Origin: Escherichia phage vB_EcoM_Schickermooser
Sequence record: NC_048196.1
Length of the DNA stretch: 64,000 nucleotides
Direction: 5' to 3' (one strand)
Shown: piece after piece, positions 1 through 64,000 of the stretch
Numbering within the stretch: position 1 is the first letter of the stretch
Layout: each line of letters opens with the position of its first letter
Translations under genes and position numbers: made by a program
Notes under the pieces: generated by a model
Database searches by the model: none
Seen by the model: only the letters and a program-made list of their open reading frames with translations
What the model was told of the DNA's origin: nothing

Positions 1-629
1 CCTGCAAAATGGTAAGTCTTTACAGATCTTGACCAACCTGTTTTTAATACTTCAAAAATAGCTTCTGCTAAATCTGGGGCATATGTTGGACAAGAGAACT
101 GATCTGCAACGATAGTAAAATCACGTTGTCCATCATTATAGCGAGACAACATAGTTTTTAGAAAGTTATTTCCAAATTCACTATATACAGACGCTGTTCG
201 AATAATATATGCGTTCGGGTTAACTCCTCGCACCATTTTTTCACCGAGTTCTTTCGTATACCCATAATTGTTTATCGGGTTAGGTGTAGTATCTTCAAAA
301 ATAGGATGAGAATAATTAAAAATATAGTCTGTAGAAATATGCACAAAATCAATTTTAAGTTTGCTGCACACTGCCGCAATATTTGCAGGGCCATAGGCAT
401 TAACAGCCAAAGCAGTAGCAAAATCATGTTCTGCTTTATCTACAGCCGTATAAGCAGCGCAATTAATAACACCATCTACATAATCTTCAATAATAGCGTT
501 TCGCACAGCTTCAAAATTTGTAATATCTACACGTTCTTTAGGATAAATTAAAGACACATTTGAAGGAGCCACTTTACGTAAAGCTTGTCCCAGTTGTCCA
601 TTACCACCCAATACCAGATATGTTAGCAT
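1..629 (-). CDS. rmlD: dTDP-4-dehydrorhamnose reductase, partial (3' end beyond window start)
   Basis: Minus-strand ORF with ATG at 629; hand translation [15 protein letters not shown]... shows Rossmann GxxGxxG, AAYTAVDKAE and STDY motifs typical of RmlD; last gene of rml operon. Confidence 0.7.
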   Translation of the reverse strand, partial: MLTYLVLGGNGQLGQALRKVAPSNVSLIYPKERVDITNFEAVRNAIIEDYVDGVINCAAYTAVDKAEHDFATALAVNAYGPANIAAVCSKLKIDFVHISTDYIFNYSHPIFEDTTPNPINNYGYTKELGEKMVRGVNPNAYIIRTASVYSEFGNNFLKTMLSRYNDGQRDFTIVADQFSCPTYAPDLAEAIFEVLKTGWSRSVKTYHFA

Positions 630-1189
630 ACACCCTCGCTACGTAGCTGTTGAAAAGACTTAGCCATTGCATCTTTTGTTGATAAGATAGGTTTAAAATC
701 TTCGTCAAAAATCATATCGAAGCCCCAATCAATCCCTATATCAGGATCATCCCAACGTAAACTTTGTTCGCTGGAAGGGTCGTATGGAGTTGTGCATTTG
801 TATTCGAAGATAGCATCCATACTCAACACTATAAAACCATGTGCCAAACCAGGTGGAAGCCAGAACTGTGTATGGTGTCGTGCACGAAGAACAACACCGT
901 CCCAAGCACCGTAAGTAGGACTATCTTTACGTAGGTCTACAGCGAAATCCAATACTTCCCCACTTACACAACGAACAAGCTTACCTTGCGGATTATTTGT
1001 TTGAAAGTGCATTCCTCGCAAAACACCGAAGTTTGATTTAGACATGTTATCTTGAACGAAAGTTTGTCTACCAATGATATCTTCATATTTTTGTTCATTA
1101 TATGTTTCTAAAAAGAAACCACGGTCATCTTTATAAACGTCTGGTTTGATAATTACCGCACCTTCAATTTTTGTTTTTTCTACTTTCAT
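623..1189 (-). CDS. rmlC: dTDP-4-dehydrorhamnose 3,5-epimerase
   Basis: Track ORF 623..1309; likely true start at internal [26 protein letters not shown] (RmlC N-terminus), RBS GGAGGG upstream, ATGA overlap with rmlA stop. Confidence 0.8.
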
Positions 1190-2064
1190 TTTCCCTCCGC
1201 TAATTTGAGTAGGTATTGCCCGTACTCTGTTTTCTTCAGTGAGTTTCCATGGTAGACCAAAGTCTCTAAAGAAATCCACCCTTTTTTGAAAGCAATTTCT
1301 TCCAGGCACGCAATCTTCAATCCTTGACAGTTCTCAATAGTCTGCACGAATTGACCAGCTTCCATCAGACTGGCGTGTGTTCCTGTGTCAAGCCAAGTAA
1401 ATCCTCGTCCGAGAACTTCTACTTGTAACTTCCTGTCTTCGAGGTAGCTGCGATTGATATCGGTGATCTCCAGTTCTCCACGCGCGGAAGGGGTTACTTC
1501 TAATGCACGTTGAATAACAGAGTTATCATAGAAATATAAACCTGTGACAGCATAATCTGATTTAGGATTTTCAGGTTTCTCTTCAATAGAAATAACTTGA
1601 CGATTACTCCCAAATTCAACCACACCGAATCGTTCAGGATCTTTCACCAAACACCCGAAGATACAAGCTCCGCCCCAAACATCTACCATCTCACTAGCGT
1701 TAATCAGTAGTTTACCAAAGCTTTGTCCGAAGAATAGGTTGTCACCTAAAATAAGAGCAACAGAGTCTTCTCCGATAAAATCTTTACCGATGATGAAAGC
1801 GTCCGCAAGACCTCGTGGCTCGGATTGGATTGCGTAAGTGAGTTTTATCCCAAACATAGACCCATCTCCAAGAAGATGCTCAAAGTCTTCCTGATCGCCT
1901 GGTGTGGTGATGATTAAGATATCCTTAATGTCAGCCAACATCAATACCGATAAGGGGTAGTAGATCATAGGTTTGTCATACACAGGGAGCAATTGCTTGC
2001 TCACACTGCGTGTTACCGGATGAAGGCGGGTTCCACTTCCTCCCGCCAAAATAATACCTTTCAT
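1186..2064 (-). CDS. rmlA: glucose-1-phosphate thymidylyltransferase
   Basis: 292 aa; [18 protein letters not shown]...[17 protein letters not shown] nucleotidyltransferase signature of RmlA. Confidence 0.9.
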
Positions 2065-2072
2065 AACCCTCC

Positions 2073-3065
2073 TTAAATCTTCTTACTCCACCATTGAGGG
2101 TTGTTTAAGTACCATTCAATCGTTGAGTAGAGATCTTGTTCAAATGTAGAGTTTGCACTCCAACCCAGTTCAGACTCTATTTTAGAAGGATTGATTTCAT
2201 AACGCAAGTCATGTCCTTTACGATCTTCAACAAAAGTTATCAAGTTGGAAGAAGGGTAGGTTCCTGCTTCTGGATGTACAGCATCCATGTAGTCACAAAC
2301 CATATAGATGATCTCCATATTGGTTTTGGGATTACGTGTTCCAACATTATACGTTTGACCTGGTTCTCCACCTGTTGCCACTTGAAGAATAGCTCGCGCA
2401 TGATCCTCAACAAAAAGCCAGTCTCGCACCTGATCGCCTTTACCATACACCGGAATCTCTTTATTCGTCAAGATACTTGTGATGATTTTTGGGATCAGCT
2501 TTTCTGGATGTTGATAAGGTCCAAAGTTATTGGAGCAGTTGGTTATCACAACAGGTAAACCGTAGGTACGGTACCAAGCTTTCACAAGATGGTCAGATGC
2601 TGCCTTAGACGCACTGTACGGGCTTGAAGGCGCATAAGCTGTCTCTTCGGTAAAGGGAACGCCAGAGTCTGCCATATCGCCGTACACTTCGTCTGTGGAG
2701 ACATGTACGAACATCTTAAGTTTATTTTTTGGGAGGAGCCTTGCAGCTTCCAATAAATTGTATGTACCAATAATATTGGAGTCGATGAAAACTCGTGGAT
2801 TCTTGATAGAATTATCCACATGACTCTCTGCCGCTAAGTGAATGATGAAATCGGGATTGCACTCTACTACTAAACTTTTGACCTGGGTTTCGTTTGCCAA
2901 ATCTGTTATGCTTAGTTTAACGTGAGTGATATCGCCTACATTCTCAATATCTGCTGCATAGCCCATCTTATCAACGACAAAAACTTCGTTATTGGGATCT
3001 TGACAAAGAGAGCGCACCACGGCACTCCCAATAAAACCAAGACCACCTGTTACCAGATAGCGCAT
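2073..3065 (-). CDS. rmlB: dTDP-glucose 4,6-dehydratase
   Basis: 330 aa; N-terminal TGGLGFIGS Rossmann motif, SDR catalytic YxxxK (YSASK), length typical of RmlB. Confidence 0.9.
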
Positions 3066-3074
3066 CAGTTCTCC

Positions 3075-3401
3075 TTACCAGACATGTTGAGAAATAATAG
3101 TTTCCGTTTTAATGTTATATTTTTCAAGTAGCTTTGCATAGGCTTCTTTTGCATTCTCATTCAATTGCTCAAGATCTACAGCTATGCTTCCTTCTCCGCC
3201 TTCTAAATCAAGGCCATATATGCAATAAGACTCATCCGCATCGTAGAAAGGAGAGATGCGGCTTAAGTCAAGACCTTCTTGTAAGAACCAGTTAAAATCT
3301 CCGTCAAATTCTTCTTCAATTCTAGGATCTTCTCCTACAGCCTCTTCCCACTTATTAAAAGGTGCACCCTGTAACATACGCCATTCGATATCAATACCCA
3401 T
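3075..3401 (-). CDS. hypothetical protein (acidic, 108 aa)
   Basis: Track ORF; start overlaps stop of upstream small ORF. Confidence 0.5.
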   Translation of the reverse strand: MGIDIEWRMLQGAPFNKWEEAVGEDPRIEEEFDGDFNWFLQEGLDLSRISPFYDADESYCIYGLDLEGGEGSIAVDLEQLNENAKEAYAKLLEKYNIKTETIISQHVW

Positions 3402-3555
3402 TTTTCATCTCCTCCTCTTCTTGAGCAGCTTTAATAATTGCTTCATAAATATCGTAAGCAATGCCTCCACAACATCTAGCTTCGAAAGCTATTGCTTCTG
3501 CAATGTGATCTGTTAATTCTCGTGGAATGCGAACATACTCTTTTTCACTCTCCAT
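3391..3555 (-). CDS. hypothetical small protein (54 aa, MESEKEYVRIPREL...)
   Basis: Hand-translated minus-strand ORF below track size cutoff; tightly packed between neighbours. Confidence 0.4.
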   Translation of the reverse strand: MESEKEYVRIPRELTDHIAEAIAFEARCCGGIAYDIYEAIIKAAQEEEEMKNGY

Positions 3556-3697
3556 CTTCTACCTCCAACCCTTCTTTTTCAAAGACTACTACTCGTCCCT
3601 CACCATGACAATTCAGGCAAGGAAATGTTACCATAATTTCCACTTCCATCTGTCCCGTCCCACCGCACACAGGACAAAAAATAAGTTTTTCAGCCAC
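3545..3697 (-). CDS. small zinc-ribbon protein (about 50 aa, CPVC...CLNC), GTG start
   Basis: Hand-translated; AAGGAGG RBS upstream of GTG; two CxxC pairs. Confidence 0.35.
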   Translation of the reverse strand: MAEKLIFCPVCGGTGQMEVEIMVTFPCLNCHGEGRVVVFEKEGLEVEDGE

Positions 3698-3906
3698 TAT
3701 TCCTCCTTAATTATTTCAAATTTGGCAACACCATTTACAATAATATGACCACAAGACATAACTCCTAGCCAAGGATCGCCGTTTTTCTTCAGGCGTTTAC
3801 CGAATACATCACAAAAACCATTCTTCATTTCAGAGGCTTCATAAGAAGCCCCTTTATCAAAAACGTCTTTGAATGTGTCGATTATACCAACACATTTCAA
3901 AATCAT
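3697..3906 (-). CDS. hypothetical protein (69 aa)
   Basis: Track ORF; 4-nt overlap with nrdB stop. Confidence 0.45.
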   Translation of the reverse strand: MILKCVGIIDTFKDVFDKGASYEASEMKNGFCDVFGKRLKKNGDPWLGVMSCGHIIVNGVAKFEIIKEE

Positions 3907-4991
3907 TCGAAGTCAAGCTCCTCATCATCAGAGAGATCTTTGTTAGCTGAATTCAATTTGTAGTTAGTTAACTGAATCTCTTGGGCTGCTGACTGAATCA
4001 AATCAGGATTCAACCATTTTTCCATCCAAGCTAAAGGGCTATGTTTAGGTGCTTTAAACTTGGCTTTCATTTTCAATCGACGATAAATAGGAGCAGCATT
4101 GAAATAAACCCACTGTTTAGACAATTCGGCGTTAAGACCTACAATAAAACGACCTTCACTAAACAGGTAGTCACACCACTGTTCCTCTTGTTCAACAACA
4201 GTGTCGAGGATCAAAGTCAACTCTTCAATATTGTCTTCGTAAATTTTACGCCAAATTGGGTCATGCATCAATGCATCAATTACAGCATAATCCATCTTAA
4301 CATGCAAGATTTCATCTAGCATAATTTTCTGGATCAGTTTACAAGCTCCAACAAACAGTTGTTGTTCTGCCATAGCAAAAGTAGCAGAGAAGGAAGATAT
4401 AAACTGAATACCTTCTAATCCAATCAGGGCTACCATCCCTTTAAGAATCAGCAATCGAAGTTCATCGTTAGCTTCAATCAATCCTAGAGCATACTTATGA
4501 CCAGCTTCTTCCAACTGACCCATGATATCAGCAATGATACCCATACGATTGAAAATTTTATCATTAATCATAATCTGATTGATGACTTCAATTGGATCTG
4601 GAGTACATTGACGGATTATTTCAGAATACGTTAACGCATGGAGAACTTCCATTTCACTCTGCTTCATCATCATAGCACAGGCTTCATTATTACTCAAGAA
4701 TGGAGAGAACAAAGTGATGATTGATTTTGCAAGAGAATCATTTTCCCATTGGAACGATAAGTTTTTAATCATAACATCATAATTGTTTTTAGAACAAGCT
4801 ACGAAATCTTTACGTGTCTGATCCAGATTGACTTCATTCTCATCCCAATCTTGTGCTTTTTGAAGTTTGTAGAGTTTGTGCATCTCTGGATAAGTTACGT
4901 TAACAGAATCAAAGATCCCTAATTGTTCCCCTAAAAATACTGGATATTTTCCTGTTTTGTAAACTTCATTGTGTAAATTAATTGCTGCCAT
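3903..4991 (-). CDS. nrdB: ribonucleoside-diphosphate reductase beta subunit
   Basis: 362 aa, size and position immediately downstream of nrdA; ferritin-like R2 features. Confidence 0.8.
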   Translation of the reverse strand: MAAINLHNEVYKTGKYPVFLGEQLGIFDSVNVTYPEMHKLYKLQKAQDWDENEVNLDQTRKDFVACSKNNYDVMIKNLSFQWENDSLAKSIITLFSPFLSNNEACAMMMKQSEMEVLHALTYSEIIRQCTPDPIEVINQIMINDKIFNRMGIIADIMGQLEEAGHKYALGLIEANDELRLLILKGMVALIGLEGIQFISSFSATFAMAEQQLFVGACKLIQKIMLDEILHVKMDYAVIDALMHDPIWRKIYEDNIEELTLILDTVVEQEEQWCDYLFSEGRFIVGLNAELSKQWVYFNAAPIYRRLKMKAKFKAPKHSPLAWMEKWLNPDLIQSAAQEIQLTNYKLNSANKDLSDDEELDFE

Positions 4992-5007
4992 TTAAAATTC
5001 TCCTCAA

Positions 5008-5030
5008 TAAAAAGGGGCCGAAGCCCCTAG
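5008..5030 (-). terminator. hairpin plus T-run between nrdA and nrdB (minus orientation)
   Basis: Minus strand reads AGGGGCTTCGGCCCCTTTTTATT. Confidence 0.45.
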
Positions 5031-5035
5031 TTTCA

Positions 5036-7276
5036 TCACATCTTGCAAGCTTCACAACCACCATCAGAATCTTCTTGTGCTAAAGAGTCTGCTGATTTTG
5101 TTCTACTATTAAGGTAATACAATGATTTGCCACCCAGTCTAGCAAAATTCAGAATAAACTGCATCTCAGCTTTCACGGATAAACGTCCACCTACCAATTT
5201 AGAATAATCTAGCCAAGAATCACAAGAAATTCCTTGGTCAGTAAACTTGGTAAAGATACCATACATTTCTGCAAGGTCTTTAGCCGGAGTATCCCAGGCA
5301 GATTGGTAGAACATTTTCAGTTTTTCGTAGTCTGGAACAATAAATAATACACTACCTTTCTGACTTTGTTTATACATAATGGTATCACGAACAGGATACA
5401 GAGAGTTAGTAGTATTGCTTACCAAACTGCTGGACTCATTAGGTGCAATAGCAGCCAATACACTGTTACGGATACCACCTTGTTCAATGATTTCAGCACG
5501 TAAACCTTCCCAGTCCATTTTAAGATCAAAATTACCGATACTATCTACTGTTTTAGCATAGGTGTCAATTGGTAGCCAACCTTGAGGCCATTTGGTCTTA
5601 TCGATCCATTCCGCATTACCTTTTTCCTTAGCCAGACGCAGAGAGGCTTTTGCCAACCAAAAGTAATGACGTTCTGCAAGTTCATGCATTAATTTTTTAG
5701 CATAAGCATCTGAATAATTTACAAAATTACTTGCCAAGTAATGCGCTAAGTTTGTAATACCTACACCAATAGATCTACGTGCTTTAGCAGTTATTTCGTT
5801 ATGTTTAAATGGATAATCCATTGTTTCAATAACGTTGTCAATTGTCAATACAGTGTAGTATGCAACATCCTCATATTCTTCAGGTAATACACGACCAGCA
5901 ACAATAGAAGATAAGAAGCATAAAGCCAATTCTTGATCTTCTGTATTCTCACCAGTAAAGAGATCCGGCATACTGTGGAAAGCTTTAGTTGGCAAGAAGA
6001 TCTCTTGACACAGGTTTGATTGATACACCGTATCCAGGAAAGGTGTATGGTTGTTAACGTTGTCAGCAAAGAACATGTAAATACGTCCTGTTTCTGCACG
6101 TTGAACAATAATCTCTGTCAGAAGATCACGAGCCTTAACAAATTTTTTCTTAATGCGACGACGACTTACTTTGTCATAAACTGCATCAAACTCTTCTTCA
6201 CTTTTATATAAAGCTTCATAAAGTTCAGGAGCATCATCACAACTAACTAACATCCAGTCTTCGTTTTTTGCTGCTCGACGCAAGAACGAACGGTTAACAA
6301 CAATAGAATAATCTAGTTTATCCACTCGTTTATCTATAGGTGTTGTTGGATTCTTCAGTCGAATCAGATCGTCGAAGTCTGGTTCAAGTATGGTAAAGGT
6401 AACTGTAGCACTACCTCCACGGCTTGCTTGCTTTGAAGCTCCAACACTATCTTCCATCCATTTCAGATACGGAAGAAGACCACCGTGAATAATACGATTA
6501 TTCTTAACACCTTGACCTGTGGCACGAGTTTGAAGATTAACACCAATACCTGCGTTATTCAACGTATACTCATGAGCTAAGTAATTAGCAATGGCTAAAG
6601 ACTCTGCCGTATCGTCTGCACGGAATAAACAACAAGACGCACTTCCTTTGATTGGAGTTCGTAGAGTTGTCAGATATGGCGATGGCAGATTAATCTTAAG
6701 ATCGCTGACATAAGTATAAAGTTTTTTAATATCTTCTATACGGCGTTCTTTTGGTTGGATCTCCATAACCTTCATTGCGATACCAATGAAAAGGAACTGT
6801 GGAGACTCATGCACCACATCGTTTACTGCATCTCGAATAAGATATTTATCCACCATTTGACGTAAAACAGAATAACCATAAGTTAGATTTTTATTATGCT
6901 TTACAATCTTACCGATTTCTTTGATCTCTTCATCAGTATAATCCATTTTAGCCCAATGACCACGTTCTACCATATCATGATAAAAGGTATTCAGTGAAGG
7001 GATACTGTGGTATCCCCCATGAGCCTGTTTGTAAATCATACCCAGAAGAAGTCTTCCTGCCATATCACTGTAAGCTTGTGTTTTCTTGTCAATACACGCT
7101 GCAATCATTGCTTTATGCAGATCACGTGTAGACACACCGTCATAACACCGCTTCACAGCTTCTAATTCAATTTCAGACCAGTTTAGTTTACCTGCTGCAA
7201 ATTCAGACCACTTGCGAAGTTTTTCTGGATTAAACTCCTCTGTCTTACCGTTAGATTTAGTTACAAAACGAATCAA
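5036..7276 (-). CDS. nrdA: ribonucleoside-diphosphate reductase alpha subunit
   Basis: 746 aa; class I RNR large-subunit length and conserved cysteine-containing regions. Confidence 0.85.
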   Translation of the reverse strand: MIRFVTKSNGKTEEFNPEKLRKWSEFAAGKLNWSEIELEAVKRCYDGVSTRDLHKAMIAACIDKKTQAYSDMAGRLLLGMIYKQAHGGYHSIPSLNTFYHDMVERGHWAKMDYTDEEIKEIGKIVKHNKNLTYGYSVLRQMVDKYLIRDAVNDVVHESPQFLFIGIAMKVMEIQPKERRIEDIKKLYTYVSDLKINLPSPYLTTLRTPIKGSASCCLFRADDTAESLAIANYLAHEYTLNNAGIGVNLQTRATGQGVKNNRIIHGGLLPYLKWMEDSVGASKQASRGGSATVTFTILEPDFDDLIRLKNPTTPIDKRVDKLDYSIVVNRSFLRRAAKNEDWMLVSCDDAPELYEALYKSEEEFDAVYDKVSRRRIKKKFVKARDLLTEIIVQRAETGRIYMFFADNVNNHTPFLDTVYQSNLCQEIFLPTKAFHSMPDLFTGENTEDQELALCFLSSIVAGRVLPEEYEDVAYYTVLTIDNVIETMDYPFKHNEITAKARRSIGVGITNLAHYLASNFVNYSDAYAKKLMHELAERHYFWLAKASLRLAKEKGNAEWIDKTKWPQGWLPIDTYAKTVDSIGNFDLKMDWEGLRAEIIEQGGIRNSVLAAIAPNESSSLVSNTTNSLYPVRDTIMYKQSQKGSVLFIVPDYEKLKMFYQSAWDTPAKDLAEMYGIFTKFTDQGISCDSWLDYSKLVGGRLSVKAEMQFILNFARLGGKSLYYLNSRTKSADSLAQEDSDGGCEACKM

Positions 7277-7292
7277 CTTCTCCTCCCTATTA

Positions 7293-7535
7293 TTAATGCA
7301 TATTCAAAACATCTACATCATAACCGAACTTCATTTCATTAAAAAGTCCATTAGCATATAGAAAACCTTCAAAATGAGTTATGTCATCAAACCCTTTTGC
7401 TTTTGCTCGACGGTCTGCTTCTTGTCTTTTAGGAGATAAACGTTTTGAAGTGTCTAGAATTACAGTTACATTACAACCAACAGTTTCATCAAAATAGACT
7501 TCGATTTCACAGCCTTCATATTTATTATCAGTCAT
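7293..7535 (-). CDS. hypothetical protein (about 80 aa)
   Basis: Track ORF 7293..7547; second ATG has better RBS (GAGAGGG). Confidence 0.4.
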   Translation of the reverse strand: MTDNKYEGCEIEVYFDETVGCNVTVILDTSKRLSPKRQEADRRAKAKGFDDITHFEGFLYANGLFNEMKFGYDVDVLNMH

Positions 7536-7543
7536 TGTCCCTC

Positions 7544-7954
7544 TCATTGATTAGTATCATCTGCTTTCGCAGGATCATAAGAGTTACCGAAATCATCCAT
7601 CTTAATATGTGACGCACCCCAACCTGTAAATTCTTCATCACCAAAATGAAAAATATCATTTTCTTGGTAGATTCGTTTAAAACCACAATTAGGTGAAACA
7701 GGGAAAGTGAAAAGCGTTGTATTTGCAAACACTACTCGCTTATCGTTATTGCTTCGGATATTCACATTACGCTCAACAGAATAGTGTGAATCTTCAGCCA
7801 TACCCAGCATTACAAGCGACGCTCTAATAACAGCATTTTGTTTCTCGTGTGGGATATTACCATTGTGTTTATTTGATTCTAGTTTCCAGATAGGGGTAGA
7901 CATTACAGTAGACATGCTTACGGTAGCCCAAGTTGTAGTATTTACTAATGACAT
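7544..7954 (-). CDS. hypothetical protein (about 137 aa)
   Basis: Track ORF 7544..7987; start moved to ATG preceded by GGAGGAGG RBS. Confidence 0.45.
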   Translation of the reverse strand: MSLVNTTTWATVSMSTVMSTPIWKLESNKHNGNIPHEKQNAVIRASLVMLGMAEDSHYSVERNVNIRSNNDKRVVFANTTLFTFPVSPNCGFKRIYQENDIFHFGDEEFTGWGASHIKMDDFGNSYDPAKADDTNQ

Positions 7955-8008
7955 ATTTTCTCCTTCATTTTGAATGGGAGGACTCACCTCCTCCCAGTAT
8001 TGTGCTAT

Positions 8009-8036
8009 ATTATACTAAAACTAATACTAAAGTCAA
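8009..8036 (-). promoter_or_regulatory. sigma70-like promoter (minus strand): TTGACT-16nt-TATAAT
   Basis: Reverse complement reads TTGACTttagtattagttttagTATAAT upstream of 7954 gene. Confidence 0.5.
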
Positions 8037-8052
8037 TAACTATTTAAACAGA

Positions 8053-9051
8053 TCACCATTTAGTATGATTTGTTAAAAGTTGACGATGTTGAATCCAGCC
8101 TTTGAAATTGCCAGACCAAAACTTACCATTACGATCTACATGGGTAATACCTGGTTCCCAAGAGTTAAAATCCCAAGGAGCATTGATAAACAAATCTTCA
8201 AAACAGTTCTCTCCGTATTGTTCGCATGTTTCTTGCATTGGGGTGGCTTGATGTTCAAACGGAGAAGCATGAACCTTGCGCCCAGTTAGCAAACGACCAT
8301 AGATATCTAAAGCTTTATCTTTAGTTGCATTCAAACGACGATAGCTAACCTGTGCACAACACGAAGCTGAAATAGCTTTGGCTTCTTCCAAAGTAAGCAC
8401 AACAACTTCTCCAGATTCATCTTGAACATAGTATCCACCAAAAACAAAATGATCGTCACCTTCTGTGCCAATACTATCATAGAAATGGTCTACATAAGGT
8501 GTGTGCCATTGCCCTGGTTTCAGCACTTCTGGTGTAGATTCTTCATACTCTTTGTGCATCTCTTTAGCCAAAGCCTCGATAGTAGGATCGGCTTCTTTGT
8601 CATCACGTAGCCACCAGAAATTTTCATATTCTGTTGCTGTCAGAACTGTTTTAATTCGTTGGAAAGGTTCCAGAAGACGGTTTGCAACTTGTTTGTGGTA
8701 CCCTGCCAAAGAGAATTCTTCTGCAAAACGTGCTGCACTAAGCGCGGCAAGATCCCACCACTCTTGAGCAGTATAACCTGCATCAATAAGAGCATCATGG
8801 TCAACACCTTTATCCTGCATACCAGGTTGGTTAGCCCCAAAACGATAAGGACGAGCAGGTTGACTTCGCACCATTTCAATCAGTGTTTTAACAGGTATAG
8901 CACGGCTAGAAGCAGCATTACGACTGAACAGGCGGTGAGTCATCAATTCTGAATGAATAATACGTGGATACTCTAGTTCAAAAGTTACAATCTCTTTTCC
9001 GTCTTCAGTGATGGAATGCGCAATAATACTAGCCGAAATCTGTTTTGTCAT
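8053..9051 (-). CDS. thyX: flavin-dependent thymidylate synthase-like
   Basis: 332 aa; MTHRLFSRNAASSRAIP resembles ThyX RHR/serine signature. Confidence 0.6.
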   Translation of the reverse strand: MTKQISASIIAHSITEDGKEIVTFELEYPRIIHSELMTHRLFSRNAASSRAIPVKTLIEMVRSQPARPYRFGANQPGMQDKGVDHDALIDAGYTAQEWWDLAALSAARFAEEFSLAGYHKQVANRLLEPFQRIKTVLTATEYENFWWLRDDKEADPTIEALAKEMHKEYEESTPEVLKPGQWHTPYVDHFYDSIGTEGDDHFVFGGYYVQDESGEVVVLTLEEAKAISASCCAQVSYRRLNATKDKALDIYGRLLTGRKVHASPFEHQATPMQETCEQYGENCFEDLFINAPWDFNSWEPGITHVDRNGKFWSGNFKGWIQHRQLLTNHTKW

Positions 9052-9060
9052 TTTTTCTCC

Positions 9061-9669
9061 TTAGTTTTTAAAATTGTTCAAAGTGTTAAAAACATCCAAA
9101 CATGTTAACCACTGATCTTCTAAACCTGTGATCACAACATTTGGTTTTTTCTTTAGTTCTTCTAGATGGTTATCTTTATAAGGCGTATTAAAATATATTT
9201 TAACCACTTCATCTGGAAAATATAGTAGGTTATCAGCCCTGTCATCTATTGCTATATCACAAGGCAATAAGTATTTTTCTTTCGTAGCAAAAAAGCCGTT
9301 ACCAGATCCTTTGCTAAAATCAATCGTATCTAACGTTCTTAAAACATGCTTATGTTTAGAACTTAAGTGACCACCTTTTGTCACACTTGCGATCAAAAGA
9401 TTGCTACCTTTCCTTGAAACATACTTTAAGAAATCTGGCATACCTGGAACAAAACCCATTGTATCATAGAGATGAGGATTATCCAGAAATCCGTAAGGAT
9501 CTATATTGAACTCCTCCCTGAAACCAGGAAAGTAGTTGGTAAGATCATAGTCTGCATTTTTTGTGAATGTGTCTATCTTAACACCAAGTCCACTAATCTT
9601 ATTCAACCATTCTAACCAAGCAACATCTAATGGAGCCACAACTAAATCCCAATCACATACTATCTGCAT
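9061..9669 (-). CDS. HAD-family 5'(3')-deoxyribonucleotidase-like
   Basis: N-terminal IVCDWDLVV matches HAD DxD motif; located in nucleotide-metabolism block. Confidence 0.45.
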   Translation of the reverse strand: MQIVCDWDLVVAPLDVAWLEWLNKISGLGVKIDTFTKNADYDLTNYFPGFREEFNIDPYGFLDNPHLYDTMGFVPGMPDFLKYVSRKGSNLLIASVTKGGHLSSKHKHVLRTLDTIDFSKGSGNGFFATKEKYLLPCDIAIDDRADNLLYFPDEVVKIYFNTPYKDNHLEELKKKPNVVITGLEDQWLTCLDVFNTLNNFKN

Positions 9670-9705
9670 AAAACCTCCTCTCTCTTTTAGTATAGTTATC
9701 TTATA

Positions 9706-10281
9706 CTAACTTTCAATTTCCTGCAATAGGATTTTGACTATTTGTTTGCGGCGTTTCGCTACTGTGCTTTCAGGTTCTATTTTACGCTTCTTCAACCAAG
9801 CTTTATCTTTCTTAGCTCTACACAAAGCTATTGCTTCTTTTTCAGCTTTCGCTTCTTCAAAAGATATGCCTTGCTTGTCTGCATAAGCAAGAATAGAGTT
9901 GCACAATTTACAAACCATTCGCAAATCTTCTTCTTTCACATAGATTAAACGGAAAACAAAAAGAGGAATATCATCAAAACATTGAAGTTGTTTTGCTGCG
10001 TGAATATGATCCACTTGGAAGTCTTTCATTCCTCCTCTATGTCCACATATTTCGCACTCACAATTCCAAACTTGTTTTGGTTTTCCAGTTTTCTTGTCTA
10101 TCATCACATTGCCGTCTTTATCTACGCGATCAACTTTAAAACGCCTTGCATTGATAACCTTAATTTTATTAGGGTGTCTCATCCATGCTTTTCTAAAACA
10201 TCCTCTAAGATAAGTATAAAATTCCGCTTGTGTTTTCCAGGGTGTTCCTTCACCCCACATTATTTTTGGTTCACCTGCCAA
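9706..10281 (-). CDS. HNH-like endonuclease / zinc-binding protein
   Basis: CECEICGH...VDHIH...CKLCN arrangement resembles HNH nuclease fold. Confidence 0.35.
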   Translation of the reverse strand: MAGEPKIMWGEGTPWKTQAEFYTYLRGCFRKAWMRHPNKIKVINARRFKVDRVDKDGNVMIDKKTGKPKQVWNCECEICGHRGGMKDFQVDHIHAAKQLQCFDDIPLFVFRLIYVKEEDLRMVCKLCNSILAYADKQGISFEEAKAEKEAIALCRAKKDKAWLKKRKIEPESTVAKRRKQIVKILLQEIES

Positions 10282-10330
10282 TATTGCTCACCTTTTTAGC
10301 TGTATATTCCCCTGGTGGGATATTGTGTTT

Positions 10331-10359
10331 AAAAAACAAAAGGCGGTCTAACCCCGCCT
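10331..10359 (-). terminator. rho-independent terminator (minus orientation)
   Basis: Minus strand reads AGGCGGGGTTAGACCGCCTTTTGTTTTTT. Confidence 0.5.
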
Positions 10360-10448
10360 TGCACATTGTTTCTGGAATAGTCAAAGTTAGTAAAAGTTTA
10401 TCACCTTTTCGGTTGAATATTTTATAAACTTCTCCTGCTCCATATTGT

Positions 10449-10850
10449 TTAGTATTGCTCGCCACTAATACGTTCCTTAAGTTGTTTAATAGCTTCAACT
10501 GCATCTACATAAGAAGAGTTATACATGTGTTTCAGTGCCACTCGGATTAAAGGATCTTTTGTGAAGAAATCAATAAGAAGCATAGCTTGATCATGTTTAG
10601 CTGCATTTGTCATAGATGGATAATTTTCACGAACCATATACGTGTTATTTTGCATAAGGGTTCTTTCTAGTTCGATACAATGAATAGCTTTATCTAGGTT
10701 AATCTGACGTTCACCTTTAATACGTGTTGCGTATTTTGCCAATTTGCAAAAACAAGGTGTGCCACCAACCAAATAAGTTAGTTCGATAGGTTGCATTGCC
10801 ATTTTTGTGTAGTGATCACCGTCAACCTGATTATCAAAAGCATTAGACAT
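10449..10850 (-). CDS. hypothetical protein, DUF3310-like (GDHYTK...QPIE motif)
   Basis: 133 aa track ORF; motif recalled from phage DUF3310 family. Confidence 0.4.
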   Translation of the reverse strand: MSNAFDNQVDGDHYTKMAMQPIELTYLVGGTPCFCKLAKYATRIKGERQINLDKAIHCIELERTLMQNNTYMVRENYPSMTNAAKHDQAMLLIDFFTKDPLIRVALKHMYNSSYVDAVEAIKQLKERISGEQY

Positions 10851-11070
10851 AATTTTCCTCCTGAATTCCTACTGCGCCTTCTTCTGGGTAATCTGTATAA
10901 TAAGCTACCCTACCTTGATAGATAACATCACCATCATCATTGTAGATTGCTGTATCTTCTTGAATTGTTATTTTAACGTCAAGTAAATCTGGGTCTTTCT
11001 CGATGGTGTAGTTTAAACCTAACATTTCAAACAGTTCGAAAATTTCGTTACCTGTTAATGTAATGCTCAT
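10843..11070 (-). CDS. hypothetical protein (about 75 aa)
   Basis: Track ORF 10843..11115; internal ATG with AGGAGG RBS preferred. Confidence 0.4.
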   Translation of the reverse strand: MSITLTGNEIFELFEMLGLNYTIEKDPDLLDVKITIQEDTAIYNDDGDVIYQGRVAYYTDYPEEGAVGIQEENYV

Positions 11071-11124
11071 ATTTCCTCCTTTTATTGTGGTTAGCAGAGT
11101 ATACACTAATATCAAATTTTTGTC

Positions 11125-11150
11125 AATAAAAAAGGGAGCAATAAGCTCCC
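11125..11150 (-). terminator. rho-independent terminator (minus orientation)
   Basis: Minus strand reads GGGAGCTTATTGCTCCCTTTTTTATT. Confidence 0.5.
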
Positions 11151-11156
11151 TGATTA

Positions 11157-12116
11157 TTAGATTCCAATAATAGTTGCTGCTCGTTTATCTTTGGATCTGG
11201 TGTTTGCTCTACTACGTGACAAACCTCCACAAGATTCACAACGAATGATATCGAAAGAACTTACCGCAGTGTGGTATTGTTTACCAGTAACAACGTGAAC
11301 GTGATCACTGCCACAACGAGAACAACGGACCTTCTCATCTGGGTAATAAGCGGATAAGTTAGGATGCTGTGGAATCCACGGAAGGATTTTCATATACAAA
11401 TCACGGAGCGAAACAACATCACCATCATTGTAAATCTGCATACGTTCAAAAGCATCACGATCACCTTCACAACATGCTTTCCATAAAGGGAACCCCTCGT
11501 TATCCAGTTTTTCACTTTCTGTTTCGAAATATGCTCCCATTTCTTTAAGGGAGTTGGAAGGAAGTGCAAATTGTTTCTTAGCTGCCTTCAATGTATCAAC
11601 AACTACATAATTAGAAGGAGGAGCCATATCGTGATATGCAAATCGTTGGTTAATGTATGCACGGTCAAACTTATATCCGTTGTGTGCCACAACTACATCT
11701 GCCTCATTCAGAAGGTTCCAAAGATCTTGGCAAAGCTCCCAATCATCTGTATGATCAATATCAAAAAGAGGATAAGAAGACAAGTTCTTACCTTCCACTT
11801 CACCAGTATACAGGTCGGCAGAAGAGTAAGATAACAAATAACCCCTACGAATTACTTGATCTGGAGAAATGAAGGCTTTGAATCGACGGAAAGTATATGC
11901 AATCTCTGGTGCAGTTTCAACATCAATAATTTTAATAACTGGTTGTTTCTTTTTAACTGGCTCTTGTTTACTTGCTCCGAATCGTGCAAGGAAATCGTTC
12001 ACTGTGCTTTTTCTTGTTGGACTACCTAAAACAATTGCTGCAATATTGCGAGAAGACATACCCTCTGCACTCATACTAAGGATATCTGCTTTCTGCTCTT
12101 CTGTTAATCTGCTCAC
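11157..12116 (-). CDS. DEDD-type 3'-5' exonuclease with C-terminal zinc ribbon
   Basis: DVET (Exo I) and HNGYKFD (Exo II) motifs; CSRCGS...CESCGG. Confidence 0.5.
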   Translation of the reverse strand: MSRLTEEQKADILSMSAEGMSSRNIAAIVLGSPTRKSTVNDFLARFGASKQEPVKKKQPVIKIIDVETAPEIAYTFRRFKAFISPDQVIRRGYLLSYSSADLYTGEVEGKNLSSYPLFDIDHTDDWELCQDLWNLLNEADVVVAHNGYKFDRAYINQRFAYHDMAPPSNYVVVDTLKAAKKQFALPSNSLKEMGAYFETESEKLDNEGFPLWKACCEGDRDAFERMQIYNDGDVVSLRDLYMKILPWIPQHPNLSAYYPDEKVRCSRCGSDHVHVVTGKQYHTAVSSFDIIRCESCGGLSRSRANTRSKDKRAATIIGI

Positions 12117-13231
12117 TCTGCCTCCTGTTGCGAGATGTATGACTGAAGCATACTCTCAAATGTTGTATCGTCATTATCCCAGCGTTTCATGTATACCAAC
12201 TGGAAAATTGTTTCTATCCATTCATCTGTTGTCATATGGACTTCTTCTCCATCCCAAGAAGTAAAATTAACACCATCTGGGAACCATGAGTAGTAAGTAT
12301 CTTTAACTGTTTGGAAAAGTTCTGCTTGAGTTTTACAAGCTGAAAGAAGATTAAAACAAGTAATATCTCCGAACTTAATATCAAAATCTTGATAAGGTCG
12401 GATACTATCTGTTTTATCTCCCATTAGCATCTGATATGCTAACCAGTAACTGCCCCAACCTTTAACTTCTTTCTTTTTACCTTTATCTACGATCCATATG
12501 TCGCCAATAGACTCGTCAATAAGAATTATATCTGGATTTTTAAATACTCCATCCTCTTTGTAGAAATTAAAAAGGATACTAGGAGTATGTAAACTATCTT
12601 TATCTATAGATACAACGATATAAGAAAATTTACCCGTCCTTTTATAATCTTTATAACCTTGGAAACCATACTTCTCTAACTCATCATCAGCTTCTATTAC
12701 AGTAACAACATCACCATTGTGGAACTCCACAAGATAATCTTTGGTTTCTGAAAGCTGGAGTGGTTTGATATCTAATCGTTCAGATTTATATTCTACAGGC
12801 ATTTTGAAGGCGTGTCTGAAAGTTTTTCCTACGCCAATAACTCCGCAATATTTTTCTAAACGTAGATGTTTTAGAATACCTAAGACTTTTGTTTTAGCTG
12901 CTTGGAAGGTGTGTCCGATATCTTCTGGCGGATATTGCTTATCAATGATTTCGAACTCTTCCTTTGTGAAGGGACGTTTGTTTTTGGAGGCTCTTTCTGC
13001 ATTTGTATCTCCTAGCCAACCTCCAATTTTAGTCTTGCTTTTACCCCAAAACTCTGTCTTATTTTTAAATTCCTTTTGAGCACCTGAAGGGATGTGCTTC
13101 GCAATGATTGTTCTTTTCTCTAATGCAGACGCTGCTTGGAAAGCGATCTGATCATAATCAATTGCAGCTATTGTTTCTTCGTTGACATATAAATGAAGAT
13201 CTTCAGGTTTAATTAAAATATAACCGCTAAT
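12113..13231 (-). CDS. T4 RNase H-like 5'-3' exonuclease / flap endonuclease; start codon uncertain
   Basis: Track ORF 12113..12802 starts at an internal Met; frame is open 143 further codons upstream with no ATG/GTG/TTG; N-terminal IDYDQIAFQAASAL resembles T4 RNase H. Confidence 0.45.
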   Translation of the reverse strand: MSGYILIKPEDLHLYVNEETIAAIDYDQIAFQAASALEKRTIIAKHIPSGAQKEFKNKTEFWGKSKTKIGGWLGDTNAERASKNKRPFTKEEFEIIDKQYPPEDIGHTFQAAKTKVLGILKHLRLEKYCGVIGVGKTFRHAFKMPVEYKSERLDIKPLQLSETKDYLVEFHNGDVVTVIEADDELEKYGFQGYKDYKRTGKFSYIVVSIDKDSLHTPSILFNFYKEDGVFKNPDIILIDESIGDIWIVDKGKKKEVKGWGSYWLAYQMLMGDKTDSIRPYQDFDIKFGDITCFNLLSACKTQAELFQTVKDTYYSWFPDGVNFTSWDGEEVHMTTDEWIETIFQLVYMKRWDNDDTTFESMLQSYISQQEAE

Positions 13232-13243
13232 ATTTCCCCCTAA

Positions 13244-13453
13244 TTATTCATCGTCATCCTCTGTTGAGAATGTTTTAGTATACGGACATTGACGACTTTT
13301 CGGGATTGCTATAACTTCATCTTGGTTAGCGTTAGAATAGTAGCAATATTTTGTGTTGCCATTAACTTCAGAATCAGACAAGATTAAAGTAATTTGACCT
13401 GCTGCTACTGTGAAACTAAAAGCTAAAAGAACGACTGTCAGAATCTTTTTCAT
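13244..13453 (-). CDS. small secreted protein (signal peptide, 69 aa)
   Basis: MKKILTVVLLAFSFTVAAG hydrophobic N-terminus; AGGAGG RBS. Confidence 0.45.
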   Translation of the reverse strand: MKKILTVVLLAFSFTVAAGQITLILSDSEVNGNTKYCYYSNANQDEVIAIPKSRQCPYTKTFSTEDDDE

Positions 13454-13463
13454 AACGCCTCCT

Positions 13464-13492
13464 AAAAAGCCTACCTCATTAAGTAGGTAGGC
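13464..13492 (-). terminator. hairpin plus T-run (minus orientation)
   Basis: 8-bp stem GCCTACCT/AGGTAGGC followed by TTTTT on minus strand. Confidence 0.4.
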
Positions 13493-13525
13493 ATAATATC
13501 ATAACTAATCCCGCAAGTCAAGAAC

Positions 13526-14404
13526 TTATTTAAGGATTGTTGCTTTGGTTAAATCTTCCATCAGACCTCGAATCTCATTGAAGCACAGAAGGACTGAAGC
13601 TTCAATACTACCTTCTTCGTCTGCAAAATATTTCGGAAAACGTAGTTTAGAAAGTTTAAACTCTTTATCCACTACAAAATCTACAACACCGTCATATTCA
13701 AGACCGATTGCAACAACATCTTTACCATCTTCTTTTAGTTCGACAGCTTTAGACTCGTATAGAGATTCTTTACTCCAAACAACAACGCCCTCGCTATCCT
13801 CCATTTTGATATAATTTCCGAGAGTAATACGATCTGCTTCGTGATTCTCCAGCAATTCACCAAAACCTTTTACAATAGCTTCTTCGTGCACACTAAAACC
13901 TACCGAAGGGAAAGTCCCCAGGACGGAACGGAGGAAAGAAGTAATCTCTTCTGCAACCTTTTTACTTCCATTAAGAACATAAAGAAGATTCGTAGTTTTA
14001 TCCAAGACAACATAGTTAAAGAAATCTTCAGGTTCTGTTTCAGGCAATAGTGCAAATTCAATATCTTCTTTCATTGCTTTGACTACTTCTTTATCGACAT
14101 AAAACTCTTTACCTTCGCTCTCCATGTCCTGACGCATTTCTTCTAGACGTTCATTCAGAATACGTTTAACTTTCTTTTTATCTACCTTCTTCACAGATTG
14201 ACCTACATTAAGCAGTTCAAGATCTGAAAACTCTTTTACAAATTTAGAGTCATCTTCGAAACGAACAAGACCGATAGTGTGTGACTGGGAGCCTTCTGCT
14301 GTTACAAATTCCAGAGGAATATCTGTAATGCTGTTAAGGGATGCTACAGAAGCATTGTCACCAACAACCATAGGCAGAGCGGATTTAAAAGATTTTACAA
14401 ACAT
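13526..14404 (-). CDS. hypothetical acidic protein (292 aa)
   Basis: Track ORF. Confidence 0.5.
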   Translation of the reverse strand: MFVKSFKSALPMVVGDNASVASLNSITDIPLEFVTAEGSQSHTIGLVRFEDDSKFVKEFSDLELLNVGQSVKKVDKKKVKRILNERLEEMRQDMESEGKEFYVDKEVVKAMKEDIEFALLPETEPEDFFNYVVLDKTTNLLYVLNGSKKVAEEITSFLRSVLGTFPSVGFSVHEEAIVKGFGELLENHEADRITLGNYIKMEDSEGVVVWSKESLYESKAVELKEDGKDVVAIGLEYDGVVDFVVDKEFKLSKLRFPKYFADEEGSIEASVLLCFNEIRGLMEDLTKATILK

Positions 14405-14460
14405 GTTTCCTCCTATTTAATACATCTCACATTACCGCCCATAAAGGGCGGCTTACAACA

Positions 14461-15186
14461 TTACTTATTAATAATACCTGCAATATTAGGTTTGACAAAG
14501 GTCGATGGTTTCATGATCTTACCTTTATCATCAAAGAACACATACACTTTCTGTTTTTCATTATAAACAGCATGAACACCAGTGTATGCCCCTTCTGGAC
14601 GATTGGCATTTCGTTCTTCAATTGCAGCGCATTCTTGTGCAATGGCTGAATCGATATCCGAAGTTTTCCAAGTTTTCAGCAACTGTTGTTTAGTTGGATA
14701 CTTGGAATCATTACTTTTCAATACCTCTTTAATAACTTTCTTTTCTGGATATTTTGAACGGATTAGAGTGTCACGAGACATACGCATAATACCAGCAGCC
14801 ATTAGTGCCATTTGAACTGGCTCTGTAAATGTTTGTTCCAAAGCATCAAAATCAGTATACACAGTTGGAGTAAAAACATCGCCTACAGCATAGTCCAAGA
14901 AATTCATCGTATGTTCTTCACCAAAGAACATGTAGGTCAGATAACTGGATACTACAAAAATATCCGCTGCTGCATCCAAGAGTTCTACATGATCGTTTAC
15001 TTTCGCGGCTGTTTCATACTCTTTAAGCTCTTCACGAACGAATCCGATTTGGGACATAAATAGCTCTTGAGTGAATTCAGGTTGTTCACCACCTCGTGCT
15101 TTAGCATTCCAATCAATCACGTGCTTCGCTGCATTTTTGAAAAATTCAGTATCGAACTTAATATCTTTAAAAAAATTCTCGATCAT
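14461..15186 (-). CDS. MazG-like nucleotide pyrophosphohydrolase (tentative)
   Basis: FVREELKEYETA...ELLDAAADIF resembles MazG EExxE...D motif. Confidence 0.35.
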   Translation of the reverse strand: MIENFFKDIKFDTEFFKNAAKHVIDWNAKARGGEQPEFTQELFMSQIGFVREELKEYETAAKVNDHVELLDAAADIFVVSSYLTYMFFGEEHTMNFLDYAVGDVFTPTVYTDFDALEQTFTEPVQMALMAAGIMRMSRDTLIRSKYPEKKVIKEVLKSNDSKYPTKQQLLKTWKTSDIDSAIAQECAAIEERNANRPEGAYTGVHAVYNEKQKVYVFFDDKGKIMKPSTFVKPNIAGIINK

Positions 15187-15195
15187 TATAACTCC

Positions 15196-15378
15196 TTATT
15201 TAAAATAGCTTTCTAGAAAGTTGCTAATATTTACTACAGTCTCACCCATGTAAATTCCTGCGAAACCGAAAACAAGCATACGTGGAATATTGAAATACCA
15301 TTTATCCGCTGGAAAAGATGCCAGAATTACAATAGCAATTGCTATCAGCATCATAAGAATTGTTGCTAAAATTATCAT
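15196..15378 (-). CDS. small membrane protein (about 60 aa)
   Basis: Track ORF 15196..15456; internal ATG with GGAGG RBS; hydrophobic. Confidence 0.35.
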   Translation of the reverse strand: MIILATILMMLIAIAIVILASFPADKWYFNIPRMLVFGFAGIYMGETVVNISNFLESYFK

Positions 15379-15578
15379 AAAAATGCCTCCAGGTATTTTG
15401 AACAATGATAAGCTAAGAAACAAGAAACTACCGCATACCCAACTCCAGACATACATGAATCAATCACAACACATACGGTTCTTTTCTTTGAATTCTTAGG
15501 AAAGTTTTCCGAAGCATTCATACAATAAAAAGAAAGTACACTGAAAACGATTAAAATGGCTAAGAACATTTTTCCTCC

Positions 15579-16694
15579 TTACTCTGCTGGTTCCCAAGTG
15601 CCTGGGATCATTTCTCGAATACGAACACCAACAGGTTTTGTTGGAATACCTTCATCTGAAAATTCTTCATACTCTATTTCAACGAACTGATTAATCAAGG
15701 TAGAAGCATTCTCTGCTTTACGATAATTGATAGTCTCATGAGCATCTTTACGCATTAAGAATTCGACTACTTTACCATTTTCCATCTCACCTGTCAACAC
15801 TCCATCGCCATTTTTATCGCTTTTTGAATTTGTTACTTTAACTTCAAGGGTGTGGCGAGGCTTACGTTTAATAACGTCATAAGAACGTTTATCAAATTCG
15901 TAAACTCCGTGAGCATTACGATATACTACACCTTCAGCTTTCTCAAGTAAAGCTTTTTCATAGAAAGCGTCAAACTGCTCTTGGTTTTCAATATACTCTG
16001 TATGAACTACACAAATAAGCTCGTCAAGACCATAATCTTCAACTACTGCCTTAAGAGCAGCAAGAGCATCAACACGTTTTTCAAACGGTAGACCTGGAAC
16101 TGGAATATCGTATACGTAATAATTCAGCAAAGGTGTATTTGCATTATGCTTCTTCCAAGCACTGTTAATTTGTTGCAGACTAAGGACACCTAACCCAGCA
16201 AACACTTCACCATCAAGAGGATGACCAACAACTTCACTAATAAAGTTTGGAATACCTTTCCAATGAGGTGGCAGGTTATACACTTCCCCAGCTTTTGATA
16301 AACACTCCCCTTTCATGTTAATCATAGAACGTAACCCGTTCAGTTTGTATTGTGCATAACCAGGGAACACAACCCTTTCAGGATAATCTTTATAATCCTG
16401 GCATTTCATTGGTGTGGAAGGAACATGGTTTTCAGCTTCTTCTTTTGTTTTATAATAGCCATTCTTTAACTGTTTTGTCCATTTGGCAAAAGCTTCAAGT
16501 TCAGCTTGTTCTTCCGGTGTTGTTTCATTGGAACGACCAATGTTTTTTGCTTCTGCTGTATAAGATTTTTCTGTGATCTTTCCACCTACTCTTCCATGAG
16601 CTACAGTAACAACTGCACCATCTGTATATACTGTCCACTGTTTAAGTTTTCCTTTTGAATCTTTACCATACAGCGTTTGATTTGTTTGTTGCAT
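15579..16694 (-). CDS. ATP-dependent DNA ligase
   Basis: 371 aa; motif I K-L-N-G-L-R at 16329..16346; N-terminal region typical of phage ligases; TAATG coupling with upstream ORF. Confidence 0.65.
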   Translation of the reverse strand: MQQTNQTLYGKDSKGKLKQWTVYTDGAVVTVAHGRVGGKITEKSYTAEAKNIGRSNETTPEEQAELEAFAKWTKQLKNGYYKTKEEAENHVPSTPMKCQDYKDYPERVVFPGYAQYKLNGLRSMINMKGECLSKAGEVYNLPPHWKGIPNFISEVVGHPLDGEVFAGLGVLSLQQINSAWKKHNANTPLLNYYVYDIPVPGLPFEKRVDALAALKAVVEDYGLDELICVVHTEYIENQEQFDAFYEKALLEKAEGVVYRNAHGVYEFDKRSYDVIKRKPRHTLEVKVTNSKSDKNGDGVLTGEMENGKVVEFLMRKDAHETINYRKAENASTLINQFVEIEYEEFSDEGIPTKPVGVRIREMIPGTWEPAE

Positions 16695-16915
16695 TAGTCC
16701 TCCCATTTAAAAACTGAAATTTTCAATCTGTTACACACTTCATCCAAATCTGCGTCGAGTAACGTTGTAGATGTTGCCAACATATAATCAATGCTTGTGA
16801 AACCTTGCCCTTTGGCATAGTCAAGCATATCTTCATACATATCTTCAAGATCACCGTCATCAAAAGTAGCTAGAAAATCCTCTTCTCCGCTACGAACATA
16901 AAATGCAGTACTCAT
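16694..16915 (-). CDS. hypothetical acidic protein (73 aa)
   Basis: Track ORF. Confidence 0.4.
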   Translation of the reverse strand: MSTAFYVRSGEEDFLATFDDGDLEDMYEDMLDYAKGQGFTSIDYMLATSTTLLDADLDEVCNRLKISVFKWED

Positions 16916-17103
16916 TCTTCTTCATCCCAAGATTCAAAAGCACAACAATCATCGGTTTCTATAATACCAACACGTCCGCAGGTATTGCAAGTGATTTTAT
17001 CCCCGTAGAATAAATAATTTTTATCACCCTCTGTGTTTACAGTTATGTCATTACTACCACAAGGGCAAGTCAGCCAACCAACAACAACGATATCTTTTTT
17101 CAT
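16912..17103 (-). CDS. small zinc-ribbon protein (63 aa)
   Basis: CPCGS...CNTCGR. Confidence 0.4.
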   Translation of the reverse strand: MKKDIVVVGWLTCPCGSNDITVNTEGDKNYLFYGDKITCNTCGRVGIIETDDCCAFESWDEEE

Positions 17104-17112
17104 AATCCCTCC

Positions 17113-17439
17113 TTAAGCGTTCAGTTCGTTGTTGAGTTCGTAAATCTCTTCTTGAAGAGCATCAATCTCTTCCTCCAAACGGGAGATCTCTTCTTTTAGA
17201 TATACCATTTCGGATTCTTTCTCTTCTAATTCATTTTCAAATTTTACTTTATTAGCCTCATTTTCATAATGCAGTTCAGCGTAATCATCACGCATTTGTT
17301 CAATAAGATGAATCAGAGACAAGATATAATTGTCTCCCGTTTCATCACGCCACTCTTCACCGTGACGGAGAACGGTAATTCGTCCAGTATCTTCATCTAA
17401 AATTGTCTCATATTTACGATCATCTGTATAAATCTGCAT
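17113..17439 (-). CDS. coiled-coil protein (108 aa)
   Basis: Heptad-rich EEISRLEEEIDALQEEIYELNNEL. Confidence 0.45.
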   Translation of the reverse strand: MQIYTDDRKYETILDEDTGRITVLRHGEEWRDETGDNYILSLIHLIEQMRDDYAELHYENEANKVKFENELEEKESEMVYLKEEISRLEEEIDALQEEIYELNNELNA

Positions 17440-17448
17440 TATTTCTCC

Positions 17449-17853
17449 TTATTGAAGTTTAAGTGAACCACGAAGACGTTTCTCTTGCTGATCACGGATA
17501 TATTGTGGAACCTCGTGAATTGAATCATTACCGTGCCTATTTTCAACAATTAAAGAGATAACTTGATAACCAAACTCTTCAGCAAGAGCTAGATAAGGTT
17601 TAAGTTCTTTCTCTGTGGTTGAAGTATTAGAAACAATAATCTTGTTAAGATTAGATGCCATAGCATCACGAACAATACCCTGACACCATGCGTGTGCTTT
17701 ACCTACATTTTCTGGCTTCCAATCGTAAACACCACTCTCTGTGTAATGATATTGATCTGCCTCACAGATAGGCCAATAACCTTCAGAAATAATTTCTGCT
17801 ACTGTAGATTTACCAGCACCTGAAACGCCACGTAAAATGATAAGTTGTTTCAT
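17449..17853 (-). CDS. pnk: polynucleotide 5'-kinase (T4 Pnk kinase-domain-like)
   Basis: Walker A GVSGAGKST; resembles T4 Pnk N-terminal domain; adjacent to RNA ligase. Confidence 0.6.
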   Translation of the reverse strand: MKQLIILRGVSGAGKSTVAEIISEGYWPICEADQYHYTESGVYDWKPENVGKAHAWCQGIVRDAMASNLNKIIVSNTSTTEKELKPYLALAEEFGYQVISLIVENRHGNDSIHEVPQYIRDQQEKRLRGSLKLQ

Positions 17854-18786
17854 TTATCCTCCAAAAAAGTTTTCGATTTTTTCACGTCGCTCTTGCTGAT
17901 TTAAAGCAGCCCATTGAGTCTTCGTAAAATTATTTCGAATCCATTCTAACAAAGCGTAATATTCTTCGTCAACCATTTGTTTGGCATTTTTTGGATTATC
18001 CCAAATCAGATCCCACTTTTTATCTCCACCGCGCATAAGAAACTTCTTAGTAAGATAGTGTGGTGATTTAATTTTTAAAAGTAAGTTGAACGGATAGTTT
18101 GTTTCACGAACTACAAACCCTTCGTGTTTACAATGTTTAGACATTTCAACAACATCTGAAAACTTAACCATTGGATGAACTTCAGGACGCTTAAATTTGG
18201 TGACAGAAGCAATTCCATCAAGAGCACCTTCAGGTAACATAAAACTTGTCCCATCAGGATTTTGAATTCTGGCACCAATTAAGTATGCACCTGGTTCTTC
18301 TTCGACAATATGCGGATCAGAAGGATCACAGATTTCAAAAAGGAAAGTTGCTTTTGCACTCTCTGTCCATTTGATGAAATGTTCTATGTCATCACACTCT
18401 GAAACAATACGATTCTTTGCAATACTTGCAAAATCTGATTCAAGGCTTCCTGTTGTCGATACAATAAGTTGACCTTTATATACACCTACAGAGGCCATAA
18501 AACCATTTACTTTACGAACCACATCTACAAGTTCATCCAATGGTAGATCTGTGCCATTCTCAAAACGATTAAAAATCTTAGTGAAAGGCCAAATAACAAC
18601 ATTGTCATCAGCATCAACAACGATTCCGCGACATTCTAGAAGACGAGAATCAATGCTCCATAAGTTATCCCAGAAAACTTTGTTCTTATACTTAAGAACA
18701 GATAGACCAGAATACTCTCCTTCTTTATATGTTTTCTTATGAACTAAACCTTTTTCAACCAAATCGTCGCAATTAAATTTAGTCAC
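17854..18786 (-). CDS. RNA ligase, Rnl1 (T4 RnlA)-like
   Basis: LLECRGIVVDADDNVVIWPFTKIFN and motif I KVNGFM resemble T4 RnlA ALECRGIMFE...KEDGSL. Confidence 0.6.
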   Translation of the reverse strand: MTKFNCDDLVEKGLVHKKTYKEGEYSGLSVLKYKNKVFWDNLWSIDSRLLECRGIVVDADDNVVIWPFTKIFNRFENGTDLPLDELVDVVRKVNGFMASVGVYKGQLIVSTTGSLESDFASIAKNRIVSECDDIEHFIKWTESAKATFLFEICDPSDPHIVEEEPGAYLIGARIQNPDGTSFMLPEGALDGIASVTKFKRPEVHPMVKFSDVVEMSKHCKHEGFVVRETNYPFNLLLKIKSPHYLTKKFLMRGGDKKWDLIWDNPKNAKQMVDEEYYALLEWIRNNFTKTQWAALNQQERREKIENFFGG

Positions 18787-18787
18787 A

Positions 18788-19339
18788 TTACTCTCCTTTG
18801 ATTATTTTGTGATGGTCTACAGTCACGATATCTCGTTTACTCATCATAGAAATTATCTCATCAAAATGCAAGATTTTTCCGTGTGCATCCCAACCCACAT
18901 CTAACATTTTACCATAAGCTTCATCAGGGAAAGATCCGTGGGAATGCCCGTGTAGCATGATTGATCCACGACCTTGTTTATTCCAGGAGGCCATAGGGTA
19001 ATGACTTAAGACGAAGAACAGCTTCTGATATTTCACTTCGTCATAATACACCACTTCCCCATACTCTGCAAGCACTTCTCGGTGTTTGCTGTAGTCATGG
19101 TTCCCAACACAGTAGGTGATATCTCCTTGGAGACGAGAAGCAATTTTACGGGTATCTTCTTCAGTTCCGAAACAGAAGTCGCCCAAATGCCACATCTTAA
19201 CACCAGGAGTAGTAGCACATTTGTTCCATGCTTCGATCAAGGCTTCTGTCATGTGGTCCATATCTTCCCACGGACGATATTCAGGAGCAAACTCTCGAAT
19301 ACGTTTATGCATAAAATGCAAATCGCTTGTAATAAACAT
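18788..19339 (-). CDS. calcineurin-like metallophosphoesterase
   Basis: GDF...GNHDY...GHSHG metallophosphatase motifs. Confidence 0.6.
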   Translation of the reverse strand: MFITSDLHFMHKRIREFAPEYRPWEDMDHMTEALIEAWNKCATTPGVKMWHLGDFCFGTEEDTRKIASRLQGDITYCVGNHDYSKHREVLAEYGEVVYYDEVKYQKLFFVLSHYPMASWNKQGRGSIMLHGHSHGSFPDEAYGKMLDVGWDAHGKILHFDEIISMMSKRDIVTVDHHKIIKGE

Positions 19340-19695
19340 TAGTATAATCCCTCGCTAAATAATTCATGGTCGTGACCATTACGCTCATGGTCGATCTGGT
19401 CAGCATTTTCCGCGATGATGTAAGCATCCGCACGACTCCACCAATTGTAATACTGATCGATAAAGCCTTGATTATCTGGTGTGCACAAAGTTTTGTTGAT
19501 TACACCTGCTTCTTTCAACACGTTTAACTGTGCATATAGTACAGGATTTGCATGTCGAACACAAGGAATAATTAACTCTTCACCATTATTCAAAATATAC
19601 TTATTTGCAGCACAGACGATAACACGTTGCGCATAATGACCCTCACCCATCCAGGTAAGAGGTTGGTAACAAATATTGTTTTCAATACCACTCAT
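19339..19695 (-). CDS. hypothetical protein (118 aa)
   Basis: Track ORF. Confidence 0.45.
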   Translation of the reverse strand: MSGIENNICYQPLTWMGEGHYAQRVIVCAANKYILNNGEELIIPCVRHANPVLYAQLNVLKEAGVINKTLCTPDNQGFIDQYYNWWSRADAYIIAENADQIDHERNGHDHELFSEGLY

Positions 19696-19854
19696 TGTTT
19701 CCTAATCCTCCTCTCTTAAGTTATCCTCGAAAAAACTAGTGTCTGGAAGTAAAAGATCATTACTTGTGTCGGGCCAATCCTCTTCTTCTCGGTAGATAAA
19801 GTAACCTTCGTCCTCTTCTTGTTCCGACCAAACCGAATGATGCATGTTCTCTCC

Positions 19855-20199
19855 TTAGTAGTGCACACGAATCATTTTAATACCATAACGCAGCATAGAT
19901 TCTTTTGCAAGCATGAATTTATCCCCAGCGGCGGGATTAGAAGTATGCACGAAAATGGTGGGTGAACCAAAGCAAGGTTTACCAAACGCCAGAAGTTCTT
20001 CCAGGTACAGGAAAACATCATACCCATCTTGGTCTGACTCCATACCTAAATCATTGTCAAAAGACCACTCGGTTACTCTTCGATACAGTTTAGCAGGATC
20101 GTTGAGAAAGGCCATAGCTTCTTGTGACGTTTTAAACCAAATTGCATCCTCCTGTCCATAGTCGGCTGGGTTCCGCATATCATCTATCCAAACTTTCAT
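19855..20199 (-). CDS. hypothetical protein (114 aa)
   Basis: Track ORF. Confidence 0.45.
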   Translation of the reverse strand: MKVWIDDMRNPADYGQEDAIWFKTSQEAMAFLNDPAKLYRRVTEWSFDNDLGMESDQDGYDVFLYLEELLAFGKPCFGSPTIFVHTSNPAAGDKFMLAKESMLRYGIKMIRVHY

Positions 20200-20209
20200 A
20201 TAACCTCCT

Positions 20210-20680
20210 TTAAGCTGGCATGATTAAAAAAGAACTTTCCACTTCAAAATGCCAATCATCAACAAGCCCTGATTCCCAATCCTTCTCTTCATGGAAAGAG
20301 CAAATCCAACGGTACATACCTGGCGGTGTATTCTCAACATCTTCTGGCAACCCATAATCCAAAGCTGTCTTACCGTTCTCTGTAAAACTAGGATGGAGAT
20401 TAGGAGCCTTCAGTACAGAAACCATACCTCCAACATCCACAGCTACGATCCACTCTGTCATGTATGGGCTGTCATATTGAGGCTCATCAGAACCTACCTC
20501 AACAGCCTCTGTGCGTAAGATGATAATAGCCTGCTCTGTGATTGGGGCTTTGACAATATAACCGTGGTCCTCAAAAAGATCGATAACCTCGAACTCATCG
20601 CCGTTTTCGACACCATAACTCTTATTCAAAGAGATAAACTTCGGGTTATCATCGTAAGCTTTAGTTACTTTAATTCTCAT
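20210..20680 (-). CDS. hypothetical protein (156 aa)
   Basis: Track ORF. Confidence 0.45.
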   Translation of the reverse strand: MRIKVTKAYDDNPKFISLNKSYGVENGDEFEVIDLFEDHGYIVKAPITEQAIIILRTEAVEVGSDEPQYDSPYMTEWIVAVDVGGMVSVLKAPNLHPSFTENGKTALDYGLPEDVENTPPGMYRWICSFHEEKDWESGLVDDWHFEVESSFLIMPA

Positions 20681-20880
20681 TTTTCCTCCTTCACTTTAAC
20701 CTCAAATTCTACAGGATTACCCTCAATGTAAAAACACTGATACTCTGCCTTATCATCATCACGAGGCCAAGTTACCAAGGAGTTATAGCAATCTTCTGGT
20801 GCTTTGAAGATGGTTTTAGTCTCCACAGTAACATTCCCATTAAGTGTTGCCAATACCACCCACCCAGCTACAGGGATCAT
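20677..20880 (-). CDS. hypothetical protein
   Basis: Track ORF 20677..20898; start at ATG with GGAGG RBS. Confidence 0.4.
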   Translation of the reverse strand: MIPVAGWVVLATLNGNVTVETKTIFKAPEDCYNSLVTWPRDDDKAEYQCFYIEGNPVEFEVKVKEEK

Positions 20881-21059
20881 AGTGCCTCCACTTTCCACGT
20901 TTTACCCTTATCAACCAAGGTCTTTGCTACAGCATACTCCTTCCCATTAACAATGAAATAATAAACTATAAAAGATTTTCCGATTGTTACTGTCTTAGTA
21001 ACCTCTACGCGTTTAACACCTTGCATGTATTTTGCCTTACCGGAATAGAGTAAAATCAT
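20877..21059 (-). CDS. hypothetical protein (60 aa)
   Basis: Track ORF; ATGA overlaps with neighbours. Confidence 0.4.
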   Translation of the reverse strand: MILLYSGKAKYMQGVKRVEVTKTVTIGKSFIVYYFIVNGKEYAVAKTLVDKGKTWKVEAL

Positions 21060-21337
21060 TTTGCATTCCTCTTGTTGTTGATAACATCCATAGTAGTATA
21101 TGGTTTATTAGTGCCATGATACTCCAGAATCATTGGAGATCCTTCTTGCACTACTTCAAAGATACCATAAACAGAACTTTCAGCAAATACCATTTGCTTC
21201 GTACCTTCATCGTTTACAACGAGAGAAAACTTCTTGCCTGTCCCGTTGAGGATCTCGTATTTCTTGCCAGCAGTGAATAATCCAGAGTACCACTCATTAT
21301 CTGTTGCTTTTACACACTTCAGGAAAGTCTTGATCAT
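21056..21337 (-). CDS. hypothetical protein (93 aa)
   Basis: Track ORF. Confidence 0.45.
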   Translation of the reverse strand: MIKTFLKCVKATDNEWYSGLFTAGKKYEILNGTGKKFSLVVNDEGTKQMVFAESSVYGIFEVVQEGSPMILEYHGTNKPYTTMDVINNKRNAK

Positions 21338-21687
21338 TTCTTTTTGCTCCTCTTTTTAGATTTCTCATACAAACCTAACACAGCCGCTTCTTTTGCACAA
21401 GTAGGAACTGAAGTCATTCCTCTTCGTTTTGCTTCTGGTAGTTGCAAAGTCCATATTCCCCACCAATAAATTTGGTCTGCCGTGAGTGGTTCAGCCATTG
21501 GATCTGCCTCCTGCTCCTCAAGACGTTGCAACGCTTCTTCAATCTTCTCGATTGGTGTGTCAAAGACGAATGCCTCCGTATCAAATTTATCTTTCTTAGG
21601 AACTGATTTGGCTACTTTGAGAACCTCGTTTTTCTGTTTCTTAGTAACGTTCTTTGGCTTTGATAACTTCTTCGGTGTTTTCGCCAC
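21334..21687 (-). CDS. lysine-rich hypothetical protein (117 aa)
   Basis: Track ORF. Confidence 0.4.
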   Translation of the reverse strand: MAKTPKKLSKPKNVTKKQKNEVLKVAKSVPKKDKFDTEAFVFDTPIEKIEEALQRLEEQEADPMAEPLTADQIYWWGIWTLQLPEAKRRGMTSVPTCAKEAAVLGLYEKSKKRSKKK

Positions 21688-21880
21688 TTACTACCTCCAT
21701 ACGATCTAAAAAGTCATTCACAAATCTCCAGTAACGTTGACCTGTTCTAAGATCTTCATAGATAACCACAGGATCAAACACTTTAGATATTCCGGCAGGT
21801 TTTGGAAATTCCACTACCGTATATAAACCACCTTTTGCTACACAAGAATAGGTTACGCCTGTAATTGGATAGTTGCTCAT
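21641..21880 (-). CDS. hypothetical protein (79 aa)
   Basis: Track ORF. Confidence 0.4.
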   Translation of the reverse strand: MSNYPITGVTYSCVAKGGLYTVVEFPKPAGISKVFDPVVIYEDLRTGQRYWRFVNDFLDRMEVVSGENTEEVIKAKERY

Positions 21881-22071
21881 TTCTTTACGTACTCCATGAT
21901 TGGAGTATGGTCGCCAGTAAGCGTAACACGGCTGTAGGACACATCTTGTGTCTTCAATGTATCAATCCACTCTAAGAAGTGTTCTTTCGCTTCTGTGTAG
22001 TTCTGTGTGCCTTTAACAACGTGTATACCATCTAGCGTTACACGGAATACCATTTGAATAACGTCTTTCAT
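21877..22071 (-). CDS. hypothetical protein (64 aa)
   Basis: Track ORF. Confidence 0.4.
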   Translation of the reverse strand: MKDVIQMVFRVTLDGIHVVKGTQNYTEAKEHFLEWIDTLKTQDVSYSRVTLTGDHTPIMEYVKK

Positions 22072-22183
22072 TTCTTACCTCCTTTGTTGTCAAAGTAGCT
22101 TACCAGAACATCGTGAACCACACACATGGCAAAAATCAGAACAATTGTTGCCAGGATTGGGTTCTCACTAATTAGTGCTATCA
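22068..22183 (-). CDS. small hydrophobic protein (about 38 aa)
   Basis: Internal start of track ORF 22068..22265 with GGAGGTGG RBS. Confidence 0.3.
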
Positions 22184-22491
22184 TCTTTAACCACCTCCAA
22201 TTGCCTTTCGAGTTTGACTTTGTTTGAGAACTGATAATGACACAACTTACATTGCATGTCAACAATCTGATCGTGATTTAACCCTACAATTTTAACTTCC
22301 TTTGCACCATCCCACTCCAAATACTCAAAGCCATCCAAATGATTACTCTTGTCCAACAGGAATGCTATCTGCTGCCATTCAATCTGAATATCATTTAAAT
22401 GATATGCTGCACAGAAGATATCCTCGTAGTAAAAGACGATCATTGTCATTGCTTCGTCCAGCACAACTACCTCTTGTCTTGTAAATCTCAT
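22168..22491 (-). CDS. hypothetical protein (107 aa), first gene of leftward block
   Basis: Track ORF adjacent to divergent control region. Confidence 0.45.
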   Translation of the reverse strand: MRFTRQEVVVLDEAMTMIVFYYEDIFCAAYHLNDIQIEWQQIAFLLDKSNHLDGFEYLEWDGAKEVKIVGLNHDQIVDMQCKLCHYQFSNKVKLERQLEVVKDDSTN

Positions 22492-22968
22492 TCTAGCCTC
22501 CTAAACGCGTCTCTGACGCACTTTTTATATATAAGATGATAAATCACCTTACCTAGTAAGTGAACTTTCTCTACGAGCCTCTTATGAAGCTTATGTTATA
22601 GGCTATACTATTGCTACCTATTTAAGCAAGGTTTTTTGCACAAAGAAAATAATTTTTAATAAAACTCTTGACTTTTGTGTTCGAAGTGTGCTACCCTAGA
22701 AATCTATTAACGAGCGCAGCGAGTTAAGGTTTTAGGTTGTTGATGTAGTACTCTGTACTCAAGTACTGTACTCCGTACTAGATTAATAATTATTAAATAT
22801 TAATAATAAATAATTATTAGATCTAACAAACAGGTACAGTGTATCAGAACTGGTACGTACAGATCAACTTCTATCAATTAAAAATAATAAATTATTATAA
22901 ATAATACTTGATCTATAGATTAGTATGAAGTACAGTACGGAACATCTTAACAAGAATGGAGGTGTGCA
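22492..22968. promoter_or_regulatory. divergent intergenic control region (candidate early promoters and/or replication origin)
   Basis: 477 bp non-coding between leftward and rightward gene blocks; GTACT repeats and AT-rich palindromes. Confidence 0.5.
22746..22782. repeat. cluster of five GTACT repeats
   Basis: GTACTCTGTACTCAAGTACTGTACTCCGTACTAG read directly. Confidence 0.7.
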
Positions 22969-23154
22969 ATGATTAGTGAGAATCCGTGCAAATGGCATCA
23001 TGTGCCTATTAAAGATTGTATGTCTTGTAATCCACGTTCTATTTATAACATTGCATCTTATGACGATGACAATGTGTTAGACGATGATGAAGGCTGGGAG
23101 GATTTAGATTGGACTGGTTATGAAACCAAAAAGGATAAAATTATTCCTAGTTGA
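22969..23154 (+). CDS. hypothetical protein (61 aa)
   Basis: GGAGGTG RBS before ATG. Confidence 0.45.
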   Translation: MISENPCKWHHVPIKDCMSCNPRSIYNIASYDDDNVLDDDEGWEDLDWTGYETKKDKIIPS

Positions 23155-23191
23155 CTTAAGATATCCTTCGTGCTAAACTAGAAGTGAGGAG

Positions 23192-23443
23192 ATGCCGATC
23201 ACTCCCCATTTGGGGTTCGAAGGATATATGCAAAATAGTTTTTATTTTAGGTGCCGTGCTTGTAATAGGCATTTGACAAACCACTCCAGACGTGATAAAA
23301 ATGGAGTCATCAAGGAATCAGACCTCTGTTCTATTTGCACAGGTTTGGCTTTTGATGATAGTCCCGAAAGGGTTTATCAGCATCAATGTATAACAGACGT
23401 TCTCGTGTCAAACTTGGTAGAGGACGAACAACTAACAGATTAG
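23192..23443 (+). CDS. hypothetical Cys-rich protein (83 aa)
   Basis: GAGGAG RBS. Confidence 0.4.
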   Translation: MPITPHLGFEGYMQNSFYFRCRACNRHLTNHSRRDKNGVIKESDLCSICTGLAFDDSPERVYQHQCITDVLVSNLVEDEQLTD

Positions 23444-23451
23444 GAGGAACA

Positions 23452-23700
23452 ATGTCTCTATTAGAAAAACACGTGTTTGAAGATGGTAACGGCAATGCAG
23501 TTTTTCTTTTCCATCCAGAAAAATACACATCTGAAAACAATGGTACAACTTCTATTGTAATCACTAAAGATGTTAAAGTTATTGATTTCTTGGCTCTGAT
23601 GCGAGAGATGGATCTTGAAATTAATACTTTTAACGCAGAAGCTTTGGTTGTTGCTCTTCTGGAAAAGAAAGATAGTGAAGAAGTAGCAGAATATGCTTAA
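23452..23700 (+). CDS. hypothetical protein (82 aa)
   Basis: AGGAGG RBS before ATG at 23452; track start 23386 likely too early. Confidence 0.45.
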   Translation: MSLLEKHVFEDGNGNAVFLFHPEKYTSENNGTTSIVITKDVKVIDFLALMREMDLEINTFNAEALVVALLEKKDSEEVAEYA

Positions 23701-23707
23701 ATAACTA

Positions 23708-23737
23708 TTGACAAACGTATCCTTCATATGTTAGGAT
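23708..23737 (+). promoter_or_regulatory. sigma70-like promoter, copy 1 of AACTATTGACAA family
   Basis: TTGACA-18nt-TAGGAT. Confidence 0.45.
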
Positions 23738-23946
23738 ACGTTCATCAAGTGTGGTAACAGGGTCGTTGACTTTTGTTAAGAGGGGCTTGCACTGCGGTAG
23801 TGTTAGAGACTACTTCTTCAGAGGTTAGCTACCAAAGAGGAAAAGGAATAGTCTCGGCTCAAGAACTTTTACGCTGAAAGTTGGGCTTGGTCTTAGAGAA
23901 TGTAGCGGTTCTCTACAATCGTCAGCGTCTCTGTTACCACATTTAT

Positions 23947-24021
23947 GGCCCTGTAGCTCAATGGGAGAGCTGTCGGCTCATAACCGATAGGTAGCTGGAT
24001 CGAAACCAGCCAGGGCCACCA
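23947..24021 (+). tRNA. tRNA-Met or Ile2 (anticodon CAT)
   Basis: Cloverleaf folded by hand; anticodon loop CTCATAA; encoded CCA. Confidence 0.8.
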
Positions 24022-24023
24022 AA

Positions 24024-24098
24024 GTCTTTATGGTGTAATGGATAGCACAGGAGTCTTCTAAACTCTTAGTCAAGGTTCGATTCCTTGTAAAGACACCA
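24024..24098 (+). tRNA. tRNA-Arg (TCT)
   Basis: 7-bp acceptor stem, loop CTTCTAA, T-loop TTCGATT, encoded CCA. Confidence 0.8.
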
Positions 24099-24294
24099 GA
24101 ACATTTTAACATGAATTAGCTCAAGTGATTTGAACCCACTACTGATCATGGTGGCAGAGAATGAGGCAAGTATGTCAGACATTATAAACAAAGGCCACGG
24201 TTATATTAGAAGACATAAATGCTCGAAGAGCACCGTTCGTGGAGAACGGGGGTTGGTGGAGTCACCATTCATGGTAAAATGTTTTAAAAAACTA

Positions 24295-24324
24295 TTGACA
24301 ACAAGTATTATTTTATGTTAGATT
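24295..24324 (+). promoter_or_regulatory. sigma70-like promoter, copy 2 of AACTATTGACAA family
   Basis: TTGACA-18nt-TAGATT. Confidence 0.45.
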
Positions 24325-24332
24325 ATAAGTAT

Positions 24333-24423
24333 GGAAGGGCAAATCGACGTGGCGACGAAAACGGTCTTGAAAACCGCCGAGCTTTAAAGAGCCTTGGGAG
24401 TTCGACTCTCCCTCCTTCCGCCA
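24333..24423 (+). tRNA. tRNA-Ser (TGA), long variable arm
   Basis: Loop CTTGAAA, long extra arm, discriminator G, CCA. Confidence 0.7.
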
Positions 24424-24428
24424 GGTTA

Positions 24429-24514
24429 GGTAGATTGGTGAAATGGTAGCCACGACAGTTTGCTAAACTGTAGTCGGAAACGGCGTGTAGGTTCGAGTCC
24501 TACATCTACCGCCA
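24429..24514 (+). tRNA. tRNA-Ser (GCT), long variable arm
   Basis: Stem ACAGT/ACTGT, loop TTGCTAA, long extra arm, G73, CCA. Confidence 0.75.
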
Positions 24515-24644
24515 AGTTCTTTTTAATGTAGCTTACTTTAATAGAGTAAACTTTCGGCAAATGGCCCCCACCATCTTACCGATAACTCATAGTTAGTGGT
24601 GCGAACACTGGCTATTTTAAAAAGAATTTAAATACTAGCATTTA

Positions 24645-24732
24645 GGTGAGTTAATTCCGTAGGGGTAGCGGGGCAGACTGTAAATCTGTTATCATTGCGA
24701 TTCGGGTGGTTCGACTCCATCACTCACCACCA
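24645..24732 (+). tRNA. tRNA-Tyr (GTA), long variable arm
   Basis: Anticodon arm GCAGA-CTGTAAA-TCTGT closely matches E. coli tRNA-Tyr; A73, CCA. Confidence 0.7.
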
Positions 24733-24738
24733 AATTAA

Positions 24739-24824
24739 GATGAGTTGGCTGAATGGTTTAAGCGGCGGACTGTTAATCCGTGTTCGAAAGAACGATATAG
24801 GTTCAAATCCTATACTCATCGCCA
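24739..24824 (+). tRNA. long-variable-arm tRNA with Asn-type anticodon arm (GTT)
   Basis: Acceptor GATGAGT/ACTCATC, 3-bp D-stem, anticodon arm GCGGA-CTGTTAA-TCCGT, 15-nt extra arm with GTTC-GAAA-GAAC hairpin, G73, CCA. Confidence 0.55.
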
Positions 24825-24831
24825 GAATTAT

Positions 24832-24910
24832 GGACTTGTAGAGTTAAGGTAAACCCCCCAGTCGCCAAGAGGCTTCTGGAATTGCAGGTATCGAATCCTG
24901 CCGAGTCCCA
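24832..24910 (+). ncRNA. tRNA-like element with degenerate D and anticodon arms
   Basis: Acceptor GGACTTG/CGAGTCC and T-arm-like hairpin present; no canonical anticodon arm. Confidence 0.25.
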
Positions 24911-24915
24911 GCTTT

Positions 24916-24990
24916 GCTCCTATAGTATAATGGCTATTACAACGGTTTTGTAATCCGTGGATCTCTGTTCGATTCAGAGTGGGAGCACCA
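24916..24990 (+). tRNA. tRNA-Thr (TGT)
   Basis: Loop TTTGTAA, T-loop TTCGATT, CCA; one mismatch closing anticodon stem. Confidence 0.7.
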
Positions 24991-25263
24991 ACACAACATT
25001 AAGGGCACTGTGATTGATCGTCGTATCCTGTGCACAAGGTCTGTTCGAAAGACAGTGTTCTTAGTATTGTGTTGATCACAAAAAGAGTTACCTGAAACTT
25101 GACCGGAGTAGGGTTGGATGGGGCAAAAGAAGAAGCGGCTCTCCCATCGACAGCAACGAAGAATAATATTTGACTTTGGTTTTGTATTATTTTAAGTTAG
25201 CTTACCGAACGTAGGGCTAGTCACCCAATGGGATACTCGTCACTGTCCCACTCAATAAAACTA

Positions 25264-25293
25264 TTGACAACCAATAGTAAAATGTAGTATAGT
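25264..25293 (+). promoter_or_regulatory. sigma70-like promoter, copy 3 of AACTATTGACAA family
   Basis: TTGACA-18nt-TATAGT. Confidence 0.55.
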
Positions 25294-25304
25294 AAAGATG
25301 TAGG

Positions 25305-25378
25305 GCGTTCTTGGTGTAGCGGTAGCATTCCGTCCTTCCAAGTCGGCGGCACGAGTTCGATCCTCGTAGAACGCTCCA
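25305..25378 (+). tRNA. tRNA-Gly (TCC)
   Basis: Loop CTTCCAA, T-arm ACGAGTTCGATCCTCGT, discriminator T, CCA; layout like E. coli tRNA-Gly. Confidence 0.75.
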
Positions 25379-25476
25379 AATTATTTAATAAAGGGTTGCC
25401 AGAAAACTTTCTCTTTTACTCATGGTTTTCTCCTTCTCTCACACCTCTTCTGGTTGCCCTTCATTAAATGATTTAT

Positions 25477-25552
25477 TGGTTTGTAGTGTAGTCAGGTAGC
25501 ACACGACACTTTGACTGTCGTAGGTTTGGTTCAAATCCAGACAGACCAGCCA
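25477..25552 (+). tRNA. tRNA-Gln (TTG)
   Basis: Stem CGACA/TGTCG, loop CTTTGAC, CCA. Confidence 0.7.
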
Positions 25553-25557
25553 TATAA

Positions 25558-25634
25558 CGGAATTTAGCTCAGTTTGGTAGAGCATACGCTTTGGGAGCGT
25601 AGGGTCGCAGGTTCGAATCCTGCAATTCCGACCA
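25558..25634 (+). tRNA. tRNA-Pro (TGG)
   Basis: D-arm GCTCAGTTTGGTAGAGC, loop TTTGGGA, CCA. Confidence 0.8.
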
Positions 25635-25640
25635 ATTTAA

Positions 25641-25714
25641 TGTTTCGTAGTTCAATGGTAGAACCCACGACTGATAATCGTGAGACACAAGTTCGATTCT
25701 TGTCGAAACAACCA
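25641..25714 (+). tRNA. tRNA-Ile (GAT)
   Basis: Stem CACGA/TCGTG, loop CTGATAA, CCA. Confidence 0.75.
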
Positions 25715-25716
25715 AT

Positions 25717-25790
25717 TTCCCGTTAGACTTACAGGATAAGAGTTCCACAGCTTATTGTGATGCTGGTTCGAATCCAGCACGGGATACATA
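25717..25790 (+). ncRNA. tRNA-like element with non-canonical anticodon arm
   Basis: Acceptor, D and T arms (GCTGG-TTCGAAT-CCAGC) present; anticodon region folds only as CACAG-CTTA-TTGTG hairpin; no encoded CCA. Confidence 0.3.
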
Positions 25791-25792
25791 AT

Positions 25793-25871
25793 AGCGGGAT
25801 AGAGGAGTCTGGTCGTCCTCGCCAGTTTCATATGCTGGAGATCATCGGTTCAAATCCGATTCCCGCCTCCA
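25793..25871 (+). tRNA. tRNA-Met or Ile2 (anticodon CAT), second CAT tRNA
   Basis: Loop TTCATAT, T-loop TTCAAAT, CCA; A1-C72 mismatch. Confidence 0.65.
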
Positions 25872-25984
25872 AATATCGCTTGCCAGCGGTATCTTTGAAG
25901 ACCTTGCCTGGTTCCTTCTAAGATGGAGGGGTGCGACTCCTTAACGCACAACATACTACTACTAAATACTTATCAGGAGATATC

Positions 25985-26254
25985 ATGTATACTTTAAAAG
26001 TAATTCGCAAGTTTCCTCAAGAAGAGGAAGTAAGAATTTATAACACTGTACCATTCGTAGTAAATGAAGAAGAATTCTTTTATTGCTTAGAAGATGAAGT
26101 AATTATTCAATATCATTGGGAAGGTTACGACAGACAAGATGGTGTTGTAGCTTCTGTGCTTGCTGGTGATAGAGTGTTATTCATTCACAAAACTGAATCA
26201 GCATATCTAATGAATGATAAAGGACAAACTGTTAAAGTAATTAACAGACCATAA
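25985..26254 (+). CDS. hypothetical protein (89 aa)
   Basis: ATG preceded by AGGAGA; track start 25931 lies in tRNA spacer. Confidence 0.5.
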   Translation: MYTLKVIRKFPQEEEVRIYNTVPFVVNEEEFFYCLEDEVIIQYHWEGYDRQDGVVASVLAGDRVLFIHKTESAYLMNDKGQTVKVINRP

Positions 26255-26266
26255 AGAATTTTATAA

Positions 26267-26290
26267 AAGCCTCCTTATTGGAGGCTTTTT
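26267..26290 (+). terminator. rho-independent terminator
   Basis: AAGCCTCC-TTATT-GGAGGCTTTTT. Confidence 0.55.
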
Positions 26291-26309
26291 GCTATCTATT
26301 GAATAAAAC

Positions 26310-26338
26310 TTGACTTATTATTTTTTATATGTTAAGAT
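26310..26338 (+). promoter_or_regulatory. sigma70-like promoter TTGACT-17nt-TAAGAT
   Basis: Read directly upstream of 26360 gene. Confidence 0.5.
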
Positions 26339-26359
26339 AAGGTTTAGGAGGATTTTATT

Positions 26360-26656
26360 ATGCCTAAACTAAAACGTGGTCGTGGAAGACCAACAGCCGA
26401 AATGCAACAGATTTACGCAATGGATGCGGCGCAAGCAAGTGTAAAAGAATTATTTGCAGAGCATTATTTAGAAGCTATGCGATATATTGTTGAACTTGTT
26501 AATGATAAGGATGCAGCAAAACCTCTCCGCTTCCAAGCAGCTAAAGCTATTAAAGAGCAAGTAGAAGAATGGTTAGAAGAACATTATGAAGCTATGGAAG
26601 AAGAAACCCCTGCCGTGCAGAATACAGATGACGTTCCTAAAAAGATCGTAATCTAA
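26360..26656 (+). CDS. small DNA-binding protein, possible terminase small subunit
   Basis: 98 aa; GRGRPT motif near N-terminus; positioned upstream of terminase. Confidence 0.35.
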   Translation: MPKLKRGRGRPTAEMQQIYAMDAAQASVKELFAEHYLEAMRYIVELVNDKDAAKPLRFQAAKAIKEQVEEWLEEHYEAMEEETPAVQNTDDVPKKIVI

Positions 26657-26705
26657 TCCCTCTCCTCTCTTGGGGCTTTGCCCCTCCTCCTTGTTATTTT
26701 TAACA

Positions 26706-26734
26706 CCCCTCTCCGAAAGGTTAGGGGCTTTTTT
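26706..26734 (+). terminator. rho-independent terminator
   Basis: CCCCTCTCCGAAAGGTTAGGGG followed by CTTTTTTATTTTT. Confidence 0.5.
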
Positions 26735-26745
26735 ATTTTTAATGC

Positions 26746-26775
26746 TTGCAATTGTATATCATTTTGTGATAAGAT
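26746..26775 (+). promoter_or_regulatory. sigma70-like promoter TTGCAA-18nt-TAAGAT
   Basis: Read directly. Confidence 0.4.
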
Positions 26776-26796
26776 CAGATATGAGGAGGATAAAAT

Positions 26797-26967
26797 ATGC
26801 GCAATTTTGTAGTTAAAAATGACTTTAACCGCTCTTCTTATCATAAAGATAAAAAGAATGATTACACACGTGTTTGGAATTTGGAGGAAGAACTCTATGA
26901 CGATAGAGAAGACGTGGGAAGAGATCCTAGCGGAATCTCAACCAATGGAAGTGAAGAAGATAGTTAA
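26797..26967 (+). CDS. hypothetical small protein (56 aa)
   Basis: Strong RBS GAGGAGG before ATG; below track cutoff; overlaps alternative frame 26897..27034. Confidence 0.35.
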   Translation: MRNFVVKNDFNRSSYHKDKKNDYTRVWNLEEELYDDREDVGRDPSGISTNGSEEDS

Positions 26968-27017
26968 TAATGCCCCTTCTCTTCCTAAAATAAAATTTTA
27001 TGAGGAAGCAGAAGATA

Positions 27018-27410
27018 ATGAATCTAAAGACTAAAACTGTATTAGGTTTTGTTTTAATTGTCGTTCTTATTCTTGCTGGAATGTTTGCTTATAACAAGAT
27101 ACATGAGTCTGGCTACAAAGATGGTGTTGTCTATCAAACGCAATTGTATCAAGCAGCCCAAGCAAAAGCAAAACAAGATTTTGATGTTCTTCAAAAAAGA
27201 GCAGATGAAGAAAGAGCATTATTAAATACTCAAATAAACAACTTGTCTAAAAACAATGCACAATTAAAAGCAGATTTAGAGAAGAAGAAACAAACGATCA
27301 ATGAGGATACAACGAATTATGCAAAAACTAATTCTGGCAGTATGTCTTGCTTTGCCCCTAATGATGACGGGTTGTTCATCATCAACAAAAGCTTCCCCAG
27401 TTCTTATTGA
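27018..27410 (+). CDS. i-spanin (Rz-like)
   Basis: N-terminal TM helix then coiled-coil; contains embedded out-of-frame lipoprotein gene. Confidence 0.5.
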   Translation: MNLKTKTVLGFVLIVVLILAGMFAYNKIHESGYKDGVVYQTQLYQAAQAKAKQDFDVLQKRADEERALLNTQINNLSKNNAQLKADLEKKKQTINEDTTNYAKTNSGSMSCFAPNDDGLFIINKSFPSSY

Positions 27411-27645
27411 TGAGTGTAAGGCCGTAGCAATAGAAAAGGTTAAAGGTCCAGATTCGGACTTGATGGATAAAGTATCGACACCTGTGCCATACACTAAAAA
27501 TCAAATTGCAAAAGGGGTTAGTAGATCTGAAGTTGTCAACAACCAAACTCAAAACAATGCTCTTTGGGAGCAAGATAGACGAAAGGTTTTAGGTTTACAA
27601 GCATATATTAAAACACTGCAAGAAAAAGGTATTATTGCTGAATAA
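27319..27645 (+). CDS. o-spanin (Rz1-like outer-membrane lipoprotein)
   Basis: Signal peptide with lipobox LMMTGC; starts inside i-spanin gene in another frame. Confidence 0.5.
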   Translation: MQKLILAVCLALPLMMTGCSSSTKASPVLIDECKAVAIEKVKGPDSDLMDKVSTPVPYTKNQIAKGVSRSEVVNNQTQNNALWEQDRRKVLGLQAYIKTLQEKGIIAE

Positions 27646-27654
27646 GGAGGGAAT

Positions 27655-29730
27655 GTGGCAAAGAAAAAGGCAGCAGGTAGTTTAGCTGGAGTAGATATTG
27701 AAGTAAAGGCTCAACCAGGTAAACAGACTCTTGCAATGGATTTAATGCCAGAAGTTATGATTTATGGTGGTGCCGCTGGATGTGTTTCTGCTGAAACGGA
27801 ATATCTTACAAAAGACGGTTGGAGACAGATTAGTAAATATTCGGGAGAAGATATTTACCAATACAACCCTAAGAATAAGCGTTTAGAATTGGTAACACCT
27901 TACTTTGTAGAATACGATTTAAATGGAGATAATCTATACAGAATAACAAATGGTGTAGGATTGTTCCAAGAACTTAGTATGGAACACCGTTTTGTATTCT
28001 ATAAGAAAAAGAAATCAAAGAAACATTTCGAGATTCTTGTAGGAGATCTTATTGCATTACAGCAAATAGGAAAACCCCTGCAAGGTTATGTAGAAAATCC
28101 ATTCGGTAAACGTGTTCCTTTTAACATACCTGGTAAAAAGAGCACTTACTTAAAAATACACGAGGTTATTTCAACAGATGATAAGAAATATTGTTTTGAG
28201 ACTCCAAGCAGCTATATTGTCTTTAGACGTGGCGATCACTGCTTCGTTACTGGGAATAGCGGCAAGTCTCGTCTGCTATTGCTGAAAGCTTTAAAATACG
28301 CCTACAAAGATCCTTTGTTTGGTGGAATACTTTTCCGTAAGAACACCACTGCTCACCGTAAACCAGGTGGTCTGTTTACAGAAGCAAAACGTTTGTATCT
28401 TCCTTTACAACCGCACGTAAAAGAAAGTACAATGGATATCATTTTTGAAGCCACTGGTGGTGGAACCCTCAAATTTGACCATTTGGAAAATGACAACGTA
28501 ACAGCAGAAACAAACCATCAGGGTACACAGTATTCAATGGTAGGTTTTGACGAGTTAACCCACTTCACGCAATATGAAATGCTCTATCTTCTGGGACGTA
28601 TGCGTTCAGAATCAGAAACAAGCTTCATGTTGTGCACATGTAACCCCGATGCAGATAGTTGGGTTTTGAATTGGGTATTACCTTATCTCGATGAGGGCGG
28701 TTATCCTAGAGAAGATATGTGTGGTAAACAAAAATATTTCATCATTGTTAACGATGAACCTGTTTTTGCTGACACACCTGAAGAACTGAAAGAAAAATAT
28801 CCAGAAAACTGTTTCATGGAAAACCCTAATACAGGGGAGACAGTTGTTATTGAACCACAAACTTTCGTATTTATCGGTGGGACAATATTTGATAACCCAG
28901 AATTGATTAGGCTTAACCCTAATTATTTAGCACAGCTTAAATCACAAACAGCAATCAAAAGAGCACAACTCTTGGACGGCTGTTGGTTTGCACGTATACA
29001 GAAAGAGTCTTTCTTCCAACGTGAATGGTTGCATAAGATATCTTATAAAGATGTTCCTAATAATCTTAAACTAATGCGAGCATGGGATAAAGCTGTTTCA
29101 GTTCCTACAGAAACTTATCGTTATCCAGACTATACAACATCTGTCAAAATGGGTAAAGACCAAGATGGTAATATCTACATCTTTGGTGACTATGATTATG
29201 ATGCTGTGGATGAGAAAAGTAAAATTTTCGGAAGGTTTCGAAGATTACCTGGGGAAAGGGATAACCTGATTCTAAATCAATGTAAGATTGATGGACCAGA
29301 AGTTACAGTAGTTCTTCCTAAAGACCCATCTGGTGCTGGGACAATAGAATATACAGAGTCTGCAAAGAAACTTATTCTAGAGGGTTTTGTTGTTAAACCA
29401 GATGCTATGCCAGGCAACAAGAAAAAGCTTCAGCGTTTTATGCCTTTTAGTAGTGCGTGTCAAAACGGTTTTGTTTATATTGTTGAAGATTCTTTCCCTA
29501 ATGTGGAAACTTTAACCCACTTTTATAAAGAATTGGAATCTTTCAATGGTGAAAGATCTACAGCCACTATTAAAGATGACATTCCCGATGCTGCTGCTTC
29601 TTGTTTCAATACTCTGTCAAAAGAGAATACTTTCAAAGCAGTAGCTATCCCTGCAACAACAAATGCTCCTACAGGATACAGTAGAATGAACAGCGGATTT
29701 CACCAACCGTATAGTGTCCGTAAAAGATAA
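27655..29730 (+). CDS. terL: terminase large subunit (with putative intein)
   Basis: 691 aa, GTG start after AGGAGGG; split Walker A; upstream of portal. Confidence 0.75.
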   Translation: MAKKKAAGSLAGVDIEVKAQPGKQTLAMDLMPEVMIYGGAAGCVSAETEYLTKDGWRQISKYSGEDIYQYNPKNKRLELVTPYFVEYDLNGDNLYRITNGVGLFQELSMEHRFVFYKKKKSKKHFEILVGDLIALQQIGKPLQGYVENPFGKRVPFNIPGKKSTYLKIHEVISTDDKKYCFETPSSYIVFRRGDHCFVTGNSGKSRLLLLKALKYAYKDPLFGGILFRKNTTAHRKPGGLFTEAKRLYLPLQPHVKESTMDIIFEATGGGTLKFDHLENDNVTAETNHQGTQYSMVGFDELTHFTQYEMLYLLGRMRSESETSFMLCTCNPDADSWVLNWVLPYLDEGGYPREDMCGKQKYFIIVNDEPVFADTPEELKEKYPENCFMENPNTGETVVIEPQTFVFIGGTIFDNPELIRLNPNYLAQLKSQTAIKRAQLLDGCWFARIQKESFFQREWLHKISYKDVPNNLKLMRAWDKAVSVPTETYRYPDYTTSVKMGKDQDGNIYIFGDYDYDAVDEKSKIFGRFRRLPGERDNLILNQCKIDGPEVTVVLPKDPSGAGTIEYTESAKKLILEGFVVKPDAMPGNKKKLQRFMPFSSACQNGFVYIVEDSFPNVETLTHFYKELESFNGERSTATIKDDIPDAAASCFNTLSKENTFKAVAIPATTNAPTGYSRMNSGFHQPYSVRKR
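27781..28257 (+). mobile_element. putative mini-intein (159 aa) in terminase P-loop
   Basis: Begins CVSAETEYLTKDGW, internal S-x-x-H block, ends ...HCFVTGN followed by Ser; removal gives GAAGSGKS. Confidence 0.5.
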
Positions 29731-29733
29731 TTG

Positions 29734-29762
29734 TTGACAAAAGTCACTTTAAAGTGTATTAT
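29734..29762 (+). promoter_or_regulatory. sigma70-like promoter TTGACA-17nt-TATTAT
   Basis: Read directly upstream of portal gene. Confidence 0.5.
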
Positions 29763-29831
29763 AACTAGATAGGTGAGGTTGTATATAATACAGCCTTGCC
29801 TTAACGATTTTATACCTGACTGGAGGAACAA

Positions 29832-31397
29832 GTGTCAACAGGAAAAAGAACGTACACTAAAAAGTCAGAATACTGGGACAAAGGTGCTGCAAATAAAGCT
29901 GCTCTCTCTCCAACAAAAGAGGCAGAGAAAGAGAAAACGTTACTCCTGTCACCTGAAATAGGAACGATCGGATTAAACTCAATCAAAGCATTTACGAATT
30001 TCATGCAACCTTATGAGACTCGTTTCCCAGAATGTATTCGCACTTTTAAAGAGATGGGTGAAGACCCTGATGTAGCTACTGCTCTTGACGCTACATATAT
30101 CTTTGTAGATAGAGCATTCTTTGATTTCAAGATAAAATACAATGTAAACTCGGCAAAGTCAAGAAAAGCTGCTAAGTTTATTGATTACATGTTACGCAAT
30201 ATGCAAGCCCCTCTACGTCAATATGTTAGATCACTTTTGACATATAAGCAATACGGGTTTGCATTCGCAGAAAAAGTTTATGAGTTGGATGAAGATCCTA
30301 AGAGTCCTTACTTTGGGTATTGGCGATTGACCAAACTGGCTTTTAGACCACAAGACACTCTTCACATGGCTCAACCTTTTACATATTCGGCAGACGGACG
30401 TTCTATTCTATCTGTTAACCAGAATATCACCAATACGATGTTAGCTCCAGGTAATACAACTTTAGAAACTGGTATTAAAGAAATTCCTTTCAGTAAAGTT
30501 TTATTTGTTGGTAGTAACATTACAGAGAATAACCCACTAGGAGTTAGTCCGCTTTTAGCTGTATATCGTAGCTGGCGTGAAAAATCTCTTATTCAGGAAT
30601 TTGAGGTTATTGGGGTATCTAAAGATTTAGGCGGTATGCCAGTTCTTAAGGTTCCAAGTGACATTCTAAACAGGGCATCTTTAGATCCTGCTGGGGATGA
30701 AGCACAATCTCTTCGAGTTCTCCAAGCCAATATCGCTAACCTGCACTCTGGTGAGCAAGCCTATATGGTATTGCCTTCAGACGTTTATGAAGGCACAGTG
30801 ATGCGTCAATACGATCTTGTATTCCAAGGTGTTGATGGCACGGGTAAACAGTTTGACACTCAAGCACTAATCAAACAACGCAAACTGGATATTTATAACC
30901 GCTTTGGTGCGGGTGTGTTGATTATGGGTGATGGTGATGCAGGAAGTTTTGCGCTTTCTGACAACAAACAAACACTATTGTCTCATTTTATTGAGCGAGA
31001 TGTAGATATTGTTGTAGAAGCTATAAACTCTCAACTGATCCCTCAAACACTACGACTAAACAATATCTTCCTTTCTGATGAAGATATGCCTAAGTTTGTC
31101 AGTGGTGAAATGGGTGATCCTGATATTGAAGTAAATGCTAAAGCTATTCAGCAGTTGGTAGCCTCTGGTGCAATACCTTTAACCCCAGAAGTTATTAACG
31201 AGTTCCTTGAAAAAATTGGTTTTGAATATCGTATCCCTGACGATATTGTTGCCAATAAAGAGAAATTCTTTGAATTCATGGATAACTATATGCCTGACAA
31301 AACTTCACGATCAGGAGATGGTTTAGCTACAGCGGGAACTGGAACGTCTGATACTGTTTCTGCTTTAGATCCTTCGGCACAAAACCTGTCGAATTAA
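29832..31397 (+). CDS. portal protein
   Basis: 521 aa, GTG start with GGAGGA RBS, immediately after terminase. Confidence 0.55.
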   Translation: MSTGKRTYTKKSEYWDKGAANKAALSPTKEAEKEKTLLLSPEIGTIGLNSIKAFTNFMQPYETRFPECIRTFKEMGEDPDVATALDATYIFVDRAFFDFKIKYNVNSAKSRKAAKFIDYMLRNMQAPLRQYVRSLLTYKQYGFAFAEKVYELDEDPKSPYFGYWRLTKLAFRPQDTLHMAQPFTYSADGRSILSVNQNITNTMLAPGNTTLETGIKEIPFSKVLFVGSNITENNPLGVSPLLAVYRSWREKSLIQEFEVIGVSKDLGGMPVLKVPSDILNRASLDPAGDEAQSLRVLQANIANLHSGEQAYMVLPSDVYEGTVMRQYDLVFQGVDGTGKQFDTQALIKQRKLDIYNRFGAGVLIMGDGDAGSFALSDNKQTLLSHFIERDVDIVVEAINSQLIPQTLRLNNIFLSDEDMPKFVSGEMGDPDIEVNAKAIQQLVASGAIPLTPEVINEFLEKIGFEYRIPDDIVANKEKFFEFMDNYMPDKTSRSGDGLATAGTGTSDTVSALDPSAQNLSN

Positions 31398-31425
31398 AAA
31401 TATTTAATATTTTTTAATTTTTCTA

Positions 31426-31454
31426 TTGACAAAACAACAAATATCCTGTAGACT
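31426..31454 (+). promoter_or_regulatory. sigma70-like promoter TTGACA-17nt-TAGACT
   Basis: Read directly; AT-rich tract upstream. Confidence 0.5.
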
Positions 31455-31490
31455 AAGATTTATGGGATATCTGTTTTTAAGAGGTTTCAA

Positions 31491-31970
31491 ATGGAACTCA
31501 ATAAAGATACACTGTGGGAACTCTTCAAAACCTTCGCTGGTTTTAAAGAGAATTCTGAATCCCAACAAGATTCTATACCATCTCAAAAACCTGAAACTCT
31601 AGTCAAACAAAATAAATTTGATGAAGAAAAGATGCAGGTTATTGAGGTCTTGTATTGTCCACCTGAAGAAGACGATCTCCACGGAGAGCGCATGTCTGAT
31701 TTGGAAATCAGGAAGATGGTTGACAACTTCAATGAGAATATTACCAACATTAGTGGTAATCTTGGTCACATGAAGAACACCGATAAGTTTTCTCCAATTA
31801 AAGCTTGGGTAAATGAAGTCGATTGTTACATTGGTGACGAACTCGTTGTGGAAGGAACTCCCCTCGTTAAAATCCAATTCAACGACCCTGAATTATATCA
31901 AGCTCGTAAAGACGGCGTTCTTAAAGGTTTGAGTATAGGCGCAATGGGCGTTAAAGTCAAGAAGGACTAA
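31491..31970 (+). CDS. head morphogenesis protein (possible prohead protease)
   Basis: 159 aa between portal and scaffold; function by position only. Confidence 0.3.
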   Translation: MELNKDTLWELFKTFAGFKENSESQQDSIPSQKPETLVKQNKFDEEKMQVIEVLYCPPEEDDLHGERMSDLEIRKMVDNFNENITNISGNLGHMKNTDKFSPIKAWVNEVDCYIGDELVVEGTPLVKIQFNDPELYQARKDGVLKGLSIGAMGVKVKKD

Positions 31971-31972
31971 TC

Positions 31973-33088
31973 GTGGCAAATACATATTTAACTAACGTAG
32001 ACTTTTCTGGAAAAGCTACGGAAGAGTCACTAGGTGCTCATATTGCTTACACTTTTGATTTTCAAGGTGGAGCGGCATCTGGTTATAATACCCCCCTTTT
32101 ATTTAAGTCAGACGGATCTCCAGACATAACTTTTGAAAAGTTAGAAGCTCTCACTAAAATGGGAGAAGATGTTACAGAGTTACGTAAAAGCTATATTCAA
32201 CAAGTGATGGATCGCATTTCTGAAAAAGTGCGTGAAAAATTTGAAGCTGGTTGGGATTGGGTTTACGTTATTGATGCTGACTTCGATGCGAACGTTGCAA
32301 TTTTCTGTTCAGATAACGGTATGTTCTCTGTTGGCTTTAAAGTTGACGGACTGAATGTTGAAGTTGAAGAGGTTGCTAAACCTGTTGTTCGTGTTACTGA
32401 TTATCAAGTTGTTGATGGTGATGTAATGATCTCCATTGATTTCTTTGAGGACGTTTTAGACGATGCTTTGAGTAATCTCGTTAAGAGTTCCTTGAAACAA
32501 AGTCAAGTTAAAGATTATTTAGTGAAAGCTCACGCTAAAGCTAATACAAACTCTGTGGATGCAGAGGCTAACCCCGCAGGTGATAAATCTGCAAACACAA
32601 CTGGAATCAATAAAGGAGAAACCCCTTTGGAAAATATCAACAAAGAAGAATTCCTGAAATCTGCTGAATTCCAAGAACTGATGAAAGCACAGATCGCTGA
32701 AGCTGTAGAAAAAGCAGCCGCAGATGCACGTGCAGCCGCAGAACTTGAAGCACAGGAAAAAATCGCTAAGGCAGAACAGGAAGCAGAAGAACTTCGTAAA
32801 GCTGAACAAGCTCGTATCGAAGAAGAATATACAACTGTTGTTAAATCCTATTCTTTCGTAGAAGAAGACAAAGTTGAAGCTCTCGTTAAATATCTGGTAG
32901 ACAATAAAGATATCGCTGAAACTATCGTCAAAGCATTCGAAAAAGCACGTGCAGAAGTGGACGCAGTTAAGAAAGAATTTGGAGCAGAACGTGGTGTTGA
33001 TGTGATCAATACTCAACCTGTAGCTAAATCTTCTTCTGAACTGATTAGTCAGAAAGCTGCTGAACTTAAAAAAGCCCAGAAACAATAA
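31973..33088 (+). CDS. putative head scaffolding protein
   Basis: 371 aa; Ala/Glu/Lys-rich coiled-coil C-terminal half; precedes capsid genes. Confidence 0.4.
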   Translation: MANTYLTNVDFSGKATEESLGAHIAYTFDFQGGAASGYNTPLLFKSDGSPDITFEKLEALTKMGEDVTELRKSYIQQVMDRISEKVREKFEAGWDWVYVIDADFDANVAIFCSDNGMFSVGFKVDGLNVEVEEVAKPVVRVTDYQVVDGDVMISIDFFEDVLDDALSNLVKSSLKQSQVKDYLVKAHAKANTNSVDAEANPAGDKSANTTGINKGETPLENINKEEFLKSAEFQELMKAQIAEAVEKAAADARAAAELEAQEKIAKAEQEAEELRKAEQARIEEEYTTVVKSYSFVEEDKVEALVKYLVDNKDIAETIVKAFEKARAEVDAVKKEFGAERGVDVINTQPVAKSSSELISQKAAELKKAQKQ

Positions 33089-33107
33089 TCTTAGGAGATT
33101 AAATTAA

Positions 33108-33506
33108 ATGGCTAAAGGAATTACTTTATCTAACTCTCGCCAGGAATTCGGACACCTGGTTCTGGGTGGAGTGTTTAGCTCTGACCTTGGACACTGTGTA
33201 CGTGAAGTTAACCTGGTTAAAACAGCAACCATGAAAATTGGTTCTATCCTGAAAGCTGACAACACTGAAGCTGCTAAAGCTGAAGCTGCCGATGCTGCTA
33301 AAGTTCTGATTTGGACTGATGCTCTGTTCGGTATTGATGATGTAGCAGTAGGTGACACTTTCACCGCAGTTGTTGGCGTACGTGATCTTACTCTGAACCG
33401 CTTTGCAGTATACTACAAAGATGGCTCCCTGGTAGATGACGCTGGCGTAGCAGCACTGGAAACACATGATCTGAAACTGACCGAAAAAGTCGTTTTCACT
33501 TCTTAA
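33108..33506 (+). CDS. putative head decoration protein
   Basis: 132 aa directly upstream of major capsid gene; host-optimal codons. Confidence 0.4.
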   Translation: MAKGITLSNSRQEFGHLVLGGVFSSDLGHCVREVNLVKTATMKIGSILKADNTEAAKAEAADAAKVLIWTDALFGIDDVAVGDTFTAVVGVRDLTLNRFAVYYKDGSLVDDAGVAALETHDLKLTEKVVFTS

Positions 33507-33527
33507 TTTTAATAGGAGATTAATATA

Positions 33528-34529
33528 ATGCCAGCAGTAATTTTAGATCAGGTTGTAGATTTCAGCCCTATGATCGAACTTCAGGATTCCCCTGATACAC
33601 TGATTGCCAGCCTGAATCTGTTCAGTGTTGACTATCATTCAACTACCGCTATTGAAATCGGTAAAGAAAAAGCTGAAGATGCTCTGATCTCCGCTCGTGA
33701 GCGTGGTGGTGAGCGTAACTTCCTGACCATGAAAAATCCAGAACTGAAAGCGTTCCGCATTCCGTTCTTCCCTCTGGATAAAAACATCAAAGCTCAAGAT
33801 ATTCAATCTTTCCGTAGCTTTGCAATGGCAGGAATCAATGACTCTCTGCGCACAGACGCTGAAGTTGTTAACCGTTATATGTCCCAGATTCTGCGTGACG
33901 TAGCAAAAACCAAAGAGAAAATCTTTGCAGAAGCAGTTATGGGTCGTGCCTATAACGGCGTAGGTGGTGCAGCTAACTCTGCATACAACTGGTATACCGA
34001 GTGGAATGCTACCCAGAAATCTGTTGCTGTAGACTTTGCTTCTACCACTGTTTCTCCAGCAGCCACTATCGAACAAGAAGCTCGTGCTTACATCATCGAT
34101 ACTAAACAAGATGGCTCTACCGCTACCCGTATCGTAGCTCTGTGTTCTCGTGAATTTTTCGCATCTCTGGTTAACTCTCCATTTGTTCGCCAGGCGTATC
34201 AGTATTTCCAGGGAACTCCTAACCTTCTGCGTGACCGCCTTAGCGGTAACATGGATGTTCAGGTGTTCGAATGGAACGGTGTAACTTACATTGAAGATAT
34301 CCACGGTAACATCCCTGCTGGTGAAGCATATGTTCTGCCTATGGGTATCGAAGGTATGTTCCAGGCGCACTACGCTCCTGCGGATACTCCAGAACTGGCT
34401 AACACCCAGGCTCGTGAACTGTATACCTTCATGATCAGCCAGCACCGCACTATTCAGCTTCAGTCTGAATTCTCGCTGCTCGCAGTTAACACCCGTCCAG
34501 AACTGGTAGTTAAACTGACTACGGCTTAA
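33528..34529 (+). CDS. major capsid protein
   Basis: 333 aa; strongest host-like codon bias in window; followed by strong terminator. Confidence 0.6.
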   Translation: MPAVILDQVVDFSPMIELQDSPDTLIASLNLFSVDYHSTTAIEIGKEKAEDALISARERGGERNFLTMKNPELKAFRIPFFPLDKNIKAQDIQSFRSFAMAGINDSLRTDAEVVNRYMSQILRDVAKTKEKIFAEAVMGRAYNGVGGAANSAYNWYTEWNATQKSVAVDFASTTVSPAATIEQEARAYIIDTKQDGSTATRIVALCSREFFASLVNSPFVRQAYQYFQGTPNLLRDRLSGNMDVQVFEWNGVTYIEDIHGNIPAGEAYVLPMGIEGMFQAHYAPADTPELANTQARELYTFMISQHRTIQLQSEFSLLAVNTRPELVVKLTTA

Positions 34530-34550
34530 CAGAACTCTGCTAATATTAGA

Positions 34551-34583
34551 GGCTCGTCCGTGATGGGCGAGCCTTTTCTGTTT
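34551..34583 (+). terminator. rho-independent terminator after capsid gene
   Basis: GGCTCGTCCGTGATGGGCGAGCC then TTTTCTGTTT. Confidence 0.6.
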
Positions 34584-34613
34584 ACAATAAGAGTTTACAA
34601 TGAGGAGATTGAT

Positions 34614-34958
34614 ATGTCAAACCCAGAATTGAAACGTTACTTTAGTTATCACGAAATGATTCGTGATTTCGAATCGCTTTCACCACTGATTGATGCTGAT
34701 AAAACATTAGTATCTGCGCCACCAATGTCTTTCTATCTGAAAGATGGTCGTATTGCATTAGGTGGAAACTTCATTCACTTCCTCACGCGTTTGAGAGAAG
34801 AAACAGGTATTCTTGTGCATCCTTTTGCAAGTGAAGAACACATGGGTTACTATCTTGTAAGTTACGAAGACTATGCACCTGTAAAAATCAAAGAAGAAGT
34901 TTTAAAAGTAGAAGCGGTAGACACTCCAGCTAAAAAACGTTCCCTTCGTAAAAAATAA
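34614..34958 (+). CDS. hypothetical head/neck protein (114 aa)
   Basis: ATG with AGGAGA RBS; track start 34560 overlaps terminator. Confidence 0.45.
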   Translation: MSNPELKRYFSYHEMIRDFESLSPLIDADKTLVSAPPMSFYLKDGRIALGGNFIHFLTRLREETGILVHPFASEEHMGYYLVSYEDYAPVKIKEEVLKVEAVDTPAKKRSLRKK

Positions 34959-34967
34959 GGTGGGCTT

Positions 34968-35516
34968 ATGCTGAATGCGGTAGAGTTGGCACCACTGATC
35001 CGAATTCTTGTTTATAACCCTTCTCAAGAAGTATTGCCAGATGCAATGCTGATTCAGATCGTCCAAACTTGGATTGATATTATAGGGAATGAAGATAAGG
35101 ATAAGTGTGCAGTATTGTGGAACAGCTTGATTTCTGTTTTAGAGTATTTATGGAACAACGATGTTCTTAATAACAATACTCAAACAGGAGGAGCTATGTC
35201 CCGCAGAGAAAAGATGGGTGAAGTCGAAGTTGAAGTTAAATTTAACAACGGTCAAGTAACTTATAAGTCTCCGTGGGAAGATATCTATCATAACTATTTA
35301 AATGGTCTTATGGTGATCCCTGGGTGCACGGCAGGACGAGGAGCAACCAGTAAAGTTCTTATTGGTGGTGTTGATGCTCGTGAGATTGATCGAGTAAACA
35401 GTGATCCTAACTCTGTAAATGGTCTTGGTAATGTTGCAAGTGTTGATCGTAATACACGCAACGTTAATTATTTGCGAAATTACGGACCTGTTTCTTTTTA
35501 TCGTAGGGACAAATAA
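34968..35516 (+). CDS. hypothetical head-tail connector protein (182 aa)
   Basis: Track ORF. Confidence 0.4.
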   Translation: MLNAVELAPLIRILVYNPSQEVLPDAMLIQIVQTWIDIIGNEDKDKCAVLWNSLISVLEYLWNNDVLNNNTQTGGAMSRREKMGEVEVEVKFNNGQVTYKSPWEDIYHNYLNGLMVIPGCTAGRGATSKVLIGGVDAREIDRVNSDPNSVNGLGNVASVDRNTRNVNYLRNYGPVSFYRRDK

Positions 35517-36004
35517 TGGAAAGTGAGATCTTACCAGGTGACGATACAGATTGGGAAACCATTATCAAAAAGATGATGGACCTTGAACAAGTTCAAATCG
35601 AAGCTGGTTTTTTAACAAACAAAAGGCATCCTGAATCAGATCTCACTATTCCTGCAATAGCAGCTATTCAACAATATGGTAATGAAACAAACAACATACC
35701 TGCTCGCCCTTTTATAACAGATGGTGCTGTTATCTCACAGAACAATATCGCTAAAAAGATGAAGCAGGTGTTTGCAAATTACCTAATGAATAATGTCGGG
35801 TTAGCTGTTTTTGAGCCTATAGCGAGAGCCTCTAGAGAAGGAATAGCTCAAGCGATTGCAATGCAACGTTATCGTCCTTTATCTCCTGTGACAATTAAGA
35901 TACGACAAGATAAAGGCAACTATTCTAATCATATCTTAATAGATACGGCACACATGATAAATGCAATCGAAACAAAAATCACAAAAAGCAAGTCTAAAAA
36001 ATAA
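35516..36004 (+). CDS. hypothetical virion morphogenesis protein (162 aa)
   Basis: Track ORF; ATGA coupling with upstream gene. Confidence 0.4.
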   Translation: MESEILPGDDTDWETIIKKMMDLEQVQIEAGFLTNKRHPESDLTIPAIAAIQQYGNETNNIPARPFITDGAVISQNNIAKKMKQVFANYLMNNVGLAVFEPIARASREGIAQAIAMQRYRPLSPVTIKIRQDKGNYSNHILIDTAHMINAIETKITKSKSKK

Positions 36005-36005
36005 C

Positions 36006-36034
36006 TTGCATAAACTTTGTTTTTGATGTATACT
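36006..36034 (+). promoter_or_regulatory. sigma70-like promoter TTGCAT-17nt-TATACT
   Basis: Read directly. Confidence 0.5.
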
Positions 36035-36049
36035 AAAAAGGAGATACAA

Positions 36050-36466
36050 GTGTTACTAGATCAATTTACTCTCCTTGATCTAACTGAATACCAAGGTCGT
36101 AGACGAGTCTACAAAGAGGCAGTTGGTTCAGTTATTGCTAACTTAGAAAGTAGTGTAGAGTATGAACCATTTACTATCGAAGCAGCAAGCTTACAACCGA
36201 TATCTGGTAAAACACTGAATGCACTACCTGAAGGTTACAGATCTAAGGCTCAATATAGTTTCTGGACTAAAACAGAAATGAAGGGGTTACAACAAGGAAC
36301 AGAACAGTTATCAGATCAGATATTGATAGATGGTAAATGGTATTCTGTTTATTCCCTTAAAGATTGGACCAGAACATCTTTCTTAGTCCATCATCACTGT
36401 GTTGCAATATTAGACGATCAAAACAACTCCTGGTCTTATGGAACAGAAGGAGGAAACTTTGGCTAA
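36050..36466 (+). CDS. hypothetical tail-associated protein (138 aa), GTG start
   Basis: AAGGAG RBS then GTG; track start 36017 lies inside promoter. Confidence 0.45.
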   Translation: MLLDQFTLLDLTEYQGRRRVYKEAVGSVIANLESSVEYEPFTIEAASLQPISGKTLNALPEGYRSKAQYSFWTKTEMKGLQQGTEQLSDQILIDGKWYSVYSLKDWTRTSFLVHHHCVAILDDQNNSWSYGTEGGNFG

Positions 36467-37097
36467 TATTTACCAACAAATAGAAGCATACGAAAATGCC
36501 ATCTACTTAAATATAGGTGGCTTCCTTCAAGAATTAGTGGGGTTGCCAGTCTATGTTATGGATAAGCCATTCATTAAACCGGATACTCCTTACCTAGCAC
36601 TACGTATTATCACTTCCAGCGATTCTGGAGGTTGGTCTTACCGAAGTTCTATTCAAAATGATATGTATTCCTACGAGATGGATAATACCTACGAGATTGA
36701 ACTTGTAGCCTATCGTGGAAGACCTACCACTTTGATGAGCTATGTTCTGGCTGCTCTCCGTGGTGCAGAGGAATTAAAATACAAACATCTCTATTCTAAA
36801 GGTCTTGGTTTTTTAGGAGCCTCTAATATAGCTCAAGCCAATACAATTGTAGACGGAGATAAGACTGAATTAAGAGCGCGTATGGTTATGACGTTCAACA
36901 CTCGCATGAGTATTGAAGATATTGCTACTACACCAATAGAAGCAATCAACATGCACATCCGTTCATTCAGAGATAGTTACAATGATCCTATCCCTTTAGA
37001 TTTAATTCTAAACAGGGTTTATGCAATTACTTTGGTTCCAGGCGAATACTCGTCAGTTAATCAAAATGGATCATTATTTAACAACCCTACCGAATAA
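36438..37097 (+). CDS. hypothetical tail-associated protein
   Basis: Track ORF; alternative TTG start at 36459 after AAGGAGG. Confidence 0.45.
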   Translation: MEQKEETLANIYQQIEAYENAIYLNIGGFLQELVGLPVYVMDKPFIKPDTPYLALRIITSSDSGGWSYRSSIQNDMYSYEMDNTYEIELVAYRGRPTTLMSYVLAALRGAEELKYKHLYSKGLGFLGASNIAQANTIVDGDKTELRARMVMTFNTRMSIEDIATTPIEAINMHIRSFRDSYNDPIPLDLILNRVYAITLVPGEYSSVNQNGSLFNNPTE

Positions 37098-37131
37098 ACT
37101 CATTGGAATTAAGTTTCTAACAGGAGCATAA

Positions 37132-38505
37132 ATGGCAACTTTTCGTGAAAAGGTAGCAACCGTAACTTTACTGTATGGTGCTACATCAATTCGTGAAACC
37201 CAGTTCGATATTCCCCTGATCCTTACAGGTCAGAACGTAACTGGCGAAGCGATTCAATATTACTCTTCTTCCGATGCACTTTTGGAAGCAGGTTATGGAT
37301 TAAATGATCCAGCGTATATTATGGCAGTCAAACTGTTTAACGGTTTGTTCCCACCAGATCAAGTTATGGTTGGTAAGCGTGAAGTTACAAACTTTACTCT
37401 AACTCCAATCGTAGAAGATAGTGCAACTTACACAATTACCATCAAAAATGGTACCAAGAAAAAAGAATTTAAATTCATTGCTGATGACACTGCAACTGCA
37501 CAAGAGATTGTAGTTGGTCTGACTGAAATGATCAATGCAGATCTTGTTTATGGCCCACTGTTTACAGTAGCTAACAACGGCGCTGCAATGACTTTCACTC
37601 CAGTAGAAGGTAAGTTTGGTTCTATTGACAGCACAGGTTTCACTCAAGAAACTGTCTATGCTAATGCTATTACGGAAGATATTGCTGCTCTGCATGATAT
37701 TGATAGTAGCTGGTTCTGGACCCTTTCAGATTCCCATGAAACAGAAGATATTCTAGCTTTGGCTGCATGGGTAGAAGAGAATGATAAAGTTTACTTCTTC
37801 TCTAGTTCTGAACCTGGAATTAAAACGAAAGCAGAAGATAACGTTCTGGAACGACTGAATGATCTCGGTTATAATAACACTTGCTTTGCATTGTGGATGA
37901 CCGATGCAGATTCTGTATTCCCAGAAGCAGCAGTTGTTGGTGCTATCTGTTCTCGTCAACCTGGTTTAACTACCCTTCACGGTAAAACACTGGTAGGTGT
38001 AGAGATCGAGAAACTGGATCAGACTTCGGAAAACAATATTGTTCAACAGAACGGTAACATCTATCGTAAAGAGCATGGAACTCTGTTCTATCGTGATGGA
38101 TTGATGGTTAGCGGTTTCTTTGTTGACTATGTTGTTCATGCTTTGTGGTTTAAAGCTCGCACAGAAGAATCACTGTTTACACTGTTTAAACAACAGTCTA
38201 TGCTGGGTGGTGGTGTTCGTGCTACTTCAAACGGTCTAGCTTTGATTCGACAAGCTGTTCTGGCTAACCCGATCCAAGTAGGTATCCTCAACGGTTCCAT
38301 CGCTAATGAAGTTGTTACTTCTGAAGAGACTGGTTTGCGTGTCGATCTGAAACCTATTGTTTATATTCCTTCTCGTGCCGATATGACCGATGCGCAAATC
38401 AATGCTCGTCTGGTTGATGGGATGAAGATTGAATATGTTTACGCTGGCTTCTTCCATTACGTTAAAGTTCAGGTCAACGTCCTGACTAACCGTACTGCAA
38501 ACTAA
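37132..38505 (+). CDS. tail sheath protein
   Basis: 457 aa, host-optimal codons, directly upstream of tube, chaperone and tape measure genes. Confidence 0.55.
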   Translation: MATFREKVATVTLLYGATSIRETQFDIPLILTGQNVTGEAIQYYSSSDALLEAGYGLNDPAYIMAVKLFNGLFPPDQVMVGKREVTNFTLTPIVEDSATYTITIKNGTKKKEFKFIADDTATAQEIVVGLTEMINADLVYGPLFTVANNGAAMTFTPVEGKFGSIDSTGFTQETVYANAITEDIAALHDIDSSWFWTLSDSHETEDILALAAWVEENDKVYFFSSSEPGIKTKAEDNVLERLNDLGYNNTCFALWMTDADSVFPEAAVVGAICSRQPGLTTLHGKTLVGVEIEKLDQTSENNIVQQNGNIYRKEHGTLFYRDGLMVSGFFVDYVVHALWFKARTEESLFTLFKQQSMLGGGVRATSNGLALIRQAVLANPIQVGILNGSIANEVVTSEETGLRVDLKPIVYIPSRADMTDAQINARLVDGMKIEYVYAGFFHYVKVQVNVLTNRTAN

Positions 38506-38507
38506 TA

Positions 38508-38535
38508 CGGCGGGGGTTAAGCCCCCGTTATCAAA
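38508..38535 (+). terminator. hairpin (possible attenuator) after sheath gene
   Basis: CGGCGGGGGTTAAGCCCCCGTT, weak T-run. Confidence 0.35.
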
Positions 38536-38551
38536 ATAAAGAGGATCTATA

Positions 38552-39031
38552 ATGGATAAAATGCTTACTGGCGTAATGGCCTACGACCCATCTCAAGTTA
38601 TCCTTTCATTAGGTGGTTGGGAACCGTGGGGTTTTGCGGCTGATACTAAAATCGTTATTGCTAAATCTAACGATATTATCAACCCTTATTCAGGGACTGA
38701 TGGGGACGTTTCATTAGCTTTGAGTCGTAACCGTTTGGGAACACTCACAATGTCTTTGCAACGCACATCTCCAGCTAACGAAGTACTTGCAACATATGCA
38801 CAAACAATGTATTCTACTCGTCAAGTAGCATTCAGTGTTTACTTGGAAGACCCACGTGGCTATTACATTAGCACGATTGGATGGATTCAAAGTCAGCCTG
38901 AAGATACTATTGGCGAAATGATTACAGAGAACCAATGGGTTATTGGTCTTAAAGATGCAAGCCTTCTGCGTAATGAAGTTGGTGTAGGTTTGAGCACCCT
39001 TAACTCAATCTCTGCTCTGACAATTCAATAA
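38552..39031 (+). CDS. tail tube protein
   Basis: 159 aa immediately after sheath gene. Confidence 0.5.
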   Translation: MDKMLTGVMAYDPSQVILSLGGWEPWGFAADTKIVIAKSNDIINPYSGTDGDVSLALSRNRLGTLTMSLQRTSPANEVLATYAQTMYSTRQVAFSVYLEDPRGYYISTIGWIQSQPEDTIGEMITENQWVIGLKDASLLRNEVGVGLSTLNSISALTIQ

Positions 39032-39039
39032 TAAATAAA

Positions 39040-39059
39040 GGGCAGAAATGCCCTTTTTT
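39040..39059 (+). terminator. rho-independent terminator after tube gene
   Basis: GGGCAGAAATGCCCTTTTTT. Confidence 0.6.
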
Positions 39060-39077
39060 ATCATTAGAGAGGAAAAT

Positions 39078-39560
39078 ATGTCACAAGAACAAGATAACAC
39101 AATTCAAAAATATGCTCGACCAGAAGAAGTAGTTGAGATTCCGTTAGATGGAAACAGATCTGTTACTTTCCGTATTATGAAGTGGAGTCCATCTAAAGTG
39201 TTTGACAGGATTCCAGAATTAGGTAGTGTTCTGGTTGTTCCTATGACTATGTATAGCACAGCAACAATGTCCGCAGACGAAGACCTTGAGTCACGTATTG
39301 CTATGGCACTGATCCAACTTTTTGCAGGTTTGGAAGAAAAGAATTTAACTGTCTTTTTGCGTAAAATTTTAGATGAGGTTTATACCCAAGACGGTTATAA
39401 CGTTGCAGAAAATTTTGATGAATTATTTATGGCTCACCCAGAACTAGTGTTAGATCTTACTGCTAAAGTTCTGGAGGTAAACTACGGCCCTTTTTTCAAA
39501 CGAGGTTTCGGAAAACTGTTCACACAGCTTCAGGCGATGACGAGTTTAGCAGCAAATTAA
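39078..39560 (+). CDS. tail assembly chaperone (zero-frame product)
   Basis: ATG with GAGAGGAAAA RBS; track start 39048 overlaps terminator; upstream of tape measure. Confidence 0.5.
   Translation: MSQEQDNTIQKYARPEEVVEIPLDGNRSVTFRIMKWSPSKVFDRIPELGSVLVVPMTMYSTATMSADEDLESRIAMALIQLFAGLEEKNLTVFLRKILDEVYTQDGYNVAENFDELFMAHPELVLDLTAKVLEVNYGPFFKRGFGKLFTQLQAMTSLAAN
39491..39497 (+). other. candidate -1 frameshift slippery heptamer T TTT TTC
   Basis: Zero-frame codons TTT TTC; -1 frame open from 39467 to 39826. Confidence 0.45.
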
Positions 39561-39607
39561 CACCTGCGATTGAACATGCTATCGACACAGCAACGAAAAC
39601 CCTTACT

Positions 39608-39826
39608 TTGAAGTGGTATGAGGTTATTCTTTGCAAAGTCGTTAAAGATACCTCGGAAACACTGAAAACATTGGATAACTACGGTGTAGATTATCTTTTA
39701 AAACTATATGAGTATTTAACATACGAAGAGTATGTTGAAGCCATGTATGTTAAAGACACTTCAATAAAGAGAAAACATCAAAACCAGACAAATAAAATGT
39801 CAGATTTGTTTAAGAAACTTGTTTAA
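39608..39826 (+). CDS. -1 frame extension of tail assembly chaperone
   Basis: -1 frame open from 39467, overlapping end of 39078..39560; track ORF begins at TTG. Confidence 0.4.
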   Translation: MKWYEVILCKVVKDTSETLKTLDNYGVDYLLKLYEYLTYEEYVEAMYVKDTSIKRKHQNQTNKMSDLFKKLV

Positions 39827-39846
39827 TCCAACACGAGGAACATACT

Positions 39847-41835
39847 TTGTTAGAAATTAACGCCTCCAGAATTAGTAACGTGGTTACGTTTAAGGTGGAC
39901 AAGAACAGTCTCAAGGAAGCAAAAGATGCCGTGTTGAGTGTTCAGAAGTTTGCAAATAAAATGCAACCCACTATGAACATGACCAAGTTTAGACAACAAA
40001 TGAAAGAGATTGAGCGTGAACTTAAGAAAGCTCAAACTCAAAGTCAAAAACCTATGCGAGCACCTACTCCCGCCGGAGCGGGTGCTCCTGTAGGAGGATC
40101 TGGTAGACCTAGAACTCCTAAAACCCCGCAAGGAAGAGAAGAAGAAAAAGCTCGTAAAGCTGCTGAACGCGAAGCTAAAGCAGCAGCACGTAGGGAAGAT
40201 TTAGGTAATCTTCGTTTGCAGAACTTTAACTACAGAGCAAGAGCATTTAGTAAAGCCAGTCCTGGCGCTATGCAAGAAGCTAGGGACGTTATGGGTAAAG
40301 CTGTAGAGCAATACAAAAAGGGTGAAATAACTCTTCAACGTATGAACCAAGCTCTTGCTCACCAGTTGGATGCTTTACGCAGATCTCATCGTGAAAAGAA
40401 TGCTGAAATAGAAGACGAGGTTCGCGGTCGTCGCCGTATTCGTAGAGAGCTAGAAGCAGAAGCTAAAATGCGTATACGTATGCGAAATCGTGAACTTAGA
40501 GATATAGAACGCAACCGTAAGCGTGAATTAGCTCAACAGAAACGTGATCGTGATCGTAGATACGGACAATTAAAAGAAGGTGCAGCAGGTCTTAATCCAC
40601 GCATGATTGCATCCTCTTTGATAGGTGCTGGGCTGTTTGCAGGTGGTTCTGTAGTTGGTAACACGTTGATGAATACTAACGAAAGAATTAAACTTGTAAG
40701 TCGTGGTGCTGAAAACGTTCAGACAAACGCCAACGCTATTTTGGCAATGACAGCTTGGGGTGAACAGAACGGTGTAGACTCTGCAAATATTATTAAATCA
40801 ATAGATAATATTAAAGACGTTCGTGAACGTCTTGGTAATACCGTTTTAGCTGCAAAGTGGAATGAGAAAGAAGGGAAGTGGAAAGGCGGTGATAATGGCA
40901 TAACTGACATTATGAACTTGTTTGGATGGAATCCAGAACAGCTTAAACCTTTACAGAACGATCCTTTAGCTTTTATTCAGGCTACTGTTAATGAAGGTGA
41001 GCGTCGAGGTATGAACTCTGCTCAAATCGGGCGACTTCTTGAAAACCTTGGTGATGACCTTATGCACTACCAACGTATGTTTAGTAAAAACGGCGAAGGG
41101 TATAATGAAGTATTGAAAATGCTTCAAAGAACAGGTGCAACATTAACTCAAGAACAAATAGATGCTTCTAAAGAGTTTACTCGTTTTGCTGCAACAGTTC
41201 AGCTTGTAGGTCAAGGTATGCAGAACCACTTCTTAGAGGGTTTTGTGAAAGCCTTACCTAAAGATGATTCTTGGTTGGATAACGTTAAAGTGCTAGATCA
41301 GTTTGCCAAAGATTTAGGTGAAGAACTCGGTAAGACAACAGTTCAATTAGGAGGTTTTGCTAAAGAATTAGGAGATGGCTTCGGATCTTTTACCAATTGG
41401 CTTAAAGAAACATTCCCAGATACATTCGGAGACAACACAGATCCTAATAAATCTATGGCACAAAAAGCATACGAGGCAACGCAAAGTGGAGACAGCAATC
41501 CTGTAGCAGATTGGTTGTACAATTTAACAGGTATTGATACACAAGACATTGGTCGTATGTGGAGAGGAGAACAAACAAGGACACGTGCTTTTGGATTTGG
41601 TAATCCTCTTGAAGATTTACGTGAATCAGCCTATACACCTAACGTAAGTTTGGCTCGTAATCAACCTGTTGTTGAGAATACGGTAGCAATACCAAGTGAT
41701 CTTATCAAAGTTACGATCAGCCCTTCTTCAGAGTTTGGAAATATTCTTGATGCAAGAATTCAAAATAGCGGAAATAGCATTTTCCAACGTTTGTCTCTTT
41801 CAACTCTAAGTGGACAATCTAACACTGGTGGTTAA
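39847..41835 (+). CDS. tail tape measure protein
   Basis: 662 aa, TTG start, coiled-coil Arg/Glu-rich N-terminal third, position after chaperones. Confidence 0.55.
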   Translation: MLEINASRISNVVTFKVDKNSLKEAKDAVLSVQKFANKMQPTMNMTKFRQQMKEIERELKKAQTQSQKPMRAPTPAGAGAPVGGSGRPRTPKTPQGREEEKARKAAEREAKAAARREDLGNLRLQNFNYRARAFSKASPGAMQEARDVMGKAVEQYKKGEITLQRMNQALAHQLDALRRSHREKNAEIEDEVRGRRRIRRELEAEAKMRIRMRNRELRDIERNRKRELAQQKRDRDRRYGQLKEGAAGLNPRMIASSLIGAGLFAGGSVVGNTLMNTNERIKLVSRGAENVQTNANAILAMTAWGEQNGVDSANIIKSIDNIKDVRERLGNTVLAAKWNEKEGKWKGGDNGITDIMNLFGWNPEQLKPLQNDPLAFIQATVNEGERRGMNSAQIGRLLENLGDDLMHYQRMFSKNGEGYNEVLKMLQRTGATLTQEQIDASKEFTRFAATVQLVGQGMQNHFLEGFVKALPKDDSWLDNVKVLDQFAKDLGEELGKTTVQLGGFAKELGDGFGSFTNWLKETFPDTFGDNTDPNKSMAQKAYEATQSGDSNPVADWLYNLTGIDTQDIGRMWRGEQTRTRAFGFGNPLEDLRESAYTPNVSLARNQPVVENTVAIPSDLIKVTISPSSEFGNILDARIQNSGNSIFQRLSLSTLSGQSNTGG

Positions 41836-41842
41836 TAAAATA

Positions 41843-41866
41843 CCTCGCTTCGGCGGGGTTTTTTCG
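41843..41866 (+). terminator. rho-independent terminator after tape measure gene
   Basis: CCTCGCTTCGGCGGGGTTTTTT. Confidence 0.55.
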
Positions 41867-41872
41867 TTTCCC

Positions 41873-41902
41873 TTGACACGAAGTTTCTATATGTGTTACA
41901 AT
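41873..41902 (+). promoter_or_regulatory. sigma70-like promoter TTGACA-18nt-TACAAT
   Basis: Read directly upstream of baseplate block. Confidence 0.5.
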
Positions 41903-41961
41903 AATCAATATGGGAAGATCTTGCATCTTCCTTTTGGCATTATCATTACTACGAGGTTATC

Positions 41962-42663
41962 ATGGCAGCAATGACTCCACAACAGTCGGTGAGAGCCGTC
42001 TATAAGGCAGAACAGGAAATCAACTCTACCGAGAATAAAAATACCTCGGCATCTACTGTAAAGGGTGATAATGGTTTCTGCATTTTAGCAAGTGTTTATA
42101 ATAGTTCAAGTGATCAATACATTCAAAACTTTAAAGCAATTACTTTCGATTCGGTCCCTGAAGTAGGTGTAACTCGTGAGGCAGATGTTACAAGTTTTCC
42201 AGTAGAATCAGGATCGGATGTAAGTGACCACGTTCAAATAAAAAACAACAGATTTAAACTTTCAGGTATAATTACCGAAACACCAATTCGGCTTATGCGA
42301 GATCAATTATACAGTGCAGGTGTAAATGGGGCAAGGATTTCTCAAGCAATAGAATATCTAGATCAAATATTTGAGTCAAGACAACCAATAGTTCTTTTGA
42401 CAGAACACAGGACTTTTGAAAATGTTATTCTGAAAGGGTACTCTTATGATTATAAATCTGAATTTGCTATGCAATTTGATTTAGAGTTCGAACAAATTCG
42501 TCTAGTCTCTAAGGCCACTACTAATGCTATTGCTGTAAAAACAGCACCAAATAAGTCAACTGGTGGTGATGTGAAAGGTCAAGTCGCTTCTAATGGTCCT
42601 AAGTCAGATATTACAGTAAGAACTGCTGAAGCTACTAATACCCCAACAAACAACGGAGGTTAA
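41962..42663 (+). CDS. hypothetical tail/baseplate protein (233 aa)
   Basis: Track ORF. Confidence 0.45.
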   Translation: MAAMTPQQSVRAVYKAEQEINSTENKNTSASTVKGDNGFCILASVYNSSSDQYIQNFKAITFDSVPEVGVTREADVTSFPVESGSDVSDHVQIKNNRFKLSGIITETPIRLMRDQLYSAGVNGARISQAIEYLDQIFESRQPIVLLTEHRTFENVILKGYSYDYKSEFAMQFDLEFEQIRLVSKATTNAIAVKTAPNKSTGGDVKGQVASNGPKSDITVRTAEATNTPTNNGG

Positions 42664-42665
42664 TA

Positions 42666-43079
42666 GTGACAACTTATTCTAAAACAACAAGGTCTACAAG
42701 TAATACTGGCTACAGTGCAGTTTATCTGGAGGACCATTCTACTTATTTTGCATGGTATCTGAAAACTGAAGAGTACCCTGATCAAACATATACAGTTACA
42801 TTGGATGGAGTTGATTATGACATTCGTTTAAGGTGGAACACTAGGGACGAGTCTTGGCAATGTCAGATAGGATTATCTGGAGATGATCCAAGTATAAGTT
42901 TCAAAGTTACAAATGGTTTAGATCTTCTTAAACCTTATAAATATCTTGAAAGTGTGCCAGATGGTCAATTGTATATAGTAGATACAGTTAAGATTAATGG
43001 TCGTCCTGGGTATACAACTACAGGTCGAGATAAACGTTTTGTATTGGTTTATATTGATAACAAACCTAATCAGGCGTAA
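42666..43079 (+). CDS. hypothetical tail/baseplate protein (137 aa)
   Basis: Track ORF. Confidence 0.45.
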   Translation: MTTYSKTTRSTSNTGYSAVYLEDHSTYFAWYLKTEEYPDQTYTVTLDGVDYDIRLRWNTRDESWQCQIGLSGDDPSISFKVTNGLDLLKPYKYLESVPDGQLYIVDTVKINGRPGYTTTGRDKRFVLVYIDNKPNQA

Positions 43080-43088
43080 GGAGATAAT

Positions 43089-44099
43089 ATGGCAGAAAGA
43101 GAGTATACAAAAGCTCCCGCCCCTAATTTAAACAGGGCATACAAATTATTAATTGGTTCTGCCACAAACACAATACAGAAGAGAACTAAGAACTCGGCAT
43201 TTAAATCTACAGTAGATTTGGATACCAAGTTAGGGACAACAGAAAAATCCTCTTCTAATTTGTATTTGTTGCAAGACCATCAAATAACCTTCAGTATTAA
43301 GAAAGATAATAACAAAGATCCTAACCAAGCAGAGATTGTAGTTTATAACCTTTCGGATGATACTGTTAACTATATAAACCGTGGTATCCGAAATAACTTG
43401 GCTGTTGCTTTAGCGGTAGGATACGAAGGTGAAGAGTTGGTTATGGTCTTCAAAGGAACTATCCAGTGGGTTAGTGATACTTTTGACTCGGTAGACAGGA
43501 AAACCACTTTACACTGTTTGGATGGCGGTATTAACATTGCAGAAGCAAGAACAAGCCGCAGTTATCCAAAAGGAACTAAAATCAAACGTGTTGTGACAGA
43601 TTTGGTAAAGGATTTAGGAACTACAGAAGGTAATATACACGTAGATAATGATCAAACCTTATCTTCAGCAACAGCTATGTGTGGAAACACTTCACATTAC
43701 CTAGAACATATTTGTAAAAGTATTGATCACAATGTGTCGATACAAGATGGATCTGTTTATGTCACTCCTCGTTCACAAATGTCTAGTGCACGTAGCGCCT
43801 ACATTAGCCCTGAAACTGGTCTGATAGGAAGTCCAGAACCATTCCACAACGATATAAAACCTACTAAAAAAGTTACCAAGTCCTCTAAGAAGGCAAAGAA
43901 ACCTACAGATGGTGTTAAATTCAAATGCCAAATGAATGGTGCAATACTACCAGAAAAAACAATCTGGTTAAAAAGCCGAGATTATGATGGTCCATTTAAA
44001 GTTGTTTCTGTTTCTCACAATGGTGATAAAGAGGGTAAAGAGTGGGTTACTGAAGTGGAGTGTGTATCCGTGTCTGAAATAATGACTAAGGAGAAATAA
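43089..44099 (+). CDS. hypothetical baseplate hub-like protein (336 aa)
   Basis: Track ORF. Confidence 0.4.
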   Translation: MAEREYTKAPAPNLNRAYKLLIGSATNTIQKRTKNSAFKSTVDLDTKLGTTEKSSSNLYLLQDHQITFSIKKDNNKDPNQAEIVVYNLSDDTVNYINRGIRNNLAVALAVGYEGEELVMVFKGTIQWVSDTFDSVDRKTTLHCLDGGINIAEARTSRSYPKGTKIKRVVTDLVKDLGTTEGNIHVDNDQTLSSATAMCGNTSHYLEHICKSIDHNVSIQDGSVYVTPRSQMSSARSAYISPETGLIGSPEPFHNDIKPTKKVTKSSKKAKKPTDGVKFKCQMNGAILPEKTIWLKSRDYDGPFKVVSVSHNGDKEGKEWVTEVECVSVSEIMTKEK

Positions 44100-44833
44100 T
44101 GGATGCATTGAATTTTGTCACAGCAATGCGCGGATTAATGACAGAACAATTAGCAGAAGTCCATACAGCCCTGCCAGTCCGTGTGACTGGCGTTAATTAT
44201 GGTGCTAAAACTGTCACTTTAGAATCTATTGTTAAAAACACACGATCTAGTGAAGATGAAATAGATTATCCTACTTTTGAAGATGTTCCTTTTATGGTTA
44301 ATGGGGGTGGGACAGGAAGAATCTCATTCCCTATTAAAGCTGGCGATTTAGGAACTGTTATATTTTCTGAAAGAGATCCTTCTAATGCACTGCAAACTAG
44401 TGGAGAAACCTCTTCATCATCCACTTTTATGCAGCCTTGTGGATTATACCCTATTTGTTTTATTCCCAAAATAGCTACAGGAACAGATTCAACAGAAGCC
44501 GTAGATTCTGAAAAGGTAGTTATTTCTAATAACAAAAACACGTACGCTTCTTTCGACCCTACAGGTAATATTTCAATATGGAATAGTCAAGGGATGAAAA
44601 TAGATATTACTACCTCCGGTATTACTATTACAGATGGCACAGGGACTTTGGATCTAAAAGGTGGTAATTTAACTTTCAAAGGCGGCGTGGCAGATATCAA
44701 TGGTCTTAAAATAGATCAGAACGGTTTGATGACAGATGGTAATGGCATCGGATTCCATACTCACACGCACACGGTTCGTAACATTCAGAGCGGTAACTCA
44801 AGTGCCGAGTCCTTAAAACCAACAGGAGCCTAA
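44099..44833 (+). CDS. putative central baseplate spike (gpV-like)
   Basis: 244 aa; C-terminal FHTHTHT motif resembles metal-binding spike apex. Confidence 0.4.
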   Translation: MDALNFVTAMRGLMTEQLAEVHTALPVRVTGVNYGAKTVTLESIVKNTRSSEDEIDYPTFEDVPFMVNGGGTGRISFPIKAGDLGTVIFSERDPSNALQTSGETSSSSTFMQPCGLYPICFIPKIATGTDSTEAVDSEKVVISNNKNTYASFDPTGNISIWNSQGMKIDITTSGITITDGTGTLDLKGGNLTFKGGVADINGLKIDQNGLMTDGNGIGFHTHTHTVRNIQSGNSSAESLKPTGA

Positions 44834-44834
44834 C

Positions 44835-45461
44835 ATGGGAATCCCTTTTGACTTAAAACTTGGGCCAAACAACGACCTCATCATGGATGATGGGGATTTG
44901 GTCCTCACTACAACCAGAACAGAAATTGCAGCACAAACTCTTGGGATAACTCTGAACACGTATCGTGGGGAGTGGTTTTTAAATACTAACTTCGGTGTTC
45001 CTTACTTACAAGAGATTATTGGTGTTGCTAGAAAGAAAGATATTGTAGACAGAATATTTTTAGCAGAGATTGCCAAAAACGTTTACATAGATACAATAAA
45101 CAGTTATAAATCTGCTTATGATATGGATCAACGTTATTACTCAATGACAGTTATGGTCACAGTTGGAGCAGATACAGTAACATCTATATTCAATACTCAA
45201 CCTTCTGAAGAGTTTATTTACCCTGAAGCTGGTGAAGACAATGCAGCGATCACTTGTGAAGCTTACAGTATTGTTGAGAATTCGAATAGACTTTATCGCT
45301 TTATCAACTTTGTTGGTTTGCCACGTGATACCTACTCTACTTGGTGGAATGAATGGTCTACAGAGTCAGCAGTGGAAAGAATCATGGTTAACGAAAAAGG
45401 TGATGCATTAGCTACAAACAATAATTTCGGTATAACAGCTATGACAGGAGTAGAAGAGTAA
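44835..45461 (+). CDS. hypothetical baseplate protein (208 aa)
   Basis: Track ORF. Confidence 0.4.
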   Translation: MGIPFDLKLGPNNDLIMDDGDLVLTTTRTEIAAQTLGITLNTYRGEWFLNTNFGVPYLQEIIGVARKKDIVDRIFLAEIAKNVYIDTINSYKSAYDMDQRYYSMTVMVTVGADTVTSIFNTQPSEEFIYPEAGEDNAAITCEAYSIVENSNRLYRFINFVGLPRDTYSTWWNEWSTESAVERIMVNEKGDALATNNNFGITAMTGVEE

Positions 45462-45934
45462 TGGCAGATTTAACTACGATCAAAGTTTCTGATCTTACAC
45501 AAACAACCTCTGTGTCTGATACAGATTTCTTTGTAACAGATCAGGCTGGAATAACAAAGAAAACTTCTTTGAAAGTGCTGTTGAGTGGTGCAGGGGTAAC
45601 TAGAAACCGTCTGAATGCACGGGGAACAGTAACTAGCACCCTGGCATTAGATATTAGTTTGGCAGAATATTTTTCAGCAACTTTATCTTCTGCAACGTGC
45701 ACAATTAGTTTTACTAATATTCCAGTAGCAACAAATGCAGTTTTAAACTTTACTTTAGCTTTGCGTCAAGGAAGTGGTGCAAATAAAGTCGTATGGCCTT
45801 CTTCTGTAAAATGGAGTTTTGGTCGTTCCCCAGTTTTGAGTTATCGTCAAGGTGCAACAGACACTTTTGAGTTTATCAGTTATGATAATGGAGCAACTTG
45901 GACAGGTAGCTTAGTTTTAGCAGGAGTTATTTAA
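45461..45934 (+). CDS. hypothetical baseplate protein (157 aa)
   Basis: Track ORF, ATGA coupling. Confidence 0.4.
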   Translation: MADLTTIKVSDLTQTTSVSDTDFFVTDQAGITKKTSLKVLLSGAGVTRNRLNARGTVTSTLALDISLAEYFSATLSSATCTISFTNIPVATNAVLNFTLALRQGSGANKVVWPSSVKWSFGRSPVLSYRQGATDTFEFISYDNGATWTGSLVLAGVI

Positions 45935-48810
45935 TGTCAAGAGTTAAGCACAATATTGACAACACGTTTCAGTTGATTGAAGGGTTGGTTCAGTTTTTGG
46001 AAAGAAATACTGGGCTTACCATAGATCCTACGGTTCAGCATTACATTATCAACCCACAAAACGTATTGGCGAACAACAGACACTTTATTAACTGGACAGC
46101 GCAGGAAGGGCAACCAAACGGTGACGCTACTACCGAAGGTCAATCTGTGCTTATCACTGGTTTTGCTTATGCATATTTGGCTACAGGGGATAAAAAATAT
46201 CTTGAATCTGCCGAGAAGTATTGGCAAGCCTATATAGATCACTTCTTCGGGGGCCAACCTATTCCTGATCCTCCGGCTAAGTATCGTCCCAACTGGATCA
46301 TCAATGGTAAAGAACCACGTTTAGCACATTACCCTCTCACAGATGATGGGTATCCTACGCACGGTGGGTTCAAAGGTAGCATGATGACTTGGATTAACGG
46401 AAGGACTGTTATTCCTAAAGGTGCACCGCATTGGGGAGAATACTTAGATAAAGCTTGGTTTGCTTTCAATGGTAATCTTGGTTGGAACTCCGTTAACGCA
46501 ACAGTTTATGCAACTAACCCAGATGGTTCAACTAACTGGAAAGAATATGGAGATCAGTGGGACGTTGAATGGATTATAGATCGTCTAGGACGTAAAGTTG
46601 ATTGGGATGGTAACATTTTATCTACAGGGCACAGCTTCGCAGAATATGGAACAGTGCAACTTAAAAATGCTTCTGTGAACGGTGATTATAAATTCAACTA
46701 CGCTACATGCAACCCTGTAGAACACGGTGGATATCTGCTTAAGCGTAATGAGATGTGGCATAACCGTCCTGTAAACGTTCCGGTAGAGTTAGGCTATCAA
46801 GATAATGCTTCCGATGCTGAAACGTGGTGGTGTGATGCAAACTACTTGATGTATCAGATCACAGGAGAGAGAAAATACTGGCTTTGCTGGCAATCTTCTT
46901 TATTGTTGTGTCAAGACTACTCAAACATCGATATGTTTGATAAATTCTTCCGTAGATCTACGACAGCAATAATTCCTTTTACAGATGGTATCTCGTATGA
47001 TTACTCATACCCATCTACAGCAATACCTAAATATTCTCGTGACGAATTAGGATATACAGTAATTCGCCAAGATGTTTCAGCACAAACAACTCTAGAACAA
47101 CAGGCAGTTTGGTTCAGAGTGGATCAGAATTCAAAACTGCGTATTGAGTTTCAAGGTGTAGATGATGCAGGGGAAGGTGTTCTTTTCCGTCCAGAGTTAG
47201 AATTAAGCAAGACTAAGAGTGAAACAGACACAGTGACATATCGTTGTGGCTTACCTCTTGGTGCAGCTAATATGACTAAGATGGATATACCTTTATCTAG
47301 TTTTATGCGCACCGAACCTCCTGGAGGTGGTGTATATATTATTGCTGAACCTAGAATCATTGTTGACTGGGGAAGCAATACTGTGATACAATATAAATAT
47401 GCAACTGGTATTGCTGGGACAAATAGTGATCAGATAGTTTCTGCTAATATGGATTCAGATGGTGGTTTTACTATTGGATTTTGGTTAACACCAACTAAAA
47501 CAGCCAATTTAAAATCTATTACCTATCGTTCATACGCAGATGATTTTAACATCACTATTACGGATTCCGCAGGTTGGAGATGGTGGGCCATGTTAGAAAA
47601 AACAAATTCTGCATGGGTTACTAAAGTTTTAAGTCCTGCTGATTTCAAATTAAGTACTTGGCAACCTAATCACAATGACACAGAGACAAAACCTTCGTCA
47701 ATAAACCTGACTGCTGTTGATCAGATCAACATTGCATTGGATTCTGAACCTGCAAATGGCTTGACAGGGGCAATCGACTTTTATTGCGTTAACGATATCC
47801 CATCTTTGTATTCTTCAGCCGCTGGTGATGATTACACAATGTATTTCAGGGTTACAGTTTCATCTGAAAATCCTTATACAGCAAAACTTGGAGATTGTAC
47901 AATACTGGACTACAAACTTGACAGTTTGAATTATACTCCAGGAATCATTCCATTTTCCAATATTAGTGATCCTAACACAGCATTATATGACGGTTGGCGT
48001 GGTATTCCTTACCCAGGTTATCAATACCCATCCTTATATTGTTTTAAAGGGAGAGATATTGACTGGGTTCGTATGAACAACAGTATAGACTTTTTATATG
48101 ATTCACAAATGTGGTTTTATAATAAGTTTGCCCCTGTGATGCCTGGGCCAATGGCACAAGCTTATGTTTGGGATCGTTGGGATGCTCATAAATACGGAAA
48201 CAAGAATGAGTTCACAATGTATCATTGGAACGATAAAGCTTGGGATGGTTATGAAGCACGAGCATTCTTCTGTGCATGTCATACAGTATACGAACTGAAA
48301 CAACGAGGAGCAGAAGTTCCTGCAAAACTTTTAACAGTTTGTAAAAACTGGATCAACTATCTGAAATGGTTCCAAGATAACAACGAAGGAAGAACACCAA
48401 CAATATTTTATCCCAATGGAGAAGTGGCTGCGCCTGTAGATGACTTTACAAGTCACATGTCTGCGCTCTTTATGGCGGGATGTGCTATAATGGGGATGGC
48501 TGGATATGATTCAGAAATTCCTAACATTAGAATAGTAGCAGACCGCTGTTTTGAACTTATTCAGGAAAACTATATTGTTCTTGGTCCTAATCACGTCATG
48601 AATGGTTGTTGGAGTGCCGCTCCTAGACCAGACAGTGATAACGGAGTCTTCTTTGGCTTCCACGCTGGAGAGTTGTTACGTGGTTTTGGGTTGTATGCTT
48701 TATACAAAAAACTTAATCCCCAAAATGCATTACCTGTTTTGGATTCGAGCAATATTCCTGCACTTACTGTTTTGACAATGGCAAACATTAGTGTGGACGT
48801 TACCGAGTAA
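45934..48810 (+). CDS. large baseplate/tail fibre protein (958 aa)
   Basis: Track ORF. Confidence 0.5.
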   Translation: MSRVKHNIDNTFQLIEGLVQFLERNTGLTIDPTVQHYIINPQNVLANNRHFINWTAQEGQPNGDATTEGQSVLITGFAYAYLATGDKKYLESAEKYWQAYIDHFFGGQPIPDPPAKYRPNWIINGKEPRLAHYPLTDDGYPTHGGFKGSMMTWINGRTVIPKGAPHWGEYLDKAWFAFNGNLGWNSVNATVYATNPDGSTNWKEYGDQWDVEWIIDRLGRKVDWDGNILSTGHSFAEYGTVQLKNASVNGDYKFNYATCNPVEHGGYLLKRNEMWHNRPVNVPVELGYQDNASDAETWWCDANYLMYQITGERKYWLCWQSSLLLCQDYSNIDMFDKFFRRSTTAIIPFTDGISYDYSYPSTAIPKYSRDELGYTVIRQDVSAQTTLEQQAVWFRVDQNSKLRIEFQGVDDAGEGVLFRPELELSKTKSETDTVTYRCGLPLGAANMTKMDIPLSSFMRTEPPGGGVYIIAEPRIIVDWGSNTVIQYKYATGIAGTNSDQIVSANMDSDGGFTIGFWLTPTKTANLKSITYRSYADDFNITITDSAGWRWWAMLEKTNSAWVTKVLSPADFKLSTWQPNHNDTETKPSSINLTAVDQINIALDSEPANGLTGAIDFYCVNDIPSLYSSAAGDDYTMYFRVTVSSENPYTAKLGDCTILDYKLDSLNYTPGIIPFSNISDPNTALYDGWRGIPYPGYQYPSLYCFKGRDIDWVRMNNSIDFLYDSQMWFYNKFAPVMPGPMAQAYVWDRWDAHKYGNKNEFTMYHWNDKAWDGYEARAFFCACHTVYELKQRGAEVPAKLLTVCKNWINYLKWFQDNNEGRTPTIFYPNGEVAAPVDDFTSHMSALFMAGCAIMGMAGYDSEIPNIRIVADRCFELIQENYIVLGPNHVMNGCWSAAPRPDSDNGVFFGFHAGELLRGFGLYALYKKLNPQNALPVLDSSNIPALTVLTMANISVDVTE

Positions 48811-48818
48811 GGGGTAAA

Positions 48819-50882
48819 ATGAAACAAGCTATATTTACTGTCACGCGAGACAAGAGAGTAAATGCGAGTTCATTTAACTACACGACTGTTGACGGAACAG
48901 CAGTCGCTGGTAGAGATTATATAGCAAAATCGGGAACACTTGTGTTCCCTGATGATGCTGATTCTGCTACCATTGTGGTTGAAGTATTTGAACGACCAAA
49001 GAACTCAATAGATCTTAACTTCTCCCTCCAAGTTTCAGGGATTAGTCAAAATAACATGATGGTTGAAACGACCATCAATTGTATTATAACTACTATCCAA
49101 GAAAACACTACTCCAATAACTTGGACTACAAAAGACGTTAAAATGTTCTCTCCTATGTATTGGACAATAGACTCTCAAGCAACGGAAAGTTGTTCTATTG
49201 TATCTCATGGAGACTCTTTTACTGCAAGATTTGTAAACAGAACAGCAGCAGGTTTGGCAGGGGTTATCTGGAGCACAGTTGACAAATATGATCACAAAGG
49301 AGTTGGGTATTTACCCCACACAGATTTAAGTTCAGAGAAACTTTGGTTTAAAATGGAAATTAGTCAAAACATGCCAGGTTTTAAAGAAGAACCTTTGGTG
49401 CCGACTTTGACTGTAACTCTCCTGGATAAAAGTGTTCATTATGTCAGTTTAGGATTCTACGCTTCAGATATTTCAGAAGATGGTAAAACAGCCACAATCA
49501 AGTTAGATTTTGGTAATATCTTTTCTGGCCCTAATAATGATATTCCTTTGGATATGAGTGCTGTAGATAATATTTTCTTCTCTTTGATTACAGCAAGGTA
49601 TGAAGAAATAGAAGAGATTGTACCTATTGCCAGTCAAGAGGCTTGGTTTACTTTCACTCTTCTTGAACCTACTTCTGGTTACAGTATGATGAAAGTCAGC
49701 AACCTTGTCCAGCCTGAACATGATATTCGCATGTGCACATCTTATGATGATATGTATAACCTGACTCCAGAGAGAGTTATTTATAATACGTATGCACTAG
49801 GTTATCGTGGAATGATTAACCATTACAACGGAATGTCTCACTATTATGAGTTCTCATGGAACGGAACATCTTGGGCTTTAAATAGATCTGTTTTCCTGAA
49901 TCCGGCTACAGAAGCTTGGCTTAACAGTTTCCATTCTATAGCTAATGAAAATGGCTACACAATAATGAACTCTTTGAGTTTTGAGTTGATGAGCACAGTT
50001 TGTCCTGTAGAATGGGTTCAACATGATTGGAACGATGCTCTTGCAGCAACAGGTTATGAGCCGCCTAGTTATGTGTTATCTCCAACAATTGATGAAGGTA
50101 TGGAATATTTGCAAAATGTTATTAACAAAATAGCATCTATTTCTCAAGCTAACAATATTCCAGTCGTCATTCAAATTGGTGAACCTTGGTGGTGGTATAA
50201 TACAGCAAGTAAAATGCCTTGTATATATGATTACACTACCAAACTAGCATTCAATACAGAAACAGGCTTATTTGCACAAGATGCAGGAACAATAGATAAT
50301 TATAAAACAGGAACACCGTTTGACGAATACTATGCATTTTTGTCTCGTAAACTAGGATTAAGAGTTACAAAGTTTGCAACAGACACTAGAGCAACTTATC
50401 CAGGAGCTAAAGTAACATTGCTTCCGTTCTTACCGTCAATTATTGGCAACGGTTTGATGGAGAAAGTTAACTTTCCGTCTGATTACTACATTCCTGAAGC
50501 TTTTGATTTTTACTGTTCAGAGTGTTACGACTGGCTTCTGGAAGGTAAAATGATGAAAGCATTTGATGCAATTACCATACCACATGAAAAATTAGGTTTT
50601 GAATATTCTGATATTCACTATCTTTCAGGTTTTGTTCCAGATGCTACTCTTGCACCTTTGTATGGCTTCGATCCTGAATCAAACTACCGCACGTATCTTT
50701 GGAAAATGATTATAGGTAATATAGTGTTGAACGCCAATAAGTTCAATGGACTTACACAATATATATGGGCCTATCCTCAAATAATGCACGATTCCATCAC
50801 GGTAGTTAATTCTCAATCCCAAGTTTTCTATATGGGTAACGTGCCTTTGAACGTTTATTTACAGGATACAGTATATGCCTAA
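48819..50882 (+). CDS. tail fibre or baseplate-associated protein (687 aa)
   Basis: Track ORF. Confidence 0.5.
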   Translation: MKQAIFTVTRDKRVNASSFNYTTVDGTAVAGRDYIAKSGTLVFPDDADSATIVVEVFERPKNSIDLNFSLQVSGISQNNMMVETTINCIITTIQENTTPITWTTKDVKMFSPMYWTIDSQATESCSIVSHGDSFTARFVNRTAAGLAGVIWSTVDKYDHKGVGYLPHTDLSSEKLWFKMEISQNMPGFKEEPLVPTLTVTLLDKSVHYVSLGFYASDISEDGKTATIKLDFGNIFSGPNNDIPLDMSAVDNIFFSLITARYEEIEEIVPIASQEAWFTFTLLEPTSGYSMMKVSNLVQPEHDIRMCTSYDDMYNLTPERVIYNTYALGYRGMINHYNGMSHYYEFSWNGTSWALNRSVFLNPATEAWLNSFHSIANENGYTIMNSLSFELMSTVCPVEWVQHDWNDALAATGYEPPSYVLSPTIDEGMEYLQNVINKIASISQANNIPVVIQIGEPWWWYNTASKMPCIYDYTTKLAFNTETGLFAQDAGTIDNYKTGTPFDEYYAFLSRKLGLRVTKFATDTRATYPGAKVTLLPFLPSIIGNGLMEKVNFPSDYYIPEAFDFYCSECYDWLLEGKMMKAFDAITIPHEKLGFEYSDIHYLSGFVPDATLAPLYGFDPESNYRTYLWKMIIGNIVLNANKFNGLTQYIWAYPQIMHDSITVVNSQSQVFYMGNVPLNVYLQDTVYA

Positions 50883-51135
50883 AGAAAGTGGTTTTAAAAA
50901 ATTTATTCGCGGAATGTTCTGCACTTACCCTGGCAACGGGGTAAGCTCTACAAAAGTCTGGAACGCTGTAGGCATGTCTGTTATGACAGGCATGTTTATC
51001 TTTTTAGGAATAGAAAAAGAAATTCCTGAATGGATGGGTTGGGCTTTTGTTTTCATGATAACTCCTTCTCGCCTCATGAAAAATCTTATTGATTTACGCT
51101 GGGGCAGATCACAATCTACCAAAGAGGATGACTAA
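50875..51135 (+). CDS. small membrane protein (86 aa)
   Basis: Two hydrophobic segments. Confidence 0.35.
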   Translation: MPKESGFKKFIRGMFCTYPGNGVSSTKVWNAVGMSVMTGMFIFLGIEKEIPEWMGWAFVFMITPSRLMKNLIDLRWGRSQSTKEDD

Positions 51136-52622
51136 TGGATGAATATGGTTTGACAGATGCGGGATTTGTAATCCCGACTTTTGACGATGTTCTAAACAAC
51201 TATATGACAGCAGTAAAAAACACATTTGGTGCAGATGCAGCCACTTCGGAAGATACTGTGATCGGACAACTGTTTAGAATAATTGCATACACAGATTACA
51301 CATTGTGGGAAGGTATGCAAGGTGTTTATAATACTCAAACACTGGATGGTGCAGAAGGTATTTATCTTGATGAAATCTTTTCTAAACGCGGTTTCTATCG
51401 AGCAGGGGCAGCAGCAAGTACAGGTTATGCCTATGTTAAGAGTAATAACAAAGCAGCTTGGACTTATGAGTTAGGCACGGATATTTACTTCAACTCTGAT
51501 AGTGATATGAACTACTATGTTAGCACACCAACTATGTTGAATGCTAAGATTGCAGCTTATCAAATCTCTCGTGCTAATGCAACTGCTACAGGTGTTCCAA
51601 ATATTACTTTTTATGCACAAAGTGCGGTGGATGGAGGACTAAACAGTAAAACACTTGCACCTGGTTCTTCTACATTTATAACCGATCTTGAAACTTTTAT
51701 CAAGGCGAATTTAACAGAAGCTGATCGTAGTCTTGTATTTTCTGATTCAGGTAACTTATCAATTGGTTTTACTTCTTTAACCAGTGATACTCCAGTGGGG
51801 CTGGTAACTCCTATTAAATTTTATGCTAGTGTTCCGGTTGGAACCAAGTGGAGTGAGATTCCGGTAGTTGCAGCAGAGAAAGGATACAATCCTGTTGGTG
51901 TGGAGTCTATTACAGGGATATCTTCTACCTTTACAGGTTATCTTGATAGTGGTAACTTCTATTCATTTTCCCCTGGTCGAGATGTTGAGACAGACGCAGA
52001 ATTCCGCTCTCGTTTCAATGACAACGTTGACGAAGCTAACGCAGGGACACGAGCAGCTATTGTGAAAGCTCTGCTACTTACAGATGGTGTTACTAAGGTG
52101 AAGATTTATGATAACCCTACATTACATGATCAAGAACATGCTCCAGCTATGACTTTCCAGACTATAGTTTATGGTGGCAGTGCAGAAGAAATTGCAAATG
52201 TTATCTATAAAACCAAACCAATCAACACTTTGACACACGGAACAACAAACATAACAGTTACAACAGAAGATGGAGGACAAGAAATTATTCGCTTCTCTCC
52301 TGGTGCTTCTGCTATGTATTCCGTAAAACTTGTTTATCAAACTGTCAACGGAACAACTTTAAGTGGAACAGAAAAACAAAACATCGTAGAAGCTTTACAA
52401 AACCTGCAAGCTTACTTTGAGTTAGGTTCTTCAGTAACGAACGATCAAATCAAAGGTGTTATTTATGCAGCACTTGCTTTTGGACGCTTGACTTCTCTTC
52501 GTGTTTATGTTAAACTTAATACTGAGGATGACAGTAAATATACAGAGAATAATATAGTTCCTGCTTATAATGTTGTCCCTTCTTTTGACCTTGATAACAT
52601 TTCTTACGAGTATGGAGTGTAA
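51135..52622 (+). CDS. baseplate J-like protein (495 aa)
   Basis: Size and position. Confidence 0.4.
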   Translation: MDEYGLTDAGFVIPTFDDVLNNYMTAVKNTFGADAATSEDTVIGQLFRIIAYTDYTLWEGMQGVYNTQTLDGAEGIYLDEIFSKRGFYRAGAAASTGYAYVKSNNKAAWTYELGTDIYFNSDSDMNYYVSTPTMLNAKIAAYQISRANATATGVPNITFYAQSAVDGGLNSKTLAPGSSTFITDLETFIKANLTEADRSLVFSDSGNLSIGFTSLTSDTPVGLVTPIKFYASVPVGTKWSEIPVVAAEKGYNPVGVESITGISSTFTGYLDSGNFYSFSPGRDVETDAEFRSRFNDNVDEANAGTRAAIVKALLLTDGVTKVKIYDNPTLHDQEHAPAMTFQTIVYGGSAEEIANVIYKTKPINTLTHGTTNITVTTEDGGQEIIRFSPGASAMYSVKLVYQTVNGTTLSGTEKQNIVEALQNLQAYFELGSSVTNDQIKGVIYAALAFGRLTSLRVYVKLNTEDDSKYTENNIVPAYNVVPSFDLDNISYEYGV

Positions 52623-52624
52623 AA

Positions 52625-53254
52625 ATGGCAGTGAGTGTTGACCATGTAACAACTTGGGCCAGTATCAATGAAGACGTTAAAAACCTTCTGATTGAAGATT
52701 TTAAATCTTCTCCTAACATTGTCAAGCTCCTCTACATCGTATCCAGTGAAAAGCAAAAGATAGATCAGGCAATGATCTATCTTGCTAAACACCGCTTGAT
52801 CTCCACAGCCACAGGCAAATACCTAGATATCTTAGGAGAAGAAATGGGGATCGAACGTAATGGCTCTGATGATGAAGAGTATAGAACAATATTAAAAATC
52901 AGGGCTTACCGCGTAGCCTCATCGGGGACTCGTGGTGACATAATTGATATCTTCGCCCGTTTCACAGGAACAGAGCGTGAAACGCTTAATACTTACGTAG
53001 GTTTGAATAAAACCTTTGATGTGTTTTTCTACAACCTGTGTCTTCAATCTGATCAAGCTTTAGAGCAGTTGCTAAGTGTTTTCCCTATTATTAGTAGCTA
53101 CCGTCTTGGAGCAAAAGCAGGATCAGCTTTTGGTTTTAGTTCTTATTATGCTACCAAACCGCCTCATGGTATTGGTGGTTTAGGTTCCCTGTACATGGAA
53201 TCTACTGGGGATGAAACAGGACGCATGTGTACGCTTCTCAAGCAAATAGATTAA
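52625..53254 (+). CDS. hypothetical baseplate protein (209 aa)
   Basis: Track ORF. Confidence 0.4.
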   Translation: MAVSVDHVTTWASINEDVKNLLIEDFKSSPNIVKLLYIVSSEKQKIDQAMIYLAKHRLISTATGKYLDILGEEMGIERNGSDDEEYRTILKIRAYRVASSGTRGDIIDIFARFTGTERETLNTYVGLNKTFDVFFYNLCLQSDQALEQLLSVFPIISSYRLGAKAGSAFGFSSYYATKPPHGIGGLGSLYMESTGDETGRMCTLLKQID

Positions 53255-53263
53255 GGAGTTTAA

Positions 53264-54325
53264 ATGGCGAAGCCAATATATTATCCTGACTGGGCTACAC
53301 AAACTGTAACGCTCCCAGGAACTTTAAACACAAACAAAATTAGACCTAAAGAAACCATCCGCACAGTTGGTATGGATTATGGTCAAATCATGACTTGCGA
53401 AGAAATGAACTGGATTCTTAATAATATCGGTTTATGGATTCGCTATTTGGTGGATGACTTTCTTCCAACTTTACCTAATACCTACTTGCCTTTAGTGGGA
53501 ACTAAGATTACAATGGCAGGTGATGCTACTGGTGAGGCTACTTGGAACGGTAACAAAGAAGTTACTTTATCTATCCAGGTTCAAGATAACAGTCATAATC
53601 ACTTGTCGGCAAACATTACGGATGCCACTAGTTCAACAGTAACACCAAACGTGTTGGTAAAACGTGATGCGGGTGGTGCTATTTATGGTGGTGATGTTTA
53701 TGTTAACGGTACTTCCACAACAGATCCTGCAACACTGTTCTTCAAAAACTTTGCAGGACAAACGAATGGTGAGATTTCTGCCGAGTATCAAAGCGGAGGT
53801 CAGCTTTACATCTACCGTAGAAATCCTAGCACAGGTAGTGTATCGGCAGGTGTTCGTTTATATGATGCAGGTTATGTTCTAATAGATAATCCAAGATCAA
53901 ACAGTGGACAAGACACTTCTAACGGAAATGCTTTAGTTCGTTTAGATTATCTGAACTCTCGTTTGACTTCCCTTCAGAACACATTGCAGACGAATATTAA
54001 CACTGTTCAAAACAACTTGAATAATGTTAACAACAACCTCTCTTCTCGTATAAACAATGTAGAAAGTAATCATCAAAGTCAGATTACAAATAACTACAAC
54101 TATGCTAACGGAACCTTTGTAAGAGATATTCGTTATACTAGCCAAGGTGTGTATTATCCACCAGGGAACGAGGTTTCTTGGACTTATATCTGTTCTTCTG
54201 GTTATGTTCTTTCTGGTATTATCGTACAGGAAACAGGACGTAGCTCTGCGGATAACATCGGTGGGGTTTACTTCAAACGCCTCCAGCGCAACGTTAACGG
54301 AAACTGGTACGATATTGGAGGCTAA
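53264..54325 (+). CDS. tail fibre protein (353 aa)
   Basis: Asn/Gln-rich coiled-coil segment NTLQTNINTVQNNLNNVNNNL. Confidence 0.45.
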   Translation: MAKPIYYPDWATQTVTLPGTLNTNKIRPKETIRTVGMDYGQIMTCEEMNWILNNIGLWIRYLVDDFLPTLPNTYLPLVGTKITMAGDATGEATWNGNKEVTLSIQVQDNSHNHLSANITDATSSTVTPNVLVKRDAGGAIYGGDVYVNGTSTTDPATLFFKNFAGQTNGEISAEYQSGGQLYIYRRNPSTGSVSAGVRLYDAGYVLIDNPRSNSGQDTSNGNALVRLDYLNSRLTSLQNTLQTNINTVQNNLNNVNNNLSSRINNVESNHQSQITNNYNYANGTFVRDIRYTSQGVYYPPGNEVSWTYICSSGYVLSGIIVQETGRSSADNIGGVYFKRLQRNVNGNWYDIGG

Positions 54326-54871
54326 ATGATATTTACAAACTTTAAAAAATATATTCCTGAAGACCCTGAACTAAAAGAATTGGTAGAAGCAGAGAACATT
54401 CTTTTTCTTCGTTGCGATCAAGGTTACGATTGGTATGATTTACGTAGCACAGAATTCAATAACGATAAAATGAAAGTCGTTTTTGATGATCAAAATCGTA
54501 TTGTGTTTTGGAATACTGATCCTACACTACTTTGCCCTGAAGATCTTTCTATAGCACAAGTAGACTTTAACATAGATACTTTTGAGGATATTAGGAACAA
54601 GGTTCTGGATTTAGAAACCTTAACTCTTAAGAATAAAGAGTATTCCCGTGAAGAGTTGATGACACAAGCTAGTGCAAAAATTCGCTCTTTACAAGAAACA
54701 GCGGTAGCACTTATAACACCTTTACAGTATGCTAAAGATTTAGAAATGGCTACTGAAGACGAATTAGCTTATCTTAAAAATCTTCAAGTTTATGTAGTTA
54801 AACTAAATCGTGTTCCGCTTCAAAAAGACTATCCTTACGCTATAGATTGGCCTACATTACCGACAGAATAA
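54326..54871 (+). CDS. possible tail fibre assembly protein (181 aa)
   Basis: Position after fibre gene. Confidence 0.35.
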   Translation: MIFTNFKKYIPEDPELKELVEAENILFLRCDQGYDWYDLRSTEFNNDKMKVVFDDQNRIVFWNTDPTLLCPEDLSIAQVDFNIDTFEDIRNKVLDLETLTLKNKEYSREELMTQASAKIRSLQETAVALITPLQYAKDLEMATEDELAYLKNLQVYVVKLNRVPLQKDYPYAIDWPTLPTE

Positions 54872-54880
54872 GGGATCACT

Positions 54881-55216
54881 ATGGAATTTCAAGAAGCATG
54901 GGGACTTGCAAAGGATGCAATAATCCCTTTAATCGGAGTCATCTGGTTCTTTTTCAAACAAAAAATGGATAAATTCGGCTCTGATCTTGAGGAAATGGAG
55001 GAGAAAAGTCGAGAGCTAGAGAAGAAGTTGGTCTTTGTTGAATCAACTTATGCAACTAAAGCCGAACTTACCCAGATGCTAAATCAAATTAACTCTACAT
55101 TAATGGCAAATAATAACACCCTTGAGCAAAAAATTGAAAAGATTATGGACCTCAAGAATGCGACTATCCAAATGATGCTAGATGACATAGTTAAACGTAC
55201 ACAGAATAAGGGGTAA
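54881..55216 (+). CDS. hypothetical coiled-coil protein (111 aa)
   Basis: Track ORF. Confidence 0.4.
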   Translation: MEFQEAWGLAKDAIIPLIGVIWFFFKQKMDKFGSDLEEMEEKSRELEKKLVFVESTYATKAELTQMLNQINSTLMANNNTLEQKIEKIMDLKNATIQMMLDDIVKRTQNKG

Positions 55217-55219
55217 TTA

Positions 55220-58200
55220 ATGGCAACATTCCCAACATATCCAGCAACGTCTCTCGAACAGGGCGTAGACCTGGTTATTTTCTCATCTAACCAACTCCAT
55301 GATGTTATTAATGGAAGTGCTACAGAGAGTATTGAAACAGAATCAGGGTTGATACCAACCCTGAGAAAAGCCCTTGTTGACAACTTTTTCTTTAAAAGCC
55401 CATTGGATTGGGCGCAAGGCACAAACGAAACAGTTTTTAACCAACTACGTTATTTTCAGAATGGGGTATTGAGCGGTTATTATTATGCTCCTAATGCTAC
55501 ATTGGTAAACCCAATCCCTATGCAAGGTACTCCAGTAGGAGATAACAACTGGGTATTGTGGGGATTGAAGACAGAACAATTGGCAACAGAAGTCACACCT
55601 TGGGTATATTCTGGTGCAACGGGTTATGAAACAGTAATTAGTCCTCCTTACATCTTTGATAGTGCTATTGTTACGATCAATGGTGTTATTCAGGTTCTGG
55701 GGGAAGCTTTCCGTATAGAAGATAGTAAGATCATCTTATCTGAACCTTTGGGACACGATCCTGCAACAGGACTGCCAAACAAACTTTTTGCTTATATTGG
55801 CAAAATCGTAGCTTCAGCAGATACAGATCCTAATCTAGAGAACCGTCTTGTTAGTTTAGAAACAAAAACGGAAGAACTAACAGAAAGTATGGATAAAGTC
55901 CCTCTGCAAACTATTGCTCGTAAGTATGGTTTGTTAGATGATGAGGTGGCTTACGCAACAGCAGGTCAATCGTTAACAGGGATTAAAGCTCTATATGATC
56001 CGGTAGCGCAGTCTTCCTACACATTACCTCCTAACATTACAGGCACTTTAACATCCCTGTCTGTTTCTGGAGTAATGACTTATTCTGGAGGATCTGTAGA
56101 CCTTTCTGCACTGGCTGTTGAGCGTGGACAGTTTGTTCATTTGCCTACAAGCTTTGGTAATAATGTAACTCTGACAGCTAAAAATCAGACGATTGGACGT
56201 GGCGCTGGTCGTTATCGTTGGGCTGGAAGTTTACCAAAAAGTATTTTGGCTTCTGATACATTGGAGACGAGCGGAGGATTAGGTCCAAATGCATGGGTTC
56301 TGACTAATACAGAAGGACTGTTAACCCCTCGTGGTGGAACATACAACGATTTATTCGATGTTGTCTACTTGTCCGAATTTGCTAACAATACAACTACCTA
56401 TACCACACCAGAAGCAGCTTTCCAGGCGGCACTGTTAGCAGCAAAAGCTTCGAAAAGCAAGATTCTCGATGCTTACGGTTGCGATATGACTTTCACGACA
56501 AGCTCTTTTGATATTCAAGGTATCACTTTGCGTGGGGGTGTGTTCCGTGGTCAACGCGACTATCGTGTGCAAAATGCTACGGTAGAAGGCACAACTTTCC
56601 GTAACTCTCGTGTTATGTATTGGGGTGGTGCTGTGCGCATGTTCGATTGTTTATGGGATGGTGCTCCTCGCGCAGGTCAAGTTGGTAGCTTGGTATTCCA
56701 AGGCAACCCAATATCAGGTACTTTTGAAATTGATAATTGTACTTTTAAAAACGGGTTATATGGCATTCTTCAACAAGGAACAGGGGAACCAGTAACACGT
56801 GGTGTCTTCCGTAACCTTACCTTCATGGACATGCAAGGTGATGCAATAGAACTGAACGTCATCAATAAACATTATGACGATGGTTGTGTGATTGAGAATA
56901 TTTACCTGTCTAATATCGATGGAACTAATGCTCCTATTCCTCTGTCGAACTGGGGTATCGGTATCGGTGTAGCTGGTAAAGGACCATATGGTTACGGAAT
57001 TCCTGATGATCAATATTGCAAGAATATTACAATTCGTAACGTTTTTGCAAAACGTTGCCGTCAGATTGTCCACGTAGAAGTTGGTCGTAATATTTCTATC
57101 GAAAACATTCATGGCGATCCAGATCAAACCGTATCTGTTGGGACAGGTTTGGCAACTGGCGCAGTTGTAATGTATGGAAGTAAAGATTTTACGATTGACG
57201 GTGTTTATGGAGAGCCTAAAACAGACGGTAGCACACTTGCAAGTAATATCCGTATGATTTATTTGGAGTGGGGAACTAACGCAGTTCTGGACGAAGAGGG
57301 TAATCCGGTAGTTCCGGCACAGGGTAGACCTTCAAACCCATGTTTTAACTATTCTGTTCGTAACATTCACACCAAAACTGGGCGTGTTTTTGCGGGAGTT
57401 TCCGCTGGGCCAGGTTATGAAAACAGAGTTAGCTTTGAAAATATTCGTTGCGCTGCATTGCAGTTGTTCGGTATAGCTTCTTGGCTTTCAATGTCTAACA
57501 TCACCTGTAATATCTTCGATTGTGTTGGTCAACCTGAATCTGGTCCAGGAACATTTTATGATGGATTCTTCCGTAGAGAAAAATCTGTTCTTGAAATGGT
57601 TAACGTAAACTGTTACCCAGATGGCAAGACGATGGTTACTGGTCGTCCACAGTGGAGCCGTTGCCGTTACTCGGATATTCATCGTGTCAACTGTAATGTT
57701 GAAGCTAATATGTATACCAATATCGCAGGTGGTATTGGAGCTATTGTAGGGACAACGGGCAAAGTTTATTACTTAGAGCCTAATCCTAGTCGAAACATTG
57801 ATGGAATGCATTTCCCAACAGGGAAAGAGTTTGACAAAGGTGATATGATAGTCAAAGCGGATAATACGTTCTTCCTTGTAACAACAAGTGGGGCATATAT
57901 TCCAGATATCCCAGCTTTCGGTATTCGAGCTACACAGGCAGGAGATACCTTCCTGACACAGAACTTGACTCCTAACGGGACAGCAACAAATGCTTCTTGG
58001 TTGTATCATTACCCTCTGTCAGCAGGGACACGTATCCGTATTCCTGGTGCTGGCGTAGGTGGAGCAGATTTGGACACAGTTATTACTCGTGCACCTTATC
58101 AAGATAATGATACGTGGACTAACCCAGTTAAAATAGACATTGCAGATCCAATTGTAACGCCTACAAGTGCTGGAGTTAGAATTAAAACCATACCTAATGA

Positions 58201-58273
58201 TTCCAGTAATGTTTCTGTAGGTAATACTGCGGTTATTCGCCCAACGCCAGTAGTAGATGTGCCAACAACCTAA
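55220..58273 (+). CDS. tailspike / receptor-binding protein (1017 aa)
   Basis: Long Gly/Asn/Thr-rich repetitive region suggestive of beta-helix. Confidence 0.5.
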   Translation: MATFPTYPATSLEQGVDLVIFSSNQLHDVINGSATESIETESGLIPTLRKALVDNFFFKSPLDWAQGTNETVFNQLRYFQNGVLSGYYYAPNATLVNPIPMQGTPVGDNNWVLWGLKTEQLATEVTPWVYSGATGYETVISPPYIFDSAIVTINGVIQVLGEAFRIEDSKIILSEPLGHDPATGLPNKLFAYIGKIVASADTDPNLENRLVSLETKTEELTESMDKVPLQTIARKYGLLDDEVAYATAGQSLTGIKALYDPVAQSSYTLPPNITGTLTSLSVSGVMTYSGGSVDLSALAVERGQFVHLPTSFGNNVTLTAKNQTIGRGAGRYRWAGSLPKSILASDTLETSGGLGPNAWVLTNTEGLLTPRGGTYNDLFDVVYLSEFANNTTTYTTPEAAFQAALLAAKASKSKILDAYGCDMTFTTSSFDIQGITLRGGVFRGQRDYRVQNATVEGTTFRNSRVMYWGGAVRMFDCLWDGAPRAGQVGSLVFQGNPISGTFEIDNCTFKNGLYGILQQGTGEPVTRGVFRNLTFMDMQGDAIELNVINKHYDDGCVIENIYLSNIDGTNAPIPLSNWGIGIGVAGKGPYGYGIPDDQYCKNITIRNVFAKRCRQIVHVEVGRNISIENIHGDPDQTVSVGTGLATGAVVMYGSKDFTIDGVYGEPKTDGSTLASNIRMIYLEWGTNAVLDEEGNPVVPAQGRPSNPCFNYSVRNIHTKTGRVFAGVSAGPGYENRVSFENIRCAALQLFGIASWLSMSNITCNIFDCVGQPESGPGTFYDGFFRREKSVLEMVNVNCYPDGKTMVTGRPQWSRCRYSDIHRVNCNVEANMYTNIAGGIGAIVGTTGKVYYLEPNPSRNIDGMHFPTGKEFDKGDMIVKADNTFFLVTTSGAYIPDIPAFGIRATQAGDTFLTQNLTPNGTATNASWLYHYPLSAGTRIRIPGAGVGGADLDTVITRAPYQDNDTWTNPVKIDIADPIVTPTSAGVRIKTIPNDSSNVSVGNTAVIRPTPVVDVPTT

Positions 58274-58279
58274 TGGAAT

Positions 58280-58302
58280 AGAGGGGGATTCCCCCTCTTC
58301 TT
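58280..58302 (+). terminator. hairpin terminator, weak T-run
   Basis: GAGGGGGATTCCCCCTC. Confidence 0.4.
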
Positions 58303-58334
58303 CCAATAGAATGGTCTAATGATAGGAGAGATAA

Positions 58335-60359
58335 ATGAATTTAACAAGACCTAATAGTGCGATAGCCGATCTGGTAGAAGCTACTTATCGAAAACGTCGC
58401 AGCTTTGAGGCAGGTTTTACATTACGTAATTCCCGTGAAGTTTTGCTGTTAGCAGCAGAAGGGAATTATTACCAATGGAAAGGAACTTTTCCTAAAGTGG
58501 TTCCAGCAAACTCTACGCCAGCCACCACAGGTGGTATTTCTTCCCTTGCATGGCAAAGTGTTGGGACCGCTGATGATATAGCAATTATCAATGCCAAGTT
58601 TACGGCAATGCAGCAACAAATTGATGATCTGTCGGAAACAATACCTGAAGCTGGTAAATCGGCTTATCAGATCGCACTTGATAATGGTTTTGTTGGAACA
58701 GAAGCACAGTGGCTTGCCTCTTTGAAAGGGGATACTGGTGCTCAACTTAATATTAAAGGATCATTAGCAAGTACTAGTGAACTACCATCCACAGGTAACG
58801 TTGCAGGGGATGGTTATATCGTAGGTGATGTAATCTACGCTTGGGATGGTTCTGTTTGGAAACTTATTTCTTCTCTTGGGCCAGAAGGTAAATCAGCTTA
58901 CGAGGTATGGTTGGCAGATGGTAATACAGGATCTGTTTATGATTTCCTTACCTCTATAAAAGGTGATAAAGGCGATGTTGGTCCTACAGGGCCACAGGGA
59001 GCACCTGGTGTTAACGCCAACGGTTTTGATTATCGTGGAGATTTGCCTTCTACAAGTAACTTACCACAACCTAACTCTGAAAACGTAAGCCAAGCTTATT
59101 CTATCAATGGAAATCTTTATGTCTCTAATGGGACAGCTTGGGTCAACATGGGTAATATTGTTGGTCCTCAAGGTCCACAAGGTGAGGCAGGTAAAGACGG
59201 TCTAGATGGAACAGATGGAGATGAAGGGAAATCTGCATATCAAAGTTGGCTGGATGCTGGTAATGAAGGGACAGAAGTAGATTTTATTGCCTCGCTTAAA
59301 GGTCCAAAAGGAGACAAGGGTGATCAAGGAGAGCAAGGTCCACAAGGTGAATTAGGTCCACAAGGACCAGTAGGTGCAACAGGATCAGGCTTAGAGATTA
59401 TCGGGGTTCTGAACAGCGAAGCTGAACTTCCTCCGACTGGAGAAGTAGGTGACGCATATAAAATTAATAATGATTTATATGTTTGGGTCCAAGATGCTAC
59501 GGAATGGATGAATGTTGGCAGTCTTGGAGGAACATCAATTACAGCTAAAGGTCATGTTCCGAACAGTGAAGCTCTCCCTGTTTACAATAACTATGGTGAT
59601 GCTTACTTAACTGAAGACACTAGTAATCTTTACATCTATACCTACGATCAAGACACCAATTCCGCATCTTTTGTTGACATGGGAAGTATTAAAGGCGACA
59701 AAGGTGAAAAAGGGGATAAAGGAGATAAGGGTGATCCTGGAACAAACGGAACCAACGGTACTGATGGGACCAACGGTAAGGATGGCGCACAGTGGTTTGT
59801 AGCAACAACTAATCCAGTCACAGGAGACGGTGTTATCAATGATTACGCCTTCAATACTACCACTGGAGCAGTATTTAAGAAAACAGATTCTTCTACGTGG
59901 ACACTTATAGGAACTCTTCCTAGTATACCAGAAGCCCCTCAAGACGGCTTGACGTATGGTCGTTCTGATGGAAACTGGATCGAACTATCAGGATCAGATC
60001 CTACGGAAGCTATAACACCAACTAGAGTTACAGCAGGTTTCATGGAACTTGAAACAACTACTGCCAACTCTGGAGCATCTTGGACTCCTTCTGGAACTTC
60101 CAATATGTATGTTGTTACAGTAACTGACGCTCTGACAGTTGGAGCATGGCCTGGTGTCACTGGCTCTACAAAACCTAAAGCGTTTTCAGCAATGATTTAT
60201 TTGATTCAAGATACAACGGGACACACGGTTACACTAGATGCGTCTTATGGAGCACTAAATGATACAGAAATAGCAACTACTGCTAACGCAGTAACAATTT
60301 TGCAATTAACGTATCCTGGTGTGGGTGATATCGTGGACATGGTTGTTGTAACACGATAA
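58335..60359 (+). CDS. tail fibre with collagen-like Gly-X-Y repeats (674 aa)
   Basis: GPQGPQGEAGKDGLDGTDGDEG, KGDKGEKGDKGDKGDPGTNGTNGTDG and three copies of GKSAY...KGDKGD module. Confidence 0.55.
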   Translation: MNLTRPNSAIADLVEATYRKRRSFEAGFTLRNSREVLLLAAEGNYYQWKGTFPKVVPANSTPATTGGISSLAWQSVGTADDIAIINAKFTAMQQQIDDLSETIPEAGKSAYQIALDNGFVGTEAQWLASLKGDTGAQLNIKGSLASTSELPSTGNVAGDGYIVGDVIYAWDGSVWKLISSLGPEGKSAYEVWLADGNTGSVYDFLTSIKGDKGDVGPTGPQGAPGVNANGFDYRGDLPSTSNLPQPNSENVSQAYSINGNLYVSNGTAWVNMGNIVGPQGPQGEAGKDGLDGTDGDEGKSAYQSWLDAGNEGTEVDFIASLKGPKGDKGDQGEQGPQGELGPQGPVGATGSGLEIIGVLNSEAELPPTGEVGDAYKINNDLYVWVQDATEWMNVGSLGGTSITAKGHVPNSEALPVYNNYGDAYLTEDTSNLYIYTYDQDTNSASFVDMGSIKGDKGEKGDKGDKGDPGTNGTNGTDGTNGKDGAQWFVATTNPVTGDGVINDYAFNTTTGAVFKKTDSSTWTLIGTLPSIPEAPQDGLTYGRSDGNWIELSGSDPTEAITPTRVTAGFMELETTTANSGASWTPSGTSNMYVVTVTDALTVGAWPGVTGSTKPKAFSAMIYLIQDTTGHTVTLDASYGALNDTEIATTANAVTILQLTYPGVGDIVDMVVVTR

Positions 60360-60362
60360 CAG

Positions 60363-60387
60363 AAGCCCCGAAAGGGGCTTTCTTTTT
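60363..60387 (+). terminator. rho-independent terminator
   Basis: AAGCCCCGAAAGGGGCTTTCTTTTT. Confidence 0.6.
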
Positions 60388-60400
60388 ATGGAGGGTTTAA

Positions 60401-63076
60401 ATGTTTCCAATTCCAATATTTACTATTATGACCAGCACTGGTGTCGTTCCTCTGCCAGCAGGTATTGTTAAAAAAGTAATCACTCTAGATTACCCAGATA
60501 ATGCTGGCAATTCTAATAGCAGTTTAGCAATTTTGCTTAATGATGGTAGATTGTTTACTCAAGGCGCAAACCTTTTTGGTGAGATTGCAGATGGAACTCG
60601 TAGTGCACGATTCAATAATTTCCACTTAGCTTCTACTGTAGTAGCGGATGTGTTTACCGCAGATCGTTGTTTTGTTATTAAAACTAACAGTGGGGGATGG
60701 CAATATTCAGGATTGACAGCAGGGTTGGTAGGATCTATAGCAGCAGGTGGTACGGATGCATGTGTAACCACTTGGACCAGCTTTCCATCTGTAATAACAG
60801 GGACTATCTCTTTAGCCAATCTTAAAGAGGTTAAGGGAGGATATAACAATACTCTCTGGTTAATGAATAGTGGTGTTCTTTATGGATCGGGTCAAAACAC
60901 AGTAGGCAGTTTAGGTGCAAGCACTACTAACGAAGTTTCTACTCCTCGTCAGATAACAAGCGCAGCAGTTGCTTTTGATGCAGGTTACAACCAATGTTCT
61001 TATGTCAACAATGTGGGAACCTTGCGTGTTTGTGGAGCCAGTAAAGGTTTAGCAGGTAATAATAACACAACAACAGCTTTTGTCAATGCCAAGATATCCG
61101 CTACTGAAACAGTGTATGTCAAAGATTACATCAATACAGTTTCCCAGACAATAGTTGTAGGAGATACCTCCGGTGGCACGGGTACAGTAAACTACTTATA
61201 TGTTAGATCTAATACAGAAACAACCTACACTAAACTGGATACCTTTGCAGCAGGTTTCTCAACATGGAAGTTTCCACCAAGCCGCCACTCTTTTTTCGTT
61301 GGGATTAATAATTCCTTGTGGGCTATTGGTAAGAACTACACTGCAAACTTAGGTTTGGGGTATGATTCTGCGAGCGGAGATCCACTCCAAGTGGGAAAAC
61401 CAGTTAAACCTGAAGGAGTGGGTTCTTGGGATATAAACAAGCTCACAAGCGTTCATACGCTGAATATGGATGTTACTAACCAATTAGGTTATCAAGGAAC
61501 CTTTTTCGTTTATAATGGAGATATGTATTATTCCGGTATTTGGAAAGATGGGAAAGCCTCGTATCTGTTCAATAGTGGTCTAAACTATAATAAATTCACA
61601 CCAATAGCAAGCTCCGTGATTACGGGCGATATTCTGGCAACTGGCTTAACTACAGATTCTTTAGGAATTTGTATTGTAGGTGGAACTAAACAGTTGACAC
61701 ATTCTGTTAGCCCAGAAGGAGGTAAACTTTTCAATATTAAATACACTTCTTCTGCCCCTGCAAACATGACAATATCATCTACTGGTTTAATGACTTTCCA
61801 TGCAGAAGGTGGTTTTGATGCAGGTATGACAGCCTTAAACGCTGAAGGAACAACTTTATCAGATACCTCTGGAGGATATGCTTCAACATTGAGCGTTTAC
61901 ACCCCTAGCTTATCTGCGATGGATGTAGGAACAACACAAACAATGGTAGCAGAAATAACGCCAACAGGAGCAGCAAGCTTACCTGGTATGGTTGTTGAGT
62001 ATTTCTCTAATGACCCTACGGTAGCAACAGTTGACCCCGTTACAGGCGTTATTACAGCGGTTGCTGATGGGGATTGTCGTATCGGTTGTAGAGCAACTTA
62101 TCAAGGTGTGGTAACTGCCGAAGATAGTTCTTATCTCGCAGTGAATGCTGTGGTGATTGTGATGGACTATGATTTGACGCAAGAAACTATTCCAACGGAT
62201 GTAAAGGTCAATAGGAGTAACCGTTATGCCAGGGCTTCTGGAGATATCCTTGTACCTACAGAGAGTTCTGCTCCCGTAGCACCTTTAGAATATGTTGGTA
62301 CAACTCCACAAGGTAGACGTGTTGTAGCAGCCAACCGTACACATATCTTTATCAACAATAACTTGACAACAGCTTCCCCGTGGTTGAAGACGAACTTGAC
62401 AGTCACAGCATCAACAATCAACTCTCCGGTTGGAACTACGGCTAACACTTACAAGTTAACACCTTCTACAACTTCAGGACAACATATTTTATCAGCAGTG
62501 AATACAGCCTCTGATATTACAGCAGGTAAGCACTGGGCGGCATCCGTATTCTTGAAGACAGACGGGATCACTAAAGTTAAACTCAAATTGACTTCAGGAG
62601 ATGAGATTAACGAAGGGACTTATGATCTTGTAGCTGGAACATTTACAGGTGCAGATGCAAACATAATCGATATGGGGAATGGTTGGTATCGTGTAATTCT
62701 ACACAAAGTGACAGTTGCCAAACAAGCATCTATAACCTATGAGATTATAGCTTTGAATGCAAGTGGATCAGACACTTTCGCAGGAGATGGTACGGCAGGT
62801 CTTATTGCTTGGGTTCCACAGCTTGAGATGGGTGATATGACAAATCCAGTTTGGGCGGGGACACCATTTGTTTGTTCTTATGCACGAGACACTACCAGTG
62901 CTGTTACCTTCACTATTCCTAAGAATGGACATACTGGCGTGGACATTTACCACACCGATGGTACTGTGCAACGAGAGGTCTTCACTGGTACAGCTACAAC
63001 TTGGATGTTGACGTTCACCGCCGCAAGTGCGGATTGGGGATCGAAGTTCATTACAGGTTTGAAATATTACGACTAA
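60401..63076 (+). CDS. tail fibre protein (891 aa)
   Basis: Gly/Thr/Ser-rich; last gene of rightward block. Confidence 0.5.
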   Translation: MFPIPIFTIMTSTGVVPLPAGIVKKVITLDYPDNAGNSNSSLAILLNDGRLFTQGANLFGEIADGTRSARFNNFHLASTVVADVFTADRCFVIKTNSGGWQYSGLTAGLVGSIAAGGTDACVTTWTSFPSVITGTISLANLKEVKGGYNNTLWLMNSGVLYGSGQNTVGSLGASTTNEVSTPRQITSAAVAFDAGYNQCSYVNNVGTLRVCGASKGLAGNNNTTTAFVNAKISATETVYVKDYINTVSQTIVVGDTSGGTGTVNYLYVRSNTETTYTKLDTFAAGFSTWKFPPSRHSFFVGINNSLWAIGKNYTANLGLGYDSASGDPLQVGKPVKPEGVGSWDINKLTSVHTLNMDVTNQLGYQGTFFVYNGDMYYSGIWKDGKASYLFNSGLNYNKFTPIASSVITGDILATGLTTDSLGICIVGGTKQLTHSVSPEGGKLFNIKYTSSAPANMTISSTGLMTFHAEGGFDAGMTALNAEGTTLSDTSGGYASTLSVYTPSLSAMDVGTTQTMVAEITPTGAASLPGMVVEYFSNDPTVATVDPVTGVITAVADGDCRIGCRATYQGVVTAEDSSYLAVNAVVIVMDYDLTQETIPTDVKVNRSNRYARASGDILVPTESSAPVAPLEYVGTTPQGRRVVAANRTHIFINNNLTTASPWLKTNLTVTASTINSPVGTTANTYKLTPSTTSGQHILSAVNTASDITAGKHWAASVFLKTDGITKVKLKLTSGDEINEGTYDLVAGTFTGADANIIDMGNGWYRVILHKVTVAKQASITYEIIALNASGSDTFAGDGTAGLIAWVPQLEMGDMTNPVWAGTPFVCSYARDTTSAVTFTIPKNGHTGVDIYHTDGTVQREVFTGTATTWMLTFTAASADWGSKFITGLKYYD

Positions 63077-63083
63077 TAAAAAA

Positions 63084-63112
63084 GGGAACCCGCAAAGGTT
63101 CCCTTTTCTTTT
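63084..63112. terminator. bidirectional terminator between convergent genes
   Basis: GGGAACCCGCAAAGGTTCCC flanked by A-run upstream and T-run downstream. Confidence 0.6.
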
Positions 63113-63139
63113 ATAAAAACTCTTTATAAATCAATAAGA

Positions 63140-64000
63140 TCAGAATGGAATATCATCGTCGAAGTCCATTGGAGGTTCTTCTTGATTACTTGGAGTTGGT
63201 TCTGGTTGTGGTTCAGGTTTCTTAACTTCTTTCTTCTCTTCTTTCTTAGGCTGTTCTGCGGAACCACGAATGGCAGCAGCAACTTTATCAGACAGAGCCA
63301 GAACTTTACGAGCAGAATCAATCAGATCTTCTACAGAGACAGTCTTGATGGTATGGTCTTTACAAGCATTGAGAATAGCGTGACCAACAGATGCCCCAAG
63401 ATCATAATCATTAATATCAACGCCACGAGATTCAGCAATTTCAGATTTCAGCGTGACAGTTGCAGATTGAACAACCCCAGCGATATCGAAAGCATCGCCT
63501 TTAACACCATTACGAATCAGTTCCAGTGCACCATTTACTGCGTGACCAGTTTCCAGACCTACAGTATCACGTTTTTTATAGGACTGCTTAGGAGCAGCAT
63601 CGTTGGAACCTTTATTGCCAGAAGATTTGTTAGACTTCTGAACACCATCGGTAGACAATACTGTAATACGAGATTTTTTAGTATTGTAGTAAGTTTTACC
63701 GCCTTTATTATCAACGCGATCAATATCAATACTTACTTCTACACCTTTTTCAATAGTGATCCAATTATCACCTTCTTTGACTTGCAGGTTTTCATAACCT
63801 TCTTTCAGTTCAATGTCACCAAGAGAAATCCAAACACCTTTCTCATCTGGTTTAGCACCTTTCTCTTTCAGAACAAGAGAAGCTCGGTGAGTTGAAACAA
63901 TCGTTTTTCCTTCCCAATGGAAGGTTTTAGGTTCAGCGAATTTATCCAGTTTAACGTAGTCTACGATACCAGTTGCATAAGTTACGGTTTTGCCTTTACG
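63140..64000 (-). CDS. ssb: single-stranded DNA-binding protein, partial (5' end beyond window)
   Basis: C-terminus ...EEPPMDFDDDIPF; frame stays open upstream of track start (TTG at 63658) to window edge. Confidence 0.5.
   Translation of the reverse strand, partial: RKGKTVTYATGIVDYVKLDKFAEPKTFHWEGKTIVSTHRASLVLKEKGAKPDEKGVWISLGDIELKEGYENLQVKEGDNWITIEKGVEVSIDIDRVDNKGGKTYYNTKKSRITVLSTDGVQKSNKSSGNKGSNDAAPKQSYKKRDTVGLETGHAVNGALELIRNGVKGDAFDIAGVVQSATVTLKSEIAESRGVDINDYDLGASVGHAILNACKDHTIKTVSVEDLIDSARKVLALSDKVAAAIRGSAEQPKKEEKKEVKKPEPQPEPTPSNQEEPPMDFDDDIPF

Follow-up and report, generated by a model that had tools for sequence, protein, structure and literature searches.

We found that the 64,000-nucleotide stretch of Escherichia phage vB_EcoM_Schickermooser analysed here (record NC_048196.1; hereafter the window) carries a conserved dTDP-L-rhamnose block, rmlB-rmlA-rmlC-rmlD, which co-occurs across related phages with a cassette of phage glycosyltransferases encoded outside the window. 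Our leading explanation, which we advance tentatively, is that the pathway supplies this cassette and that the cassette glycosylates a phage protein. RmlB, RmlA, RmlC and RmlD would then form a working pathway, as judged from sequence, that has long resided in Stephanstirmvirinae genomes, and the phage would make dTDP-L-rhamnose from host glucose-1-phosphate and dTTP independently of the host O-serotype. The most likely user of the sugar would be the phage's own cassette, and we consider it likely that the cassette does use dTDP-rhamnose. The most likely acceptor would be a protein, probably a virion protein, with DNA less likely; this assignment draws on an analogy with Che8-type mycobacteriophages, and we put it forward as a serious but uncertain candidate.

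The block itself is already known. The source phage is a Phapecoctavirus, that is, a phAPEC8-like E. coli myophage, and the window is 99.5% identical to deposited genomes. The rml block shares 98-99.5% nucleotide identity with many phapecoctaviruses, is annotated in ~130 phage records (phAPEC8, ESCO13, Ro121lw and others), and is a known element of phAPEC8, ESCO13, phi92 and other Stephanstirmvirinae. It was flagged in 2020 as "peculiar", with DNA glycosylation as the guessed function (Olsen et al. 2020, PMC7552041); the block described there is no different from ours, and only the interpretation differs (DNA there, protein here). In the searchable literature, we found no experimental work on the function of the rml or transferase genes and none on virion glycans of Stephanstirmvirinae. 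For this group, the rml block is ordinary annotation, and the question is what a lytic coliphage gains from bearing the cost of a complete deoxy-sugar pathway. Were the sugar to reside on virion proteins, phage glycosylation would extend past actinobacteriophages, which would matter for therapy because glycan shields change antibody recognition in mycobacteriophages and because phapecoctaviruses are frequent therapy or biocontrol candidates, phAPEC8- and phi92-like phages being often isolated as such. If the sugar resides on DNA or on the host envelope instead, a new anti-defence or exclusion mechanism would be at hand. Our analysis narrows a vague puzzle to three sharply testable alternatives.

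The rml block and its surroundings

The features of the region all lie on the minus strand (positions in the window):

1..629 (reading frame 3-629), minus: rmlD, dTDP-4-dehydrorhamnose reductase, N-terminal 209 of 280 codons (TIGR01214)
623..1189, minus: rmlC, dTDP-4-dehydrorhamnose 3,5-epimerase, 188 aa (TIGR01221)
1186..2064, minus: rmlA, glucose-1-phosphate thymidylyltransferase, 292 aa (TIGR01207; Pfam NTP_transferase)
2073..3065, minus: rmlB, dTDP-glucose 4,6-dehydratase, 330 aa (TIGR01181; Pfam GDP_Man_Dehyd and Epimerase)
3075..3906, minus: small ORFs of 108, 54, 50 and 69 aa between nrdB and rmlB (ORF list)
3903-4991, minus: nrdB (ORF; annotation in relatives)
5036-7276, minus: nrdA (ORF; annotation in relatives)
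8009..8036, minus: best sigma-70-like promoter match upstream of the block, TTGACT-16-TATAAT, 11/12 (consensus match only)
8053-9051, minus: divergent ThyX-like thymidylate synthase (PF02511, 34.8 bits)
9061-9669, minus: NT5C-like deoxynucleotidase (PF06941, 26.1 bits)

An earlier note on this DNA had read the four genes as the route from glucose-1-phosphate to dTDP-L-rhamnose, and this assignment held when we judged Rml identity by curated NCBIfam equivalog models with their cut-offs: the ORFs belong to Rml equivalog families, not to other SDR or nucleotidyltransferase families. RmlB scored 429.9 bits against TIGR01181 (cut-off 365.1) and its translation has the STDEVYG and YSASK (YxxxK) motifs, RmlA scored 461 bits against TIGR01207 (cut-off 360.65) and has the nucleotide-binding motif GGSGTRL at residues 8-14, and RmlC scored 225.4 bits against TIGR01221 (cut-off 155.75). 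The closest solved structure to RmlC is Salmonella RmlC (1DZR, E 4e-56), and the alignment keeps the His, Lys, Tyr and Asp positions (RGxHFQ, QGKLVRC, xYK and WxD), which we take to have the active-site roles that they have in the Salmonella enzyme (His/Asp dyad, Lys, Tyr). The same note had called the pathway complete, which is right for rmlB, rmlA and rmlC, all present whole, but not for rmlD, which starts with an ATG at 629 and leaves the window at its left edge, so that the pathway is complete only with a near-identical genome added. Because 71 codons lie outside the window, the RmlD fragment reached only 198.2 bits against TIGR01214, under the cut-off of 224.05, whereas Ro121lw, a 99.5%-identical phage, has a full-length RmlD that passed with 236.4 bits. 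STDY and YGYTK (YxxxK) are conserved between RmlD and 3SC6; on sequence alone, a 6-deoxy-L-talose-forming variant is also conceivable.

Gene order, strand and translational coupling, as noted before, are borne out by the coordinates and junctions. The upstream ORF and rmlB are separated by TAA-GGAGAACTG-ATG and rmlB and rmlA by TAA-GGAGGGTT-ATG, with the SD sequence GGAGG of rmlA directly after the rmlB stop codon, while the rmlA stop overlaps the rmlC start in ATGA and rmlC and rmlD share a 7-nt overlap, ATGCTAA. The true ATG of rmlC is at 1189, whereas the mechanical ORF list starts the gene at an upstream GTG, at 1309. All four junctions fit tight translational coupling. ORFs and Pfam matches also bear out the co-orientation with nrdAB, thyX and the nucleotidase; nrdA and nrdB lie upstream of rml, probably in the same transcription unit, with a terminator-like hairpin between them (5028-5013, minus strand). 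Of the "early operon" of the earlier note, the sequence shows just this hairpin and a strong sigma-70-like promoter match (8036-8009), and early expression is putative. Among the small ORFs between nrdB and rmlB, the 108-aa one had no Pfam match, those of 108, 54 and 69 aa are hypothetical proteins in the Ro121lw annotation, and the 50-aa one is annotated only in the relative EF1-1.

The phage block shares its four enzyme families, their catalytic motifs and the arrangement as a single tightly coupled operon with bacterial RmlABCD (rfb/rml, e.g., rfbBDAC of Salmonella and E. coli), but it differs in residing in a myophage that is strictly lytic, outside any O-antigen or capsule cluster and with nrdAB and glutaredoxin on either side, in the order B-A-C-D, and in its sequence, with ~64% nucleotide identity to the host genes. 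The closest bacterial homologues of RmlA are only 60-68% identical, with the best matches scattered over many phyla, and RmlC is only ~62% identical between Phapecoctavirus and phi92-like phages. Even Klebsiella phage 05F01, a divergent one, has retained the order thyX-nrdA-nrdB-rmlBACD-glutaredoxin. Such comparisons suggest that rml is an old phage gene set rather than a recent capture from a host.

A glycosyltransferase cassette beyond the window

As noted earlier, the window holds no glycosyltransferase: a tblastn search of it with the phage's own transferases found no homologues. Beyond its right end, by ~9-12 kb, we found four consecutive glycosyltransferase genes in the close relative EF1-1 (112,301-115,445):

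gp189 and gp190: two GT-B paralogues
gp191 ("GT3"): GT-A enzyme
gp192 ("GT4"): small protein with a DxD-like motif

The cassette co-occurs with rml across Stephanstirmvirinae. The set of phage records with GT3 and GT4 matches that with rml, the organism tallies being nearly identical (for Escherichia 105, 105, 104 and 104 across four rml and transferase searches), and rV5-like phages, in which ThyX and capsid homologues are present, gave no rml or transferase matches. As a counterpoint, co-occurrence within one subfamily essentially amounts to a single evolutionary event. In the phage contigs L086 and L107, an RmlB-like NDP-sugar 4,6-dehydratase gene sits within the cassette itself, beside GT3.

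The surroundings of the cassette vary between phages. In Stephanstirmvirinae, its neighbours are primase/helicase, DNA polymerase and a Dam-like methyltransferase; it shares the strand of the replication genes and lies away from the structural genes, and a TerD/vWA-TerF/TelA/TerC/PRTase cluster adjoins it. Among temperate-type phages, four unrelated contexts have GT3 with a GT-B partner amid late or packaging genes; one of these, a Serratia prophage, has the full GT4-GT3-GT-B set, and another, L121, has a threonine-rich, mucin-like ORF of 99 aa immediately upstream. Upon scanning for serine/threonine-rich ORFs near the cassettes, most matches were off-frame noise in GC-rich contigs, and the only credible ones were the threonine-rich ORFs of L121 and L120 and one in the Ter cluster that is serine-rich and lipoprotein-like.

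Searching PDB chains by sequence with the three transferase types gave no usable matches. Fold searches against the PDB, for which we used AlphaFold models (pLDDT 88.5 for GT3 and 93.3 for GT1), confirmed GT-A and GT4-like GT-B folds. The matches include protein O-glycosyltransferases, namely GalNAc-T12, COLGALT1 and LH3 for GT3 and GtfC/Gtf3 and SdgB for the GT-B enzymes. These folds are generic, however, and enzymes acting on polysaccharide, teichoic acid, lipid and small molecules were matched as well; because the matches span such a range, the fold searches do not discriminate the acceptor.

Possible destinations of the rhamnose

The GT3 family profile and gp102, a glycosyltransferase of the Cheoctovirus Boomer, could be aligned over 194 of 227 columns (99.2% probability in hhalign, E 8e-20), the reciprocal comparison of Boomer gp102 with the PHROG family of GT3, phrog_2456, gave 204 bits, and a tblastn search with GT3 matched ~350 mycobacteriophage records. 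GT3 is hence homologous to transferases of glycosylated mycobacteriophages. According to the accounts of Freeman 2023 given in PMC12363180 and PMC11256854, Che8 (same genus as Boomer), Corndog and Myrna use transferases of their own to glycosylate capsid and tail-tube proteins. As in Stephanstirmvirinae, these mycobacteriophages combine a GT-A enzyme of the GT3 family with several clustered transferases; in contrast, the acceptor in their case is a C-terminal segment of the capsid or tail-tube protein that lacks a counterpart here, and the system proposed here has a Gram-negative host. To our knowledge, none of Che8, Corndog and Myrna has a nucleotide-sugar pathway. Giant viruses do combine both elements: Mimivirus, with UDP-L-rhamnose, and Megavirinae and chloroviruses, with glycosylated capsids or fibrils, decorate virion proteins using their own activated deoxy-sugar and transferases, albeit in unrelated hosts, with unrelated enzymes and by a UDP-rhamnose route of eukaryotic type.

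Several observations weigh on the other side of the analogy. In none of the capsid, decoration, tube and sheath proteins did we find a Che8-like C-terminal acceptor tail, their C-termini being short (...KLTTA, ...VFTS, ...ALTIQ). A Che8-style tail is not evident because, as far as residue 331 of 333, the major capsid protein aligns with its homologues in rV5-like phages (a group without the transferases), relative to which it has no C-terminal extension. Furthermore, GT4 showed no similarity to the second Cheoctovirus transferase (Boomer gp105, GT25-like), and the mycobacteriophage enzyme reported to be essential, Che8 gp110, may not be an orthologue of GT3. With moderate confidence, we nonetheless favour glycosylation of a protein, presumably in the virion, over that of DNA, because of the family link to Che8-type phages, the late-gene contexts of the cassette, the absence of a hydroxymethyl-pyrimidine or TET enzyme among the ORFs screened, and the restriction sensitivity of relatives. 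In its broadest form, the proposal would be that Stephanstirmvirinae put rhamnose-containing O-glycans on their virion proteins by means of rmlBACD and a portable GT-A/GT-B-core cassette, which temperate enterobacterial phages also have; it would be the first case of virion glycosylation among Gram-negative phages and the first with its own nucleotide-sugar pathway, a generalisation that we regard as speculative, if conceivable.

Alternatively, the transferases and dTDP-rhamnose might serve to change the infected cell's lipid-linked glycans (O-antigen, ECA or LPS core), which could exclude superinfecting phages or stop progeny from sticking to cell debris. We consider such envelope remodelling unlikely, even though rhamnose is a common O-antigen sugar made by a homologous host pathway, and the transferases fold like enzymes with lipid-linked or polymeric acceptors (PglA, PimA/PimB', TarP, TarM, chondroitin polymerase). 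The genes' position on the replication and nucleotide-metabolism strand, behind the sigma-70-like promoter match, would also suit early expression. Against this stands the absence of any Gtr-type, Wzx, Wzy or WaaL-like protein from the annotation and the screened ORFs of at least 150 aa; likewise, no member of the GtrABC set (GtrA flippase, GtrB bactoprenol glucosyltransferase, GtrC) appeared in the relative's whole-genome annotation or among its Pfam-screened ORFs of at least 150 aa, GtrA at ~120 aa being below the size screened. Similarity to WbbL-type GT2 rhamnosyltransferases did not go past weak generic matches, and the temperate-phage cassettes lie in the late region by lysis and packaging genes, which is not the usual place of lysogen conversion genes.

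Transfer of rhamnose to a modified base in phage DNA, an anti-restriction hypermodification like the glucosyl-hmC of T4 (Olsen et al. 2020, PMC7552041), appears more doubtful still, and DNA is the most weakened of the three destinations named in the earlier note (DNA, virion and host O-antigen). Both the rml and the transferase clusters do lie amid nucleotide-metabolism and replication genes, as in T-even and TET-associated DNA glycosylation, where several transferases sit beside replication genes, and RB69-type phages, which make arabinosyl-5-hydroxycytosine, likewise have their own nucleotide-sugar pathway (Lee et al. 2026, Pyle et al. 2024). GT3 weakly matches Pfam TAGT (19.4 bits, under the cut-off of 27.5, residues 32-68 only) and the PHROG family of T-even beta-glucosyl-HMC alpha-glucosyltransferases, phrog_842 (E 1.4e-5, against 9.7e-13 for phrog_1579), its R...DDD...ED motifs resemble the R...DDD...EDY/F of DNA-modifying GT-A enzymes, and BshA and MshA are the top structural matches both of our GT-B enzymes and of known DNA-modifying ones. 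T4 BGT, however, was not among the top 50 transferase fold matches. The T4 and TET-associated systems need an enzyme that makes hydroxylated or hydroxymethylated pyrimidines, and they give restriction resistance, neither of which was found here. Our Pfam screen of EF1-1, which covered 41 non-structural ORFs of at least 150 aa (shorter ORFs and the structural region being outside it), yielded no ThyA-type hydroxymethylase or hydroxylase, TET/JBP, 2OG dioxygenase or C5-methyltransferase, and no family of acceptor-base-making enzymes appeared in the EF1-1 annotation or in the scanned early-region ORFs of the window. The sole thymidylate-synthase homologue is of the ThyX type, and we rejected it as a specialised hydroxymethylase partner, its family being present in 1033 phage records, including rV5, ICP1, PAK_P3-like and N4-like phages, with more than 1000 records lacking rml and the transferases. 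The phi92-like phages, which carry both rml and the transferases, are "exceptionally susceptible" to restriction-modification systems (Maffei et al. 2021, PMC8594841), phapecoctaviruses are absent from Table S4 of Pyle et al., which lists viral genomes with DNA-type GT-A enzymes, and the same cassette occurs in small lambdoid or P22-like phages in which no base-modification genes are visible.

It is improbable that the Rml enzymes have no link to the transferases at all and instead act on the thymidine-nucleotide or sugar-nucleotide pool (e.g., as a dTTP buffer or sink), sustain the host dTDP-sugar supply once the host is shut off, or lead to some small-molecule product, for instance a glycosylated metabolite of the Ter/PRTase cluster. 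The rml block does lie between nrdAB/thyX and glutaredoxin, and the Ter/PRTase cluster does lie beside the cassette. In addition, the natural isolate ESCO37, reported to lack rmlA and rmlB, still grows; yet loss of these two genes is expected to be tolerable because every E. coli genome has rfbA/B- or rffH/G-type genes. That RmlC and RmlD, which are rhamnose-specific, are kept together with the other two enzymes over deep divergence argues that the end product itself is needed, and the RmlB-like genes within the cassettes of other phages likewise speak for a link.

An assembly chimera with host DNA, named in the earlier note as what would undo its reading and for which we found no supporting point, can be dismissed with near certainty: neither chance nor chimerism accounts for the block, because it sits in the identical place in 131 independently sequenced phage records and had no match above 80% identity in 5426 complete E. 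coli genomes (best ~64% over 48% of the query), and its GC content of 0.40-0.41 and negative GC skew are both like those of the flanking phage DNA.

The rml block and its setting

Four consecutive minus-strand genes at the start of the window carry the equivalog scores, catalytic signatures and tight junctions expected from the earlier note, which had called them a complete dTDP-L-rhamnose pathway.

Genes of the rml block
2073-3065, minus strand: rmlB, 330 aa
1186-2064, minus strand: rmlA, 292 aa
623-1189, minus strand: rmlC, 188 aa
ATG at 629, minus strand: rmlD, which leaves the window at its edge after 209 codons

For rmlC we used the annotated start of relatives, the ATG at 1189, which shares an ATGA with the rmlA stop, instead of the upstream GTG (1309) of the mechanical ORF list. 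A Shine-Dalgarno-like GGAG lies ahead of each rml start, and the remaining junctions are equally tight (TAA-GGAGAACTG-ATG from the upstream ORF to rmlB, TAA-GGAGGGTT-ATG from rmlB to rmlA, and ATGCTAA from rmlC to rmlD). Scored against the curated equivalog models of NCBIfam, RmlB (429.9 bits, cut-off 365.1), RmlA (461, cut-off 360.65) and RmlC (225.4, cut-off 155.75) all exceeded their thresholds; the truncated RmlD fell below its own (198.2, cut-off 224.05), and the full-length RmlD of the close relative Ro121lw, whose DNA is 99.5% identical, exceeded it (236.4). Hence, none of the four ORFs belongs to a non-Rml family, and Pfam assignments agree. As to completeness, the claim holds within the window for rmlB, rmlA and rmlC, whereas for rmlD, present there for 209 codons only, it is the Ro121lw protein that supplies the full length. 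The translations contain the motifs GGSGTRL (RmlA) and STDEVYG and YSASK (RmlB), while alignment to Salmonella RmlC (1DZR) and to 3SC6 showed that the His, Lys, Tyr and Asp positions of RmlC and the STDY and YGYTK of RmlD are kept, with roles that we take to be those in the solved Rml enzymes. Because of its equivalog match, the predicted product of RmlD is rhamnose in preference to the C4 epimer 6-deoxy-L-talose.

The co-orientation with nrdAB, thyX and a nucleotidase was likewise evident from ORF layout and Pfam. Upstream of rmlB, four small ORFs, nrdB, nrdA, two further small ORFs, ThyX and an NT5C-type deoxynucleotidase follow in the same orientation, with more replication and recombination genes beyond. 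The best sigma-70-like promoter match (8036-8009, 11/12, a consensus match only) lies between the ThyX-like gene, immediately ahead of it, and the ORF at 7544-7987, which follows. A GC-rich hairpin resembling a terminator occurs at 5028-5013 in the nrdA-nrdB intergenic region (5013-5069), and the nrdB-rmlB interval contains no comparable hairpin. On the basis of these signals, rml and the nrd genes could plausibly be transcribed together from a promoter of the host type. Taken together, the earlier observation is confirmed and its interpretation supported, with the 'early' timing of the operon a presumption. In EF1-1 (PQ571289), ESCO5 and several other relatives, the site of the nrdA-nrdB hairpin is interrupted by a gene of about 0.65 kb for an HNH homing endonuclease, an insertion absent from the window. 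The ThyX-like gene itself (8053-9051, minus strand) encodes a long, very divergent protein of 332 aa that matches PF02511 with 34.8 bits only, and its lineage is phage-specific, with 1033 phage records that include rV5, ICP1, and PAK_P3-like and N4-like phages.

The first 8 kb of the window share 99.5% identity with Escherichia phage vB_EcoM-Ro121lw and 98-99.4% with many other phapecoctaviruses (phAPEC8_ev052, ESCO13, ESCO5 and others). The block is present in 131 phage records, whose annotation already names all four genes as Rml enzymes. A chimera with host DNA, the caveat raised earlier, is ruled out: among 5426 complete E. coli genomes none matched the block at >80% identity, and the best match, about 64% over half of the query, is the host's own rfb genes. 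In K-12 the rfb gene order is B-D-A-C. The nearest bacterial RmlA proteins reach only 60-68% identity and are scattered over Gammaproteobacteria, Bacteroidota, Bacillota and other taxa, indicating that there was no recent donor. RmlC is 95-100% identical among phapecoctaviruses and about 62% identical in the phi92-like Justusliebigvirus phages, and Klebsiella phage 05F01, divergent as it is, retains the order thyX-nrdA-nrdB-rmlB-rmlA-rmlC-rmlD-glutaredoxin. From this divergence and conserved order we infer that the pathway is an old, vertically kept component of Stephanstirmvirinae genomes. More distant RmlC homologues occur in about 39 further phage records, including an Acinetobacter jumbo phage, Synechococcus S-B05 and Sphingomonas PAU. 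Three records labeled Campylobacter phage (MG065650, MG065656, MG065645) and one labeled Acinetobacter phage (OP562383) closely match E. coli Stephanstirmvirinae (B15 DNA is 98.8% identical to the window, ABPW7 RmlC is 98.9% identical, and C3 and A145 match the phi92-like type), and these four host labels are probably wrong.

The rml block is an already known feature, and its finding here is a correct re-discovery. Olsen et al. described its location among DNA-metabolism genes as "peculiar" and proposed that, as in T4, hydroxymethylated nucleotides might be glycosylated (PMC7552041), and a 2024 paper still assumed a "rhamnose modification" without data. In the searchable literature we found no experimental test of rml gene function in this phage group.

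Glycosyltransferases beyond the window

The earlier note had seen no glycosyltransferase in the window and had proposed a search of the rest of the genome. Indeed, tblastn showed no homologue of the phage's glycosyltransferases in the 64,000 nt; in the close relative EF1-1, where the window corresponds to 35,682-103,291, four consecutive annotated glycosyltransferase genes lie at 112,301-115,445 (12301-15445 of stretch L004), about 9 kb past the right end of the window as mapped on EF1-1. This cassette is flanked by a primase/helicase and an endolysin-like gene, with DNA polymerase I and a Dam-like methyltransferase nearby.

Glycosyltransferases of the EF1-1 cassette
gp189 and gp190: 314 and 315 aa, 41% identical paralogues, phrog_7162, weak Pfam matches to Glyco_trans_1_2 and 1_4
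gp191 (GT3): 227 aa, phrog_2456
gp192 (GT4): 187 aa, phrog_14179, with a DTD (DxD-like) motif

AlphaFold models gave a GT-A fold for GT3 (pLDDT 88.5), in which DDD at 64-66 and ED at 141-142 are invariant, and a GT4-like GT-B fold for gp189 (pLDDT 93.3). Beside the cassette, and also in contigs L088 and L091, lies a Ter-type cluster (EF1-1 116,768-127,254; L004 16768-27254) with TerD, a vWA-TerF-like protein, TelA, SprT-like, TerC, a ComF-like PRTase, and ORFs annotated as phosphatase and hydrolases.

GT3, GT4 and RmlC were found in essentially the same phage records, with near-identical tallies over four rml and transferase searches (Escherichia 105, 105, 104 and 104; Campylobacter-labeled 5; Phapecoctavirus 3; Justusliebigvirus 3). 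The sister rV5-like phages have ThyX and capsid homologues, and none of them was among the matches for rml or the transferases. Such co-occurrence alone is weak, because it comes close to a single evolutionary event. Independent support for the link is provided, at the level of gene content, by two other phage contigs (L086 and L107), where a putative RmlB-like NDP-sugar 4,6-dehydratase (TIGR01181, 171 bits, below cut-off; 29-32% identity to phage RmlB) sits inside the cassette and adjoins GT3. We therefore consider it probable that the cassette consumes the product of the rml pathway. The rml operon would then act as a donor-supply module feeding the phage's own transferases, and the four-enzyme set would free the phage from dependence on host serotype. 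Many O-types lack rhamnose, so RmlC and RmlD are not supplied by every host. RmlA/B-type genes were present in every E. coli genome of the complete-genome search, which could explain why the natural isolate ESCO37, reported without rmlA and rmlB, tolerates their loss.

Candidate acceptors of the sugar

The most likely acceptor, which we put forward tentatively, is a phage (virion) protein. Beyond the clade of GT3 itself, tblastn matched it in phages only to about 350 glycosyltransferases of mycobacteriophages (cluster F Cheoctovirus and Myrna) and to a few from Gordonia phages. The GT3 family profile aligned with Boomer gp102 over 194 of its 227 columns (probability 99.2%, E 8e-20), and gp102 scored 204 bits against the PHROG of GT3. 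In Che8 (of the same genus as Boomer), Corndog and Myrna, the phages' own transferases glycosylate capsid and tail-tube proteins, as far as Freeman et al. 2023 is relayed in PMC12363180 and PMC11256854. Two caveats are that GT4 is unrelated to the second transferase of Cheoctovirus, and that Che8 gp110, named as essential in Che8, may not be the counterpart of GT3. The GT3/GT-B core is portable and recurs in four unrelated phage contexts of temperate type, each time among late genes.

Late-gene contexts of the GT3/GT-B core
Serratia sp. M24T3 prophage: GT4, GT3 and GT-B homologues (41%, 37% and 39-51% identity to the EF1-1 proteins), lysis genes to terminase
P22-like contig: GT-B and GT3 homologues, terminase to portal
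Lambdoid contig: GT3 and GT-B, Q/HicAB region to lysis genes
L121, another lambdoid contig: GT3 and GT-B, lysis genes to HNH/terminase

Two small ORFs next to these transferases are, judged by their composition, possible mucin-like acceptors of O-glycosylation: a 99-aa ORF with a threonine run (…TTTAATPVAASTTTTTTTTTEPS…) directly upstream of GT3 in L121 (9405-9704, plus strand), and an ORF with a long threonine/alanine-rich mucin-like stretch adjoining the transferases in the lambdoid contig L120 (13317-13709, plus strand). In a distant myovirus contig, 1.7 kb separates the transferase pair from the terminase, portal and capsid genes downstream. Against a protein acceptor, the capsid protein showed no C-terminal extension in an alignment with rV5-like homologues, and the transferase folds also match enzymes for teichoic acid, lipid-linked sugars, glycolipids and small molecules.

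Transfer to host envelope glycans is unlikely. Phage DNA as the acceptor appears more doubtful still. It is favored by the nucleotide-metabolism and replication genes that neighbor both rml and the cassette, by a sub-threshold TAGT match of GT3 (19.4 bits versus 27.5), by a weak match of GT3 to the PHROG of the T-even beta-glucosyl-HMC alpha-glucosyltransferase, and by a GT3 motif pattern similar to R...DDD...EDY/F. However, a Pfam search of 41 EF1-1 non-structural ORFs of at least 150 aa returned no ThyA-type enzyme, TET/JBP, 2OG dioxygenase or C5-methyltransferase, the EF1-1 annotation likewise lists no base-modifying enzyme of those types, and the sole thymidylate-synthase homologue is of the ThyX type found in 1033 phage records, rV5 and ICP1 among them. 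Furthermore, the phage group is not in the list by Pyle et al. of viral genomes with DNA-type GT-A enzymes, and phi92-like relatives with rml and transferases are highly restriction-sensitive: Maffei et al. 2021 described these phages as "exceptionally susceptible" to restriction-modification despite "a putative dTDP glycosylation machinery" (PMC8594841). It is improbable that rml has a role unconnected with the transferases or leads to a small-molecule product, given the dehydratase genes inside the L086 and L107 cassettes.

Further features of the window

The variable part of these genomes is the tail-fibre/tail-spike module (window about 45.9-63.1 kb), where about 2.9 kb of EF1-1 with a tail-spike gene (87,307-90,211) has no counterpart in the window (at 50868-50910). 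An ORF of 159 aa (31491-31970, plus strand), which lies between those for portal and scaffold, is annotated in EF1-1 as 'DNA methyltransferase' (phrog_1530), a label that looks doubtful because a head-maturation protease is expected at that position. The minus strand holds all genes up to 22491 and the plus strand all those from 22969 onward, and the sign of the GC skew flips at this divergent switch (about 22,000-23,000). Just past it, 10 tRNA genes (Met, Arg-tct, Ser-gct, Asn, Thr-tgt, Gly-tcc, Gln-ttg, Pro-tgg, Ile-gat, Met) occupy 23947-25871 (plus strand). At 17449-19339 (minus strand), three adjacent genes encode an AAA_33 kinase-like protein, a protein that relatives annotate as RNA ligase 1, and a metallophosphatase, a putative tRNA-repair module in the style of T4 Pnkp/Rnl1.

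Follow-up and report, generated by a model that had tools for sequence, protein, structure and literature searches.

The phapecoctavirus gene annotated as a 229-residue "exonuclease" very probably begins 143 codons upstream of its annotated start, at an AUU codon (positions 13231–13229, minus strand), and would thus encode a complete 372-residue 5′-3′ exonuclease of the flap endonuclease (FEN) family. The stretch of DNA analysed, 64,000 nucleotides in length and called the window below, is from a phAPEC8-like coliphage of the genus Phapecoctavirus and is 100% identical to Phapecoctavirus genomes. We infer the ATT start by elimination and by comparison among relatives. The features on which the argument turns are as follows.

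12113–13231, minus strand: full-length 5′-3′ exonuclease/flap endonuclease coding sequence, 372 codons plus TGA, with an ATT start
13229–13231, minus strand: putative near-cognate initiation codon ATT, assigned by lineage comparison, with decoding as fMet expected
13236–13241, minus strand: Shine-Dalgarno (SD) sequence AGGGGG, followed by the 4-nt spacer AAAT and then the ATT
12803–13228, minus strand: exonuclease N-terminal codons 2–143, absent from most annotations and without ATG, GTG or TTG
13157–13159, minus strand: codon for Asp25, near-invariant, in the N-terminal extension
13151–13153, minus strand: codon for Asp27, near-invariant, in the N-terminal extension
Within 12803–13228, minus strand: codon for Glu38, near-invariant, in the N-terminal extension
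12800–12802, minus strand: ATG of Met144, the start in most genome annotations and an internal codon of the 372-codon coding sequence

The frame of the annotated protein (12113–12802, minus strand) stays open upstream as far as a TAA at 13246–13244. Of the 147 open codons up to this stop, 143 are counted from the ATT, and none is ATG, GTG or TTG; the initial annotation's description of a 143-codon extension lacking a canonical start is borne out. The chance that a coding stretch of 143 codons is free of starts is 0.006 to 0.001, calculated from summed ATG, GTG and TTG rates of 3.5% (the C-terminal part of the gene) and 4.7% (the 47 long ORFs of the window). The exonuclease has the sole long start-free ORF extension that lies wholly within the window. 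Other long start-free extensions were considered and set aside: one leaves the window at its end, position 64000, and the rest are noise-like.

Sequence comparison and structure prediction support the proposal that the 143 extra codons are coding and supply the true N-terminus of a FEN-type 5′-3′ exonuclease. The PHROG 107 family ("exonuclease") matches residues 10–367 of the 372-residue product (E = 1.4e-55), and the 143-residue extension by itself matches the same family (E = 5e-7). In tblastn searches, the alignments to homologues in rV5, Ro1, PAK_P5 and ICP1 begin at query residues 1–7. Compared with eight relatives, the extension has a pS of 0.66–0.89 and a pN of 0.16–0.34. For codons 2–14, pS is 0.78–1.11 and pN is 0.10–0.24; since pN is far below pS, it follows that these codons are translated. 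Among 68 homologues, E180, D182, D183, D210, D212, D272 and D275 are invariant, and conservation reaches 90% or more at D25, D27 and E38. Thus, the protein has the carboxylate set of the FEN family, about 7–8 residues that bind two metal ions and begin close to the N-terminus. These carboxylates presumably correspond to those of the T5 enzyme, the match being made by spacing rather than by residue-level superposition.

The AlphaFold2 model of the 372-residue protein (pLDDT 96.4, pTM 0.90) is a single domain assembly, and the predicted strands of the extension, 16–25, 39–46, 93–100 and 127–137, together with its helices, belong to that one fold. The model has the PIN-like or resolvase-like nuclease fold common to T5 FEN, ExoIX, T4 RNase H and the 5′ nuclease of Pol I. 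Its best Foldseek matches are T5 FEN and ExoIX, with T4 RNase H in fifth place. Pfam gave no significant match for the protein or its two halves; among the 68 aligned homologues, PF02739 is found in 16 (best E = 1.7e-6) and PF01367 in 1. A PDB sequence search, with the single sequence or with the 68-sequence profile, gave no match, so the tie to solved FENs depends on comparison of folds. The initial annotation had proposed a FEN-like gene whose N-terminus lies in the extension and resembles that of T4 RNase H. The first part is upheld by PHROG 107, PF02739 and the predicted model; the second holds at the level of the fold, with no sequence match in the PDB.

The local start context is TAA-TTAGGGGGAAAT-ATT. 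The SD spacing of 4 nt is the mode among the window's canonical starts (12 of 29). In the whole 64 kb, the exonuclease alone shows GG[AG]GG followed, after 4–5 nt, by an ATT, ATC, ATA or CTG at the head of an ORF 100 codons or more in length. The mRNA around the start (13180–13290) gives no sign of a special structure, with an MFE of −17 kcal/mol and z = −0.34.

The homologous codon was compared in 22 distinct lineages, reaching down to ~50% identity, and it is always ATT, ATC, ATA or CTG. The tally over 18 + 4 distinct contexts is ATC 10, ATT 6, ATA 4 and CTG 2, and GG[AG]GG lies 4–5 nt ahead of the near-cognate codon in every lineage. The near-cognate clade is monophyletic, whereas its sister clade of rV5-like phages has ATG, GTG or TTG at the aligned position. 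Conservation of isoleucine codons (ATT, ATC and ATA) is by itself no proof of initiation. The argument for the start therefore depends on the two CTG lineages (L019 and L056), on the SD spacing, and on four lineages (L017, L029, L030 and L032) with an in-frame TAA immediately before the ATC, so that the near-cognate codon is the very first of the open frame. Three marks of a near-cognate start of the infC and pcnB type are found here, namely, an open path to D25 and D27 that is free of canonical start codons, an SD at working distance, and clade-wide conservation of codons known to initiate. The initial annotation had singled out this ATT as the only plausible initiator, just past the stop of a small upstream gene. 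That arrangement is what we find, and the near-cognate codons of FEN homologues in related phages, at the same position, argue for the same choice. The clade-wide conservation of the near-cognate start appears to be previously unreported; our literature search, of incomplete coverage so that absence is no proof, found no account of this case, whether among papers on ATT/AUU starts in phAPEC8-like phages or in those on phages at large, and it turned up no ribosome-profiling or proteomic dataset for these phages.

The surroundings of the gene bear on how ribosomes would reach the AUU. The neighbouring elements are as follows.

13244–13453, minus strand: upstream ORF of 69 residues with a hydrophobic, signal-peptide-like N-terminus
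13469–13521, minus strand: promoter-like site TTGACT-17-TATTAT with a TG, identified by consensus matches only
11157–12116, minus strand: downstream gene annotated as "DNA polymerase exonuclease subunit", with its GTG start and the exonuclease TGA overlapping as GTGA

The promoter-like site is followed by a hairpin and a T-run, just upstream of the 69-residue ORF; judged by sequence, the site is likely the 5′ boundary of the transcription unit. Counterparts of the downstream gene in related loci match Pfam PF13482 (RNase_H_2). The stop of the 69-residue ORF, TAA at 13244–13246, lies 12 nt ahead of the ATT. This ORF and the exonuclease share a frame in the window, and the frames differ in phages phiWec181 and alia. 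In other relatives, the gene upstream is another one altogether, a methyltransferase gene in L054 and an HNH gene in L056.

It is possible, though we think it the less probable course, that most initiation at the AUU is by termination-reinitiation, which is a variant of AUU initiation. Ribosomes that complete the upstream ORF would then remain on the mRNA, be retained by the SD and restart at the AUU, and expression would follow that ORF instead of depending on de novo initiation. In every lineage read, an upstream stop lies 1–21 nt ahead of the near-cognate start, often overlapping the SD (TAGGAGG), and upstream ribosomes may therefore contribute. In reporters of infC, with its UAA GGU AUU arrangement, roughly half of the initiation is de novo and half is reinitiation (PMC3592434). 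However, the coupling partner is not conserved, given the different upstream genes just described, and short gaps are normal in packed phage genomes. The strong SD at the phage's modal spacing provides what de novo initiation calls for. In addition, overexpression of IF3 depresses reinitiation too, according to one report (PMC2268962), so coupling offers no obvious bypass of start-codon discrimination. Of the two options named in the initial annotation, AUU initiation or reinitiation coupling, we regard the former as the best reading of the sequence evidence.

It is unlikely that translation begins slightly further on, at some other non-canonical codon such as the ATT at codon 5 or 7 (ISGYILIK), or that it has more than one starting point. 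There are further ATH codons among the first eight, but only the first codon keeps a constant distance of 4–5 nt from GG[AG]GG in all lineages. The low pN relative to pS in codons 2–14 also speaks against a downstream start. Moreover, the aligned start in the CTG lineages is not an isoleucine codon, and the downstream positions there vary as ordinary codons do.

We consider it highly improbable that the 229-residue product from the ATG at 12802 is the real protein, with the upstream 430 bases decayed or non-coding. That start is the one annotated in most GenBank records, but the upstream region is under purifying selection in the exonuclease frame and holds the near-invariant D25, D27 and E38 and core FEN strands and helices. 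The ATG at 12802 is preceded by cacgccttcaaaATG, which contains no Shine-Dalgarno sequence, and four lineages (L018, L019, L036 and L047) have no canonical start at or near the equivalent position. The annotated starts of relatives are arbitrary, falling at the first TTG, GTG or ATG anywhere from codon 11 to codon 145.

Scarcely credible is the idea that the N-terminus derives from stop-codon readthrough, or a frameshift, out of the 69-residue ORF. In its favour, the window and several relatives have the two frames in register, in the window with the TAA alone between them, and a protein database holds a 444-residue "fusion" protein, P0005. Against it, neither a fixed frame nor a conserved upstream partner is found across the relatives, and a secretion-signal peptide on a DNA nuclease would be functionally senseless. 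P0005 was examined as a natural fusion and discarded as a gene-caller artefact: its junction is a TAG in the contig, and the translation of the locus differs from the query.

The chance that a sequencing or assembly error destroyed an ATG is practically nil, and this idea has nothing for it beyond the oddity of the start. At least 50 phage genome records, deposited by many laboratories, match the 73 bases surrounding the ATT with 100% identity, as do the metagenome contigs L012 and L026 (identity is 97–99% in the other ten among the matches listed, 13 in all), and divergent relatives have ATC, ATA or CTG in place of the ATT. The ATT is thus no read error, and the miscalled-ATG explanation that the initial annotation had named as fatal to its proposal falls away. 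We reject all three of these readings: an error in the sequence, a fusion made by readthrough or frameshift, and initiation at Met 12802.

For the AUU start, we propose the following course. The AGGGGG, at the usual spacing of this phage, would set the P site of the 30S subunit on the AUU, and initiator fMet-tRNA would pair with it by a third-position mismatch, as in E. coli infC and pcnB; the mechanism itself is already known from those genes. The codons used by the clade, AUA, AUC, AUU and CUG, coincide with the set of four near-cognates whose initiation in E. coli runs at 1–2% of the AUG level, and proteins made in this way carry Met at their N-terminus (Hecht et al., bioRxiv 10.1101/063800). 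Because IF3 discriminates against near-cognate codons, output of the exonuclease would be low, perhaps a few percent of the AUG level. Initiation may also gain from ribosomes that finish translating the upstream ORF, whose stop is 12 nt away. The nuclease would process Okazaki fragments and flaps, the role of T5 D15, T4 RNase H and T7 gp6.

The weak start would have arisen once, at the base of a Stephanstirmvirinae-like clade, and been kept down to ~50% protein identity, with drift among AUU, AUC, AUA and CUG and no return to AUG, GUG or UUG. About 6–7 start-codon switches can be placed on the tree, and the probability of never reaching ATG by chance is (2/3)^6, ~0.09, so that the case for selection favouring a weak start codon is statistically modest and no more than suggestive. 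The likeliest reason for keeping the weak start would be an advantage in having the nuclease at a dose that is low or sensitive to IF3.

It is tempting to see the near-cognate start as a regulatory device based on initiation fidelity in the infected cell, either a sensor of IF3 level like that of infC or a site served by an initiator-like tRNA of the phage, but we give this idea a small chance. The phage encodes a tRNA-Met(CAT), at 25793–25871, with initiator-like features in the acceptor stem (a 1:72 mismatch, G2:C71 and C3:G70). Its anticodon stem is without the run of three G:C pairs on which IF3-dependent proofreading depends. Throughout the Stephanstirmvirinae, the tRNA keeps an identity of at least 92%. 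In rV5, whose exonuclease starts with TTG, the annotated tRNA cluster has only an ordinary G1-C72 CAT tRNA. The co-occurrence of tRNA and start codon is a single contrast, phylogenetically confounded. Against a role for the tRNA, the exonuclease has the lone such start detectable in the window. If the idea were true, it would bring something new, an initiator tRNA that the phage supplies, that evades proofreading and that allows starts at AUU, AUC, AUA and CUG.

An independent curation agrees with the ATT start. The phage ESCO13 (GenBank KX552041.2/RefSeq NC_047770.1; CDS AQM50955.1/YP_009786567.1) is annotated with the same 372-codon limits and an ATT start, and its records carry an RBS feature just 5′ of the ATT. 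The genome announcement is silent on this start (PMC5374246); ESCO13 differs from the present case in being a database annotation only. In the other phapecoctavirus records inspected, the gene begins at Met144. Since the clade uses only ATT, ATC, ATA and CTG, most public genomes miss about 40% of the gene. The nuclease is described minus its first 143 residues, including a putative catalytic Asp, in the majority of public genomes from this group of phages. Spurious small ORFs have been called in the gap, as in phAPEC8 and Ro121lw, where the following "hypothetical protein" is annotated.

12880–13002, minus strand: 40-residue ORF in another frame

We dismiss this ORF as a gap-filling artefact, for it sits within the conserved exonuclease frame. 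Gene callers limited to ATG, GTG and TTG will repeat the error, and several of these phages are candidates for therapy or biocontrol, for which annotations are reused.

Among the closest known systems are the exodeoxyribonuclease genes of rV5/PVP-SE1-type phages (Vequintavirinae), which are full-length orthologues with 37–42% identity. Their N-terminus aligns at the same position, in rV5 behind GGAGG plus 4 nt; these genes have canonical starts, TTG in rV5 and GTG, TTG or ATG in others. The T7-like gp6 "exonuclease" genes are weak matches (E from 2e-7 to 9e-6). T5 D15, ExoIX (Xni), M. smegmatis FenA and T4 RNase H share 12–21% identity with the phage exonuclease over ~210 aligned residues, and the phage protein is ~100 residues longer, with insertions. 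We know of no non-canonical start codon in the genes of these four enzymes.

In E. coli, infC and pcnB are the only genes with confirmed non-canonical (AUU) starts (10.1101/063800), and the phage gene is like them in its AUU, its presumed use of initiator tRNA, its SD and its position near the stop of an upstream cistron (10.1101/063800, PMC3592434, PMC5499595). The weak codon of infC is phylogenetically conserved as AUU or AUC (10.1101/063800, PMC3592434, PMC5499595). The differences are that the phage gene encodes a DNA nuclease, whereas infC and pcnB encode a translation factor and a poly(A) polymerase; that it has no evident autoregulatory logic; that its clade also uses AUA and CUG; and that its start is predicted from sequence. 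With the exonuclease, the E. coli translation system would gain a third case, one that is natural and carried by a phage. An evolutionary series is built into it, one start site with AUU, AUC, AUA or CUG set against UUG, GUG or AUG in the sister clade, which makes it testable whether weak codons are selected for the dose of a potentially toxic nuclease and whether they respond to IF3.

The frame of the ORF at 12113..12802 (minus strand) stays open upstream to a TAA at 13246-13244, a run of 147 codons, 143 of which are counted from the ATT at 13231-13229. As the initial annotation claimed, the extension has no usual start: ATG, GTG and TTG are all absent from the 147 codons. Given the combined rate of these three codons, taken from the window's own sequence (3.5-4.7%), the chance of a start-free coding stretch of 143 codons is 0.001-0.006. 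The start context is TAA-TT-AGGGGG-AAAT-ATT, in which the TAA doubles as the stop of a 69-aa ORF (13244..13453) that has a hydrophobic N-terminus and lies, in the window, in the exonuclease frame. No second comparable case, either of a start-free extension or of a Shine-Dalgarno sequence followed by a near-cognate codon and a long ORF, was found inside the 64-kb window.

The 1.8 kb around the exonuclease start are 100% identical to several genomes of Phapecoctavirus, the phAPEC8-like E. coli myoviruses of the subfamily Stephanstirmvirinae, and the region has 95-100% identity to 63 phage records in all. A sequencing error at the ATT, which the initial annotation had named as a possible refutation, is ruled out because at least 50 phage genome records share the same 73 bases around the start. 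The records of Campylobacter phages B15, C3 and A150, Acinetobacter phage vB_AbaM_ABPW7 and Klebsiella phage ZCKP1 have 99-100% identity here to E. coli phapecoctaviruses and justusliebigviruses; the hosts given in these records are questionable.

As had been proposed, the extension is coding sequence and forms the nuclease's N-terminus. The 372-aa product matches PHROG 107 ('exonuclease') over residues 10-367 (E=1.4e-55); taken by itself, the 143-aa extension still matches (E=5e-7). Homologues were found by tblastn in 1231 phage records, and the alignments of the rV5-like, PVP-SE1-like, PAK_P5-like and ICP1 homologues begin at query residues 1-7. In comparisons with eight relatives, pS in the extension is 0.66-0.89 and pN 0.16-0.34, the C-terminal part being much alike; codons 2-14 already give a pS of 0.78-1.11 and a pN of 0.10-0.24. 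Across 68 aligned homologues, the extension's D25, D27 and E38 reach at least 90% conservation, and E180, D182, D183, D210, D212, D272 and D275 are invariant. AlphaFold2 gives a single confident model (pLDDT 96.4, pTM 0.90), to which the extension contributes strands 16-25, 39-46, 93-100 and 127-137 and several helices. Searching the PDB by sequence with the exonuclease gave no match, nor did the window protein itself match Pfam; 16 of the 68 homologues match PF02739. Were the product to start at Met144, it would be without the earliest of the conserved carboxylates and without several core fold elements.

Homologous loci were drawn from GenBank phages, IMG/VR, metagenomes and contigs encoding database homologues. 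Every member of the window's clade, down to about 50% protein identity, has GG[AG]GG, a spacer of 4-5 nt, a near-cognate codon and the conserved N-terminal peptide. The clade holds 22 distinct near-cognate start contexts, with ATC at the start position in 10, ATT in 6, ATA in 4 and CTG in 2. In four loci (L017, L029, L030, L032) an in-frame TAA stands directly 5' of the ATC, and therefore the frame opens exactly at that codon. The position is not merely a conserved isoleucine, since two loci (L019, L056) have CTG. The near-cognate clade is monophyletic, and its sister clade has TTG (as in rV5, likewise with GGAGG + 4 nt), GTG or ATG at the aligned position. Among canonical starts in the window, 4 nt is the commonest distance from GG[AG]GG (12/29). 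Depending on the lineage, the first canonical codon further downstream falls between codon 11 and codon 145; it has no Shine-Dalgarno sequence, so annotated starts vary between records. On these comparative grounds, the interpretation of the initial annotation, that the ATT at 13231-13229 would initiate the exonuclease, is supported.

In two metagenomic loci (L036 and L047, ~590-605; Ga0308161_1000186 and Ga0308160_10000206), an out-of-frame ATG occurs in the spacer right after the Shine-Dalgarno sequence (GGAGGATGTTATT), 1 base from GGAGG, and might compete with the in-frame ATT. In Raoultella phage Ro1 (L008 410-420), the annotated ATG is only 1 nt past GGAGGA, and a TTG three bases 3' of it has the clade-typical 4-nt spacing and aligns with the GTG/TTG starts of relatives; the annotated start may be off by one codon.

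Ribosomes terminating upstream may plausibly contribute to initiation at the ATT, because the upstream stop is 1-21 nt from the near-cognate start in all lineages. At infC (UAA GGU AUU), about half of initiation was via terminating ribosomes in reporters (PMC3592434), and reinitiation is also lowered by IF3 overexpression (PMC2268962). Initiation at an ATH codon (ATT, ATC or ATA) slightly downstream seems very improbable, being at odds with the conserved Shine-Dalgarno spacing and with the coding signal in codons 2-14. Readthrough and frameshifting out of the upstream ORF are both excluded, since the frames of the two genes differ in phiWec181 and alia, and the upstream position is taken by a methyltransferase gene in L054 and by an HNH gene in L056. 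The sole 'fusion' protein in the database, P0005 (444 aa, 48-member cluster), was rejected as support for readthrough: its source (L025 1501-2835, Logan contig SRR30397360_28145) has TAG at the junction where the protein has Q. It was apparently called with a stop-reassigned genetic code, fusing a signal-peptide ORF to the exonuclease, and such artefacts could mislead fusion searches. There is no indication of a special mRNA structure around the start.

If the ATT is the initiator, its weakness may itself be maintained. Synonymous sites are saturated across the near-cognate clade, and the start codon, in at least 6-7 switches, has always stayed within the four near-cognates, with no change to ATG, GTG or TTG; ATG is one third-position change from the ATH codons, and any of the three canonical codons can be reached from CTG by a single first-position change. 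The pattern suggests that low or IF3-sensitive expression of the nuclease is selected for; the chance of never reaching ATG over so few events is roughly 0.09, which is no more than suggestive. Non-AUG starts can serve regulation, beyond mere attenuation (PMC5499595).

The window also carries tRNA genes, as follows.

23947-25871, plus strand: cluster of 10 tRNA genes (Met, Arg, Ser, Asn, Thr, Gly, Gln, Pro, Ile-GAT, Met; ARAGORN)
24645-24729: eleventh tRNA-like match (Rfam, 39 bits; no ARAGORN call)
25793-25871, plus strand: tRNA-Met(CAT) with an initiator-like acceptor stem (A1xC72 mismatch, G2:C71, C3:G70, G4:C69)

The anticodon stem of the last (C-G, C-G, A-U, G-C, U.G) is without the run of three G:C pairs that initiator tRNAs typically have; its T-loop, TTCAAAT, matches that of E. 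coli tRNA-fMet. This tRNA has at least 92% identity in Phapecoctavirus, Justusliebigvirus and Klebsiella phage phi1_175008 (Stephanstirmvirinae), and one record labels it 'tRNA-Pseudo-CAT'. In the rV5 record, read up to its last 38 kb, the annotated tRNA cluster has only an ordinary G1-C72 CAT tRNA. A link between the initiator-like tRNA and near-cognate initiation is speculative, and is weakened because no such start other than that of the exonuclease could be detected in the window. In the first CAT tRNA (23947-24021) the acceptor stem, GGCCCTG, is like that of E. coli ileX, so this tRNA may be a lysidine tRNA-Ile reading AUA.

Two elements flank the pair of genes.

13469-13521, minus strand: promoter-like site with an extended -10 (TTGACT-17-TG-TATTAT), between the rdgC-like gene 13526..14404 and the 69-aa ORF
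12113-12116, minus strand: GTGA overlap of the next gene's GTG (12116-12114) with the exonuclease TGA (12115-12113)

In the former, the promoter-like site, a GC-rich hairpin with a T-run, and the AGGAGG of the 69-aa ORF adjoin one another in that order, as a combined terminator/promoter module. The latter is a classic coupling arrangement; the downstream gene carries the annotation 'DNA polymerase exonuclease subunit', and PF13482 is present in its counterparts at related loci.

The ESCO13 records (KX552041.2, NC_047770.1) give a 372-codon 'putative exonuclease' from the same ATT, with an RBS feature; the ESCO13 genome announcement makes no mention of the ATT start. The records of phAPEC8, Ro121lw, iGC_PHA_EC001 and EF1-1 begin the exonuclease at Met144, and that of phi1_175008 at an internal ATG, with small ORFs called in the gap, on the opposite strand. 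Spurious gap ORFs are as follows.

12880..13002, minus strand, other frame than the exonuclease: 40-aa 'hypothetical protein' annotated in phAPEC8 and Ro121lw
L001 2199-2321 and L007 475-840: small CDSs in the exonuclease gap of relatives

In practice, N-terminally truncated versions of the exonuclease are widespread in public annotations. The ATT start itself is already known, in one curated record; in the literature, of which coverage was incomplete, we found no published description of this start codon or its conservation. What appears to be new is the clade-wide conservation of four near-cognates, where the sister clade has canonical codons.

Initiation at a near-cognate AUU that follows a Shine-Dalgarno sequence is a mechanism of an already known kind. 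Confirmed AUU starts in E. coli are those of infC and pcnB only (10.1101/063800). Hecht et al. (10.1101/063800) measured ATT, ATC, ATA and CTG as E. coli start codons of a second tier, initiating at 1-2% of AUG and giving a Met N-terminus, and the start codons seen in the exonuclease clade are this same four-codon set.

What the first reader, a model, noticed from the sequence alone, without database searches (positions are those of the whole stretch)
17449..19339. Three-gene RNA end-healing and sealing module beside a 12-tRNA array
Adjacent co-oriented genes encode a metallophosphoesterase, an Rnl1-like RNA ligase and a Pnk-like kinase, the three activities needed to repair tRNAs cut by host anticodon nucleases. 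T4 does this with Pnk/Rnl1 and bacterial Pnkp has the same three domains in one protein; here they are separate ORFs. Both the RNA ligase (KVNG) and the nearby DNA ligase (KLNG, 16329-16346) have Asn in motif I where Asp is usual.
Basis: partly seen in the sequence, partly recalled or inferred. Interest (0 to 1): 0.55.

Follow-up and report, generated by a model that had tools for sequence, protein, structure and literature searches.

The report
Phage RNA break-repair gene module
An E. coli phage carries a tightly packed set of genes (phosphoesterase, RNA ligase, kinase, plus a missed cyclic-phosphate enzyme) that most likely mends RNAs such as tRNAs cut by bacterial defences; the kind of module has been predicted before, but its ligase has an active-site signature like the yeast tRNA-splicing ligase, not like phage T4's.

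Summary
Window 17449-19339 (- strand) holds three translationally coupled genes: a binuclear metallophosphoesterase (MPE), an Rnl1-family RNA ligase and a Pnk-related P-loop kinase. The window is a Phapecoctavirus (100% identical to E. coli phage vB_EcoM-Ro121c4YLVW).

The RNA end-healing and sealing reading is well supported:
- In 80 distant phage loci the three families stay linked while gene order shuffles.
- Kinase-ligase fusions occur in both orders.
- Bacteria have one-polypeptide kinase-MPE-ligase proteins carrying this ligase type.

It is not new as a kind. Public records annotate the genes, and Iyer et al. 2022 described this neighbourhood (T4-like tRNA ligase, cREC, kinase, MazG, calcineurin-like phosphoesterase, sirtuin) for rV5-like phages.

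The module is larger than reported: a cREC gene lies at 19855-20199. Sir2 sits beside the kinase in relatives but about 30 kb away here.

New here: the ligase belongs to a large, apparently mostly phage-borne clade with a fixed signature. It has KxNG, no motif Ia lysine, a His after motif III, and Lys/Arg after motif V. This resembles the 2'-phosphate-sensing site of fungal Trl1. It suggests, without proving, a yeast-like 2'-PO4 ligation pathway. All enzyme activities are inferred.

The parts
18788..19339 (-). Binuclear metallophosphoesterase (183 aa), aq_1665-like clade. Inferred healer of the RNA 3' end (2',3'-cyclic phosphodiesterase and/or phosphomonoesterase).
   Evidence: Pfam Metallophos and PHROG 547. 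All metal-ligand motifs are invariant in 191 homologues: D6, H8, D54, N80, H81, H113, H132, H134. Best PDB match is 1xm7, Aquifex aq_1665, of unknown function: E=1e-21 by sequence and Foldseek 7e-9. Linked to the ligase in 63 of 80 ligase-anchored loci.
17854..18786 (-). Rnl1-family ATP-dependent RNA ligase (310 aa, GTG start), 'clade A'. Motif I is KVNG, at 18502-18513.
   Evidence: PF09511, E=5.9e-15. Profile against PDB finds T4 Rnl1 at 3.5e-10. AF2 model has pLDDT 89, and the top Foldseek hits are T4 Rnl1 and Trl1-LIG. Invariant residues: R53, K70, F72, K92, N94, G95, E151, E222, G223, K238, K240. The clade signature N94/T112/H159/K248/R252 is shown.
17449..17853 (-). Small P-loop kinase (134 aa) related to polynucleotide 5'-kinases. 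Inferred RNA 5'-OH kinase.
   Evidence: AAA_33, E=3.5e-10. Profile against PDB finds Pnkp1 4xrp at 1.4e-6, the CthPnkp kinase 4gp7 at 1.6e-5, T4 Pnk at 2e-4 and PSTK. The P-loop and the Asp33 general-base equivalent are invariant. Found fused to the ligase in either order.
19855..20199 (-). cREC domain protein (114 aa), a 'cyclic-phosphate processing receiver domain'.
   Evidence: Pfam PF20274 cREC_REC, E=3.9e-17. It is homologous to rV5 ORF83, which lies between the ligase and Sir2 genes. In PVP-SE1-like and Klebsiella-phage relatives it lies between the ligase and kinase genes.
19339..19695 (-). 118-aa protein of unknown function (PHROG 839), translationally coupled to the MPE gene by a TAATG overlap. 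Whether it belongs to the module is uncertain.
   Evidence: PHROG 839, E=4e-47. No Pfam, NCBIfam or PDB match. Found next to the module only in close relatives plus two other loci.
14461..15186 (-). MazG-like nucleotide pyrophosphohydrolase (241 aa). Travels with the module in rV5-like phages.
   Evidence: Pfam PRA-PH, E=2.7e-6, and PHROG 671. Homologous to rV5 ORF85. Within 6 kb of the ligase in 12 of 80 loci.
23947..25871 (+). Array of 12 tRNA genes: Met, Arg-UCU, Ser-UGA-like, Ser-GCU, Tyr-GUA, Asn, Thr, Gly, Gln, Pro, Ile, Met/Ile2-CAU. This is thematic context only; it is not in the same operon.
   Evidence: ARAGORN finds 10. Rfam adds 24645-24729 and 24333-24419.
15579..16706 (-). ATP-dependent DNA ligase (375 aa) with motif I KLNGLR (16329-16346). 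Context only; not part of the RNA module.
   Evidence: PF01068, E=6e-9, and PHROG 114. Aligns to the ASFV DNA ligase 6imj, including its KRNGVR motif I and its N-terminal domain.

Best explanation
This is a phage RNA end-healing and end-sealing module, expressed as part of a long leftward early/middle gene cluster.

- The kinase (17449-17853) phosphorylates the 5'-OH.
- The MPE (18788-19339), probably together with the neighbouring cREC protein (19855-20199), opens or removes the cyclic phosphate.
- The Rnl1-family ligase (17854-18786) reseals the break through a Lys92-AMP intermediate.

Shown here:
- The family and fold assignments.
- Conservation of all catalytic residues.
- The evolutionary linkage of the three genes: shuffled synteny, two-domain fusions and bacterial three-domain fusions.

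Inferred:
- That the substrates are RNA ends.
- That tRNA is the target.
- Which 3'-end chemistry is used.

Two versions remain open:
1. T4-like. The 3' phosphate is removed completely and a 3'-OH/2'-OH end is sealed.
2. Yeast Trl1-like. The cyclic phosphate is opened to a 2'-PO4, the ligase requires that 2'-PO4, and the phage Sir2 or the host KptA removes it afterwards.

The ligase's active-site signature favours the second version more than a T4 analogy would suggest.
For: Family assignments:
- Ligase. Pfam RNA_lig_T4_1. A profile search finds T4 Rnl1 at 3.5e-10, with all nucleotidyltransferase motifs aligned. The top Foldseek hits are T4 Rnl1 (9do4, 2c5u) and then Trl1-LIG (6n0t, 9qw7, 8rbj).
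- Kinase. The best solved relatives are all polynucleotide or tRNA kinases from RNA repair systems: Pnkp1, CthPnkp kinase, T4 Pnk and PSTK.
- MPE. The full binuclear metal site is invariant in 191 homologues. MPE domains of CthPnkp and lambda phosphatase are proven 2',3'-cyclic phosphodiesterases (PMC2190708).

Linkage:
- Of 80 viral loci anchored on ligase homologues (38-87% identity), 51 carry all three genes within 6 kb.
- Several gene orders occur: M-L-K in 32 loci, K-L-M in 15, L-M-K in 2, and two others.
- Twelve loci carry kinase=ligase fusions.
- Kinase-anchored loci give 22 K+L+M, 24 adjacent K+M pairs and 7 K+L. MPE-anchored loci give 19 K+L+M and 14 L+M.
- Among the 150 best cluster representatives there are 10 kin-lig fusions and 3 lig-kin fusions.
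- There are also about 24 proteins of 700-812 aa. The four scanned with Pfam have AAA_33 kinase + Metallophos + this ligase type. One lies in a bacterial-looking chromosomal context.

Module context:
- A cREC gene lies two genes upstream.
- In relatives the order is MPE-ligase-cREC-kinase-Sir2.
- This matches the RNA-repair neighbourhood that Iyer et al. 2022 described for rV5-like phages (PMC9503650).
- The genes are translationally coupled.
Against: - No activity has been measured for any member of this ligase clade, this kinase clade or this MPE clade, as far as the held literature shows.
- The kinase lacks the D-x-x-R arginine of T4 Pnk and CthPnk. Position +3 after the catalytic Asp is H, F, W, M or L.
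- The MPE's only close solved relative has unknown function. Its weak structural neighbours include nucleases (Mre11, P. putida MPE) and LpxH.
- 44 of 80 MPE-anchored loci and 27 of 80 kinase-anchored loci show no partner within 6 kb.
- The ligase lacks the motif Ia lysine (T4 K119) implicated in RNA adenylylation. It is also about 64 aa shorter than T4 Rnl1 at the C-terminal, tRNA-specificity end.
- The module sits among DNA-metabolism genes: DNA ligase, RdgC and exonucleases.
- A nearby tRNA array is not a general feature. Only 15 of 53 related loci have any tRNA or tmRNA gene (13 a tRNA) within 6 kb.
Confidence: 0.75

Rival explanations
1. The same module works by the yeast/plant (Trl1) chemistry rather than the T4 chemistry. 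MPE and/or cREC open the 2',3'-cyclic phosphate to a 3'-OH/2'-PO4 end. The ligase needs that 2'-PO4 to seal. The junction 2'-PO4 is then removed with NAD+ by the phage Sir2 or by host KptA (Tpt1). This is a mechanistic variant of the best explanation, not a different function.
For: - All 127 clade-A ligases in the fetched loci, and 144-150 of the 150 cluster representatives, carry KxNG, His159 eight residues after the motif III Glu, and Lys248/Arg252 at +8/+12 after the motif V Lys.
- The 16 T4-like ligases linked to the same kinase family carry KxDG, Ile, and His/Thr at those positions.
- Two independent alignments place His159 on the Trl1 histidine (Cth His227) and KVNG on KANG.
- In Trl1, Asn150, His227, Arg334 and Arg337 hold the sulfate taken as the 2'-PO4 mimic. 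The His-Arg-Arg triad enforces the 2'-PO4 requirement. These residues were described as unique to the Trl1 clade (PMC6379707; PMC11404444).
- T4 Rnl1 does not ligate 2'-P ends (PMC12440814).
- Sir2 is adjacent to the kinase in relatives and is present in this phage's genome.
- Iyer et al. proposed that the sirtuin acts like KptA.
Against: - The equivalence of K248/R252 to R334/R337 rests on spacing only (+8/+12 against +9/+12). It could not be checked by superposition, because model coordinates are not exposed.
- The signature could instead compensate for the missing motif Ia lysine by giving an alternative 5'-PO4 or ATP gamma-phosphate contact.
- Plant Trl1 needs a 2'-PO4 without these arginines, so the triad is not the only solution.
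- The bacterial three-domain fusions pair this ligase with a CthPnkp/lambda-type MPE that may remove both 2' and 3' phosphates.
- Most distant M-L-K loci show no Sir2 or cREC within 6 kb.
Confidence: 0.33
2. The module processes DNA ends rather than RNA. The kinase and MPE clean 5'-OH and 3'-phosphate DNA nicks or breaks, for example after nuclease attack or during replication and recombination. The ligase seals single-stranded nucleic acid.
For: - The genes sit in a DNA-metabolism cluster with an ATP-dependent DNA ligase, an RdgC-like protein, exonucleases and the DNA polymerase exonuclease subunit.
- T4 Pnkp acts on DNA as well as RNA (established knowledge).
- The weak structural neighbours of the MPE include the DNA nucleases Mre11 and P. 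putida MPE, and there is a faint NCBIfam hit to PdeM.
Against: - The ligase is clearly in the Rnl1/Trl1 RNA ligase branch. DNA ligases score orders of magnitude worse.
- A dedicated DNA ligase is encoded 1.1 kb downstream.
- The associated genes in relatives (cREC, Sir2) are RNA and NAD-ADPr themed.
Confidence: 0.07
3. The three genes are functionally independent neighbours. The MPE degrades nucleotide second messengers or nucleotides. The kinase is a (d)NMP kinase. The ligase serves mainly as a T4 gp63-like tail-fibre attachment factor, as many records annotate it.
For: - Public annotations say 'RNA ligase and tail fiber protein attachment catalyst', 'ATPase' and 'phosphoesterase'.
- Many MPE and kinase homologues occur without a detectable partner within 6 kb.
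- The kinase lacks the polynucleotide-kinase arginine.
Against: - Linkage persists through repeated gene-order changes down to 38% ligase identity.
- Fusions of kinase with ligase occur in both orders, and there are three-domain bacterial fusions.
- All ligase catalytic residues are invariant.
- The tail-fibre annotation is simply transferred from T4 gp63, which belongs to the other clade.
Confidence: 0.05
4. The module serves the phage's own RNA metabolism rather than countering host nucleases. Examples would be maturation or quality control of transcripts from the 12-tRNA array, or repair of collateral damage from phage-encoded RNases.
For: - A 12-tRNA array lies 4.6 kb away.
- rV5 has a similar juxtaposition of a tRNA array and the module.
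Against: - The array is on the other strand, in a different transcription unit.
- Only 15 of 53 related loci have any tRNA or tmRNA gene within 6 kb.
- Normal bacterial tRNA maturation needs no ligation (established knowledge).
Confidence: 0.08

Closest known systems
Sirtuin-centred phage RNA-repair gene neighbourhood 'type 2' of Iyer, Burroughs, Anantharaman and Aravind 2022 (PMC9503650), prototyped by Escherichia phage V5 and Proteus phage Mydo
   Same: It has the same components: T4-like tRNA ligase, cREC, nucleotide kinase, MazG, and an occasional calcineurin-like phosphoesterase. The rV5 ligase is 48% identical to this one. rV5 carries MPE (ORF80), kinase (ORF81), ligase (ORF82), cREC (ORF83), Sir2 (ORF84) and MazG (ORF85) together.
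   Different: In this Phapecoctavirus the order is cREC, PHROG-839 protein, MPE, ligase, kinase. Sir2 is not adjacent and lies about 30 kb away, outside the window. That description is computational, and it calls the ligase 'T4-like' without noting the Trl1-like site.
Phage T4 tRNA repair: Pnkp (kinase + DxDxT/HAD 3'-phosphatase) and Rnl1 (gp63)
   Same: The logic is the same (heal the 5'-OH, heal the 2',3'-cyclic phosphate, seal) and the ligase superfamily is the same. The equivalents of T4 Rnl1 R54, K75, F77, K99, G102, E159, E227, G228, K240 and K242 are all present.
   Different: - The phosphatase has an unrelated fold (MPE, not HAD) and is a separate protein.
- The kinase is stand-alone and lacks the equivalent of R38.
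- In the ligase, D101 is replaced by Asn, K119 by Thr and I167 by His.
- The ligase has a shorter C-terminal domain.
- It scores 25 bits against the NCBIfam T4 RnlA model, whose cut-off is 242.
Bacterial Pnkp (Clostridium thermocellum Pnkp/Hen1 system): kinase, MPE phosphatase and ligase in one polypeptide
   Same: It combines the same three enzyme classes. The CthPnkp kinase domain is among the best solved relatives of the phage kinase. Its MPE is a proven 2',3'-cyclic phosphodiesterase.
   Different: - Here there are three separate proteins.
- The MPE belongs to the aq_1665-like clade (GDFxFG rather than GDxxDRG).
- The ligase is Rnl1-type. The CthPnkp ligase domain was not among the 50 listed fold matches.
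- No Hen1 homologue was recognised in the Pfam/PHROG scans of the flanking ORFs, but no dedicated Hen1 search was run.
- A separate set of bacterial three-domain proteins does combine a CthPnkp-type kinase and MPE with this ligase clade.
Fungal tRNA ligase Trl1 (LIG-KIN-CPD) with Tpt1
   Same: Motif I is KxNG. A His follows motif III, aligned by two methods. Basic residues follow motif V. The motif IV form is EGFV(V/I)R. The Foldseek score is as good as for T4 Rnl1.
   Different: - The motif Ia lysine (SKHS) is absent.
- The healing enzymes are unrelated (MPE and cREC rather than a 2H CPDase) and are separate proteins.
- The C-terminal domain is shorter.
- A 2'-PO4 requirement is untested.

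Membership tests
[quoted passage not shown] | Covalent nucleotidyltransferase motifs I (Lys nucleophile), III, IV and V | tested here: met
   K92, E151, E222-G223 and K238/K240 are invariant and align to T4 K99, E159, E227-G228 and K240/K242.
[quoted passage not shown] | Rnl1-specific N-terminal sub-domain residues (T4 R54, K75, F77) | tested here: met
   R53, K70 and F72 are invariant and align to them.
[quoted passage not shown] | Fold closest to T4 Rnl1 rather than to DNA ligases or capping enzymes | tested here: met
   Foldseek gives 9do4, 2c5u and 5tt6 at about 3e-12, then Trl1-LIG, then Rnl3. DNA ligases score 2.6e-5 or worse.
[quoted passage not shown] | Motif I KxDG aspartate and motif Ia lysine (T4 D101, K119) | tested here: not met
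   Asn94 and Thr112 are fixed in the clade: 127 of 127 loci ligases, and 150 of 150 (Asn) and 140 of 150 (Thr) representatives.
[quoted passage not shown] | T4-type C-terminal tRNA-specificity domain; equivalog-level similarity to T4 RnlA | tested here: not met
   The protein is 310 aa against 374 aa for T4 Rnl1. The clade-B and T4 C-terminal region has no counterpart. NCBIfam TIGR02308 gives 25 bits against a cut-off of 242.
Trl1-LIG (Rnl6) type 2'-PO4-dependent tRNA ligases | KxNG motif I, with the Asn contacting the catalytic-metal waters and the 2'-PO4 site | tested here: met
   KVNG aligns to KANG of the C. glabrata Trl1. The role of the Asn is described in PMC6379707.
Trl1-LIG (Rnl6) type 2'-PO4-dependent tRNA ligases | His-Arg-Arg triad (His after motif III; two Arg after motif V) | tested here: inconclusive
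   His159 aligns to the Trl1 His by HMMER and by hhalign. K248 and R252 are invariant at +8 and +12 from the motif V Lys, against +9 and +12 in Trl1, but no structural superposition was possible.
Trl1-LIG (Rnl6) type 2'-PO4-dependent tRNA ligases | Requirement for a 3'-OH/2'-PO4 end; fusion to KIN and 2H-CPD domains | not testable with these tools
   End specificity needs biochemistry. The domain fusion is absent here: the kinase is a separate gene, and MPE and cREC stand in place of a 2H CPDase.
Polynucleotide 5'-OH kinases (T4 Pnk / CthPnk clade of P-loop kinases) | P-loop GxxGxGK(S/T) and the catalytic Asp general base | tested here: met
   G12, G14, K15, S16 and T17 are conserved. D33 is conserved in 164 of 165 homologues and aligns to the D of SSDFCR (CthPnk) and RDDFR (Pnkp1).
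Polynucleotide 5'-OH kinases (T4 Pnk / CthPnk clade of P-loop kinases) | D-x-x-R arginine that binds the 5'-terminal nucleotide | tested here: not met
   Position +3 is H, F, W, M or L and never R in 165 homologues. The bacterial three-domain fusions do have SSDDLR.
Polynucleotide 5'-OH kinases (T4 Pnk / CthPnk clade of P-loop kinases) | Phosphorylation of 5'-OH polynucleotides | not testable with these tools
   The only evidence is context: adjacency and fusion to the RNA ligase.
Binuclear metallophosphoesterases (calcineurin-like) | Motifs DxH, GD, GNH(D/E), H, GH and GHxH | tested here: met
   D6, H8, G53-D54, G79-N80-H81, H113, G131-H132 and H134 are conserved in 189-191 of 191 homologues.
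CthPnkp / lambda phosphatase branch of MPEs (RNA 2',3'-phosphatase or protein phosphatase) | GDxxDRG motif and close fold similarity | tested here: not met
   The motif is GDFCFG. Lambda phosphatase ranks only 35th (E=7e-3), and the CthPnkp phosphatase is not in the top 50. The best match is aq_1665, of unknown function.
Phage RNA-repair neighbourhood of Iyer et al. 2022 (ligase + cREC + kinase + MazG ± calcineurin-like PE + sirtuin) | Co-located ligase, cREC, kinase, MazG and MPE genes | tested here: met
   cREC is at 19855-20199, MPE, ligase and kinase span 17449-19339, and MazG is at 14461-15186.
Phage RNA-repair neighbourhood of Iyer et al. 2022 (ligase + cREC + kinase + MazG ± calcineurin-like PE + sirtuin) | Sirtuin gene in the same neighbourhood | tested here: not met
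   Sir2 lies at NC_052654 104137-104952, about 30 kb away and outside the window. It is adjacent to the kinase in PVP-SE1-like, Klebsiella-phage and rV5 relatives.

The most novel reading that the evidence does not exclude
The phage ligase, together with its large and apparently mostly phage-borne clade, is a Trl1-type enzyme that needs a 2'-phosphate at the 3' end. The module would then be a bacterial-virus version of the fungal/plant tRNA-splicing chemistry:
- a cyclic phosphodiesterase step (MPE and/or cREC);
- a kinase step;
- a 2'-PO4-dependent ligase;
- NAD+-dependent removal of the 2'-phosphate by phage Sir2 or host KptA/Tpt1.

This would be the first such ligase outside eukaryotes. It would also give bacterial Tpt1/KptA, whose role in taxa without a fungal-type ligase is unknown, a natural substrate.
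Probability: 0.3. Interest if true: 0.75.

Novelty: new member of a known kind. Interest (0 to 1): 0.42.

Why it matters
tRNA-cleaving bacterial immune systems (PrrC, RloC, PARIS, retron-Eco7, Cas13 and others) are now seen as widespread. Phage countermeasures other than spare tRNAs are known experimentally only from T4.

This module belongs to a very large ligase family: 678 phage records, and about 470 clusters (at 50% identity) with E<=1e-30. The family is linked to its own kinase and phosphoesterase families, and none of these has been characterised biochemically.

If the Trl1-like active-site signature means what it means in fungi, these phages use a 2'-phosphate-dependent ligation route so far known only from eukaryotic tRNA splicing. 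That would connect phage Sir2 proteins and bacterial KptA/Tpt1 to a defined substrate. It would also supply compact (310 aa) ligases with a new end specificity for RNA biotechnology. If the signature does not mean that, the finding is an ordinary, already-predicted phage RNA-repair cassette.

Tried and rejected
- A single-sequence PDB search with the ligase gave only E=0.027 to T4 Rnl1. A family profile was needed.
- Burroughs and Aravind 2016, the primary catalogue of RNA repair systems, is not in the held library. Searches for 'Phapecoctavirus' or 'phAPEC8' with 'RNA ligase' found nothing.
- The promoter-like sites were no more frequent than in shuffles: 36 against 31±5.5. They were not used. 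Only one convincing - strand terminator (13469-13492) bounds the cluster.
- tRNA proximity was tested as a general feature of the module and rejected. Only 15 of 53 loci have a tRNA or tmRNA gene within 6 kb.
- The bacterial/archaeal genome scan with clade-A patterns returned a single locus, on a 137-kb MAG contig. This suggests that stand-alone clade-A ligases are rare in cellular genomes. However, the patterns were strict, and the three-domain bacterial fusions were found only by the exhaustive HMM search.
- The PHROG-839 protein (19339-19695) could not be assigned by Pfam, NCBIfam or PDB sequence search.
- I considered whether D-x-x-H in the kinase is a fixed variant of D-x-x-R. It is not: the position is simply variable.
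- I considered whether the MPE could be a protein phosphatase or the CthPnkp type. This was rejected by motif and by fold.

Full report
**Identity of the window and the observation**

The region 17000-19800 is 100% identical to Escherichia phage vB_EcoM-Ro121c4YLVW. It is 99% or more identical to many phAPEC8/ESCO13-like phages (Phapecoctavirus, Stephanstirmvirinae).

On the - strand there are three abutting ORFs at exactly the reported coordinates:
- 18788-19339, 183 aa.
- 17854-18786, 310 aa, GTG start.
- 17449-17853, 134 aa.

The junctions read GGAGAG-TAA-T-GTG, GGAGGA-TAA-ATG and TAATG, so the genes are translationally coupled.

Pfam and PHROG assign them as follows:
- Calcineurin-like metallophosphoesterase (PHROG 547).
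- RNA_lig_T4_1 (E=5.9e-15; PHROG 562).
- AAA_33 P-loop kinase (E=3.5e-10; a weaker hit to the PHROG polynucleotide kinase).

KVNG lies at 18502-18513. The DNA ligase KLNGLR lies at 16329-16346.

The tRNA count of 12 is right. ARAGORN finds 10. Rfam adds a type-II tRNA-Tyr(GUA) at 24645-24729 and a weaker tRNA-Ser(UGA)-like element at 24333-24419. The array lies 4.6 kb away, on the other strand.

**The ligase**

Sixteen homologues down to 49% identity keep these residues invariant: R53, K70, F72, K92-x-N94-G95, E151, E222-G223 and K238/K240.

A profile of them finds T4 Rnl1 in the PDB at 3.5e-10. Every motif is in register with T4 R54, K75, F77, K99, G102, E159, E227-G228 and K240/K242.

The AlphaFold model has pLDDT 89.4. 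Its matches rank as follows:
- T4 Rnl1 first: 9do4, 2c5u and 5tt6, at about 3e-12.
- Then fungal Trl1-LIG: 6n0t, 9qw7, 8rbj and 6n67.
- Then archaeal Rnl3.
- Rnl2, Rnl5 and DNA ligases follow far behind.

The protein is an Rnl1-superfamily RNA ligase.

It is not a T4 RnlA equivalog. It scores 25 bits against a cut-off of 242, and it lacks about 64 C-terminal residues.

**The kinase**

A profile of 18 homologues finds only polynucleotide or tRNA kinases at the top of the PDB list:
- Capnocytophaga Pnkp1, 1.4e-6.
- The C. thermocellum Pnkp kinase domain, 1.6e-5.
- Fungal stand-alone RNA kinases.
- T4 Pnk, 2e-4.
- PSTK.

The P-loop and Asp33 are invariant. Asp33 aligns to the general-base Asp of CthPnk and Pnkp1. 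The arginine of the D-x-x-R signature is absent: that position is H, F, W, M or L. His54, Cys57 and His113 are invariant and unexplained.

**The phosphoesterase**

All binuclear-metal ligands are invariant in 191 homologues.

The only close solved relative is Aquifex aq_1665 (1xm7), a protein of unknown function. The sequence-profile E-value is 1e-21 and the Foldseek E-value is 7e-9. Mre11, LpxH, MJ0936 and P. putida MPE follow weakly. Lambda phosphatase ranks 35th. The CthPnkp phosphatase is absent from the top 50.

So this is not a protein-phosphatase-type MPE, and the second refutation test also fails. Equally, it is not the Pnkp-type RNA phosphatase. Its role at RNA 3' ends is inferred from context. 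The precedent is that MPE domains can be 2',3'-cyclic phosphodiesterases (PMC2190708).

**Is it a module?**

This was the main test.

*Ligase-anchored loci.* Eighty viral-contig loci were anchored on ligase homologues (38-87% identity). They were scanned with HMMs of the three families.
- 51 loci have all three genes within 6 kb.
- The gene orders are M-L-K (32), K-L-M (15), L-M-K (2) and two others.
- 12 loci have kinase and ligase fused in one ORF of about 420-430 aa.
- 12 loci have M+L only, and 3 have K+L only.

*Reverse anchoring*.
- Of 80 kinase-anchored loci, 22 are K+L+M, 24 are adjacent K+M pairs and 7 are K+L.
- Of 80 MPE-anchored loci, 19 are K+L+M and 14 are L+M.
- Many MPE-anchored loci (44) and kinase-anchored loci (27) have no partner in range.

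*Exhaustive profile search*.
- The search covered 1.84 billion cluster representatives.
- It gave 6850 hits: 2520 at E<=1e-10 and 471 at E<=1e-30.
- Among the best 150 are 10 kinase-ligase fusions and 3 ligase-kinase fusions.
- There are also about 24 proteins of 700-812 aa.
- The four of these scanned with Pfam have the architecture AAA_33 kinase, Metallophos, then this ligase type.
- In the one inspected by eye (P0438), the kinase has D-x-x-R and the MPE has GDxxDRG, which is the CthPnkp type.
- That protein lies among RecJ, TilS and RuvA genes in a bacterial MAG.

Shuffled synteny plus fusions in all combinations is strong evidence that the three activities act in one pathway. The partners point to nucleic-acid end healing and sealing.

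**The module is bigger than reported, and is already described**

The ORF at 19855-20199 is a cREC domain protein, a 'cyclic-phosphate processing receiver domain' (PF20274, E=3.9e-17). A MazG-like gene lies at 14461-15186.

Gene orders in relatives:
- rV5 (ligase 48% identical): tRNA array ... MPE, kinase <> ligase, cREC, Sir2, MazG ... DNA ligase.
- PVP-SE1-like and Klebsiella phages: MPE, ligase, cREC, kinase, Sir2 ... MazG.
- This phage and phi92-like phages: cREC, PHROG-839 protein, MPE, ligase, kinase ... MazG.

In this phage Sir2 lies about 30 kb away, outside the window.

Iyer et al. [quoted passage not shown] They propose that the sirtuin removes 2'-phosphates as KptA does (PMC9503650). 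Iyer et al. 2021 state that calcineurin-like phosphatases occasionally supply the phosphatase step in phage RNA repair. A 2025 Pakpunavirus paper notes the adjacent kinase and ligase as tRNA repair genes that lack a 3'-phosphatase domain.

Many GenBank records already name the three genes. The finding is therefore a member of a predicted, published kind. No biochemical study of any of these three protein clades was found.

**What is new: the ligase signature**

Aligning all 143 Rnl1-like ligases in the fetched loci splits them cleanly into two groups.

| Feature | Clade A (127, including the window) | T4-like clade B (16, linked to the same kinase family) |
|---|---|---|
| Motif I | KxNG | KxDG |
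| Motif Ia | S-T-T-G, no basic residue | [AS][ST][RK]G |
| After motif III | D-P-His159 | N-R-I |
| After motif V | Lys248 and Arg252 | H and T |

The signature holds in 140-150 of the 150 clade-A cluster representatives, including the bacterial fusions.

Comparison with fungal Trl1:
- In Trl1-LIG motif I is KxNG.
- Asn150, His227 (after motif III) and Arg334/Arg337 (after motif V) hold the sulfate taken to mimic the RNA 2'-PO4.
- These residues were said to be unique to the Trl1 clade (PMC6379707).
- Mutating the His-Arg-Arg triad slows RNA adenylylation 60- to 580-fold (PMC11404444).
- T4 Rnl1 does not join 2'-phosphate ends (PMC12440814).
- A broad profile aligns the C. glabrata Trl1-LIG (9qw7, 4.5e-12) with KANG on K-x-N-G and its His on the His159 column.
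- hhalign of the clade-A alignment gives the same His match.
- The Lys248/Arg252 equivalence (+8/+12 against +9/+12) rests on spacing only.

Taken with cREC and Sir2, this fits a Trl1-like pathway: the cyclic phosphate is opened to a 2'-PO4, ligation depends on that 2'-PO4, and the 2'-PO4 is then removed with NAD+.

An alternative reading is that the correlated changes compensate for the missing motif Ia lysine. I put the Trl1-like reading at about 0.3.

**Motif I Asn in the DNA ligase**

KLNGLR aligns to KRNGVR of the ASFV DNA ligase (6imj). That ligase also matches the phage enzyme's N-terminal domain. Asn in motif I therefore has a solved precedent in both ligases. It is a clade signature rather than an anomaly.

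**Context checks**

- Promoter-like sites are not enriched. Only one good - strand terminator (13469-13492) closes the cluster.
- tRNA or tmRNA genes lie within 6 kb of the ligase in only 15 of 53 related loci. The tRNA array is a thematic neighbour, not a mechanistic one.
- A strict-pattern scan of 185,579 species genomes found a single stand-alone clade-A ligase locus, on a 137-kb MAG contig.

**Verdict**

As a kind of system it is already known from comparative genomics, and its genes are annotated in public records. It is experimentally untouched.

It differs from T4 and from bacterial Pnkp in every component: an aq_1665-type MPE, a kinase without the substrate arginine, and a compact ligase with a Trl1-like site.

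The most interesting open point is the 3'-end chemistry. A simple ligation assay would settle it.

Noticed in passing
window 17854-18786; NC_052654.1 73224-73868: In the RefSeq record of the very phage the window matches, the RNA ligase gene is annotated only from an internal ATG (645 nt, 'hypothetical protein'). This loses the first 96 residues, including the motif I lysine. Other records (ESCO13) annotate the full 933-nt GTG-start gene.
   Followed up: partly
window 24333-24419 and 24645-24729: Two long-variable-arm tRNA-like genes, Ser-UGA-like and Tyr-GUA. They are missed by ARAGORN and absent from the two RefSeq records inspected (ESCO13 NC_047770 and Ro121c4YLVW NC_052654). rV5 annotates Ser-UCA and Tyr tRNAs at the corresponding place. 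tRNA-Tyr is the target of retron-Eco7.
   Followed up: partly
window 15579-16706: The phage ATP-dependent DNA ligase aligns to the ASFV DNA ligase over its N-terminal domain as well as its catalytic core, and shares its KxNGxR motif I.
   Followed up: partly
window 17449-17853: In the kinase family, His54, Cys57 and His113 are invariant in about 155-164 of 165 homologues. The canonical polynucleotide-kinase arginine is missing. This could be a metal or substrate site specific to this clade.
   Followed up: no
window 19339-19695: A 118-aa PHROG-839 protein is translationally coupled to the MPE gene. It has no detectable family. It recurs beside the module in L061 and beside a kinase in L233.
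   Followed up: partly
P0438 / L246 8001-10304, and about 24 similar proteins: Proteins of 700-812 aa that end in the clade-A ligase domain. Four of those scanned with Pfam combine an AAA_33 kinase, a Metallophos domain and the ligase domain. In P0438 the kinase and MPE carry CthPnkp-type motifs (SSDDLR, GDLIDRG). This is a three-domain repair enzyme distinct from classical Pnkp. P0438 is flanked by a HEAT-like gene and a DUF2201 gene in a bacterial-looking contig.
   Followed up: partly
L043 5569-6834 and 8518-9597; L047 and L056: Loci with the kinase=ligase fusion lack the aq_1665-type MPE. L043 also carries an Rnl2-type RNA ligase (PF09414), a GIY-YIG protein and a PRPP-synthetase-like gene nearby. 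L047 and L056 carry phage tmRNA genes within 6 kb.
   Followed up: no
public records MG065650.1 and MG065644.1: Records named 'Campylobacter phage B15/A147' (host C. jejuni) are 99.9% identical to this E. coli phage group, or carry an rV5-type ligase. The host labels may be wrong.
   Followed up: no
window 17113-17439: The 108-aa acidic coiled-coil protein just downstream of the kinase is annotated 'hol-like chemotaxis' in RefSeq. Only generic coiled-coil Pfam hits support any assignment, so the name looks like an annotation artefact.
   Followed up: no
NC_052654.1 97705-98214 and 104137-104952 (outside the window): The same phage genome also encodes a lambda NinI-like Ser/Thr phosphatase (a second MPE, of the lambda type) and the Sir2 protein that is adjacent to the repair module in related phages.
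   Followed up: partly
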